This document shows positions 1 through 43,682 of a stretch of DNA of 43,682 nt, piece after piece. Below the pieces are notes generated by a model. That model made no database searches. It had not been told where the DNA came from and worked only from the letters and a program-made list of their open reading frames with translations. Each line of letters opens with the position of its first letter. Within the stretch, counting starts at the first letter, position 1. Made by a program: the position numbers and the translations under genes. Source of the stretch: Candidatus Undinarchaeota archaeon (GTDB lineage Archaea; SpSt-1190; JASMDC01); assembly GCA_964519305.1 (NCBI GenBank), contig CAZFHY010000024.1, positions 1-43,682 on the forward strand. The letters are read 5' to 3'.

Positions 1-3000
1 CACCGCAGCGTCGAACGCCCTCCCGAGGAAGAGCTCCAGAGCGCCGTGCACCACGGTGCCCCTGGCGAGCGCTCCGGCGTCTGTCCCCGCCGTCGATCTC
101 GGCGGCTCGGGTGTGCTCTGCACGTGCTTGGCCTTGTAAGCGACAGGACAGTTGACGTAGTCCTTGAGGCGGGAGGGCGAGATGCGCTCGACACGCGGGG
201 GCAGCGGGCGGGATTGGAGAGCCGGATCGTCGTCTTGTGGGTCGGTCCGAACGGGATCGGCCTCGTCGATCGTCTCGATGGAAGGCTGCGTTGCGGCCGC
301 CGCCTGCGCTCCAGTGGGCGTCAGAACGGTCACAAGCCCATCGAGTATCGTCCCGCCGTTATCGGGCAGGCCGTCGGTCCAGATACCTGCCTCCTCGAGC
401 AGCCACCCGAGCCAGGTCTTGTTGGCCAGGGGGGTCGTTGGTAGTTCCTTCGGGAATCCATGTGCCGCGCAATCCCCTGAGAGGATAAGGTGGTCTCGAG
501 CTCGCGTCACCGCCACGTAGAAGAGCCGCTTGTGCTCCGCCCAGGCGCGTTCCTTCAGGCGCTGCGCGATGAGCTGCTTCGCACCGGAGTGTACCCGCTT
601 GCCCGTCTCGTCCTGGACGTAAGTCCCGGGTCCCACTTCAGCGTCGAGGAGGAATCCTTTCGGCGCGGGCGGCTCCCTGTGCATCAGCGGTACAACCGTC
701 ACGGGAAACTGGAGCCCCTTGGCACCGTGCACAGTCATGATGCGGACGGCGTCGCCCCCGTCCTCACCGGCGGACGCCTCGCCCGTCTTGGTCTCGGTCC
801 TGATCTGGTCGGTGAGCAGGCGGAGGTAGGCGGCAGCACCTTCTGCTCCTGCGGCCTCGAACTCGCGCATCTCCTGGAGGAGCTTTTTCACGTTCGCGAT
901 CTGCTGGCGTCCGCCCGGCAGCGATGCGTAGGTTGCCCACGCTCCCGACTCGTCCAGGATCCGCGACACAAGGTCCGCCAAGGGGACGCGGTCTAGGAGC
1001 GATCGGTACCGCTTGAGCTCTCCCAGCGCCTTCTTCACCCGTTGCGCATCGGGATTCGTTCGGTCCTCGGAGAACTTACGTACGGCTTCCACGAAGTCCT
1101 TGGTATCGATGGTCGCGCGGACAATCGCGTCGTCGGACAGAGAGAACAGCGGACCGCGCAGGACGCTGAGGAGGGCGACACCGTCCCTCTCATCGGTGAG
1201 GACGGCTAGGAGCGATGCTGCGTCACGCACCTCCTGCGACTGGTAGAACCCCGTTCCCTTGTACACCGTATAGGGCACCTTGAGCGCGTCGAGCTCCTGC
1301 TGGAGGACGGGGAGATGGGTCCTCGCCTGGAGGAGGACAGCGATGTCCTCGTACTTGGCAGGCCTCACCACCTCGGTCCCGTCCTCGAGCTCGATCTTGA
1401 CCTGCTTCTCCTTCTCATCGACGATCCGCTTGATGCGTGCCGCCACGGCGGCGAACTCCGCTGCGGCGCCCTCGGGCGCGTCGTCGTCCCCGGCGTTTCC
1501 GTTCCCCCCGTCCGACGGAGGCAGGAGGAGCTCCACGGTGCCGGTGATTGTCTCGTTCTCGCGGTGCTTGCCGGGGTTTCTTCCGTAACGCGCCTCGAAC
1601 CCTTTCCCCAGGCGCCGTCTGAGCAGGCCCGAGAACACGCGGTCCACGAAATCGACGATCTCCTTGAGCGAGCGGAAGTTCGTCGACAGCTCGTCGCCCT
1701 TGTCATCTTGACGCTTCTTCCTGCGGGTGAGCTCGTCGATGGCCGTCTTCGCGTACTCGAACACCGTGACGTCGGCATCCCTGAACGCGTAGATGGACTG
1801 CTTGGGATCGCCGACGATGAAGAGACGACGCTCATCCCTCCCGTCGCCCCAGAGCATCCTGATGATGGACCACTGGACGGGGTCGGTGTCCTGGAACTCG
1901 TCGACGAGGAGGTAGCGGTAGCGCTGGCGACACTCCTCCAGAAGGTCGCGGTGGGCGTCGTCGGTGAGCAGACACTCGGCCTTCTCCAGAAGATCGCTGA
2001 AGTCGAGCCCGCCGCGCGCCTGCTTCCTCGCCTCGTAGCGGTCAAGGAACGAGCCATAGAGCGCGGTGAGGGCGTGGACGGACTCTGCTGCCGTCTCGTC
2101 GATGGGTCCAAGGGAGAACGTGAGGGCGGCGGCGTGCGGGAGGAACGCGTCCATGACTGCGTTGAGCGCCTCACCTATCGCCCCAAGGTCCTCCGCATCG
2201 AGCATAGATCCCTTGAGGAGGTTCGTAACGCTGCGTGGCTTGAACTTACTGCCGTTCCTGGTGAAGAGCACGTTGACCAGGATGTTGGTACTGTCGAGCA
2301 CATCGTCCGCGGCCCCGTCGCTGACCATCGCGGCGAATAGGTCCTTGACCGTCCCCACGCCCTTCTGGTAGCTCTTCCCCATTGATCCCGACTCGACGGC
2401 CGACAGCAGCTCGAGTGCTTCGTGCACGCCCGGCTCGGAGAGGGCGGATGACATCGGGCCATCCTTCTCCTTCCTGACCACATTCTCCCAGTGCTCGAGC
2501 ACCTTCTCGGGCGATGAGAACGCGTCGCTCCCGACGATGGCGCTCGACACCGCCCTGTGCCGGCTCATGGTGAGCAGCATGTCGCGGATCTCGCTCTGGT
2601 CGAAGCGCTTGAGCAGCAGTGACGCGTGCCCCTTGATGGCCGCGTCGGTCCCGGCCGCGTCGAAGAGGTCGGAGAGCGCCTCCTCCACGAGCGCCGACTC
2701 CTCGACGCCCGATATCACCGCGATTACCTGTTGATCTGATCTTTTTCCTGCGACTTTCCTTGAGAACGTACTTTTTCTCTCAAGGATTATTTGGATCTGT
2801 ACGAAACCTTTGTTCTTTGACGGTTTGAACCCGATCCAGTCGCCGACAGTTGGGAAATCACCCTTTGAAGAGCAGGTATGACGTAACTTTCCCGTCAGTT
2901 TCCCCGAGATCTCACCTTTTTCCGACATCAATTTACAGAAAAGATGCGTCGACTCGGTCACTCGTGCCGGAATGAGCCCGTTCGAGTAGTGCTCTGCGAA

Positions 3001-3051
3001 CTGTTGCTCGCGTTCCTCATCCCATCCAAGGTCGGAAAGGTCCACGTTCAA
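1..3051 (-). CDS. Chimeric ORF open to the left window edge: RsgA-like N-terminal ~110 aa fused in frame to an N-terminally truncated AddA/UvrD-family helicase with the start of a C-terminal PD-(D/E)XK nuclease domain
   Basis: Hand translation from TTG 3051 (or GTG 3045). It begins LSDLGWDEERE...PARVTE...FPTVGDWIG...ILERKSTFSRKVAGKRSDQQVIA (RsgA-like). The same frame then gives LLVDEFQDTDPVQW (motif II), LFIVGDPKQSIYAFRDAD (III), NFRS (IV), RIMTVHGAKGLQFPV (V), EHKRLFYVAVTRARDHLILSG (VI) and ISPSRLKDYVNCPVAY...RGTVVHGALE (RecB/AddA nuclease start). It is absent from the ORF track, which is consistent with no stop before the edge. Confidence 0.85.
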   Translation of the reverse strand, partial: MNVDLSDLGWDEEREQQFAEHYSNGLIPARVTESTHLFCKLMSEKGEISGKLTGKLRHTCSSKGDFPTVGDWIGFKPSKNKGFVQIQIILERKSTFSRKVAGKRSDQQVIAVISGVEESALVEEALSDLFDAAGTDAAIKGHASLLLKRFDQSEIRDMLLTMSRHRAVSSAIVGSDAFSSPEKVLEHWENVVRKEKDGPMSSALSEPGVHEALELLSAVESGSMGKSYQKGVGTVKDLFAAMVSDGAADDVLDSTNILVNVLFTRNGSKFKPRSVTNLLKGSMLDAEDLGAIGEALNAVMDAFLPHAAALTFSLGPIDETAAESVHALTALYGSFLDRYEARKQARGGLDFSDLLEKAECLLTDDAHRDLLEECRQRYRYLLVDEFQDTDPVQWSIIRMLWGDGRDERRLFIVGDPKQSIYAFRDADVTVFEYAKTAIDELTRRKKRQDDKGDELSTNFRSLKEIVDFVDRVFSGLLRRRLGKGFEARYGRNPGKHRENETITGTVELLLPPSDGGNGNAGDDDAPEGAAAEFAAVAARIKRIVDEKEKQVKIELEDGTEVVRPAKYEDIAVLLQARTHLPVLQQELDALKVPYTVYKGTGFYQSQEVRDAASLLAVLTDERDGVALLSVLRGPLFSLSDDAIVRATIDTKDFVEAVRKFSEDRTNPDAQRVKKALGELKRYRSLLDRVPLADLVSRILDESGAWATYASLPGGRQQIANVKKLLQEMREFEAAGAEGAAAYLRLLTDQIRTETKTGEASAGEDGGDAVRIMTVHGAKGLQFPVTVVPLMHREPPAPKGFLLDAEVGPGTYVQDETGKRVHSGAKQLIAQRLKERAWAEHKRLFYVAVTRARDHLILSGDCAAHGFPKELPTTPLANKTWLGWLLEEAGIWTDGLPDNGGTILDGLVTVLTPTGAQAAAATQPSIETIDEADPVRTDPQDDDPALQSRPLPPRVERISPSRLKDYVNCPVAYKAKHVQSTPEPPRSTAGTDAGALARGTVVHGALELFLGRAFDAAV

Positions 3052-3114
3052 GCCCTCTATGCAATGTCCGGAACCGCATGAAGCTATTTACATATTCGTC
3101 CGGTCGCCCCTCTG

Positions 3115-3462
3115 TCATTTGACCATCGTGAGGGCCGCTATGATGGATGCTTCCAGCTCATCTCTCGGAAATATATCCTTGTCCTTCAACCGAACGCACG
3201 CTTTTCCGTACGAAAGCTTAGGGAACGCTTGTTTTATATTCATAATGAGCGATTCCTGACAGAAATAAATCGATAGGTAGTGTTTCTGGCTTGCAGCAGC
3301 AACCCAATTCCCAGAATATTCGAATGTAGGCATCTTATATTTCATCGATTCGGTCACTTCCGGGAAGTTTTTCCGGATAATCTCACGGATTTCTATCATT
3401 CGCTGCTTCCTATTATCGGGCAATGAGGCGATGTACTCGTCGATATCGGCCATGTGTATCAT
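3115..3462 (-). CDS. DUF1801 (YdhG-like) family protein
   Basis: IDEYIASLP...IREIIRKNFPEVTESMKYKMPTF...AAASQKHYLSIY...GKACVRL pattern; ATGA overlap with the upstream gene (alternative start 3453). Confidence 0.8.
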   Translation of the reverse strand: MIHMADIDEYIASLPDNRKQRMIEIREIIRKNFPEVTESMKYKMPTFEYSGNWVAAASQKHYLSIYFCQESLIMNIKQAFPKLSYGKACVRLKDKDIFPRDELEASIIAALTMVK

Positions 3463-3989
3463 CCTTCAAGGTATCCCTGGTCCTTTTCCCCGTCCGTTCC
3501 TAATCCTGTCCATTCCATGACCAGATTCATGATCTTGTCCGGATGGTTCGTAGAGAACACGAGCTCTCCGATCCGCCGGTCCTTCATCCCTATGATGACG
3601 CGCTCGCCCCCGATGACGCTGAACACCAGCCTCAGCTTCCCACCGACGGGAGCGAGCCTGATACCCGCACCCCCGTATCTCACTGCAGATGTCTCATCGG
3701 CCCGGACGTCCGTGATGTCCTCAAGAGGGACCGAATATGAGATGGGGCCGTACGCGACGGTGAAGTGATCGGCGGTCATCCGTACGGCAAGGGTGCGGAA
3801 GAGCAACAACAAGCCCACGAAGAAGAGGAACAGGATGAGAAAGAGCGCCCTCACCGCAGGATATTCGTTCCCGGGGTCCCATATGAGCTGGCGTACGAAC
3901 AGGAGTGCGAACACCGCTGTAGTGAACGTCAGGATGCGTGTGATCCACTTCGAGGGGACGTCCTCCTCGTATATCGTATCAAGAGCCAT
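3459..3989 (-). CDS. Two-TM membrane protein with a C-terminal bacterial-PH-like domain (DUF3093-like)
   Basis: Two hydrophobic helices, then FRTLAVRMT...VAYGPISYSVPLEDI...YGGAGIR...LVFSTNHPDKIMNLV. Confidence 0.6.
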   Translation of the reverse strand: MALDTIYEEDVPSKWITRILTFTTAVFALLFVRQLIWDPGNEYPAVRALFLILFLFFVGLLLLFRTLAVRMTADHFTVAYGPISYSVPLEDITDVRADETSAVRYGGAGIRLAPVGGKLRLVFSVIGGERVIIGMKDRRIGELVFSTNHPDKIMNLVMEWTGLGTDGEKDQGYLEG

Positions 3990-4029
3990 TTGAGCATGTC
4001 CTTCTGGTCCATGAGGCTCACCCCTGTGG

Positions 4030-4494
4030 CTAGGGATCCAAGGCGTTCAGCTGGGCGAGCTTCCCCTGCAGCATGTTATAGCGCATCATGTTGGTCTGTA
4101 TCTGGCTGTTGAGGCTTCCGATCGCGACTGTGACTTGTTGTATTTGGTTATCGAACGCAGTGCTCCCGGTAGCCTTCTTGGACATTTGGAGCTGCCGGAG
4201 GATACCATTGAGCTTGTTCAATTGCCCACTCTGTTGTTTCATCGTCCCCTCCAAGATCTTCATCTCCTGTCGGATCAACTGTTTTTGTACAACCATGGTC
4301 GATCCGGGGGTGATGGGCGTGCCGGGGGTGATGGGCGTGCCGGGGGTGATGGGCCCGACGGGGGCGTTAGCAGGCGGCGATGCTGCCGACTCCTGAGCAG
4401 CCGTTCCCGGGCCGGCGCGCATCCCGACGAGCACCCCGGTCGCGAAGAAGATCACGCACAGGGCCGCGGTGAGGAGCATTTGTTTCTGGTCCAT
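4030..4494 (-). CDS. Hypothetical membrane-anchored or secreted protein with PITPGT repeats and a Gln-rich coiled coil
   Basis: ATG at 4494 (MDQKQMLLTAALCVIFFATGVLVG), AT-rich TATA-like element ~35 nt upstream, heptad-patterned C-terminus. Confidence 0.7.
   Translation of the reverse strand: MDQKQMLLTAALCVIFFATGVLVGMRAGPGTAAQESAASPPANAPVGPITPGTPITPGTPITPGSTMVVQKQLIRQEMKILEGTMKQQSGQLNKLNGILRQLQMSKKATGSTAFDNQIQQVTVAIGSLNSQIQTNMMRYNMLQGKLAQLNALDP
4304..4354. repeat. 18-bp coding tandem repeat (ccgggggtgatgggcgtg x ~2.8) encoding PITPGT
   Basis: Directly visible at 4304, 4322 and 4340. Confidence 0.95.
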
Positions 4495-4540
4495 GACGAT
4501 CGCCAGTGGATGGTGCAAGGCTACAATAGTATTAATGCGT

Positions 4541-4882
4541 TTAGGCGGCCGGCGTCGGCTCCTGCAACGCGAGGGTGCATTGGAAGTGCGTGTGCGGATG
4601 GTCGGTGAGGATGAAGATGCACTGCTTTGTTCCCTCGTTCTCCTGAAGGATCGCAAGGCAATCTGCGGAACTGTCGTACAGACCGTATCTCAGGCAGTGG
4701 CCGCAGCACACCTTCTCGACCTCAGGAGTATAGAGACCGTCGAACGGCTCTCCGGTAATGTCCTCCTTGGGCTTCGCAGGACGTTGGGAGATACAGCCCG
4801 AAAGAACAGAGCATATCAGGACCAAGGAGATGACGTACGAGATGTCGATCCTCCACCAGTGACCGGTCCCCAGACGTCCCAT
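4541..4882 (-). CDS. Small Cys-rich putative archaeal lipoprotein
   Basis: Hydrophobic h-region ending in the lipobox-like VLSGC; six further Cys; TATA-like ggttattaacc ~25 nt upstream of ATG 4882. Confidence 0.6.
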   Translation of the reverse strand: MGRLGTGHWWRIDISYVISLVLICSVLSGCISQRPAKPKEDITGEPFDGLYTPEVEKVCCGHCLRYGLYDSSADCLAILQENEGTKQCIFILTDHPHTHFQCTLALQEPTPAA

Positions 4883-4993
4883 CCATGTTCCCAATTACCT
4901 TGCTGGTTAATAACCGTTCGCACATCTGGTCCACGGCGACGACCGTGCCACGTGGTGTCAAAGAGCACGTTTTCCGGATTCCGGAGGAATGAA

Positions 4994-5003
4994 GTTTATA
5001 AAC
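4994..5003 (+). promoter_or_regulatory. Putative archaeal TATA box (gtttataaac)
   Basis: TTTATAAA preceded by a purine-rich BRE-like stretch (gaatgaa), ~30 nt before ATG 5032, in a GC-rich background. Confidence 0.6.
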
Positions 5004-5031
5004 CGGACCGCCCCGCCGAGGTTTTCCGGGG

Positions 5032-5859
5032 ATGAAAGTGGGACAGGGGACCTATCTTGAGGATGATATCGACACGCCCGACGAGAGGCAGGAACGGCTT
5101 CCGTTGGGCCGGTTGCTGCGCTATGCTGCGGTCGGGGTGGGCATCGCTGCAGCGCTCGGAGGCGCAACGGCAACACTGACCGGACCGGCCTACCACGCGG
5201 AAGTGCCCGAGGCCGTCACGGACACTATCGTGGTGGTCGACGGGTACGAGGTCCAGCTGCCCGCCGACTACGCAGAGCTCCCCGAGTGGTACGCTGACGG
5301 TGACGTGAAGGGCGCGCGAGAGGACGTCCAGAAGGTCAGGGGCGACATCCTCTTCGAGGTCAGGGCACAGGTGCCCGCGCTACTTGCGGGCGAGATCACC
5401 ATGGACGAGGCGTATGAGCTCACCGTGGACAGCTATATCGAGCACCACAAGGACGAGGAAGGTATGGAGGGTGCGGTCCAGGCGGTCGAGGAGAAACGTG
5501 ACGAGCCCGACCTGCGTGACTATGTCGTATCGGAGCTGGAGTTCAACTCATACCTGTTCGATGCCTATTCCCATGTGACCGGGGTCATCGGGGCCCCGCC
5601 ACAGGAGTTCCTGGATGACGTCGATGTCCAGGCCGGAGTGCTGGCCGAGTGCGGTGACATGACGGAGTATGCGCGGCTCTCCGAGGAGAAGGCCGCCAAC
5701 GCACAGGTGCTTGTGAACCGGATCGTGCGCGAGGTCGGGTTTCCGTTCAGCGGGTTCATACGCCGACCGCTCACCGATGTCCTCGTGACCGAGCCTCTTG
5801 AGATGGAGCAGGAGGTCATCCTCCTGGTCGAGGAACAGGTCCCCGACGAGCAGGCGTGA
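5032..5859 (+). CDS. Hypothetical acidic protein with an N-terminal membrane anchor
   Basis: 275-aa ORF with coding-like GC3 bias, TM segment YAAVGVGIAAALGGATA and an upstream TATA-like box. Confidence 0.75.
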   Translation: MKVGQGTYLEDDIDTPDERQERLPLGRLLRYAAVGVGIAAALGGATATLTGPAYHAEVPEAVTDTIVVVDGYEVQLPADYAELPEWYADGDVKGAREDVQKVRGDILFEVRAQVPALLAGEITMDEAYELTVDSYIEHHKDEEGMEGAVQAVEEKRDEPDLRDYVVSELEFNSYLFDAYSHVTGVIGAPPQEFLDDVDVQAGVLAECGDMTEYARLSEEKAANAQVLVNRIVREVGFPFSGFIRRPLTDVLVTEPLEMEQEVILLVEEQVPDEQA

Positions 5860-5927
5860 CACGATGCCGCAGGCATGCACCCCAAAACAACCTTTATAAC
5901 CCGACCCTTGGGCGTCACCGAGCAGTG

Positions 5928-6446
5928 ATGACGATGGAAGGACTCCACTACGCCACTCTTGCTTACACAGTGCACCTGGACGTGACACAAACAGCGCACT
6001 GGGACAGCGAGGACCACGAGTTCCATACCATCATGGACTGCCCCCAACGGGCTGGTGACGGTTTCGGTACGTACCTGACCGAACTGGCCGGGAGCTCGGG
6101 CGCCGACATCACCGTCGACCACTACACCGGGGCGTTCCAGGAGCCCTGGCCCGCTATGGGTCACAAGGGCGACGCTGACCAGTACAACGTCACCATCGCC
6201 GGAACCCGCGACCAGATCGAGAGCTACATATCGTCCGTGGCGGAAGAGGGCTACGGCCTCCCCACTATCGGTAAGGTCATGACCGACAGGAGCCACCCGT
6301 TCAAGAGCCTGGCAGGATGGCGCGACTCGATCAAGGCCATCAAGGCCCACGAGAGCGACGCTGGTGGTTACTCCCTCTCGTCACCGCAGGATGACGGGAC
6401 GAAAGTGATAACACGACAGTTCGGTCCCCCGGACTCATGGATCTGA
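5928..6446 (+). CDS. Hypothetical protein
   Basis: TATA-like ctttataac at ~5891 supports a start at ATG 5928 or 5934 rather than GTG 5856; coding-like composition; no family recognised. Confidence 0.65.
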   Translation: MTMEGLHYATLAYTVHLDVTQTAHWDSEDHEFHTIMDCPQRAGDGFGTYLTELAGSSGADITVDHYTGAFQEPWPAMGHKGDADQYNVTIAGTRDQIESYISSVAEEGYGLPTIGKVMTDRSHPFKSLAGWRDSIKAIKAHESDAGGYSLSSPQDDGTKVITRQFGPPDSWI

Positions 6447-6515
6447 ATCCGGTCATTCCTCCTTGTCCTCTTTCAGCCAGACCGCTAACTCCGGTGGGGC
6501 ATGCTCTGGCCGCGA

Positions 6516-7283
6516 TCAGATGACCTGATGGCTCACTATGAACCCTGACGGCAGGTTGATCGAGATGATCATCCGATCACCATTCACGTTGTAGTACGTC
6601 ATGGGCTTGAAGGCGCCCGTGGTGTCCTCGTAGTCGCCGTTGAACGAAATGATGAATGTCTCGCGCGGGGCGATGGACTTCTGGTGGCCGCACCGGCCGT
6701 TGTACGATATGAAACCGAATCGGCAGCAGGTATCTTCAGTGCCGTCGTCGAACGATGCGCCGATATGGTCCGAGTTAAGCTGGACCTCGCCCATCTTGGG
6801 CTCATCGGGCAGTTCATAAAAGACGTAAGCTGAGCCAAGGTCCGACATCCGCACGACGCTGGAGCCGGTGTTGCGCATGAGGAAGCATAACCGGTCCTGG
6901 ACCTGGCACGCGACGTCCTTGGCCGGGCCAAGGGTCAAACCCTGCCGTCCTACCGTCTGGTTGCCAAGCGACAGGCCGGCCGAATCCAGCAATGGTATCT
7001 CGTCACCGTACGTATCGCTGTAGCACTCGCCGATCGTATCCAATGTCGGATCGCCCACGGTCGTGACGGTGCAGTTCGCGTCGCAAGGGTAGGCGGAGAT
7101 GACCTGGAGGTTACCCATGGGGAACGAGCCGCGGGTACCGCCCCGGGACCGGCCTGACGGGGCCCTACTGTACAGTTCATCGGTCCATACCAGTGCACCG
7201 AAAACAACGAGGATGAGCGTGACTGCGCCCATGATCCAGTCGGTGGTCGTGAGCTGTCGGCCGTTCCCCTCGCCCTCGGCCAT
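6516..7283 (-). CDS. Single-pass 8-Cys extracellular beta-rich protein, paralog A (possibly FlaF/FlaG- or pilin-like fold)
   Basis: N-terminal TM helix; colinear similarity to 22841..23479; tttttat TATA-like element ~30 nt upstream of ATG 7283. Confidence 0.75.
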   Translation of the reverse strand: MAEGEGNGRQLTTTDWIMGAVTLILVVFGALVWTDELYSRAPSGRSRGGTRGSFPMGNLQVISAYPCDANCTVTTVGDPTLDTIGECYSDTYGDEIPLLDSAGLSLGNQTVGRQGLTLGPAKDVACQVQDRLCFLMRNTGSSVVRMSDLGSAYVFYELPDEPKMGEVQLNSDHIGASFDDGTEDTCCRFGFISYNGRCGHQKSIAPRETFIISFNGDYEDTTGAFKPMTYYNVNGDRMIISINLPSGFIVSHQVI

Positions 7284-7319
7284 GGCCACGGGGTGTCGCG
7301 TCACCGATAAAAAGCTTCC

Positions 7320-10229
7320 TCACAGCAGGTCGTCGTCGACCTCACGCTTGCGGCGCAGCAGGCGACTGACGTGAGTGTCTTTTTCCACAGGCTCGGGCGG
7401 GGGTGCAGGAGGTGGCGTTGGTCCCGGGACCTCTTCAGGGATCTCGTCGAGCAGCTCGTCGTCCAGGTCCATGGCGGGCGCGTCACCGGTCGTGAACGCT
7501 TCCACTTCTCGCGCTGCGCGTTTGGTGCGCAGCAGGCCTCCCATGGTCGGCGTATGGACCGGTTCCTCGGGCGCGGTCTCTGGCCGCCTGAAACGGGCCA
7601 GCAGCTTGTCCACGTCCTCCCGGCTCACGTACACGCGCCTGATGAGCACCTCAAGAGGGAGGAGGAGGAGGGCGGCGATGAACAGTCCGCGCCAGACCTC
7701 GTTGGGCGTGGACCGCTCCGCCGTCGGGGGCCGTGTGACCGCGGACCGAAGGCCAGCTTCGTCGAGAAGGGTACCTGTGGACGACACGGCGCGCAGCAGG
7801 TCCAGATCAGGCTCGAAAGCGCGCAGCTCGGCAGAATAGAGGATGGCCAGCCCCTCGTTGCCCGAGGCGACTATCTCACCGTCCTTTGTAGCTACCACCC
7901 GGGCGATGAACGATCCCACCTCGGCCGAGGCGAACTCGCCTGCGTACCGGCCCGGTGACACCTGCTCCAGATGGAGGGTGACCGCCGCGCCAGAGGGGGA
8001 TACTACCGTGGCGGTGACATCGGCACCGTTGAGGAGCAGGTCATCGGTACCCACGAGGTCCACGGTGAGCCGGTGGTGGTTCACACCCGCATCGTCGTGG
8101 AACACGGACATGCCGCGAGCGGCCTCACGCCGGGCAACCCACTTGATGGTCTGGGCCCAGAGCTTGGTATAGCCTTCCCATGGTAACCAGTCCCGGCCCC
8201 AGGCCGACTTGCAGTCCGAGGTGAACACAGCCGACTTCCCAAGGCCGTAACGCCAGGCGGCGATGAGCGGATCGTCCTTGTCCGCCACGGCGAGCACCTC
8301 GGCAGCCGCCTTGGGCTCGGTGATGACGTATCCATGGAGCGGTGGGACGCCCTCGGGATCGATGCCCCGGACCGCCGAGTGATCGGTGGCGATGGCCGGC
8401 GTGAACGTCCGGTCCACCACCATTGTCCGTGTGGCCTTGAGCGCCTCGTTGGTGAATATACGGGGGATGGCGACCGCGTCCAGTGTGTGGTAGAAACGTC
8501 CGTTCCCCCACCCGGCGATGTCCTGGAGTATCTTCACGTCAGCGTCGGCCCCTACGCCCACGGTTGTCACGGTGATGCCTTGCTCTGCCATCTCGGTGGT
8601 GACCTTCTTGAAGTCGCCAGGGGCGCTCTGGCCGTCGGTGAGCACGATAAGATGGCGTACGGGCAGGTACGTGTCAAGCAACGTTCGCTTGGCCTGCTCC
8701 ATGGCCGGGTAGAGGTTGGTACCGCCGCCGGCCTGGAGGGCAGCGATGGCATCCTCGATGACACCCTTCTGGAACGCGGGTGTGGGATGGACCACCCATG
8801 CAGCGCCGTCGTCGAAGGCGATGACGAACACGTAGTCGTTGGGATTGAGGAACTCGGTGACCCGGATGGCCGCTTCCTTGGCCATGTCCATCTTCGAGAC
8901 CAGGGGCTGCTGACCGTACTGCACTGCCGTGCCGGACCCATCGCCCATGCTCCCTGACTTGTCGATCACCAGACCGAGCACGGCCTCGCGACGCGGGTCC
9001 CGTCGCCGCGCGGACATGTTCACCGGGAGCGCACGCTCCACGGGTGTGTCCAGCCACCCGCCGGGGCCGAAGCTGTTGGTACCGCCCACCATCACGAGCC
9101 CGCCGCCGAGGTCGTGGACGTAGCTCTCGATGTTCTTCAGCTGGACGTCGGTGAGGTTGAAGGCCGACACGTCCGAGATGATGATGGCGTCGTAGGCGTC
9201 GAGCTCGCGAAGGCTGCCGGGGAAGTGAGAAGGCGACACGGCCGATACGTAGATGTCCTGGGCCTGCAACGCTTGCTCGAGATACTGTGATTCGCCCGGT
9301 GCTCCCTCCATATAGAGCACCGAGAAGTGTTCCTGTATCTTGACGAACGCCGAGCCGCGGTTATTCTCGTGCACGGTGTCGTTGAGCGCCACGGGGATCA
9401 ATAGGTCGTAGAAGTGCATTCCCGGCCCCCGGAGAGAACGGGTGAACCTGACGAGGTTGATGCCCTGCTGGAGCATGACCTCGCGGGCGTCGACCTGTGT
9501 ACCGTCCTCGTACAGCTCCACGCGGGCCGCGGTCGGGAGGGTCGCGGCGATGGTAGCGCGCACTTCAAAAGGCTCGGCGATGCGGGCGCGGGAAGGTGCG
9601 GACACCTCGCGGACCACGACCTCGCCCACACGCTCCCTGCCCAGGGGCACGGTGAGCACCTCCACTCCCTCGGTGCTCGCCCACTGCTGAGCCACAGCAG
9701 CACTGCCCTGGTTCTCGATGCCGTCGGTGAGGAGCACGACACGGCGTTCCGATGTGTCTGGGACGGCTGCGATGGCGAGGTTAAGGGCGCTGGCTATGTT
9801 GGTCGCGTGGGGACGCACTCGACTGGACACCTGGACGTCACCGGGACGCAGTTGTGTACGGGCCGGGACCTCCACCCATGCCTGCTCGCCGAACACGACC
9901 AGGGTCGAGATAGTTTCCTCGTCAAGCGACCTTGCCGCGCCACGGACCAGCTCGAGCCCGCGCTCCATACGTGTGGCGTTCCCGGCGGCCACACGCATGC
10001 TGTCCGATGCATCAAGGGCGAACACTACGCCAAGGGAGCGGTCGTTCGTGGGGAAGGATAGGCCTGCCAGGCCAAGTACCAGCACCGATGTGGCCAGAAG
10101 ACGCAGTATGAGAGTGACGGTGCTACGCCGGCCGTGTATGTCCGCGCCGCTGTTGCTCCAGCAGAAATGGACGGTCCACAGTGCGAAGGGGAGGAGCAGG
10201 AGCCACCATGGACGGAGGAGCTCGATCAC
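7320..10229 (-). CDS. Membrane protein with two VWA domains, an Ig-like domain and a class-I GATase-like (DUF1355-like) domain
   Basis: MIDAS 1: DASDS...TNI...LLTDG. MIDAS 2: DKSGS...GGGTNL...LTDG, inserted within the GATase-like YDAIIISDVSA...GGGLVMVGG..SFGPGGW..TPVERALPV. N- and C-terminal TM helices. Probable GTG start at 10229, just after the upstream stop. Confidence 0.85.
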   Translation of the reverse strand: MIELLRPWWLLLLPFALWTVHFCWSNSGADIHGRRSTVTLILRLLATSVLVLGLAGLSFPTNDRSLGVVFALDASDSMRVAAGNATRMERGLELVRGAARSLDEETISTLVVFGEQAWVEVPARTQLRPGDVQVSSRVRPHATNIASALNLAIAAVPDTSERRVVLLTDGIENQGSAAVAQQWASTEGVEVLTVPLGRERVGEVVVREVSAPSRARIAEPFEVRATIAATLPTAARVELYEDGTQVDAREVMLQQGINLVRFTRSLRGPGMHFYDLLIPVALNDTVHENNRGSAFVKIQEHFSVLYMEGAPGESQYLEQALQAQDIYVSAVSPSHFPGSLRELDAYDAIIISDVSAFNLTDVQLKNIESYVHDLGGGLVMVGGTNSFGPGGWLDTPVERALPVNMSARRRDPRREAVLGLVIDKSGSMGDGSGTAVQYGQQPLVSKMDMAKEAAIRVTEFLNPNDYVFVIAFDDGAAWVVHPTPAFQKGVIEDAIAALQAGGGTNLYPAMEQAKRTLLDTYLPVRHLIVLTDGQSAPGDFKKVTTEMAEQGITVTTVGVGADADVKILQDIAGWGNGRFYHTLDAVAIPRIFTNEALKATRTMVVDRTFTPAIATDHSAVRGIDPEGVPPLHGYVITEPKAAAEVLAVADKDDPLIAAWRYGLGKSAVFTSDCKSAWGRDWLPWEGYTKLWAQTIKWVARREAARGMSVFHDDAGVNHHRLTVDLVGTDDLLLNGADVTATVVSPSGAAVTLHLEQVSPGRYAGEFASAEVGSFIARVVATKDGEIVASGNEGLAILYSAELRAFEPDLDLLRAVSSTGTLLDEAGLRSAVTRPPTAERSTPNEVWRGLFIAALLLLPLEVLIRRVYVSREDVDKLLARFRRPETAPEEPVHTPTMGGLLRTKRAAREVEAFTTGDAPAMDLDDELLDEIPEEVPGPTPPPAPPPEPVEKDTHVSRLLRRKREVDDDLL

Positions 10230-10230
10230 G

Positions 10231-12150
10231 TCAGACCCCCCATAAATGGTACGCGGCCCACTCGCCAAGAAGGAGCGCCAGGGCCAACAGGCCAAGGATC
10301 CGCCACAGCTCCCGGGGCCGCTCCACTGCCTCGTTCATTCGCTCCGCATCCACGGCGGTCGCCTGGGGCACGGCAACGACGGTGAGGTTGGACTCGTCGC
10401 GGCTGGCGAGGTTCACGGCGAACCGTGCAGATGCATCACCGGAGCGCACCTCGTACACGCCAGTGTGGCCGATGACCGGATAGAGCGCTTCGCCGTTGGC
10501 AGGGTCCAGGGGTGATTCCTGTCCGTCAGGACCCACGACCACAGCCTTGTCATCCACAGCGCCGACCCGCACCACGTCGCCCACGCGCACGTTCGAGGCG
10601 CTGAGGTACACACCGGTGCGTGACGCGGCGCTACGCTCCCCGAGCCAGCGCACGGCCCGGGTCCAGAATATGGGGAACGATACGCGGAAGGGGAAGTCAG
10701 AGTCCGCCGGGTCGGCCGAGACGGCGAAGAACAGGCTGCGCGTCATGTTCTCGTCGTCGAGTGACGCAATTACGCCTTCCCGGCTGCGGATGAGGACTTC
10801 CGCGCCCGGGCGCTCGGTGGCGTTCACCAGGCGTAGCATCCTCAGGTCGAAAGCACCGGAGAACCGCAGGAGCGGGTGGCTCTCGGCCCAGTCCACGACC
10901 TCGGCAGCATCGATGATGTCGGCGAGACGGGCGGGTACGAGCTCGGGCGGGTCAGCGACAGGGCAGCCCAGGCACGCGACACCCTTGCCCGCCATATCAG
11001 TACCTGGAGGCAGTATCATGGGCACACCGTTGAAGAGCACGACGTCGTACCGGTCGATGTCGGCCAATCCCAGAGCGTCCGGTGTTACGTGGGTGACACG
11101 GACCTTTTCGTCGGTGGCCAGGGCACGGTCCAGGAAGCCTTCCCTGTAGGACACGTGGAGCACGCGCACAACGTCCTCGCCCGGGACCACGAAATGGGCC
11201 ATATCGTCCACCGCAAGAGCGTCGCCCGTCCCCAGCTCGATGCGAAGTACGTGCTCCTCGGTGTCGGAGATCTCCTCCTCTAGTAGTAGCCCTGCCGCGC
11301 TCCCGGCAGGGACGTGGACGGTGCGGTGGGCCAGCGGTGCCTCGTCCAGCAGGAGGGTGAGGGGAGCGTCAGCGTCATCTGTGCCGTAGTTACGCACCTG
11401 GAGGAACACCTGGACAAGGTACGGATTGAAGGGCTCGCGCCGGGCGTCAACGGCGGTGATGGCCAGGTTCGGTCCCGGACCGCCGACTGGTACATGGACC
11501 AACCGGGTGGCGTTGTCGGCGAACCGCGGGAGGGCCGCGAACGACGAACCGCGCGTATTCCGTCCATCACTGATCAGGAAGAGGGCCCGCTGACGGTCCG
11601 GCTCACGCTTCAGTGAGGCGGCGAGGACGACAGCGTCGGCCAGTGCGCTCTCTCCGTGGCTCTGCTCCACATCGGCTATTGCACTGGCGGCGCGCGATGC
11701 GCTGCCCGTGGGCTCGCACAGGATGCGCGGTGCTGAGGATGCCTCGATGATGGCCGTGCGGTCCTGCGAACCCATGCGGCCGACGATGGCCAGCGCTGCC
11801 GAGCGGGCGACCGCCAGGCGGGATGCGCCATCCTCCTCGGCGGCCATAGAAGCGGAAGCGTCGATGATGACTACGAGGTCCGATGGGGCGGACGCGCGCA
11901 CCGCCAGATAGGGCCGGGCCAGTGCAAGAACGACAAGGATGAGGAAGAGCACTTGGAGGAGCAGGAGAAGGATACGGTGGAGGCGCTGGAACAGGGTGTT
12001 CACCCGTTCGTCGCGGACGAACTCGTCGATGAGCAGGACGGAGGATATGGTAACACGCTTGCGGCGCAGCTTGAGGAAGTAGAGGAGTATAAGGAAGGGG
12101 ATGACCGCTGCATAGCGGAGCGAATCCGGTGCGAAGAGGCCGTAGCTCAC
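10231..12150 (-). CDS. BatA N-terminal double-TM plus VWA domain protein
   Basis: IPFLILLYFLKLRRKRVTISS...LLLLLQVLFLILVVLALARP (BatA), MIDAS DASAS...ISDG, C-terminal RELWRILGLLALALLLGEW TM; GTGA overlap at 12147-12150. Confidence 0.85.
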   Translation of the reverse strand: MSYGLFAPDSLRYAAVIPFLILLYFLKLRRKRVTISSVLLIDEFVRDERVNTLFQRLHRILLLLLQVLFLILVVLALARPYLAVRASAPSDLVVIIDASASMAAEEDGASRLAVARSAALAIVGRMGSQDRTAIIEASSAPRILCEPTGSASRAASAIADVEQSHGESALADAVVLAASLKREPDRQRALFLISDGRNTRGSSFAALPRFADNATRLVHVPVGGPGPNLAITAVDARREPFNPYLVQVFLQVRNYGTDDADAPLTLLLDEAPLAHRTVHVPAGSAAGLLLEEEISDTEEHVLRIELGTGDALAVDDMAHFVVPGEDVVRVLHVSYREGFLDRALATDEKVRVTHVTPDALGLADIDRYDVVLFNGVPMILPPGTDMAGKGVACLGCPVADPPELVPARLADIIDAAEVVDWAESHPLLRFSGAFDLRMLRLVNATERPGAEVLIRSREGVIASLDDENMTRSLFFAVSADPADSDFPFRVSFPIFWTRAVRWLGERSAASRTGVYLSASNVRVGDVVRVGAVDDKAVVVGPDGQESPLDPANGEALYPVIGHTGVYEVRSGDASARFAVNLASRDESNLTVVAVPQATAVDAERMNEAVERPRELWRILGLLALALLLGEWAAYHLWGV

Positions 12151-13027
12151 CTGAGCATCCGCCTCCTGACAAGATAGGCTATGATCGCCCGCTCGAAGGG
12201 TACCGAGGTGTCCACACCGACGTACTGCGCACCCACCGAGGAGCATTTCTCCTTCATCCGGTGACAGAAACCCTCGACGGCATGGCTGTAGACGGCGGCC
12301 ATGCGACGGTTGACTGACACCTCGCGCCGCTCACCCGTCTCGCAGTCCACCACCGCCACATCCCCCCGGACAGGGAGCGTCCGTTCCTCGGGCGTGAGGA
12401 GATGGAAAACGATGATGTCGTTCTTCCGGTACCGCAGACGCGCCAGTCCCTTCTCGAGTCCCGTGGGGTCCAGCAGGTCCGAGATGAGCACCACCAGCCC
12501 GCTGCGCTTGGTGAGCTGAGCGTACCGTGTGAGGCAGTGGTCGAGGTCCGTGGGCCCTTCGGCCTCGACTCTATTTAGCATGTCGAGGATGGAGAGGATC
12601 TGTGCCCGCCCACGTCGGGGCGCCACGCCCGTCCCGAGCCCTTCACCGATCGCCGTCACACCGGCCCGGTCGAGGTTAGCTAGCGAGATATACGAGAGGG
12701 CCGCTGCTATGTGAGTACCGTAGTCGAGCTTGGACGTACCCTCCCCGTATCCCATGGAACCGCTGGTGTCGAGCAGCACGTGGAGCGTTAGATCGCGCTC
12801 CTCCTCGAAGGTCTTGATGAACAGCCGGTCCAGCCGGGCGTAGGCGTTCCAGTCCAGATGTTTGAGCTCGTCGCCCTTGATATAATCCTTGTAGTCGGCG
12901 AACTCCATGGACACGCCCTTCACCCTGCTACGGTGCTCGCCCCGAAGGAGCGAGTTCACGATGACCTTGGAAGCGACCCGAAGACGCTTGAGACGTGCGA
13001 GGAAGGTCGGGTCTAGAAGGTCCCTGG

Positions 13028-13031
<4 letters not shown>
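12147..13031 (-). CDS. DUF58 family protein (MoxR-associated, VWA-like)
   Basis: GEHRSRVKGVSMEFADYKDYIKGDELKHLDWNAYARLDRLFIKTFEEE, DTSGSM, ISDL; ATGA overlap with the moxR stop. Confidence 0.92.
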
Positions 13032-14042
<1,011 letters not shown>

Positions 14043-14050
<8 letters not shown>

Positions 14051-15998
14051 CAGCCTCCCCGCCCTGAGCGGCGAGGTCGCCGAAGTACTTCTTCACGATC
14101 ATCTTGTAGCCATAGGGGATGGTCTCTCGTGACATCGCGTCCTCTACAGCATGAGAATAATAGCCTTCCGTGGCCTGGAAGACAGGCCTGTCGTACGAAC
14201 CGCCAATGCCAGCGTCGACACGGCCGCGTTCCGTACCTATACTGATGCCCGGACGGAGGGCGTGGTCCGTGGTGCTCCCGGCCACCGTCGCCCCGTCCCG
14301 TGACATCGTGCCGCCCGTATACTCACGGGTAAGCCGTTCCGTGACCGAATCTGACTGTCGGTCCTCGCCCGTGCCCGCGGCGCTGCCCGGCATCACACCG
14401 GCGGAGGTCTGGCCTGCGCCACTGCCCAGTCCCTGTCCTGGGCCTTGCCCTGAACCCTGTCCCTGACCTTGCCCTGCACCGGAGCCCTGCCCGCTGCCCT
14501 GGCCTTGACCTTGCCCAGTACCGGAGCCCTGTCCTGCACCCTGGCCTTGACCTTGCCCTGTACCGGAGCCCTGTCCTGAACCCTGTCCTTGACCTTGCCC
14601 TGTGCCGGAGCCCTGTCCTGAACCCTGCCCCTGCTGGCCGCTCCCGGTACCGGGGCCCTGTCCTGTACCCTGCCCCTGCTGCCCGCCGGGAGGACGCTGG
14701 TAGTATACGCCGTAGTTACGGGCGGAGCGCAGATCGGACCCTATGTCACGACGCATCTGGCCCAGGGACGTCCCCGTGCGGGCCAGTTCCCGGGAGATGG
14801 CGATCTGGATAGCGGCGTCAAGGAGCTCGTCACCTGCCCGCTGGAGTGCAACGCCCGCACGGTTGATGTCGTCGGTGGTGGTGGCACCCTTGGTGATGCG
14901 CCCGCCCGAGCGCAGTTCGGCGCCCGCGGCAGTGAAAACGCCCTTGCTCGCCAGCTCATCGCCCGCGCGCTCCAGGCTGCTCCCGGGATCTGTGAGGTTC
15001 TCTGCGGGCATTGTGATCATGCTGCGCATCCGGGTCCCTGCGAGCTTGAGCGCGACGGCTCCGGCGACATATTCCTCGTTGATGATATGGCGGGCCGCGG
15101 TAACGAGTTCGTTGCCAAGGCCTTTACCAGCTTCCTCAAGGTGTTTTGCGGCCTTGATCGCGGCCCCCCGATAATCAGCCTCGGGAAGGAGATCGTCGCC
15201 GATCTCACCGAGTTCCTGCTCAAGGGAGGCGATCTCCTCCTGGAGCTCTTGGGCCACGTCCTCATAGTCGTCCCCCTTGGCCGACCGGGCCTTGTCCGCC
15301 GCCTGTCGGAGCCGCTTGAGGGCTTCCTCGATACGCGGGGCCTCCGTGGCATTGGGTGATGTACGGTTCTGGAGGCGCTCGGCGAGCTCTTCGAGCTGAT
15401 CGCCCGTCTCTTTGAGCTCGTCGGCCTTCGCCTTTCTGAATGCGATGGCAGCAGCGTCCGGGCGCTGGTGGTACACGTCGTCGTAAGGCACCATGGCCAG
15501 GATGAGGAGGACGATGAGGCAGGGCACGATGAGCTTGGCCTCGTTGGGTGGTACGAAGGGGATGGCGGACACCACGTTGACATCGTCGCCATGGTCGGCC
15601 GCGTCCACGACCAGGGACTGGGTGAACAGTCCCGAGATGTCCCTTTCCACGACCTCGAGCGCAGAGCTGAGCCGTTCCTGCAGCTCGGGAACGTTGCGTT
15701 CAACTGCACGGACAGCGCTATGGAGGGACGGTCGCCAGAGCCAGCCGATGAGCGCACCTGTTGCCACGCCCGCGAGCACGAGGGCGGGGACCACGGGCCG
15801 GTCCTCCAGGGTCCCAAGATAGGCAAGGACGTCTAAGAGTGAAACGACCACGGCCGCGACCAGGGCGTAAGCAAGGTATCTGAGCACCTCGACCTGGACC
15901 GATACGCGTCTGGCGCGTGTGCGGGCGCGCTCGGCCACGACCTCTACATGACGGTCTGGTTGACGCCTCACCGGGACACTCTCCGGAGTAGTGGGCAT
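14043..15998 (-). CDS. Membrane-anchored coiled-coil protein with a Gly/Gln-rich repeat region (MoxR-cluster accessory type)
   Basis: Three N-terminal TM helices around PELQERLSSALE, long helical region, GQG repeats, C-terminal EDAMSRETIPYGYKMIVKKYF. Probable start ATG 15998, because the longer ORF overlaps the ABC gene. Confidence 0.8.
14430..14687 (-). repeat. Degenerate 42-bp coding repeat (GQGQGQGSGQGSGT x ~5)
   Basis: Repeated ccttgaccttgccctg...ccggagccctgtcctg units visible in the DNA; boundaries approximate. Confidence 0.9.
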
Positions 15999-16074
15999 AT
16001 CAGTATAGAGTTGTGTAGTTCGTAGCTCATGTACCTTTCGTCCCGGCCTGCTGGCGCCATGACAACCACGGACA

Positions 16075-17001
16075 CTACGACACGATACCCTTGGTGATCT
16101 TGAGGAAGGCGTCGTCGAGCTTCGTCTCCCGTTCGTGGAACGAAACGAGACGCACGCCCTCGCCCACAAGGGCCTTCACGAGGCGGGGGCAGGTCTCCCT
16201 GTCACCGGTGAACTTGACCAGGAGCTTGTCATTACCCACAACCTTGATGCCGGCGACGCAGTCGATACCGTGGAGGATGCGTTCCGTCTTCTTGAGGTCC
16301 TGTTTCATGACCTCGAGCTCTACGATGTTGTGCTGGGCGGCCGCCTCGAGTATGTCCTCCATGGAGCCGTGTTTGATGAGCTTCCCCTGCTCGATAATGG
16401 CCAGTGAGTCGCAGATACCTTCTAGGTCGGGGAGGATGTGTGACGAGATGAAGATGGTCTTGCCCATCTTCCGCAGTTCCTTGAGCAGCTCGCGCAGCTC
16501 GATGCGGGCACGCGGGTCAACTCCCGAGGCAGGCTCGTCGAGCAGGAGCACTTGAGGATCGTGGACCAGCGTCTTGGCGATACCCAGTCGCTGACGCATA
16601 CCACGAGAGAGCGAGCTGATCAGGGCTCGACGCTTTCCCCGGAGGTCCACGAGGTCCAGCAGGTCCCGGATGACCGAAGGGCGTTGTGCGATGCGGTACA
16701 CCCGGCCGAAGAAGTCCATGTACTCCTCGACCGTCATGTCCTCGTAGAATCCCATGTTCTCGGGCATGAACCCCATGATCTTGCGGATCTCGACCTGCTC
16801 GGTCATAAGGTCGAACCCACCGACCTTTGCAGTACCCGCAGTGGGAGGGATGAGCGTTGAGAGCATCTTGAGGGTTGTGGTCTTCCCGGCGCCGTTGGGT
16901 CCTACGTACCCGCAGATCTCCCCGTCGCCTATCGTGAGCTTGAGCTCGTCGACAGCGACTATATCGTCGTACACCTTTCTGAGACCTTCGATCTCTATCA
17001 T
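16075..17001 (-). CDS. ABC transporter ATP-binding protein (ABC-2/GldA-like)
   Basis: GPNGAGKT, LSRGMRQR, LLLDEP, SSH; C-terminal LDDAFLKITKG. Confidence 0.95.
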   Translation of the reverse strand: MIEIEGLRKVYDDIVAVDELKLTIGDGEICGYVGPNGAGKTTTLKMLSTLIPPTAGTAKVGGFDLMTEQVEIRKIMGFMPENMGFYEDMTVEEYMDFFGRVYRIAQRPSVIRDLLDLVDLRGKRRALISSLSRGMRQRLGIAKTLVHDPQVLLLDEPASGVDPRARIELRELLKELRKMGKTIFISSHILPDLEGICDSLAIIEQGKLIKHGSMEDILEAAAQHNIVELEVMKQDLKKTERILHGIDCVAGIKVVGNDKLLVKFTGDRETCPRLVKALVGEGVRLVSFHERETKLDDAFLKITKGIVS

Positions 17002-18956
17002 GGGGATACCTCCACGGGGAAGGACCGGACACAGCCCATGAATCCGTCAACCCTGCTCCCCGGTGACGGGTTCACGACCACATCGAAGAAGTGCTTGCGT
17101 ATGTCCGCGCTATCGATGCGGTAGTTGAGGCCTCCCGAGGAGCGGGACATGCAGTTGGACAATAGCTCGCGCATCTCCTCCAGTTCCTCGGTCGAGATGT
17201 CCTCGGGCATGCTCTCGAGCACGGAGTATGGATCGAACCGTTTGCACGCTGGGCTGAGTGCGGCCAGGTCCGCGGTCTCGCCTGGAGCGAGGTCGCCCAC
17301 CGATGCCATGTACCGGCGTCCGCCCGCGACGTAGATGTCCTGGAGAGTGTATGGGGACAGGTTGGTAATAGTCCCCGATGCAACACATTCATACCGGCCC
17401 ACGGGTTTGAGGGTGACATCCCCCTGCACCACGTCATGTGACGCGAAGGTCCTGACAAGTTGCATATCGGCAGACCAAGTTCCCAGTTTCATCTCTTCCG
17501 TGGTCACTCCGTCGTCGGTGAAGCTCTTGAAGTTCTTGACCGGGTACGTTGATCCCCCTGTATAGCTGACCTCGTAGGACCTTTCTGAGGGGGAGAAGAG
17601 AATGAGCTTGGAGACCACCTCGTGATTGGGAAGGCCGTAGGTGATTACGTCCATGCTAAGGACGTGCGCTACCACGCTCGAGCTCCTGAACCAGATCCCG
17701 TAGAATACGATGAGCAGGGAGAATAACACGGCCACTACCGGGATGGACAGGAAGTTACGCCAGTACTTCTTGCGGCGTGCGAAGACCAGATAGTTGATCG
17801 GACCGATGAGCAGCACGTAAGCGAGCAGAACGGTGGTTATGAACAAGCGGGATGGCGGGCGCACCTCCTGGAGGTAGGCCTGCTTGGTCCAGAGCATCTC
17901 TCGCTCCTGTGCGGGGATGGCGTCGAGGAATGCCTTCCAGAACAGCTCGCGGTCGATAAGGCGGTCCACGGCGCTGTTGTAGCCCGCGTCAAATGCGAGG
18001 AACATGACATGGCCGCGCCCGAACCGGCCGAGCACGGCCAGCGGATACTGCTTCCCATCGTCCTTGAAAGTGGATAATACGTCCTTGACCTCACCACGGG
18101 GAAGTGCTCGGACGACGTTCATGGGGGTGGCCATGGTGGCCATCTCCTGACGTAGCTCGTCCCGGGCCTGTGCGAGTAGGCCGTAGGTGTTGATGTCATC
18201 GCCCGAGACCGTAGTGTACTCGCCCAGGGTCACGGGCAGTAAGTTCTCTACGAAGGTCCCGCGGACGCTAGCATGGTACCGGCCCGTCGAAACGACGAGG
18301 GCACCCCCGGTGGCAACGAACGTGCGCAGAGCATCGATCTGGGCCGTGGAGAGGCTCGACAGGTCGCCTCCCTTGAGCGCACCCCCGTTGATGATGACGC
18401 CGCGGAACATCTCGTACCCGATCGGGGTATCGGGCAGACTGTCAGTGTTGGTGTGGACCGTTTCGAGGTCATTGAGGACATCAATGTACTTGAGTGAACT
18501 GCCGGTCTCGTCCAGTACGAGGAAGGATGTGTCCTTGCGCAACTGCTGGAGACTGACGTTGACAGCATGCTCCTTGCCACTGAGCGTGACGACGATCTCG
18601 AATGTGGTGGGCACGACCCGGTCCATTAACAGGGGGAGGTCGTACTTCTTGCTGGACCGGCCGGGGACCGTGAGCGGGCGACTGCCGACGATCACGACCA
18701 TGGACTCTCGCCGGCCGCGTGTGTAGGTAGGGGCATGAACGCGTGCCTGGAATGTACCCGTCAGGTCACCAAGGTCCGGGTTCTCGATGACGGCCGATAC
18801 GGTCATCCACTCGTTCCGGCGGTATCGCGTCTGGAGCCCGTCGTCAAGGATGGATATCTTGGGCGCGGCCACGGCCAGGACCAACGCAAGGATCAGCATC
18901 ACGAGCACAAGGCGTAATGGTCGCGTTATCCTTCCCCTCCGGTCATGCCACGGCAT
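16998..18956 (-). CDS. Membrane protein with an extracellular GATase-like domain and an internal double-TM hairpin (ABC accessory)
   Basis: Signal/TM helix; LPDTPIGYEMFRGVII...LSTAQIDALRTFVATGGALVVSTG...LLPV...GRGHVMFLAFD; then AYVLLIGPINYLVFARRKK...IPVVAVLFSLL. ATGA overlap with the ABC gene. Start uncertain (18956 or 18974). Confidence 0.75.
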   Translation of the reverse strand: MPWHDRRGRITRPLRLVLVMLILALVLAVAAPKISILDDGLQTRYRRNEWMTVSAVIENPDLGDLTGTFQARVHAPTYTRGRRESMVVIVGSRPLTVPGRSSKKYDLPLLMDRVVPTTFEIVVTLSGKEHAVNVSLQQLRKDTSFLVLDETGSSLKYIDVLNDLETVHTNTDSLPDTPIGYEMFRGVIINGGALKGGDLSSLSTAQIDALRTFVATGGALVVSTGRYHASVRGTFVENLLPVTLGEYTTVSGDDINTYGLLAQARDELRQEMATMATPMNVVRALPRGEVKDVLSTFKDDGKQYPLAVLGRFGRGHVMFLAFDAGYNSAVDRLIDRELFWKAFLDAIPAQEREMLWTKQAYLQEVRPPSRLFITTVLLAYVLLIGPINYLVFARRKKYWRNFLSIPVVAVLFSLLIVFYGIWFRSSSVVAHVLSMDVITYGLPNHEVVSKLILFSPSERSYEVSYTGGSTYPVKNFKSFTDDGVTTEEMKLGTWSADMQLVRTFASHDVVQGDVTLKPVGRYECVASGTITNLSPYTLQDIYVAGGRRYMASVGDLAPGETADLAALSPACKRFDPYSVLESMPEDISTEELEEMRELLSNCMSRSSGGLNYRIDSADIRKHFFDVVVNPSPGSRVDGFMGCVRSFPVEVSP

Positions 18957-18979
18957 TGACACTGTATGGAACAAAGGTA

Positions 18980-19030
18980 CGGTTAGCTTTTAATTTGTTC
19001 TTGCCGCGGGCCAACGCTGATAAAGCTTGC
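18980..19030. promoter_or_regulatory. Divergent promoter region with AT-rich TATA-like elements
   Basis: agcttttaattt (~18985) and gataaagctt (~19019) lie between divergent genes. Confidence 0.45.
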
Positions 19031-19040
19031 ACCCCTCCCT

Positions 19041-20459
19041 GTGACCGTGGGGCTGCGGCAACGAGTGGAGGCGCTCAATCCCATCCTCCTTCGCGAACTG
19101 GCGGAAGCTACTCGCCATCGCAATTTCTTGTTGTTCGTCACCGGCTTCTCCATTGTCCTCCTCCTGGCAGTGGCCATCTCCTGGCCTGCGCCTGACGAGC
19201 GGTACAGCGGCCGGTACACATGGCGGTCAGGTGAGGTCCTGTTCGCGACCTTCTTCTCGTTCGCTGCGTTCATGCTCGCGCTCCTCGTCCCTTCGTTCTC
19301 CTTCGACGCGATCACAGGGGAGCGGGACCGGGGCACGTTGGACCTTCTGGTCATATCCCCAATATCGTCCCGGGAGATCGTGGAGGGGAAGACGCATGCG
19401 ACGGTCGTGCTCGGTGTGCTCTTCCTGGTGATCACCGCACCGTTCTTGTTCATGGTCTACCTTCTGGGGGGCACACCGCTCTATGTTGTCCTATTCTCTT
19501 ATGGAGGATTGATCCTCATGACACTCCTCCTAGCCAGCCTCGGTACACTGACGTCCGCTCTGGCATCCCGGACATGGCAGAGCGCAGTGGCCACCTTCAT
19601 CATTGTCTTCGGTATACTCTTCCTTACCGCGGCGGTCATAGATGGATCACGGGGGCCGAGGGGAGATGATGCGTTCGCAACGTTCTGGCGGCTTATCATC
19701 GGAGAGCCCGATACCTACCCCTTCGGGCTCGTACGCCTCTTCCTCGTAACGATAGCGGTCGCGGCGGTCCGACATTTTGTCGTCGTCGTAGATACTCCTT
19801 CCGCGGGATCGAGAATGCGCTTGCTCGTACCCCTCCTGCTATTCTTCCTCATCGTCTATTCCATATTCATCTGGGGGATGTTCACCAACATTAGTGGGGA
19901 AGGTTTTTTCGGCCTCCTCTTCTTCATGTTTTCATTAATGTCCCTTATGGCAGTATTGTGGCGGCTGTTCCTTGATACGAGCGGACAGAGCGATCTGATG
20001 TACGATGTAGGTTTCATCATCCTGTTCGGACTCCTCTTGGTAACGGTGGCCCTTGACATCGACGAGAAACCTTTCCAGTATATTGGCGGCTCAGGTGCAA
20101 TCTCCACTGCCATCGAACTAGTGATCCTCTCCCTACGGGAGATGTGGCTAGTCATCATCTTGCTGAGCACGCTCTTCGGGCTCGCGCTCCTCTGGTTGCC
20201 CGTGCTCGCGTCGATCGCCGTGCTCGGGACTATAGAGCTGCTCGGGTTCACGCCGTGGCTTACCAAGGCGCTCGGTACTCCTGGGGATATCGGCGTAGTC
20301 ATTCCCCTCGGTATCGCAGTGGTCGCCTGCTCTCTCGGGCTCTACGACATCATGACAGAGCTCGGCAGCCGTCGGCTGCTCACGTCTGTGAGGCAGGTAC
20401 GACGGGAAGTGCCTGAGGACGCGCCGGTCGTCTCCGCAGCGGAAGGCGAAACGCCTTAA
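19041..20459 (+). CDS. ABC-2-type permease, paralog 1
   Basis: NPILLREL...FDAITGERDRGTLDLLVISPISSREIVEGK; many TM helices. Confidence 0.85.
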   Translation: MTVGLRQRVEALNPILLRELAEATRHRNFLLFVTGFSIVLLLAVAISWPAPDERYSGRYTWRSGEVLFATFFSFAAFMLALLVPSFSFDAITGERDRGTLDLLVISPISSREIVEGKTHATVVLGVLFLVITAPFLFMVYLLGGTPLYVVLFSYGGLILMTLLLASLGTLTSALASRTWQSAVATFIIVFGILFLTAAVIDGSRGPRGDDAFATFWRLIIGEPDTYPFGLVRLFLVTIAVAAVRHFVVVVDTPSAGSRMRLLVPLLLFFLIVYSIFIWGMFTNISGEGFFGLLFFMFSLMSLMAVLWRLFLDTSGQSDLMYDVGFIILFGLLLVTVALDIDEKPFQYIGGSGAISTAIELVILSLREMWLVIILLSTLFGLALLWLPVLASIAVLGTIELLGFTPWLTKALGTPGDIGVVIPLGIAVVACSLGLYDIMTELGSRRLLTSVRQVRREVPEDAPVVSAAEGETP

Positions 20460-20483
20460 AGCTTCATCACGACAGGGCACGCA

Positions 20484-21698
20484 GTGGACCTGCGCGAGAG
20501 CTTGAGGGAGCCGAATCCCATACTTCTCCGGGAACTGGGTGGTGCCGTGCGCCACCAGCGGTTCCTTCTGTATGTGACGGGATTCGCATTCCTGGTCCTG
20601 CTCGTTGTGTACGGTTCGTGGCCGGACCAGCTGGAAGTTGATCCATACTATGGAACGTCCTATGGTAGTTACGCCCCGTGGCAGGTCGCCGAGGAAATGT
20701 TCGCGGCCCTGATGTTCACTACGGTTCTGCTCATGATCATGCTCGTCCCGTCCTTCACCTTCGATGCGATCACCGGCGAACGGGCTACAGGGACCCTCGA
20801 CCAGCTCCTGGTGGCACCCATCTCGTCCTCCGACCTCCGTCATGGGAAAGTGATGGCGGGATTTGCCTTGGGAGCAGCGTTCTTGCTGATCACCATGCCC
20901 TTCCTCGCAGCTCTCTACCTTCTGGGTGGCCTCCCGCTCTACGTGATCGTATCCACCTATGCTTTTCTTGTGATCATGACCTATTTCCTGGCCAGCCTCG
21001 GAGTGCTGATGTCGGCACTTGTGAGCCGGACATGGCAGAGCGCAGTTGCCACGTACGTCGCCCTATTCCTCTTCCTGATACTCTCGAGCTATGTCCTCGC
21101 GACCAGCTCGGTCGGCTGGGACGATGATGACTCGCTCGCGCTCTTCATGAAAGGCGTCCTGGGCGAGATCGACCAGGACAGCTACCGGCCCGCACTGGTA
21201 CGCACGGTGGCGCTCACTGGGCTGGCTATCGCCTTCATGTGGTGCGATTGGACCACTAAGGTGCTGTTCCTGGGAATTGTCATGGTGATTGCCGTGGCAA
21301 TCGACCTTGACTCTACCTCCGTCTTCGATATAACCTATAGTGATGGGGTGGCCGTCGTGTTCGAGGTGGCGATCTTCCTCATACGGGAAGCTTGGCTCGT
21401 GCTGGCCATCGCGGGTATGCTCACCGGTATGGGACGTCATTGGCGTCCGATCATCGTGGTGCTCCTGCTCCTAGGATTAGTGGAATGGGGCGGATGGAGC
21501 GAGGCTGTGTCCCGGGCCTTTGGTGAGGAGGATTTCTATCAGGTCCTACCTTTCATCATTCTCTTTGCCAGCTACGCGTTCGGCACCTGTGCCCAGATGT
21601 CCCTGTGCTCCGATGAGGTCCTGTCCCATCGGGGCGAGGAATTCAAGTTGGGATTCATCACGCTGGGTGGCGAGCACTCTGTCGCAGAGGAGGCCTAG
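20484..21698 (+). CDS. ABC-2-type permease, paralog 2
   Basis: NPILLREL...FDAITGERATGTLDQLLVAPISSSDLRHGK; multi-TM. Confidence 0.85.
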   Translation: MDLRESLREPNPILLRELGGAVRHQRFLLYVTGFAFLVLLVVYGSWPDQLEVDPYYGTSYGSYAPWQVAEEMFAALMFTTVLLMIMLVPSFTFDAITGERATGTLDQLLVAPISSSDLRHGKVMAGFALGAAFLLITMPFLAALYLLGGLPLYVIVSTYAFLVIMTYFLASLGVLMSALVSRTWQSAVATYVALFLFLILSSYVLATSSVGWDDDDSLALFMKGVLGEIDQDSYRPALVRTVALTGLAIAFMWCDWTTKVLFLGIVMVIAVAIDLDSTSVFDITYSDGVAVVFEVAIFLIREAWLVLAIAGMLTGMGRHWRPIIVVLLLLGLVEWGGWSEAVSRAFGEEDFYQVLPFIILFASYAFGTCAQMSLCSDEVLSHRGEEFKLGFITLGGEHSVAEEA

Positions 21699-22801
21699 CC
21701 TTCCTCGTACGCTAACTGACGTGTTACGAGCTGAGCAGAGGCAAGAGCGAACATGAGCTCGCTGACCCCCAGGTAGAGCACGGGGGGAAGTAGGTGTGTG
21801 ATGGTCATCCCCGCATCCCGTGTGATCCCGACGAGCAAGATGGTAAGGGCGAGGAGGGAACGCCATTGGAAGAGGAGCCCATGGACGATGAGGAATAGAT
21901 AGAACATCGATGGTAGCCAGAACACGAGCACGACCGGGAGCGGGAGTGTGCGTGGAGCTGCAGCGCCGACCGGTCTATAGAGGATAAAGGGGTACCGCAG
22001 AATGAGCATGACGGCCACCGCAAGGACGACCATGATGGTCATCTCGAATGTCCTGGTCCTCCCGGACAGGAGAGCGGCCACTACCATGATGCATACGGCC
22101 CCGCCGAGCACGGCCCAGATGTTCTGGATGAGAGGCATCGGGAGCGATGAAGCTCCTGCCGCCTGTGAGAATCCCAAGAGGTTGGACGGGATGCTGAGGG
22201 CGATCGACAGTATCCCGATGCACATGAAGGTCCATACCGCAGCTGTCCATGTACGCCGGGCGAGCGATGAGACGGCGACACCGAGGGTCGCATAGTAGTA
22301 GGTGTACACGACGATCATGACGCCTTCGTTGATAAGGGAGAGCGTCTCCACTCCCCCGAGCAGGTAGGCAGTAGAGAGCACGGGGAGAACAGCTACGAAG
22401 AGATAGAGGCCGATGGTCAGACCGAGATTGACCTTGCCCCTGACGATCTCGTCAGTACCGAGGGGGCTTACGATCAGCTGGTCCAGGGTTCGTGATGTGC
22501 GTTCCCCTGTGATGGCGTTGAACGAGTAGGCGGGGACCACTATGAGGATCATCAGACCTAGAAGCTGCCAGGTACCACTGGCGATATATGAACCGAGCTG
22601 GCCGGAGCTCATCATCTGGAAGCCTGTAAGGTCCGCCCATATCTCAGCCAGGGTGAGGGAGCCGATAAGGATGGCGATGATTACCAGGGGCATGAGCACC
22701 ATGACCAGATGGAACCGAGTGCTCTGGGAGCAGGTGCGCAGCTCACGCATCGTGACAGGATTCACTCCCTCCACCCAGTCATCGACCCCCATTCCATTCA
22801 A
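21695..22801 (-). CDS. ABC-2-type permease, paralog 3
   Basis: NPVTMREL...FNAITGERTSRTLDQLIVSPLGTDEIVRGK; convergent with paralog 2, stops overlap in ctag. Confidence 0.85.
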   Translation of the reverse strand: MNGMGVDDWVEGVNPVTMRELRTCSQSTRFHLVMVLMPLVIIAILIGSLTLAEIWADLTGFQMMSSGQLGSYIASGTWQLLGLMILIVVPAYSFNAITGERTSRTLDQLIVSPLGTDEIVRGKVNLGLTIGLYLFVAVLPVLSTAYLLGGVETLSLINEGVMIVVYTYYYATLGVAVSSLARRTWTAAVWTFMCIGILSIALSIPSNLLGFSQAAGASSLPMPLIQNIWAVLGGAVCIMVVAALLSGRTRTFEMTIMVVLAVAVMLILRYPFILYRPVGAAAPRTLPLPVVLVFWLPSMFYLFLIVHGLLFQWRSLLALTILLVGITRDAGMTITHLLPPVLYLGVSELMFALASAQLVTRQLAYEEG

Positions 22802-22840
22802 TAAGAGAGAGTGAAAACTTATGAAAGCGACGCTCCCGGC

Positions 22841-23479
22841 TCAGAGGATCTGGTGGCTCACACGTCCGCCGGTGGGGATGTCAAGGCTCAGGATGATACG
22901 CGACTCCTTGGCATTGGCCCAGGTCAGGGGCAGCATGAGAGCCCGCACGTCCGACGCCGAGCCGGTGTACGCGATGATGACCGTCTCACGGTTGAGGAGT
23001 TCGGTGACACCGCCGCACTCGCCCGAGGCGGCCAGTTCGTCGAAGGTGCAGCAAGCATCACGGTTGTCATCAGTGTCGATCACGAGGCTCACCTCGGACC
23101 CGGGGATCGAGCCGTCCTGGCCGTCCGGCAGGCTGTAGCCCGCTTCGGCGGCACCGATGTCGCTGAGGGACAACCGCTCAATGCCGGAAAGGCGGAGGAG
23201 CATGCACACCCTGCCTTTCCGTTGGCATAGCTCGGTCCCGTTCGGCATCGTCTTCTCTGTGCAGTTGCTGGCGGTCCCGGCCTCAGCTGACGTACAGTCC
23301 TTGTCACAGCTGAAGGCGGAGATCACCTGGAGCTGGGGGCGCATGAACTCGCGCATGATAATCTGCTCCTGCGGCACCCACTCCTCCCCCGAAAGCAGGT
23401 TAGCGAGCGCGGCAGCGCAGAGGACGATGACGAGAACACCCTTGAGCGTCCCGTGTGATCGTACCTTGTTGTTCTCCAT
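22841..23479 (-). CDS. Single-pass 8-Cys extracellular protein, paralog B of 6516..7283
   Basis: LQVISAFSCDKDCT...CQRKGRVCMLLR...DACCTF...GECG...RETVII...RVSHQIL; its ATG overlaps the aIF5A-like stop (TGATG). Confidence 0.75.
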   Translation of the reverse strand: MENNKVRSHGTLKGVLVIVLCAAALANLLSGEEWVPQEQIIMREFMRPQLQVISAFSCDKDCTSAEAGTASNCTEKTMPNGTELCQRKGRVCMLLRLSGIERLSLSDIGAAEAGYSLPDGQDGSIPGSEVSLVIDTDDNRDACCTFDELAASGECGGVTELLNRETVIIAYTGSASDVRALMLPLTWANAKESRIILSLDIPTGGRVSHQIL

Positions 23480-23871
23480 CACATCGGTTTCTTCTCGAGG
23501 ATTATGTTGCGACCCTCGAGCTGCATGAAGATGATCACATCACCCTCGGCGATGCCCGCGGCCACATCCTCGTTAAGGGCCTCGGCGTCCAGCATCTCGT
23601 AGGAGCGCGAGTCCATGACCTGGAAGTTACCGCCCCCGGACGAGATGAGCTGGCCCTCCTTACGCATGACCTCGATCTTCGTGAGACGGTCCTGGTGAGC
23701 ATAGTTGAACGAACGCTCTCCACCACCCAGAGCGGGCTTGCAGATGAGCTTGCTCTTCGAGTGCGAGTGCGTCCCGCAGACGACGACCTCCTTGCGTAGG
23801 ATGCGCCATATTGTGTCATTGACCTTGATATAGGAGCCTTTCTTGATATCCTTGGCGGTGACCGTTGCCAT
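23479..23871 (-). CDS. Archaeal translation factor aIF5A/eIF5A homolog with an atypical loop (CGTHSHSK)
   Basis: 130 aa; AKDIKKGSYIKVND KOW/SH3-like start; C-terminal OB-fold pattern RKEGQLIS....FQVMDSRSYEMLD...EG; loop aligns by eye to the canonical S-K-[PT]-G-K-H-G-x-A-K. Confidence 0.85.
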   Translation of the reverse strand: MATVTAKDIKKGSYIKVNDTIWRILRKEVVVCGTHSHSKSKLICKPALGGGERSFNYAHQDRLTKIEVMRKEGQLISSGGGNFQVMDSRSYEMLDAEALNEDVAAGIAEGDVIIFMQLEGRNIILEKKPM

Positions 23872-23940
23872 GGTCTTTGGGTGAGGGGGCAACGCTTAAA
23901 TTGTTCGACCCGATACGTTGAATTGGGAGGGCGTTCATCA

Positions 23941-26433
23941 ATGGGGGTTAGGAGACCTAGCAAGAAAAAAGGCACAATTCTGAGCATTGTGATCATCCTG
24001 GCCCTTGCGGTCCTTCTCCCACTCACCCTGGCAGCGACCGATGGCACTGTCGATGTCACGTCGCTAGGAGACATGGATGATCTCTTAGATGGTGCCAAGT
24101 CGAGCTCTGGATCAGAAGAAGATTTCGACGCACTTATTGCTGATCTCGACAAACTTGTCGATAAAGGTACCGATGTCACAGGTGCGGACAAGGCAGCCCT
24201 CGATGACTCGGTGCTAGGAGATATGAAGGAGCTCTTGGATCGGGCCAAGTCGAGCGAAGGGTCCGAGGAGGATTACGACGCACTTCTTGCTGATTTCGAC
24301 AAACTTGTAGCTAAAGGAACCGATGCCACTGGTGTGGACGGTGACGCCGTCAATGACGAACTGATAGGAGAGCTCAAGGGGCTCTTAGACGGTGCCAGGG
24401 AGAGTGATGGGTCGGAGAAAGATTTCGATGCAAGTCTTGATGATATCGATGGACTTGCTGCTAAGGGGACCAAGGCCATTGGTGTGGACGAGGCTGATGT
24501 CGAGGCCACGGTGGAGAGAAAGATCGAGCAGGTGGAAGGGCGGATGTCACAGGTCGCCGATCCGCGACTGCAGGAAGAGATCGAGGCGCTCTTAGAGCGT
24601 GCTCGGAAGAGTCATGGATCAGGGGATAATCTCAACGCACTCCTTGAAATCGAGGACGCTATCACTCTGCAGGATGCGGCAATATGGGGGACGGGGACGG
24701 AACGGCCGTCCACGAACCCACTGGAGCGATGGATGGGAGGGCTGAACGAGCTCGACCGGATCTACTTCCTCGGTGTTGCTATCGCTCTATTCCTGACAGT
24801 GGCCGCCTTCGTGTTCGCACATGGCCCCGGCGAGGAAGTGGTGGCCGCACCGGTCCGCTATGTGTTCAGGATCAAGCGGTTGGGGATCATTTCCCTCGGG
24901 ATCGTGTGCGCAGTGGTCCTGGGTGTCATTGGGATACTGCCCGCGGTCGTGTACGGTCTCATCGGTGGGATCCTTGGTACCGCCTTTAACGCACCGGCGG
25001 TCGTGGCCGACCTCGGTGTTACAGGGATCGTAGCGTTCCCTCTGGGATTCGCCATCATGGGTCTAATTGGCGGTGTGCTCGGTGCCGTTCTGTTCGACAT
25101 CGTTGCGTTCGTGACGGGTGGTATCGGCCTTGAGCTCGAGTCGGGGAGGCTCAAACGTGTTGGTTTGATCTCGTTCGGGAAGCTGTACGGGGGGATCCTG
25201 TGTCTCCTCGGTATACTCGGGGCCGGTGCGAGCATCGCACCGGGTCCTGTCCGGATGATGCTCCCTCTCATGGCCCGACAGATGCCCTTCACGCTCGTGG
25301 CGCTCCCTGTCGGCGGTGTTGTCGTGGGTTTCCTTTGTGGGATCATCGAGGCCTTTGCGTACAACCTGCTCGCTAAATTGAACGGCGGTATCGCACTGGA
25401 GCTCAAGGGTGGTGCACTGCGACATGTCGGAGTGTTCTCCTCGGGTTCGTTCTGCGCGATCCCGCTTCTCCTCGTAGGTATAGTACCCGCTGCCCTGTAC
25501 GGCCCGGTCGGGACCATAATCGGTCCGCTCGTCGACTTCGGTGAAGCCAGCGGTAGCATGGGATTATCGGCCATTGCCATCTTCCCTTTCGGTTTCGCTG
25601 TAGGAGGGTTCCTCATCGGTGGACTCGGTGCGCTCCTGTGCAACCTTGCGTTCCGTTTCAGTGGAGGGCTCGCGCTCGGGCTGGACGCTCCTTCTGGAGC
25701 CACTCCAGTCCCGGCCAGCAAACCTGTCCAGAAGCAGCCTCACGAGTTGAAGTCCTCGAAGCGGGCGATGCCACCGAAGGGCTCGAAAGCAACGGGACGA
25801 TCACGCCCACATCCCCGGGGGGGGGTCGGGCTCATGGCCAAGAGCAGGCGGACAGGGAACATGCCTGTCCCCGCGGTGAACGATCCCGCCTCTTTCTCTG
25901 GAAGTGTGCTCATGGTAGTAAGACCGCAGGAGCCGCTCTCCCCTAACGAGGTCAAGTCGATCGCGTTCAACGTCGAGAGCGGTATGGGCCTCCTTCTTGT
26001 GGGGGACGGAGGCGAGGATAACTCGAACCTCAACGGTCTTGCTCGACGGTTCGGGGCCAGCTTCAATAGCGATACGGTCTCGAGCTTTGAAGGATCGGAC
26101 ACCGCGACCTACACACCGCACATGTACGCCCTGCCCCATGTGATCACCGAGGGATTGGAGGGCTTCCAGGTGGACCGTTGCTGCTCGTTACGTCTCGCCG
26201 ACTGGTACGGCCAGGTACTTCTCTTCTCGAGCGAACATAGCTTTTCGGACGTTGACGGTTCGGGCACTCAGGACGAGGACGAGTACGCCGGCACATGCGC
26301 GGTGATGGGGAAGGCCGAGATCGGTAACGGTCGTGTCGTGTTCATCGGTGATGCCGTCATGTTCGAGCGGAACTCGCCCGCTGACGTCAAGCTGCTCGAC
26401 CGTGTCTTCAAATGGTTGAAGCACGAGACATAG
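23941..26433 (+). CDS. Mosaic membrane protein: signal/TM, three 50-aa acidic helical repeats, three DUF3566-like TM hairpin repeats and a C-terminal GldG/IFT52 (GIFT/DUF4350)-like domain
   Basis: Repeats seen directly; IKRLG..S....[FYC][DN]l.....GG[IL].L pattern x3; LMVVRPQEPLSPNEVKSIAFNVESGMGLLLVGD...NLNGLARRFGASFNSDTV...HVITEGL...GRVVFIGDAVMF. Confidence 0.75.
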   Translation: MGVRRPSKKKGTILSIVIILALAVLLPLTLAATDGTVDVTSLGDMDDLLDGAKSSSGSEEDFDALIADLDKLVDKGTDVTGADKAALDDSVLGDMKELLDRAKSSEGSEEDYDALLADFDKLVAKGTDATGVDGDAVNDELIGELKGLLDGARESDGSEKDFDASLDDIDGLAAKGTKAIGVDEADVEATVERKIEQVEGRMSQVADPRLQEEIEALLERARKSHGSGDNLNALLEIEDAITLQDAAIWGTGTERPSTNPLERWMGGLNELDRIYFLGVAIALFLTVAAFVFAHGPGEEVVAAPVRYVFRIKRLGIISLGIVCAVVLGVIGILPAVVYGLIGGILGTAFNAPAVVADLGVTGIVAFPLGFAIMGLIGGVLGAVLFDIVAFVTGGIGLELESGRLKRVGLISFGKLYGGILCLLGILGAGASIAPGPVRMMLPLMARQMPFTLVALPVGGVVVGFLCGIIEAFAYNLLAKLNGGIALELKGGALRHVGVFSSGSFCAIPLLLVGIVPAALYGPVGTIIGPLVDFGEASGSMGLSAIAIFPFGFAVGGFLIGGLGALLCNLAFRFSGGLALGLDAPSGATPVPASKPVQKQPHELKSSKRAMPPKGSKATGRSRPHPRGGVGLMAKSRRTGNMPVPAVNDPASFSGSVLMVVRPQEPLSPNEVKSIAFNVESGMGLLLVGDGGEDNSNLNGLARRFGASFNSDTVSSFEGSDTATYTPHMYALPHVITEGLEGFQVDRCCSLRLADWYGQVLLFSSEHSFSDVDGSGTQDEDEYAGTCAVMGKAEIGNGRVVFIGDAVMFERNSPADVKLLDRVFKWLKHET
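24064..24500 (+). repeat. 150-bp degenerate coding tandem repeat x3
   Basis: Units start at 24064, 24214 and 24364 (ctaggagac/ctaggagat/ataggagag); shared gccaagtcgagc and gacaaacttgt blocks in units 1 and 2. Confidence 0.9.
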
Positions 26434-26509
26434 TTACCCGGCATGCGATCACGGGACGGTTCGTGAAAGTGTACATATAGGATTGAACACGAAAGAGTGA
26501 AGAGCAGTG

Positions 26510-26770
26510 CTAGTCGGAGCACTGAGCGTTCTTCTTGAGCAGGTTCCGAAGGTCGGTCTCGACTTCGATGAGGGAATCCTCGAGCGTTTCCTCGTTCGTG
26601 CTCGTAGCCAGAGCGTACAGCTCGGGGCTCAGCTGGGGTTTAAGCCCGCAGTCGACCTCGATGATCACTTCTGCGGCCTCGAGGAGGATCTGCTTCAGTT
26701 CGGTCAGCTCCTTGTTCCTGATGAGCTCCCGGTCGATCCACTGCACGACCTCGAGATACGTGATGGCCAT
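26510..26770 (-). CDS. Small acidic helical hypothetical protein
   Basis: 86-aa ORF with its own TATA-like tttatatg ~35 nt upstream. Confidence 0.6.
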   Translation of the reverse strand: MAITYLEVVQWIDRELIRNKELTELKQILLEAAEVIIEVDCGLKPQLSPELYALATSTNEETLEDSLIEVETDLRNLLKKNAQCSD

Positions 26771-26828
26771 TCGTTATCCCTGCTCTGACGAATGTGGGAT
26801 GTCATATAAATGTTGGCCTTGGGCGCGT

Positions 26829-29800
26829 TTATCGGACCTGGACCCGGCAGTCATCGCAGCATGCGGCGTTGGCGAGCTGGCAGGAGCCGTCGGGCCGGGT
26901 CTTGACCTGTGGGGCGAAAGCGTCGGGGCAGCCGCTGCACAGCACCAGCAGATAACAGCCGTCAGCGCCGTTCTTTCGCGTGAGGCATCCACCACCGGTG
27001 CAGTAGGAGAACTGGATCTGACGTTTTCGCGCGCCCTCCGGGCACGACACATCGATGGCCGCAGGGGTCTGTATGGCGGATGGCGGGAGGTCGCATGACG
27101 GATCATCTTCGCGGACACGCAGCCGTGCTGAGGGCTGGTCGGCCACGTCCACGTTCCCCTCGTGCCAGCGGACACCGTTGCGGTCCGTGAGATTGACGTG
27201 GATCAGGTAGGTGCCCAGCGACGGCACAACGAGCTCCTGTGACGTGAGGAGTGTTGTGGAGCGTGTACCTGAGGGAAGCCTGAAAGCGTTGTCCACTGCA
27301 GTGGCCAGAAGGTCGTTGGAATCCACGTGGTACACCGAAAGAGCGAGCCGGCCGGCGAAATCCAGTGGGCTCGGGTTCGACAGTTCAACGAGTACCCTGA
27401 TGTTGTCGCAGGTGCGTGCGGTCGAGAGCCGTGTGTCCCCATCGGGTTCTCGGAAGAAGGCGTCCTCAACGGTCAGGCGAGGCATCGTCACCAATACGGA
27501 GGCTTGGGGGAATGTGTGGTCGGGCGTTAGGTCGTAACGCTTCACGCCGGCAGCGTCCCAGAGAGTTAGCCCTGCCCGCAGTTTCCTACCGATATCCTCC
27601 GGCTCGATGTCCGTGGTCGTGCTCGAGACGGTCACAACCCCCCTTACGGGTATCGGCGGAACGTCCCGTGTCTCTGTGAGGAGCGTGTTACCGAGGTCAT
27701 CGGTGATGGTCAGACGCAAGACGCCTGAGAACGGATCGTTCAGGTTGTTGGCCAAGGTGGCACGCACGCCGACAGCAGAGCCGGGGAACGCCTCATCCCC
27801 GTTCACGTCACCCCCTATTGCCAGCCATTCCACTCCGGGAAGCCCTCGGCGGAGAGGGAGGTAGGACCGGGTGGTGAGATTTCCCAGCACCGGACGGTCG
27901 TCGTGCCAGGCAGAGATCCTTGCGGATAGCTCACCGGCCTGACCTGTACCTAGGAGGCTCTCTGTCACGGCAACAGGTGCCGAGCAAATCGCGATGTTCT
28001 CCCCCGGGCGGACTGTGACGGGTGCGGCCGTGTATGCACATGGCCCTGCAGGCCGTGTGGCGACCAGGTCCAGAGGGGGCGCACCATCGCAGTTGTTAGT
28101 GATCGCACACCGGTCGCGATGGGTCTGGACCTGCACACGGGTCTGCACCAGTGCGGTCTCTTCATCACAGACCGTCCCCGGGACGGTCGCCGCCACGAGC
28201 ACCTCGTCCGTGATGGCAGCAGCGGAACAGAGGTCGTCGGCATGGGCTGGGACGGTCACCTCTGTGACGACGCCCTCGGCAGCGAGTCGGGCGGTCAGGT
28301 GCACGGTGCAGTCCGCGTCGATGCCTGCAAGCTCGAGCTCCAGCTCGCGACCTCCCGGCAGGGCCAGCGATGCGGCGGGCATCGCGTTCGATAGGCGAAG
28401 GGTTCCCATTAGCGTGCAGGAGGGGGTCCGATCACAGCCCTCGGGTCGGGTCCACGCGGGCAATCCTCCCGTGTCCAATGGCTCCACGACGATCGGTCCC
28501 CTGAAGGTGGCCCCGCCCTCGTTCGTGAGCACCGCGCACGCCCGCACGCGTTCGCCCCGGAACGCATGTGTGCGCGAAGGCCGGTTTCCTACCTTGAAGT
28601 ACGCCTCTTCGAGCACCAAGCGTGGTTCGGCCGTTCCGATGCACTGGTCTGCGTCGAGAGCGATATTACCTGTAGTGCATGCGCAGCCGAAGGCGTCAGG
28701 ATCTCCGTTGTAGAAGGATATGAGGTCCGAGCACCCGTGGTCTCGGACACAACAATCAGCGAGCTCACGGTAATGTGCGGCCTCCTTGGGAAGACGGCAG
28801 GTCTTGGGGTAGGCGTCCCTCGTGCTGGGCTCAGGTCGTGAGACGGGCGTCCCCAACGGATCGGAGATAGTAGCGCAGTGGCATATCCCTGTCACGCTCT
28901 CGTCCCTAACGACAGCACGGCAGTAGCCGTAGAGCAGCTCATCGGCCGCCTCGGGTGGTTTGTGTGCCAAGCACGCGTCCTGGCAGTCCAGCAGACGTTC
29001 CATGCCCGCGCGCTCACCGGTCCTGAGGTCGAAGCATGATGGGTCCACCGGGAACAGGCGGTTGAGCCAGGCGGCAGAAAGCGCCCCAAGCTCGCGCAGG
29101 TGGTCCTTGAGGTCGGTCGCCTCGTTCGCAGCAGCGTCGATTGCGCTACGCGTGGCGGAGCAGAGCATGGGCACGGATGACGGGTAAGCGGCGTTTATGA
29201 AGAACTGGCGAGCGTCCCCGGCCGTGTGGAAGGGGTAGTTGGTCTCCAGGTCACACACACCGTTCTCGCATCGCACGCAGCGTGGGAACGCGCCCTGCTC
29301 GGCGACCGTGCCTGGTACTCTGCCACAGGCAGGAGCACATGGGACAGCTGTATCGAGCCCCAGGTCACGCGCAAGCCCCTCGAGAAGTATCGAGCGCCAT
29401 TCCTGGCCTAGAAGGGCGTTCACGAGCCGTTTGTTCCCGGGGGGGGAGCCATTACCGTCGCCCGCCAGGTCGCCAGCGCCCGTGTAATAGTCATCGGAGG
29501 TGGGGAAGATCTGGTTCGAGGCGAGCTCGCCGCAGTCCGCGTCCTCGTCCACCGGAGCGTCCAGGACCCTGGGATCGGTGATGAAGGCGCCGTTCTCAAA
29601 GCGTTGCTTGACGTGGAGCGTAGTGCCTGCGGGGAACACGTCGTCATAGAAGTTGGCATCGGTGTCCAGGTCCGTACTGTCACTGCATCGCGTGTCCGCC
29701 CATCGGGGGTTGACCTGTGCAAGGAAGCACCCGCCCGGGCATTCGCAGAGGTTGTCGAGACCGCGGTCGGTCGCTGCGGACACATCTAATCGTGGTGACA

Positions 29801-32800
29801 GTATGAATGGGACCTTGTTCCGCACGACTGCGGACGGTTCATGTACCACGTCCCACCACAGGCTCACGTTCATGGGGTGTGCCTCTGTCGGGCCGTGATC
29901 CGTATCCTCGTCGAACACGATGTATGTGTCCTCCTTTGCCCTGTAGCTGCGTGCGGTAGCCCGGCGGTAGGAAGGATTGAGGTCGCCGGCGGTCGCCATC
30001 ACCAGCTGGGTGAGGCGGGTGACGAAAGTACGCTGGTCCATAGGAGGCTGTCCGAAACCGGTCTCAGTCATGAGCTCCGCCAGAGCTTTATGGATCGATG
30101 CGTCGAGCAACGCGTTGCAGTACGTCCCGCCATCGATACATGACGGGCATTCGCCACGTTCGGGGAGCGATGCTTCGTCCAGACAGCGTGCACCTTTCAG
30201 GTAACCTGTAACGTTCCCACGGAGCGATTCGAGATGAGGGAGGTAATCGTCCAAGAATGTGACCAGCCTGCGGAGGGGCCGCGCCGCCTCGCAAGGATCG
30301 TCCGAGCCAGTATCATCCACCTCGATATCCCCCTCCGTCCGCAAGCCCTTACCGGTGAACAACCGCATGCCCAAGAGGGTGCACGATTCCTTGGCAGCGA
30401 GCACGTCCTTGACGCAAGTAGCGATCCCCGAAGGTTCGGCCACCACACCTGCGACATCAGCCTCGGTCCCCGCAGGAACTGCCGTGTCACCTGCGCATGT
30501 GGCAGACATGGTGAGTAGTGGACAGTTCTTGAGCCTTCCATCGAGATAGCTCTCACCTATCGCTGCTTGGGCGGACCAGTACGTGCACAGCTCGGTACAG
30601 AGGCGGACAGCGCCCGAGTAATCCAGTTCGTCTGCGAACCCGGCACGCAGTTCGCTTCCCAGCCGGGTTGCGAGGAAGTCACCGATGATGGGCGTCTCAT
30701 CCCGGGATGGGGGTGCCTGGCCAGCGCGGAGAAGGGAGTCCCAGATGTCCTCGTCAAGAGCGAAAATGCAGTCACCGTAAGCGCTCTCCAGTCCGTCGAG
30801 GGCGTTCTTGCACGCGTCGCACCGGCGCTCTGAGGCATCGGCCAGCCCTTTCAGTGTCGTGCGCAGTCGTTCGAGGTACTTGCGGCGGTTGGCCAATGAG
30901 ACAGCTAGGTAGTCGAGGTGGATCTTCCGGTTGAGGTGTCGGAAGGAAGGGCAGGTCCCGTTGGCATAGATGAGTTCGTTGCCACCTGCGCACTCGTCCT
31001 TGCAGGGAGCGGGCGAGCGTGATGCCTGGCGCAGCAGCTCGACGGTCTGAAGGGATGGTTCCGGGAGCCTCGCTTCGGGCGTCCCTGCGCGGACCGCCTC
31101 GGGACCGCATGTGTCCGGATCGGTGCATCGTACGACGATGTGTTCCCATCCCTCTTCCTGACATACTCTGCTGGTCGCGTCAGGTAACCGGTCGATGAAG
31201 TTATCGGCGAAACGTTGGGGCGGGTTCGATCCGGGGATGCGCCAGAGGGAGGCCATGTACGTGAAGAACCCTTGCGTCCAGTCAACACCATAGGAGTTAC
31301 GGGTCCCTTCTATGTAGAGCGGGTTCGCCAGTCCCGAGATTATCTGTGGTTTCCGGGCGATCACGAGGGAATCGATGAGGGCCGCTTTTGAGAACGCGAG
31401 CGTGTTAGGTCGGTCGGAGGAACCGGTCAGTCCGGCGAGCGCCATCTCTTCGGCCTGGCGTCGAGCAGCGAGCTCGATCTCCTCGGCCAGTCGATTGGCT
31501 TCTTGGATATACGATTGCGGTAGGTTGTAGAACTCGTCGTCGAACACCCTCGAGACCACGTCGCCCAGCCGCTCGGCGAACAGTGCAGTGGCACCGGTGA
31601 TCTTCATCCGCGTCCTGACGATATCCTTCACTGCCTGTTCGTTGATGTTCAGGTCGCGGGCGATCCGTTCGCTGATGATGTCCTGTGTGTTCAGCACGGC
31701 TTCTCGCACGTACTGCTCCTCGACTTCTGCCGTGAACACAGTGCGCACTAGCGAGCCTGCATTGGCCCAGATATCGTCCGTGGGGACACCCTCGGGTGCA
31801 AGCTCCTGAGCGCGTATGAAAACCTGGCGCTGATAGGACCGGGCCAGCATCATTAATCGTTCCTGGGCCATGATCGGCCCGCTGAACGCATCGACGAGAG
31901 CGTCGAGCCCGTTGCCCGCGGTGAGCCGGTCTATGATCACCTCCAACCGGCGACGGGCAGCATGCCTTCGCATACGCTGTTCGAGCTCCAAAGGATCGTC
32001 CGCTAGTCGGTGGAATGCCTCGGGTCCGAGCTCCTCGGCGAGCAAACGCATCATTCGCGCGGTCTGGGCGTCCTTGAGCTCCTCCCGGAGTGCCGTGATG
32101 TCATCATCAGGTATTTCATCATCATCGGTCGTGCGGACTGCCCTTGCGGTGAGCGGTCCGGCCGCGTCGGGACCCAAAGAGGCGGCCTTGCGGATGCCTG
32201 CGTACACAAGGTCGTCGGACAGCTCGCCCAAAGCTGTTGTGGGGTCATCGGCAGCAAGGCCCTGGGCCACGAGCATTCGCGCAGCGACAACGATCGTGGA
32301 CTGGGCGAGAGCTGTGTTGCCCAGACCCTCCAGGCCACTGGAGCGCACACGGGTTGCGAGAGTAGCGGCATTGGTCGTTACGAGCATCTCCTCGATACCG
32401 TCGGCGACCGCGTCCCCGAAGTTGACTCTGATCCGCGGGACCACCGTGGAGGGCTCGCTCTCAAGAGCCTCTGCGAGCTCACGTGATCCGAATTCATCGG
32501 CGGTCCTGACCAGCCGCTGCTGTCCGGTGGATGTGAGGACCCCCTCACCCTCGACTGCGAGGCTCCGAGCGCCCAGCATACGCAATTCCCTGAGCGAACC
32601 GTCCCCTAATCGATATCGGGCGTTGTGGACCGTGTCCTGCGCGTTGTCCTGTACGATCAGTCTGACGAGCACATCGCGTGACGATGCGAGAAGGTGCTCC
32701 TGTTGTAGCAGGTCGCCTGCTGCGTCGGCGATCATCGCCTCGTATAGGGACGACATCCCGTACTCTTCTAGCACCGTAAGACCGTCGGAGAGGAGGACAT

Positions 32801-35800
32801 CCCGTGCCGACCGGATGAGGGCGTGGCGGAGCTGGCGGGCGGTCTCGGCGCCGAGACGGGCGTCCCACATGGCGAGGTCGGGTTCGGTCCCCATGATCCA
32901 TGCCCGGTCACCGGGTGATAGGGGCGGATCGATACCGGAGAGCACGGTCTCACTATCCTCGATCAGTAGCTTGAGGCCGAGCTCATAGAGCCCGTCAGCG
33001 ACATCGTGCCCGAGGCGGGCGGCCACGGAATTATAGACATCGTCTAGCGTGGCCAGGGGGACGCCGTCCTCGGTGCGGAGGAGGGCATCGGAGAGGCGCG
33101 CATAGGTCACCGACTCCACGTCATCGGCGGTCTCTGCCACTATCGACGCAACGAGCGGCCCGATCACACGTGCCGCCTCGGCGACCCCCTCATCGACCAT
33201 CTCGTTATGAGCGCGTGCTCCGCCCAGCGACGACGCCATCTCCCGGCCTTCCGGGGAGAGGTTCTCTCCGAACGCAGCGGATTGTGGACCCATCAGGTCC
33301 AAGGTACCACGCATGCGCATGACCGTCGACATGGAGTCCTGGAGATTGTCGGCCACAGAGCGGAGGATGTCACCGGCGGGGATATCGCTCCGTGTAAAAT
33401 AACCGGACAGGTCCGATGAGGACGGATCAAGTGTCGACGCCAGCATCCCTGCGAGGCCGAAGGGATTCGTGGGGTCCGAGGCCAGCCCGAGCAGGTGACC
33501 GGCGAGCTTCCCCGTCCCCTCCCGGTTGTATCCACCTGTGTAGAGATTGATACATTCCTGGTCCCCGCCCGTGCTGCGGTATAGCGGGAAATCCTCTTTG
33601 TCGTACACCATGTCCAGCATCATTTCGGGATCGAACACATGGGTGAGTTGACCCCGTTCCAATGGCTGCTCCTTCGCATCGAGTGGGCGGACGAAGGGAT
33701 AATGCTTGCCCAACACCGTGTCGAACATCAGCAACGGGATGTGCTCCAGGCGCTGCTCATCGCTCTCATCGCAGCGGATCCCCGAGCGATCGCACCCGCG
33801 GAGCTCGATGTGCGTCGTGACCTGTGGTTTGATGAGCTCATCTACACCGTAGTGCTCGACACGAAGGCACACGCCACGTTCCTTGTCGAACCAGCGTGAG
33901 CAGTCGTAGAGCAGTCCCATGCGACGCGGGAGTTTGTACTCCTCCTCGTCCATGAGCGTGGAGATCTCACGCAGGTCGTGCACGTACCGGACCTCCTCGC
34001 ACGCGTCACCCTTGCACAGCTGCCATACATAGCGGGGACGGAACGCATCGTTGGAGACGTCGTAGACCCACTTAACCTTTGGCGCTCCTGCATAAGTGGC
34101 GACCACCGGTTCGTCCATGGGATTAGTACAGTTGAGGACCAGGCCGAACACATGCTCGCGGATATCGCCTGGATTGACCGTGATCGGCTGGAGGATGCGG
34201 GGCTTGAACGCGCTCTCGTCGTACGAGTCGAAGAGGGTACCGGAAATGAGACCTATCGCACCGTCAACCAACCCTCCTTTCTGCCACCCCGTCCCGGTCG
34301 GTTTCTTACCAGAGAAGTAACATCGGTCGGTCCGGTCCTTGAACACACCCGTCTTACAGAGACGGTCCTTGGCGTCGTACACGAAGTATTCCTCGGACGA
34401 ACCCGTGGCGGGCAGCTTCAGGTTGTGCGGGCAGGATACCCAAGCAGTGCGAGAGATGACGACACGCCAGGGGTAGTTACCGGCTGACATCTGTCCCGAA
34501 AGACCGTCCGCAGAAGGTTCCGGAAGTGCCATCTGAGCCCTCAGGTAGGCGGGACACTGGGCCACCTTCTTGGGATTTAGGACCCAGTAACCGTTCTTCA
34601 AGATGGTGAACTCCGGTCCGAACATGAGGTTGAGGTATACCTCGGCCGCCTCGCCGCTCCGCGCGTTGTACGAGCTGTGGCCGACCATCAGGTCCGCCAC
34701 CTCGTCATCCTGGCCCCAGGAGCGCATCCAGTCCGCTGACGCGTCTCCCGACGCTGCGTCACCTGAGGCTGAAGAACCTTTCATGCGACATAGCGAGATG
34801 CAGAACGCGCCATAGAACACACGCGAGGAGAAGTCAGCAGCGGATAAGGGATCGCCCCATCCTGCAAGGCTCATCCCCAGTTCACCTGCCGCCGTCCCCA
34901 TGTCCAGGAACGTATGGAGCGTGCCGAAACGTTGACGGAGGAGTCCGTCGACCAGCCCGGACGTGAGCTGCTCCTCGCGGCTGCGGGGTACTTGCTTGCC
35001 GAGGACGTTCTCGTAACAGGAAAGGGTCTCTGACCAGCATGCGCCACAGTTCTGGGTATCGATCATACGCAGTGCCGGTTCGCGGCACTTGACCAGAGGG
35101 CTCCTGCTGAGAGCGTATAGGTTGGATGTATAGGACTGGAGCAGGAAGTCACCGGAAAGCCATGTCCGGTTGGCCAGGCAGTCCTGTTTATTGTCGCCCG
35201 TGCATGGACCGAACAGCCGCGCTGTAAGGTCCTCATGCTCAGCGCCGGTCGGGGTGAGGGTGAGCGTCTTGAGCGCGAAGTAGTTCAGCTCGCGGGCGCA
35301 GATGCGGCCCGCCCAAGTGGCCAGGTCGCCCTCGTCCACTGCCGACGTGTCCGGCCAGGAGCGGGCGCACAGGGGATTGTCGCGACAGAACGCAAGGTCG
35401 TCCCCCGCTGCTACCGCCTCTGCCGCCGCGTCAGCTGCTGAGGCCAGTCCCGGATCGGTTAGGGCGTTCTGCTTCACGACGGCGTAGGAGCAGAGGCTCT
35501 TGAACCCGGTGCACGTGCTCTTGTCACCCCCCGTGGCCGTCATGCAGTCGCAGAGGGTAGTCCCCTCCCTGCTGACGTATGTATCACAGGGACGCAACCC
35601 TGTTGGTGCGTCGTTGAACTGGAGGGGCATGAGGCATGAAGGGACGACCAGTGAGGACCGCTCACCGAAACTATCCCTGAACTGTGAGCAGAAGGGGTCG
35701 CGTATCGACTTCACCGCATTACATCGGGTGAGAACATAGTACTTGGCCATGTCATCGACCGATGTGCGTGAGATGGGGATGGGATTGGGGACGACCAGCC

Positions 35801-36218
35801 CGTACATAGCGTAAGCAGCCTGCTCGGTAGTGAGAGGGAGCTCGTCCGGGATCACTAGCCGCATGTCCTGCTTGAACCCGATGGTGGCGATGAGCCAGAG
35901 GTGGAGGTCGGGATCGCTCCCGTGCAAGGCATCGATGCAGTTCCAGGTGTCCTGACACTCGGTATAGAACTCACCGATGCACGCCATCTCGACGTAGGGT
36001 GGGACGAACGGTCCCATGAAATCCATGAAACCGGGGAGGCCAGGGATAATGGGGACGAGGGGAGCTCCGGCAGGCCCCGGGATAACAGGTCCGAGGGGAG
36101 TTGCTGCAGCGGCCGCGGCCCCTGCGAGACCGGGAAGGATGGGGAGGCTGGTGGATGACGTTGTCAGGACTATGAACAGTATCAATGCGGTCCAGGTCCG
36201 TAGGCGTCCCAGTCCCAT
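26829..36218 (-). CDS. Giant (3129 aa) secreted Cys-rich protein with a central Cys-free helical region and C-terminal Ig/CARDB-like domains
   Basis: Uninterrupted 9.4-kb ORF; signal peptide MGLGRLRTWTALILFIVLTTSS; no C-terminal TM; TATA-like ttatttata ~32 nt upstream. Confidence 0.9.
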   Translation of the reverse strand: MGLGRLRTWTALILFIVLTTSSTSLPILPGLAGAAAAAATPLGPVIPGPAGAPLVPIIPGLPGFMDFMGPFVPPYVEMACIGEFYTECQDTWNCIDALHGSDPDLHLWLIATIGFKQDMRLVIPDELPLTTEQAAYAMYGLVVPNPIPISRTSVDDMAKYYVLTRCNAVKSIRDPFCSQFRDSFGERSSLVVPSCLMPLQFNDAPTGLRPCDTYVSREGTTLCDCMTATGGDKSTCTGFKSLCSYAVVKQNALTDPGLASAADAAAEAVAAGDDLAFCRDNPLCARSWPDTSAVDEGDLATWAGRICARELNYFALKTLTLTPTGAEHEDLTARLFGPCTGDNKQDCLANRTWLSGDFLLQSYTSNLYALSRSPLVKCREPALRMIDTQNCGACWSETLSCYENVLGKQVPRSREEQLTSGLVDGLLRQRFGTLHTFLDMGTAAGELGMSLAGWGDPLSAADFSSRVFYGAFCISLCRMKGSSASGDAASGDASADWMRSWGQDDEVADLMVGHSSYNARSGEAAEVYLNLMFGPEFTILKNGYWVLNPKKVAQCPAYLRAQMALPEPSADGLSGQMSAGNYPWRVVISRTAWVSCPHNLKLPATGSSEEYFVYDAKDRLCKTGVFKDRTDRCYFSGKKPTGTGWQKGGLVDGAIGLISGTLFDSYDESAFKPRILQPITVNPGDIREHVFGLVLNCTNPMDEPVVATYAGAPKVKWVYDVSNDAFRPRYVWQLCKGDACEEVRYVHDLREISTLMDEEEYKLPRRMGLLYDCSRWFDKERGVCLRVEHYGVDELIKPQVTTHIELRGCDRSGIRCDESDEQRLEHIPLLMFDTVLGKHYPFVRPLDAKEQPLERGQLTHVFDPEMMLDMVYDKEDFPLYRSTGGDQECINLYTGGYNREGTGKLAGHLLGLASDPTNPFGLAGMLASTLDPSSSDLSGYFTRSDIPAGDILRSVADNLQDSMSTVMRMRGTLDLMGPQSAAFGENLSPEGREMASSLGGARAHNEMVDEGVAEAARVIGPLVASIVAETADDVESVTYARLSDALLRTEDGVPLATLDDVYNSVAARLGHDVADGLYELGLKLLIEDSETVLSGIDPPLSPGDRAWIMGTEPDLAMWDARLGAETARQLRHALIRSARDVLLSDGLTVLEEYGMSSLYEAMIADAAGDLLQQEHLLASSRDVLVRLIVQDNAQDTVHNARYRLGDGSLRELRMLGARSLAVEGEGVLTSTGQQRLVRTADEFGSRELAEALESEPSTVVPRIRVNFGDAVADGIEEMLVTTNAATLATRVRSSGLEGLGNTALAQSTIVVAARMLVAQGLAADDPTTALGELSDDLVYAGIRKAASLGPDAAGPLTARAVRTTDDDEIPDDDITALREELKDAQTARMMRLLAEELGPEAFHRLADDPLELEQRMRRHAARRRLEVIIDRLTAGNGLDALVDAFSGPIMAQERLMMLARSYQRQVFIRAQELAPEGVPTDDIWANAGSLVRTVFTAEVEEQYVREAVLNTQDIISERIARDLNINEQAVKDIVRTRMKITGATALFAERLGDVVSRVFDDEFYNLPQSYIQEANRLAEEIELAARRQAEEMALAGLTGSSDRPNTLAFSKAALIDSLVIARKPQIISGLANPLYIEGTRNSYGVDWTQGFFTYMASLWRIPGSNPPQRFADNFIDRLPDATSRVCQEEGWEHIVVRCTDPDTCGPEAVRAGTPEARLPEPSLQTVELLRQASRSPAPCKDECAGGNELIYANGTCPSFRHLNRKIHLDYLAVSLANRRKYLERLRTTLKGLADASERRCDACKNALDGLESAYGDCIFALDEDIWDSLLRAGQAPPSRDETPIIGDFLATRLGSELRAGFADELDYSGAVRLCTELCTYWSAQAAIGESYLDGRLKNCPLLTMSATCAGDTAVPAGTEADVAGVVAEPSGIATCVKDVLAAKESCTLLGMRLFTGKGLRTEGDIEVDDTGSDDPCEAARPLRRLVTFLDDYLPHLESLRGNVTGYLKGARCLDEASLPERGECPSCIDGGTYCNALLDASIHKALAELMTETGFGQPPMDQRTFVTRLTQLVMATAGDLNPSYRRATARSYRAKEDTYIVFDEDTDHGPTEAHPMNVSLWWDVVHEPSAVVRNKVPFILSPRLDVSAATDRGLDNLCECPGGCFLAQVNPRWADTRCSDSTDLDTDANFYDDVFPAGTTLHVKQRFENGAFITDPRVLDAPVDEDADCGELASNQIFPTSDDYYTGAGDLAGDGNGSPPGNKRLVNALLGQEWRSILLEGLARDLGLDTAVPCAPACGRVPGTVAEQGAFPRCVRCENGVCDLETNYPFHTAGDARQFFINAAYPSSVPMLCSATRSAIDAAANEATDLKDHLRELGALSAAWLNRLFPVDPSCFDLRTGERAGMERLLDCQDACLAHKPPEAADELLYGYCRAVVRDESVTGICHCATISDPLGTPVSRPEPSTRDAYPKTCRLPKEAAHYRELADCCVRDHGCSDLISFYNGDPDAFGCACTTGNIALDADQCIGTAEPRLVLEEAYFKVGNRPSRTHAFRGERVRACAVLTNEGGATFRGPIVVEPLDTGGLPAWTRPEGCDRTPSCTLMGTLRLSNAMPAASLALPGGRELELELAGIDADCTVHLTARLAAEGVVTEVTVPAHADDLCSAAAITDEVLVAATVPGTVCDEETALVQTRVQVQTHRDRCAITNNCDGAPPLDLVATRPAGPCAYTAAPVTVRPGENIAICSAPVAVTESLLGTGQAGELSARISAWHDDRPVLGNLTTRSYLPLRRGLPGVEWLAIGGDVNGDEAFPGSAVGVRATLANNLNDPFSGVLRLTITDDLGNTLLTETRDVPPIPVRGVVTVSSTTTDIEPEDIGRKLRAGLTLWDAAGVKRYDLTPDHTFPQASVLVTMPRLTVEDAFFREPDGDTRLSTARTCDNIRVLVELSNPSPLDFAGRLALSVYHVDSNDLLATAVDNAFRLPSGTRSTTLLTSQELVVPSLGTYLIHVNLTDRNGVRWHEGNVDVADQPSARLRVREDDPSCDLPPSAIQTPAAIDVSCPEGARKRQIQFSYCTGGGCLTRKNGADGCYLLVLCSGCPDAFAPQVKTRPDGSCQLANAACCDDCRVQVR

Positions 36219-36247
36219 GACTAGCTCGGCAAACGGGTCGCGGTTGA

Positions 36248-36258
36248 ACTATAAATAA
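36248..36258 (-). promoter_or_regulatory. Putative TATA box for the giant gene
   Basis: Minus strand reads ttatttatagt ~30-40 nt upstream of ATG 36218. Confidence 0.55.
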
Positions 36259-36273
36259 TGTATGCTGGCGGCC

Positions 36274-39200
36274 TTACATGTACCTGCCGCCGTAGTACCC
36301 GCCCTGCTGCATCATAGGGGCGGTCTGGTACCCGGCGTAGGCCTGCTGGGGAGGCATGGCCGGTGGCTTCTTGCGAAGGGAGAACGCGAACGCACCTATG
36401 CCCAGGATGAGCAGTACGAGGATCCCCTTGAACACGCCCGATACCCTCGAGCCGGATGATGGTGCGTCTTCAACGTCCGAGCCACGTTCCAGCTTCCGGG
36501 CTTTGCTCCTGTAGGTCTCCAGGGAGCTCTCGGCCTCGGCAACGAGCCGTGCTGCTTCCTCACGCTTGCCCTCTGAAGCTAGCTCTTGGGCCATCTCCAC
36601 GTTCGTTCGCGCTTCGGTGACAAGTTTCTCGAGCTCAGCCAGCTCCTCCTCGTCCGTACCTTTCTCGACGAGCGCGACCATCCTGTCCTCGGCCTCCCTC
36701 AGCTTCAGCTCGCTCTCCTCGATATCCTCCTCGATATCGTCATCGGGCTCCGTCACATCGGGTGGCGCCGGTGAGACCTCGATGGCGAGACGCTTGGCGT
36801 TACGTGCACCCTCGGCGCAGTCGGCCTTGACGAGGAGGTCATGCGAGCCCTCCTCCGGGAAGACGAGTGTGAGGTTGAACACGGCCCCATCAGCGGTAGG
36901 GATGTCCACCTTTGAGGGTGTGACATTGGCCGTACCATCCTTGATGGTGACCTCTAGAGATACGTCCGTGAGGTTACCCTCACCCGTGTTGCGGACCTCC
37001 ACATTTATGTCCTGCGGGATCCCTGCAGCGATGATTACCTTTCCAGCCGGCAAGCTGAGCCGGATCCGATAGTCGCACTCGCAGTCTTTCGGACAGTCCT
37101 GACAGGTCTCTTCCTGCTGGCAGGTCCCATCACCACAGGATGCCTTACTCTCCAGGACGAACAGGGAGAGCTTCGCCACGCTCTCCTCCTCGCCGCTCGT
37201 AGCCGTGATTGTACCGCTTAGGCTTCCGGTCTTGGTGTCAGGGGGTACGTCCACGGTGACCATGACCTCCTTGGACGCTTCGGTTGGGATTGTAATGGAT
37301 GACTCGGCGAGAGATAACCATGGTCCGATGGAACCGCCGGTCACGAGATCCACACGTCTGAGCTCTGGAGCTGCGTTGACCACCAGCAATGTGAAGTTGG
37401 CTTTCCCGCCGGGGGACGAGGTGAGACTGAACTGCTCCTGACCGAGGTACACAGTGGTCGTCCCCTTGACGGTGACCTGGATGATCGCGGTATGGGACTC
37501 CTCCCCCGTTGTGATCGTAAGGGTGCCGTTGAAGGTGCCGCGGGCGTCCTCGTCGAGCTTGATGTGGACATCGATGGCCCTGGTCTGTCCTGCCTCCACA
37601 CGGAGCATCCGTGGATAGGTCAGTTCAGCGGGAGCATCGTGCGAGAGGGATATCGTGAGGGCGTCGATAGCCTGATTGAACACCGAGACAGCAGCCCGTG
37701 CGGTCTTGCCCGGTGGGACCGATGCATCGACCACGGGTGTAAGGAGGGAGAGGCATTCTCCACAGTCCTTCGTGCACGTTGAGCAATCCTCGCTCCCCTC
37801 GCAGAGCGTATCCCCGCATGAGCTGGAGTAGCATCCCGTCTCGTCGGACCGTGGATCATCAGGTGCGCATATCTTGGAAGCATCGCACTGACAGTCCATG
37901 GGGCTGGACTTACAGTCCTCCCCCGTGAATGTGCACAGTAGGTCACCGGTGCACGTGTCCAAAGTGCAGTCGGCGCAGTCGGAAGCGCACTCCCCTGGAT
38001 CGCACTGCTCGTCACCGCACTTCGGATCATGACAGCCCCGTTCATCGGCGAGCGGGTGGGCTATGTTGCACTTCCATCCCTCCGGGCACGGGCATTGGAT
38101 TGGTTGCGATGTACATGTCTCGTTGAACCCGATGTTGCACCCCGTATCAAGGGCGCATACCGTGGCGTTGCAGTCCACGCAGGTGATATCGCATTCCCCC
38201 GGATCGCATGCCCCGTCGCCGCAACCTTTTGAGTAGCATCCTTTCTCGTCAGCGAGCGCATTGGTCGGGTCGCAGACCTGGTCGATGGGGCAAGCGCAGT
38301 GTATCTTGGAGTTCGTGCAGTTCTCGCCTATGCCGATGTTGCATCGAGTGTCGTTCGCACAGGTGACGAGGTCACAACCCAGACACGCGCGGTCGCACTC
38401 TCGAAGGGGGAGGAGGTCTATGGGCGAATCCTTGGCCATGTCCGTGTGGACCAGGTCGCACACACCGTCCTCGCATTTTGGGATGAAGCATCCGTTGGCG
38501 TCCGAGCGGGGATCGGTATTGTCGCATATCGCGCTCACGTCACAACCGCATTCTGGCGCATTGGTACAGTTCTCCTCCAGATAGACCGAGCAGAAGTCGT
38601 CCACACAAGCGCTCCTATCGCAGTCCGGGCAGGGGAGTTTGCACTCGCCAGGATCGCAAACACCGTTCCCGCACGATGCAGTGTAGCACCCCATCTCATC
38701 GGACACGAGCTGTTCGGGATCGCAGGTGTACCCGTCAGGGCACGTGCATTGGGTCGGTGCGTTATCGCACCGCTCACCAACATCAAGGTTGCAGTCGAGG
38801 TCGGTGGCGCAGGATGCCACGTTGCACTCAGCACAACCGTTGTCGCAGTCGCCTGTGTTAACGTTGCATACATCGTCCCCACAGGTGCCCTCGGGATCAC
38901 GGATGGATGCAGTTATGCTCTTTGTATCTCTGATAATGAAGGAGCCGTCCTCCCGCTCTGTCACCTCCAGTGCATCACGGTCGGCGAGGGCCCGCCAGGA
39001 CGACGTGCTCACGTCCCACCGCTCGAGCACACCACCGTCGCGTCGTTTCAGTCTGAAGCTCACGGGGACTGACAATCCGTTACGGAAATAGACCGAGTAG
39101 CCATCGGGATCGTACGTGAACTCCAGCGCAGAAAGGTCGAGTGCCGTTGTGAAATCCCAGTTCTCGATGCGCATGTAGATGTCCCCGTCATCTTCTCCGA

Positions 39201-40332
39201 GCACAACGTTATGGGCGCCGGAAATCCCGCGGCACGCGGCGGTGTCGTCTGTAGTGCAGCGAGCAGAGGTGCCGACGATCCAAACGGGAAGACTGACCGA
39301 AAGCGCTCCCGAGTAGAACACTCCCGGGAGCACGTCCACCTTCACCCAGGCGCCGCCCACACAGACCTTGGTGATGAAGAAGAGCTTTACGCTACCCTCT
39401 GCATAGCATGTGTTGCCTGAGATACACGAGTTCGAACCTTGGCAGCACAACCGGTCCTCCTCGAAGTAGTACTCGCCGCTGTCGTCGCCGCAGCACGTAG
39501 CATCGTGCCAGATGAAGCCGGCGCACGTGCAGCTGCGTTCGGTGAGGTCGGGATCATCGGTAGCGCAGAACGTGCACCAGTCCGCGTCGTTGCAGAATGA
39601 ACAGTCCTTATGATACCGGCAATGATGGTTAGTGCATTCCTTCTGGTTCGATGTGCATGTGAGCCAAGGCTCGTCTGTGCAGTCGTTATCTTCGATGCAA
39701 TCTCCCGAGAGCCACTCGCCAAGGTTGCAGACGCCGCCCTGACCAGGCCAGTTCTCGATTATGTCATCCCCGCAGCAGGACGGTTGACCTGAGTCAAGTT
39801 CTATCTCCCACTTACCGTCCGCGATACCGTCCTGGTCGATGTCCACGCAATTGGTGCAGTAATGTTCGTTGGTGTTCGGATCCGTGACGGTCATCCACTG
39901 GCCTTCGAAACAGTACCCGTCATCCCTGCACCAGGACTCGTCCGGAGTGTCCCCGCAGCAATGGCCCGACTCATGCCATGTGCCTCCATTGCATGACTGG
40001 CAATGGAAGGGCGAGTCGTCCTCGCCGTACACGTCCTTCCAGACGCCGTCGAAGCAGAACCCGTACTGACCGCACCAGTCATCATCCAGACCATCATCCC
40101 CGCAGCACTCTCCGGCCCCCGTGCCCGCCTCCTCCTTCCAGATATGATGCTTGCATTGCTCGCAGAAGTACTCGTCGTCATCGGCGTTGTACACCGTGAC
40201 GTAGACACCGGTGCGGCAATAACCGTTGTCGTCGCAATAGGACGACTGGGGACCGCAGGTGGTGGCGAGGCTGCTGGGGATCAGGAGCGTGGCCACTACC
40301 AGGAAGATAAACAGTCTCCTGGCAGGCCTCAT
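36274..40332 (-). CDS. Type I membrane-anchored Cys-repeat surface protein (~1352 aa) with Ig-like domains and a coiled-coil stalk
   Basis: Signal peptide MRPARRLFIFLVVATLLIPSSLA; CCGDD repeats; five 12-Cys repeats; NEW3/CARDB-like VRNTGEGNLTDV; Glu-rich coiled coil; TM GILVLLILGIGAFAF followed by RKK and a P/Q/Y/G tail. Confidence 0.88.
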   Translation of the reverse strand: MRPARRLFIFLVVATLLIPSSLATTCGPQSSYCDDNGYCRTGVYVTVYNADDDEYFCEQCKHHIWKEEAGTGAGECCGDDGLDDDWCGQYGFCFDGVWKDVYGEDDSPFHCQSCNGGTWHESGHCCGDTPDESWCRDDGYCFEGQWMTVTDPNTNEHYCTNCVDIDQDGIADGKWEIELDSGQPSCCGDDIIENWPGQGGVCNLGEWLSGDCIEDNDCTDEPWLTCTSNQKECTNHHCRYHKDCSFCNDADWCTFCATDDPDLTERSCTCAGFIWHDATCCGDDSGEYYFEEDRLCCQGSNSCISGNTCYAEGSVKLFFITKVCVGGAWVKVDVLPGVFYSGALSVSLPVWIVGTSARCTTDDTAACRGISGAHNVVLGEDDGDIYMRIENWDFTTALDLSALEFTYDPDGYSVYFRNGLSVPVSFRLKRRDGGVLERWDVSTSSWRALADRDALEVTEREDGSFIIRDTKSITASIRDPEGTCGDDVCNVNTGDCDNGCAECNVASCATDLDCNLDVGERCDNAPTQCTCPDGYTCDPEQLVSDEMGCYTASCGNGVCDPGECKLPCPDCDRSACVDDFCSVYLEENCTNAPECGCDVSAICDNTDPRSDANGCFIPKCEDGVCDLVHTDMAKDSPIDLLPLRECDRACLGCDLVTCANDTRCNIGIGENCTNSKIHCACPIDQVCDPTNALADEKGCYSKGCGDGACDPGECDITCVDCNATVCALDTGCNIGFNETCTSQPIQCPCPEGWKCNIAHPLADERGCHDPKCGDEQCDPGECASDCADCTLDTCTGDLLCTFTGEDCKSSPMDCQCDASKICAPDDPRSDETGCYSSSCGDTLCEGSEDCSTCTKDCGECLSLLTPVVDASVPPGKTARAAVSVFNQAIDALTISLSHDAPAELTYPRMLRVEAGQTRAIDVHIKLDEDARGTFNGTLTITTGEESHTAIIQVTVKGTTTVYLGQEQFSLTSSPGGKANFTLLVVNAAPELRRVDLVTGGSIGPWLSLAESSITIPTEASKEVMVTVDVPPDTKTGSLSGTITATSGEEESVAKLSLFVLESKASCGDGTCQQEETCQDCPKDCECDYRIRLSLPAGKVIIAAGIPQDINVEVRNTGEGNLTDVSLEVTIKDGTANVTPSKVDIPTADGAVFNLTLVFPEEGSHDLLVKADCAEGARNAKRLAIEVSPAPPDVTEPDDDIEEDIEESELKLREAEDRMVALVEKGTDEEELAELEKLVTEARTNVEMAQELASEGKREEAARLVAEAESSLETYRSKARKLERGSDVEDAPSSGSRVSGVFKGILVLLILGIGAFAFSLRKKPPAMPPQQAYAGYQTAPMMQQGGYYGGRYM
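37753..38883 (-). repeat. Five ~67-aa 12-Cys protein repeats plus a final CGD..C unit
   Basis: Consensus CGDG.CDPGEC...C.DC....C..D..CN...GE.C....C.C.....C.......D..GC, seen five times in the translation. Confidence 0.85.
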
Positions 40333-40393
40333 AGGCGAGATAATGTCACAATCATTGATAACCCTTGCGCCCACGCCATCGCCCCTGCCGTAA

Positions 40394-41149
40394 CTACCCG
40401 ATGGGAGCCTTCTCGCACTTCTTCACAGACTCCGTGTTCGCACCCGAGATGGTGAGGGTTACATGTGAGTAGGCGAGCACGTCATCGGTGTCGGGTGGGA
40501 GGATTAGCTTGACGTTCCCTCCCTTTTCCTTGAGACTGGGGCAATTGTCGCACATATCGATCGTGGTGCACGTGCCATCTTTATCGATCATACGGATACG
40601 GTCGGACTCGTAGGTGAAGGATTCATCCGCAGTGCTGAAGTAGATTGTGAGCTCACTAAAATGCGTTGGTGGCATGAACGTGTCCCCTTTATTCTCCATT
40701 TCGATACAATATGGATTGTAGCTGAGCCCACATGCCTCCTGGATCTCATCACCGCATCCATAATGGGCCCGACAACCGACTTCGAAGAACACTTTTGGCT
40801 GGGCCTGGTCCTTTTCCCAAGCCCGCTCGACAGCGAGCCTGACAATGAACACACCAGCACCGATCACAACACCGATAATGATGACGAGCTTGAGGATGGA
40901 ATAGAGGGACCGGATGATCTTGATATGCGATGGGACTTCCTTGAAAGCCTCTTCCTCTTCCTCTTTTACTTCCTCGATCTGCTCGCCCGCAGTCACTCCG
41001 GGGACGCTCGTCTCGCCTCCCTCGCCCCGCGGGAGGGCCATGTAGGGGCTCCTGAGATACGGGCTTGCACGCTTGACCTCTTCTTCCTTTTTCTCTTCAG
41101 CATCGACGCAGGACTTTACCTCGTGGATAAGAGGTGGGTGCTCGTCCAT
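40394..41149 (-). CDS. Single-pass membrane protein with an acidic cytoplasmic N-terminus and a Cys-rich extracellular domain
   Basis: Glu-rich N-terminus, TM LVIIIGVVIGAGVFIV, 8 Cys after the TM; start at 41149 or 41185. Confidence 0.7.
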   Translation of the reverse strand: MDEHPPLIHEVKSCVDAEEKKEEEVKRASPYLRSPYMALPRGEGGETSVPGVTAGEQIEEVKEEEEEAFKEVPSHIKIIRSLYSILKLVIIIGVVIGAGVFIVRLAVERAWEKDQAQPKVFFEVGCRAHYGCGDEIQEACGLSYNPYCIEMENKGDTFMPPTHFSELTIYFSTADESFTYESDRIRMIDKDGTCTTIDMCDNCPSLKEKGGNVKLILPPDTDDVLAYSHVTLTISGANTESVKKCEKAPIG

Positions 41150-41188
41150 GCCTTCCCCTGTCACCAGTATGATTGGTACGCCCATAGG

Positions 41189-42331
41189 TTAAAAAAGGGG
41201 ATGTCTCCGCCGCAGGTCAGCAAGTCTACGTGCCGCGAAGGTCACAACGGACGGATTAAGGGCGAGTCTGGCCACCAAGGCCGATGGGAAGTCCATGTCC
41301 CCCCACTGTTCGATGGTATTCTCGGCGCCCGAATCCTTGAGGATGGTGAAGAACGAGTCGAGCTCGATATCATCGAGATCGTCCACGAAACGTCGAATGC
41401 GAAGGCACATGGCAAGCTCACGTTCAACGCGGCTGCGCCAGAGCCTTTCATAAGAAGCCGGATCACCGGTGATGAGGGCTTCGGCCGCGGCGGCCGCACA
41501 GATCGATCCCACCACTATGCCGCCACCTGTCGTAGCTTTCACCTGGCCTGCCGCGTCACCGACGACCAGGAGACCGCCCTCATGGGTCCGTCGGACGGGA
41601 CCTGAGATGGGGATTACGCCCCCGCCCTGCTCGATGATCCTGTGTGGACCTAGGCGACCGTGCAGGATAGCCCGGAGCCGGGCATTCACCTGTCCGCCTC
41701 GGCAAGCCACACCGACACGTGCCACCTCACCTGACTCAGGAATAATCCAGCCAAAGAACCCGGGGGCCACTTCTCTTCCGAAGAACATGCTGACATGATC
41801 TGTGTCGAGCCCTGTTGTCCTGATCCGGACCTGCCGTGCGGCCAATAGCTCGCGTGTAGTATCGAGACCGACACCCCTCGGGAGACGAGAGGTGAATCCC
41901 TCACAGCACACGACGTATCGTGACCTATAGGCCGCGTCAGTAGTGCGCACGTACCCGGGACCCATCCATCGTACCCGGGCACCCAGAACGAGCTCCGCCC
42001 CTGCCTCTTGCGCAAGGTCTGAGAGATTGGCGTCGAAGGCAGCCCGGTCGATGACGTACGCTTGTGGTTCGGGACGGGCGACGGTTATTCCGACACCGCC
42101 CGGGGACCACATATGGGCCCCTCGTACGGTGTTCACGACCACATCGTCAGGGAGATCGTTCACCTCGTCTATGCGCGTGGAGATGAGCCCGGCGCACTGG
42201 ATAGGGAGCCCAACCCGGTCGTGCTCCTCAAGGACCACGACGGAGAGGCCGCCTTCGGCACATAGTCGGGCGGTCGTGCTCCCTGCTGGACCTGCGCCGA
42301 TGACGACGACATCGGTCCGGACGGTGCGCAT
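41189..42331 (-). CDS. Geranylgeranyl reductase family FAD-dependent oxidoreductase (DGGGPL reductase-like)
   Basis: DVVVIGAGPAGS, PIQCAGLIS, IDRAAFD, GFFGWIIP, VGDAAGQVKATTGGGI. Confidence 0.88.
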   Translation of the reverse strand: MRTVRTDVVVIGAGPAGSTTARLCAEGGLSVVVLEEHDRVGLPIQCAGLISTRIDEVNDLPDDVVVNTVRGAHMWSPGGVGITVARPEPQAYVIDRAAFDANLSDLAQEAGAELVLGARVRWMGPGYVRTTDAAYRSRYVVCCEGFTSRLPRGVGLDTTRELLAARQVRIRTTGLDTDHVSMFFGREVAPGFFGWIIPESGEVARVGVACRGGQVNARLRAILHGRLGPHRIIEQGGGVIPISGPVRRTHEGGLLVVGDAAGQVKATTGGGIVVGSICAAAAAEALITGDPASYERLWRSRVERELAMCLRIRRFVDDLDDIELDSFFTILKDSGAENTIEQWGDMDFPSALVARLALNPSVVTFAARRLADLRRRHPLF

Positions 42332-42346
42332 GCCATCACGGACGGG

Positions 42347-42363
42347 TAAATCCTTTTAAAAAG
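42347..42363. promoter_or_regulatory. Palindromic AT-rich element (cttttaaaaag) between divergent genes; candidate shared TATA box
   Basis: ttttaaaa lies ~25-30 nt from both ATG 42331 (-) and ATG 42385 (+). Confidence 0.5.
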
Positions 42364-42384
42364 TAGGGCGCATTCCCTAAGTAC

Positions 42385-43353
42385 ATGGATACTCAGGACG
42401 GTCCGCGCGACGGAAACGTCAATATTAAGTTCATCGAGCTTGAGAACCGGCTCAACGATATTGAGCGTCGGTTCATGCAGTTTGAGAGCAAGATAATGAC
42501 GGACCTCGCAACATCGGAGGCAAAGCTCAATGTCAGGATCACCGAGAACAGTTACGGTCCTGAAGAGCAGAAGGTGCTGAACGAACTACGTGAGCGCGTT
42601 GTCAAGATCAGCAAGGACGTAAATGTCCAGGGCTCTGGTGGGTCGGCCGAACTCGCTGAGACTATCCATACATTACACGAAGGCCTGACTGAGATCAAGA
42701 AGCGTCTGGCCGAGCGTTCTGCTGAAGGTCCTTCCGTAGACACAACCGAACTGGCGGAGCTTAAAGGCCGTCTTGATGACCTTTCCGTCCTCAAGGAACG
42801 TGTCGATGGGCTTGCAGCGGGTGGAACTGATGAGCGTGAGGCGCTTTCCCAGCTCAGAACGCTCCGGAACGAGGTCAAGACCTTCGGTCCGACCATCAGT
42901 AAAGCCTTCAAGCTGAAAGAAGAAGAGCTGCAGCATGTCCACGAGATGCGGACGCTTTTTGAAGCTCTTCGGTTACGATTGGACAAGGTAATCCAGGACG
43001 CTCCCTCTCCAAAGGAGCTAGATCTACGGTTCTCTAAGTTCGATGAGAAGCTGAAGCGAATGGATACACTTGGTGGAGAGATCGAAGTGCTAAAGAAGCA
43101 CAGCGCGGATCCGACCGAGATGGAGGCAGTGGGCCGTGTGGTCAAAGAACTAGCCCCCATCACTGAACGCCTTTCCCGGATGGAAGCGACCCTCAACAAA
43201 CGGATGGACGAGGTTCTCTCCCTCCAGGTCCAGGTCCGTGAGGTCCGTGAGCAGATCAAGGCAAAGGAGTTGACCGAGATCAAGGATCAGGTCGTGGCGC
43301 TCGACGACTCACTGGCGGATCTAAAAGATGGTGTAACTGGATTGGGTGATTGA
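42385..43353 (+). CDS. Soluble long coiled-coil protein
   Basis: 322 aa, E/K/L/R-rich heptads throughout, no TM helix. Confidence 0.8.
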   Translation: MDTQDGPRDGNVNIKFIELENRLNDIERRFMQFESKIMTDLATSEAKLNVRITENSYGPEEQKVLNELRERVVKISKDVNVQGSGGSAELAETIHTLHEGLTEIKKRLAERSAEGPSVDTTELAELKGRLDDLSVLKERVDGLAAGGTDEREALSQLRTLRNEVKTFGPTISKAFKLKEEELQHVHEMRTLFEALRLRLDKVIQDAPSPKELDLRFSKFDEKLKRMDTLGGEIEVLKKHSADPTEMEAVGRVVKELAPITERLSRMEATLNKRMDEVLSLQVQVREVREQIKAKELTEIKDQVVALDDSLADLKDGVTGLGD

Positions 43354-43354
43354 T

Positions 43355-43682
43355 ATGGCAATCTTAGATTTTCTGAAGGGCAAGAAGGAGCAGGAGCCGA
43401 CGGTTCCGGTCCAGATGCAGGGGATGGGGGGTCCGATGCCTCCCAAGCCGCCCGGTGCACCCGTTTCACCGGTACCGATCAGGGGTCCGATGCCGCCCAA
43501 GCCCATTGGTGCGCCCAAACCGCCCAGCCCTCCGAAGCCTATGGCTGTGCCCAAGCCGCCCAGCCCTCCGAAGCCTATGGCTGTGCCCAAGCCGCCCAGC
43601 CCTCCGAAGCCTGTGGCAGTGCCCAAACCGCCCAGCCCTCCGAAGCCTGTGGCAGTGCCCAAGCCGCCCAGCCCTCCGAAGC
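43355..43682 (+). CDS. Partial Pro/Lys-rich protein (runs off the right edge; not in the ORF track)
   Basis: ATG 1 nt after the upstream TGA: MAILDFLKGKKEQEPTVPVQMQGMGGPMPPKPPGAPVSPVPIRGPMPPKPIGAPKPPSPPKPMAVPKPPSPPKP...; no stop before the edge. Confidence 0.8.
   Translation, partial: MAILDFLKGKKEQEPTVPVQMQGMGGPMPPKPPGAPVSPVPIRGPMPPKPIGAPKPPSPPKPMAVPKPPSPPKPMAVPKPPSPPKPVAVPKPPSPPKPVAVPKPPSPPK
43511..43682 (+). repeat. 36-bp tandem repeat x >=4.8 encoding VPKPPSPPKP(M/V)A
   Basis: Units start at 43511, 43547, 43583, 43619 and 43655 (the last is truncated); near-identical; no spacers. Confidence 0.95.

Follow-up and report, generated by a model that had tools for sequence, protein, structure and literature searches.

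Archaeal IF5A (aIF5A) normally carries hypusine, an essential modification, on the lysine of its loop. On the ribosome, eIF5A makes contacts through the backbone of the beta3-beta4 loop and the basic side chains of that loop, through Arg27 and through domain II, which is inserted into uL1, according to Schmidt et al. 2016 (PMC4770232). In eukaryotes and archaea, the loop-tip residue of IF5A is restricted to (hypusinated) lysine, as stated by Sieber et al. 2024 (PMC11611912). That paper and PMC13602936 describe EfpL (YeiP; PDB 8s8u) as an unmodified EF-P paralog that always co-occurs with EF-P and has a branch of its own; it contains three domains, a loop that is longer by two residues and an arginine at the tip. 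The PGKGP subfamily of EF-P, found in Actinobacteria and elsewhere, functions without post-translational modification, as Tomasiunaite et al. (10.1101/2023.09.18.558224) report; its members keep the tip lysine, which is rigid through two flanking prolines, and their organisms have no other EF-P. Further bacterial EF-Ps, also three-domain proteins, have Asn, Gln, Met, Ser or Gly at the tip (Sieber et al. 2024).

The window analysed here, a stretch of 43,682 nucleotides from a Candidatus Undinarchaeota archaeon, encodes an aIF5A-like protein with a threonine at the tip. The protein resembles canonical aIF5A (NF003076/TIGR00037; 1bkb, 1iz6, 2eif, 8put) in its length of about 130 amino acids, its two-domain fold and the length of its hairpin, and has G12, H35, H37, K39 and the Q-x-M-D-x-x-S-Y-E-T segment in common with it. 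It differs in the tip residue; S30, P32, G36 and A38 are replaced, as are nine further positions that canonical aIF5A conserves. Its scores are far below the model cut-offs, its clade is separate, and it is an extra copy beside a canonical one. Like EfpL, it would be a second unmodified member of the superfamily on its own branch, and EfpL would be its best functional analogy. The two do not share a common origin as paralogs, however, and whereas EF-P and EfpL are three-domain proteins of about 185 amino acids, the window paralog has two domains in its 130 amino acids, no loop extension and threonine at the tip. Unlike the PGKGP EF-Ps, it has no tip lysine and no canonical proline before the glycine, and it coexists with a canonical copy. 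With the Asn, Gln, Met, Ser and Gly variants of EF-P it has in common that the tip is neither Lys nor Arg.

A threonine at the hypusine position

The gene and the codons of its loop are located as follows.

23479-23871, minus strand: coding sequence of the aIF5A-like paralog, 130 amino acids, with the ATG at 23871 and the TGA at 23479-23481
23755-23775, minus strand: hairpin tip G-T-H-S-H-S-K, codons 33 to 39, equivalent to the hypusine loop G-K-H-G-H-A-K in alignments that are gap-free in the loop region
23770-23772, minus strand: Thr34 codon ACG, at the position of the hypusinated lysine, the same in contigs of four sequencing runs

The translated loop reads V-V-V-C32-G-T34-H35-S-H37-S-K39. 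BLASTP against the canonical aIF5A of the same genome placed T34 on the hypusine lysine and K39 on the last lysine of G-K-H-G-H-A-K. The same placement was obtained by phmmer against the solved aIF5A structures 8put and 1bkb, and in a 40-row MAFFT alignment without gaps in the loop region. As the loop aligns without gaps by all three methods, the hypusine position is closed to any other lysine, including K39, which the initial annotation had named as a possible occupant. Its main claim, a replacement of the loop lysine by threonine that precludes canonical hypusination, holds: on the alignments, hypusination of the window paralog at the canonical site is impossible. A sequencing error, which had also been considered, is excluded as the source of Thr34, because the window stretch showed no differences in contigs of four public runs from two studies (runs that may include the source sample) and because Thr is invariant in the family members examined. 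None of the eight runs listed for the stretch is an RNA run. The base composition of the gene is host-like, and its N-terminus is consistent with the family alignment. The aIF5A model NF003076 matched the protein end to end (residues 3-126) with 57.4 bits (cut-off, 138), and TIGR00037 gave 28.9 bits, below its cut-off of 75.45. The bacterial EF-P/EfpL models (NF001810 and NF003392) gave 35.6 bits (cut-off, 161) and, for EfpL, 22 bits (cut-off, 216).

The window genome also contains a canonical GKHG aIF5A (164.1 bits against NF003076; cut-off, 138) and a deoxyhypusine synthase (DHS; 298.6 bits), the two genes that the initial annotation had proposed to look for, and to judge from these the window protein is a paralog beside the canonical factor. 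The polyamine route is represented by a pyruvoyl arginine decarboxylase, an AdoMet decarboxylase and three spermidine-synthase-like genes. A role of the paralog as a backup for an absent hypusine or polyamine pathway was rejected for this genome, where both DHS and the polyamine genes are present. Canonical and paralog copies occur together in the congener (G001) and in G041, G652, G718, G288 and G092. In a profile scan, a second hit besides the paralog was found in 19 of the 20 Nanobdellota carriers; in the other, G263, a genome of 1.3 Mb whose completeness is not given, the paralog was the sole copy found. DHS was present in all five further paralog-bearing genomes that were checked.

This nearly constant co-occurrence with canonical aIF5A and DHS would be expected of an inactive look-alike that sits on the E site or on DHS and damps or times the canonical factor, for example in dormancy. 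The shape of the factor is kept while the active side chain is gone, and the titles of PDB entries 9rvu and 7oyc place eIF5A on hibernating ribosomes. Nevertheless, we consider such a regulator improbable, as the loop flanks that DHS would need to recognise (S30, P32, G36 and A38) are all changed and the scanned neighbourhoods showed no tie to stress or dormancy genes. A complex prediction of the window paralog with two copies of the DHS of the same genome scored 0.00, which counts neither way on binding.

Extent, origin and conservation of the paralog family

A word-index protein search with the window paralog returned just two proteins, and exhaustive and profile searches were needed. The exhaustive phmmer search gave 53 matches at E ≤ 1e-3, and alignment A1 includes 25 full-length members from among these; the 1242-aa repeat protein P0038 was rejected as a family member, being a chance match of about 30 residues. 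The family profile search yielded 379 protein clusters at E ≤ 1e-20, and all 115 proteins newly listed by it contain G-T-H-x-H-x-K. In the 20-row family alignment A2, T34, H35, H37 and K39 are invariant. Deep-branching members (P0018, P0020, P0027, P0017, P0025 and the G718 copy) have Arg, Lys or Ser at the tip; within the main clade of the family, Thr34 is invariant in the aligned proteins.

The collection of GTHxH homologs and their taxonomy, suggested in the initial annotation, showed carriers in 20 of 401 Nanobdellota genomes (scan with profile A2) and in 2 of 17 genomes of the Undinarchaeota-type phylum of the window. The 20 Nanobdellota genomes scored 134-182 bits, with a clean gap to the next best hit among the 401 (105.5 bits); GTH was present in every high scorer and GKHG in every lower scorer that was read. 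The window paralog scored 172 bits and canonical copies 66-105 bits, a comparison that is partly circular for the window paralog, because A2 has it among its 20 rows. The G041 copy is likewise a row, and the G114 copy matches row P0013. Independent support for the profile comes from outside A2, namely from the 18 other Nanobdellota copies and from the 115 database proteins.

In a quick tree, 37 canonical and 42 paralog rows were split by a branch with an SH-aLRT support of 100, and the window paralog lies outside the orthologous aIF5A clade. The copy of the window genome and its congener was nested in a 23-row clade with a support of 99. An AU test restricted to the 57 rows whose origin is known, leaving out 22 database representatives, did not reject a tree grouping the 18 Nanobdellota paralogs without this copy (p 0.67). 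Therefore, the paralog may have arisen either by horizontal transfer or by an old duplication with losses, and transfer from Nanobdellota into the window genus was not upheld as an established origin. A family-profile search of IMG/VR contigs gave no viral or mobile relatives.

Between the window genome and its congener, dN/dS was 0.28 for the paralog (dS 0.31) and 0.054 for the canonical copy (dS 0.35), which indicates that the paralog is under purifying selection, about five times more relaxed than that on the canonical copy. The fivefold difference is what one might expect of a decaying duplicate without function, but that explanation is hardly credible. The ratio is well below 1, the reading frame is intact in all copies seen, the 379 clusters carry an invariant motif, the structural model is confident and the candidate promoter block is conserved; these conservation data contradict decay.

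The initial annotation had also proposed a metal site formed by Cys32, His35 and His37. In the model of the window paralog, these residues are predicted to lie close together around the hairpin tip, and Cys32 is common to the congener, the SAG copy and P0003. As a family trait, however, metal binding is contradicted, because Cys32 is not conserved (the residue before the glycine in 114 family proteins is Y in 54, F in 23, C in 18, V in 13 and T in 6) and because H35 and H37 are ancestral in G-K-H-G-H-A-K (in canonical aIF5A, H35 is invariant and H37 is found in 81%) and thus not a new feature. We regard a metal-binding paralog as very improbable.

It is also possible in principle that Thr34 (Ser in some deep branches) is the acceptor of a new O-linked group, such as a glycosyl or phosphoryl group, or a regulated phosphosite, in place of hypusine. 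The invariance of Thr34 in the main clade, at the exact tip of the hairpin, would agree with this, as would the hydroxyl-rich flanks (S36, S/T38), and several unrelated tip modifications have evolved in bacteria according to PMC11611912. Still, a candidate modifying enzyme was linked to the gene in none of the 22 loci compared, and the Arg, Lys or Ser tips of the deep-branching members speak against a single chemistry common to all members, so we find a modified Thr34 rather doubtful. If true, DPANN archaea would have two IF5A systems of different chemistry operating in parallel, and a further chemistry of EF-P/IF5A activation would be added, the first in Archaea besides hypusine.

A literature search did not find a paper describing a Thr-tip aIF5A paralog family, which seems to be previously undescribed. 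We are nearly certain that this is a conserved, seemingly undescribed family of aIF5A paralogs that has retained both domains (KOW/SH3-like and OB) as well as the hairpin length, has an invariant Thr for the hypusine Lys within rewritten flanks, and occurs beside a canonical, hypusinatable aIF5A. This large family is an exception to the Lys-only statement in PMC11611912, while coexisting with a complete hypusine system. Databases annotate the family proteins as 'hypothetical protein' or plainly as IF5A/EF-P, and this annotation could mislead inferences on hypusine dependence in DPANN archaea.

Fold, retained residues and possible role on the ribosome

The AlphaFold2 model of the window paralog has a mean pLDDT of 91.5, and its hairpin consists of a strand at residues 20-32, a turn at 33-36 and a strand at 37-46. 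The top Foldseek matches were 1bkb, 8put, 1iz6 and 2eif (probability 1.00, TM 0.65-0.74), all best PDB matches were aIF5A, eIF5A or EF-P, including ribosome-bound eIF5A, and an ESM Atlas look-up returned IF5A-like clusters only. The model thus predicts the two-domain aIF5A fold, an N-terminal SH3/KOW-like barrel with the beta3-beta4 hairpin followed by a C-terminal OB domain, and agrees with the earlier impression that the KOW and OB domains are intact. The alignment shows exactly the hairpin length of canonical aIF5A.

Twelve residues are conserved in both groups (G12, G33, H35, H37, K39, Q74, M86, D87, Y91, E92, T93 and G110) and are candidate contact residues. Thirteen positions at which 75% or more of the 37 canonical rows agree are replaced in the paralogs: D18, C22, S30, P32, K34, G36, A38, D49, K52, P58, P66, P100 and W116. 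The mean net charge of the N-domain drops from +4.5 in the 37 canonical proteins to +1.6 in the 42 paralogs. The lower charge would fit weaker RNA binding or a changed partner.

Such changes raise the question of whether the SH3-like and OB folds have been repurposed for binding or cleaving RNA, or for binding another partner, so that the protein is no longer a ribosome factor and does not need hypusine. Both domains have lost many residues that are invariant in canonical aIF5A, the charge of the N-domain is lower, and the canonical copy is under tighter selection. In addition, according to PMC9599864, recombinant Sulfolobus aIF5A is equally able to degrade mRNAs with and without hypusine, and therefore hypusine-independent RNA activities exist in the IF5A fold. 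What was kept points the other way: the residues that are still invariant belong to the hypusine hairpin (H35, H37, K39) and to the OB face of canonical aIF5A, the hairpin length is preserved exactly, and neither a new domain nor a conserved partner gene in the 22 loci points to another process. We judge repurposing to be unlikely, although it would clearly exemplify the use of a core translation factor for something new.

The most likely reading is that the paralog assists the ribosome as an accessory factor that does not need hypusine, and would thus be the archaeal counterpart of EfpL; we infer this function and hold it at slightly under an even chance. Like aIF5A and EF-P, the paralog would still bind to the E-site/L1-stalk region of the ribosome, to which we give a similar, nearly balanced probability. 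Contacts may be made by the K-K-G turn, His35, His37, Lys39 and the OB-domain face Q-x-M-D-x-x-S-Y-E-T, all common with canonical aIF5A. Working next to the main factor and independently of DHS, it would either help elongation, in an accessory or specialised capacity, or occupy the E site; in this it would be similar to EfpL, which accompanies EF-P in bacteria. Homology, fold, paralog status, the separate clade, selection, the retained candidate contact residues and the EfpL precedent speak for a ribosome factor; the 13 replaced positions, the lower charge, the relaxed selection, and the lack of a conserved translation context and of an unusual polyproline load speak against it. The likeness to EfpL drawn in the initial annotation stands as far as the co-occurrence with a primary factor is concerned, but not for the loop: the alignment shows neither the longer loop nor the Arg by which EfpL compensates. 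A Thr tip is neither basic nor long, so the contact of hypusine or Arg with the CCA end cannot be copied. If the paralog works on the ribosome, a second factor of this class has evolved in archaea, as EfpL has in bacteria, and the family would show, as a natural experiment, which functions the IF5A scaffold is capable of in the absence of hypusine.

The locus and its neighbours

The elements next to the paralog gene are the following.

22841-23479, minus strand: downstream open reading frame of 212-213 amino acids, with an N-terminal hydrophobic segment and nine Cys; its ATG overlaps the TGA of the paralog (TGATG)
23885-23915, minus strand: 31-nt block upstream of the paralog ATG, identical in the congener in a two-sequence alignment
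23941-26433, plus strand: divergent membrane protein with acidic repeats, many transmembrane segments and a weak GldG/DUF4350-like C-terminus; its start is uncertain (GTG at 23881 in the list of reading frames)

The TGATG overlap with what the initial annotation called a surface-protein gene was seen and recurs in the congener, where the downstream reading frame, which has no Pfam match, is conserved over residues 1-82 only (68% identity). The divergent membrane protein is also syntenic in the congener and was absent beside the paralog in other lineages among the 22 loci compared. The comparison covered reading frames within 1.5 kb on either side (extended to as much as 6 kb for L026 and L027) and found no neighbour common to the 22 loci, the widest non-paralog cluster being shared by three. 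Coupling of the paralog to a membrane-protein gene is limited to the genus of the window. When the neighbours at 10 of the Nanobdellota loci were scanned with Pfam, their functions proved unrelated (cytidylate kinase, DNA methylase, uL3, primase, MFS, EamA, Mur ligase, MacB/FtsX and others); uL3 adjoins the paralog in one of these 10, and there is no conserved translation context.

The claim that the window encodes very Pro-Pro-rich proteins was not borne out: it contains two PPP motifs in total, and its 3129-aa reading frame has 10 PP, compared with about 11 expected from its proline content. Across the window genome, PPP was present in 258 of 2819 proteins (crude reading frames; this genome alone). 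The idea that a polyproline load calls for a second factor was rejected on these counts, which show no unusual load in the proteome of this one genome.

Within the 31-nt block, AATTTAAG lies at 23895-23902, about 27-30 nt before the paralog ATG. This is the usual position of archaeal TATA boxes, and on that basis the block with AATTTAAG is a candidate BRE/TATA promoter. From its position, the leader of the paralog would be short or absent.

The paralog and the canonical factor of the same genome

The window encodes a conserved aIF5A-fold protein that is under selection, cannot be hypusinated at the canonical position and occurs beside a full hypusine system. Its gene and the codon in question are as follows:

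23479-23871, minus strand: aIF5A-like paralog, 130 codons and a TGA stop, reading frame intact
23770-23772, minus strand: ACG codon of Thr34, from the sequence, in the loop V-V-V-C-G-T-H-S-H-S-K

A Pfam scan of the paralog returned EFP_N alone, below threshold (17.7 bits; cut-off, 23). The NCBIfam aIF5A model NF003076 spans residues 3 to 126, end to end, with 57.4 bits (cut-off, 138), and the TIGR00037, EF-P and EfpL models gave lower scores. BLASTP aligned the paralog with the canonical aIF5A of its own genome (23% identity, E 1e-13), and phmmer matched it to the solved aIF5A structures 8put and 1bkb. The loop region is gapless in both searches, and a 40-row alignment of paralogs and canonical proteins places it in the same way; therefore, no other lysine takes the hypusine position. 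Thr34 pairs with the hypusine lysine in all three alignments, as the initial annotation had read it, and Lys39 pairs with the last lysine of G-K-H-G-H-A-K. Logan contigs of four runs from two studies, some of them possibly among the data from which the assembly was made, contain the paralog stretch with 0 differences, and this identity, taken together with the conservation across the family, rules out a sequencing error. The fold is also that of eIF5A/EF-P: with the family alignment as input, AlphaFold2 gave a model with a mean pLDDT of 91.5, in which residues 20-32 and 37-46 form the strands of the hairpin and 33-36 its turn, and the top PDB structures matched to it by Foldseek are without exception aIF5A, eIF5A or EF-P.

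The source genome, G000 (3.63 Mb, 42 contigs with the window as C24, 99.8% complete, 4.3% contamination), contains both genes that had been proposed as a check: contig C2 encodes a canonical aIF5A (164.1 bits, S-A-P-G-K-H-G-H-A-K in the loop), and contig C34 carries a single deoxyhypusine synthase (DHS) gene (298.6 bits). The paralog is thus a second copy and not the sole factor. As there are also genes for a pyruvoyl arginine decarboxylase, an AdoMet decarboxylase and three spermidine-synthase-like proteins, the hypusine route looks complete, judging by gene content. G000 is unusually large for a DPANN-type lineage, as the 15 phylum genomes outside the genus have 0.6-1.2 Mb; only the congener G001, with 3.8 Mb, is similar in size.

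Family membership, distribution and origin

The congener (Candidatus Undinarchaeales archaeon), the only genome of the same genus that was searched, has a paralog with 85% identity in the same gene arrangement, together with its own canonical aIF5A and DHS. A single-cell genome of a Nanoarchaeota archaeon encodes a paralog with 45% identity and an identical K-E-V-V-V-C-G-T-H-S-H-S-K stretch, as well as a canonical aIF5A; DHS was not found in this genome, for which completeness is not given. Searched exhaustively with phmmer, 1.84 billion representatives yielded 53 matches at E<=1e-3. Most of the 25 full-length family members taken from these into the 40-row alignment show G-T-H-[S/M/C]-H-[S/T]-K; the scores of canonical GKHG proteins were lower. 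T34, H35, H37, K39, M86, D87 and E92 are invariant in a 20-row family alignment; a new modification on this threonine is nevertheless rather unlikely. The profile of that alignment matched 379 clusters at E<=1e-20 in a 5.8-billion-protein collection, and all 115 newly listed proteins have G-T-H-x-H-x-K (GTHSHSK in 108, one of which, P0083, was read by eye; GTHSHTK in 5; GTHSHAK and GTHCHVK in 1 each). Database names, where given, are "hypothetical protein" of Nanoarchaeota or Candidatus Woesearchaeota archaea at NCBI and "EF-P/IF5A" at JGI. One member, P0146, is labelled by NCBI as a Flavobacteriales bacterium MAG; since the protein is an archaeal-type two-domain IF5A-like protein, its contig is probably misbinned.

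Within the window's phylum (17 genomes), the paralog is confined to the two genomes of this genus, at 172 and 177 bits. Each of the remaining 15 has a single copy (66-85 bits), and every loop read among these was GKHG. In Nanobdellota, the phylum of the single-cell genome, 397 of 401 genomes gave a match, with two separate score ranges: 20 genomes lie at 134-182 bits, and the next best match has 105.5 bits. The count of 20 in 401 relies in part on unpublished genomes, namely the carrier G401 and five non-carriers. G-T-H was present in all 20 high matches and G-K-H-G in the 10 lower matches fetched. A second, canonical match accompanies the paralog in 19 of the 20 carriers; in G263 the paralog alone was found. 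In a wider archaeal sample (401 genomes, 139 families), only five genomes passed E<=1e-32, a minimum count because this cut-off would miss weaker members: G000, G001, G580, G652 and G718. G580 is probably the same genome as G049, as coordinates and score are identical. G652 (loop G-T-H-S-H-S-V) and G718 (S-R-H-S-H-A-K), both with a canonical aIF5A as well, belong with a deep-branching group (P0017, P0018, P0020, P0025, P0027 and the loci L094 of G652 and L095 of G718) with Ser, Arg or Lys at the tip and often Ser in place of Gly33 (S-R-H-S-H, S-K-H-S-H). Its members may be transitional forms that link canonical aIF5A with the Thr-tipped clade. DHS was found in all five further carriers tested. 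Of these, G718 (C112, C126) and G387 (C7, C11) have a pair of DHS genes each, all scoring above the Pfam cut-off.

A quick IQ-TREE analysis (79 rows, 131 columns) separated 37 canonical from 42 paralog rows by a branch with an SH-aLRT of 100. The window copy, that of the congener and P0003 group together inside a 23-row clade (support, 99) of otherwise Nanobdellota copies and representatives of unknown origin. An AU test on 57 rows of known origin did not reject a grouping of the 18 Nanobdellota paralogs without the window copy (p 0.67), so that either transfer between phyla or an ancient duplication with losses would account for these data. The composition of the paralog (GC 57%, GC3 80%) matches the host genome, which rules out a recent arrival or a binning contaminant. 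Between G000 and G001, dN/dS is 0.28 for the paralog (dS 0.31) and 0.054 for the canonical copy (dS 0.35). Purifying selection acts on the paralog, at about fivefold relaxation compared with the canonical copy, and decay without function is hardly credible.

In full-text literature searches, judged mostly by title and abstract, no paper treated an archaeal paralog of aIF5A, or IF5A in Woesearchaeota, Nanoarchaeota, Undinarchaeota or DPANN. According to Sieber et al. (PMC11611912), eukaryotes and archaea have only lysine at the tip, and bacterial EF-P tips also include Arg, Asn, Gln, Met, Ser and Gly. A family of archaeal IF5A paralogs lacking the hypusine lysine does not seem to have been described.

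Conserved residues and possible roles

Comparison of 37 canonical with 37 paralog rows, the five deep-branching rows being shown apart, indicates that G12, G33, H35, H37, K39, Q74, M86, D87, Y91, E92, T93 and G110 are conserved in both groups. Replaced in the paralogs and kept in at least 75% of canonical rows are D18, C22, S30, P32, K34, G36, A38, D49, K52, P58, P66, P100 and W116. In the N-domain, net charge averages +1.6 over 42 paralogs and +4.5 over 37 canonical proteins. His35 and His37, conserved in both groups, are by this comparison ancestral, and residue 32 is Cys in only 18 of 114 family proteins (Y, F, V or T in the others). The Cys/His/His metal cluster suggested initially is therefore not a family property, and a metal site is very improbable.

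Tentatively, and with close to even confidence, we propose that the paralog docks where aIF5A docks. It would do so through the parts it has in common with canonical aIF5A, namely the hairpin (backbone, His35, His37, Lys39 and Lys41), the OB-domain face and the basic K-K-G turn. Precisely these elements contact the ribosome and the tRNA in eIF5A, as described by Schmidt et al. 2016 (PMC4770232). The short polar tip could not reach A76 as hypusine does. The protein may thus be a helper that steadies the P-site tRNA in a different, hypusine-independent way, or it may be an E-site occupant. A role as a competitor or decoy seems improbable to us. A non-ribosomal, RNA-related role is unlikely, even though unmodified Sulfolobus aIF5A already cleaves RNA (PMC9599864).

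The paralog differs from aIF5A proper in its score below the model cut-off, its missing hypusine lysine and its separate clade. It has neither the three-domain architecture of EF-P and EfpL nor a lengthened loop carrying Arg. The comparison with EfpL drawn earlier is apt in one respect: EfpL is a second, unmodified paralog always accompanying the main factor (PMC13602936 and PMC11611912), and the present protein would be closest to it in this role.

Gene neighbourhood

The surroundings of the gene comprise the following:

23885-23915, minus strand: 31-nt block upstream of the paralog ATG, identical in G000 and G001
22841-23479, minus strand: downstream ORF of 212 aa, its ATG overlapping the paralog TGA, with an N-terminal hydrophobic segment and 9 Cys
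16078-22801 and 23941-26433: cluster of ABC ATPase and three ABC-2 family permease genes, plus an 850-aa membrane protein
26829-36218 and 36274-40374, minus strand: two giant ORFs, 3129 aa and 1366 aa long

The 31-nt block contains AATTTAAG about 27-30 nt before the paralog ATG and is a candidate archaeal promoter; the mRNA leader would then be short or absent. A Pfam scan of the downstream ORF gave no match. Only its residues 1-82 are conserved in the congener (L026/L028; 68% identity), and as the remainder is without a match, the C-terminus appears to be either fast-evolving or frameshifted. The TGATG coupling of the two genes holds for this genus, but no neighbour is common beyond close relatives across 22 loci. 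Genes of unrelated function lie beside 10 Nanobdellota copies, uL3 among them, and the wider neighbourhood of the window copy, which includes giant ORFs with no match in Pfam, contains no translation genes. The window is not rich in prolines, contrary to the initial annotation; of that interpretation, the paralog without a canonical hypusine site beside canonical aIF5A and DHS is supported, and the metal site as a family trait and the Pro-Pro richness are not. The 850-aa membrane protein has a weak GldG/DUF4350/IFT52-GIFT-like C-terminus. The 3129-aa ORF gave no Pfam match at E<=0.01 and, as its N-terminus is signal-sequence-like, is probably a giant surface protein.
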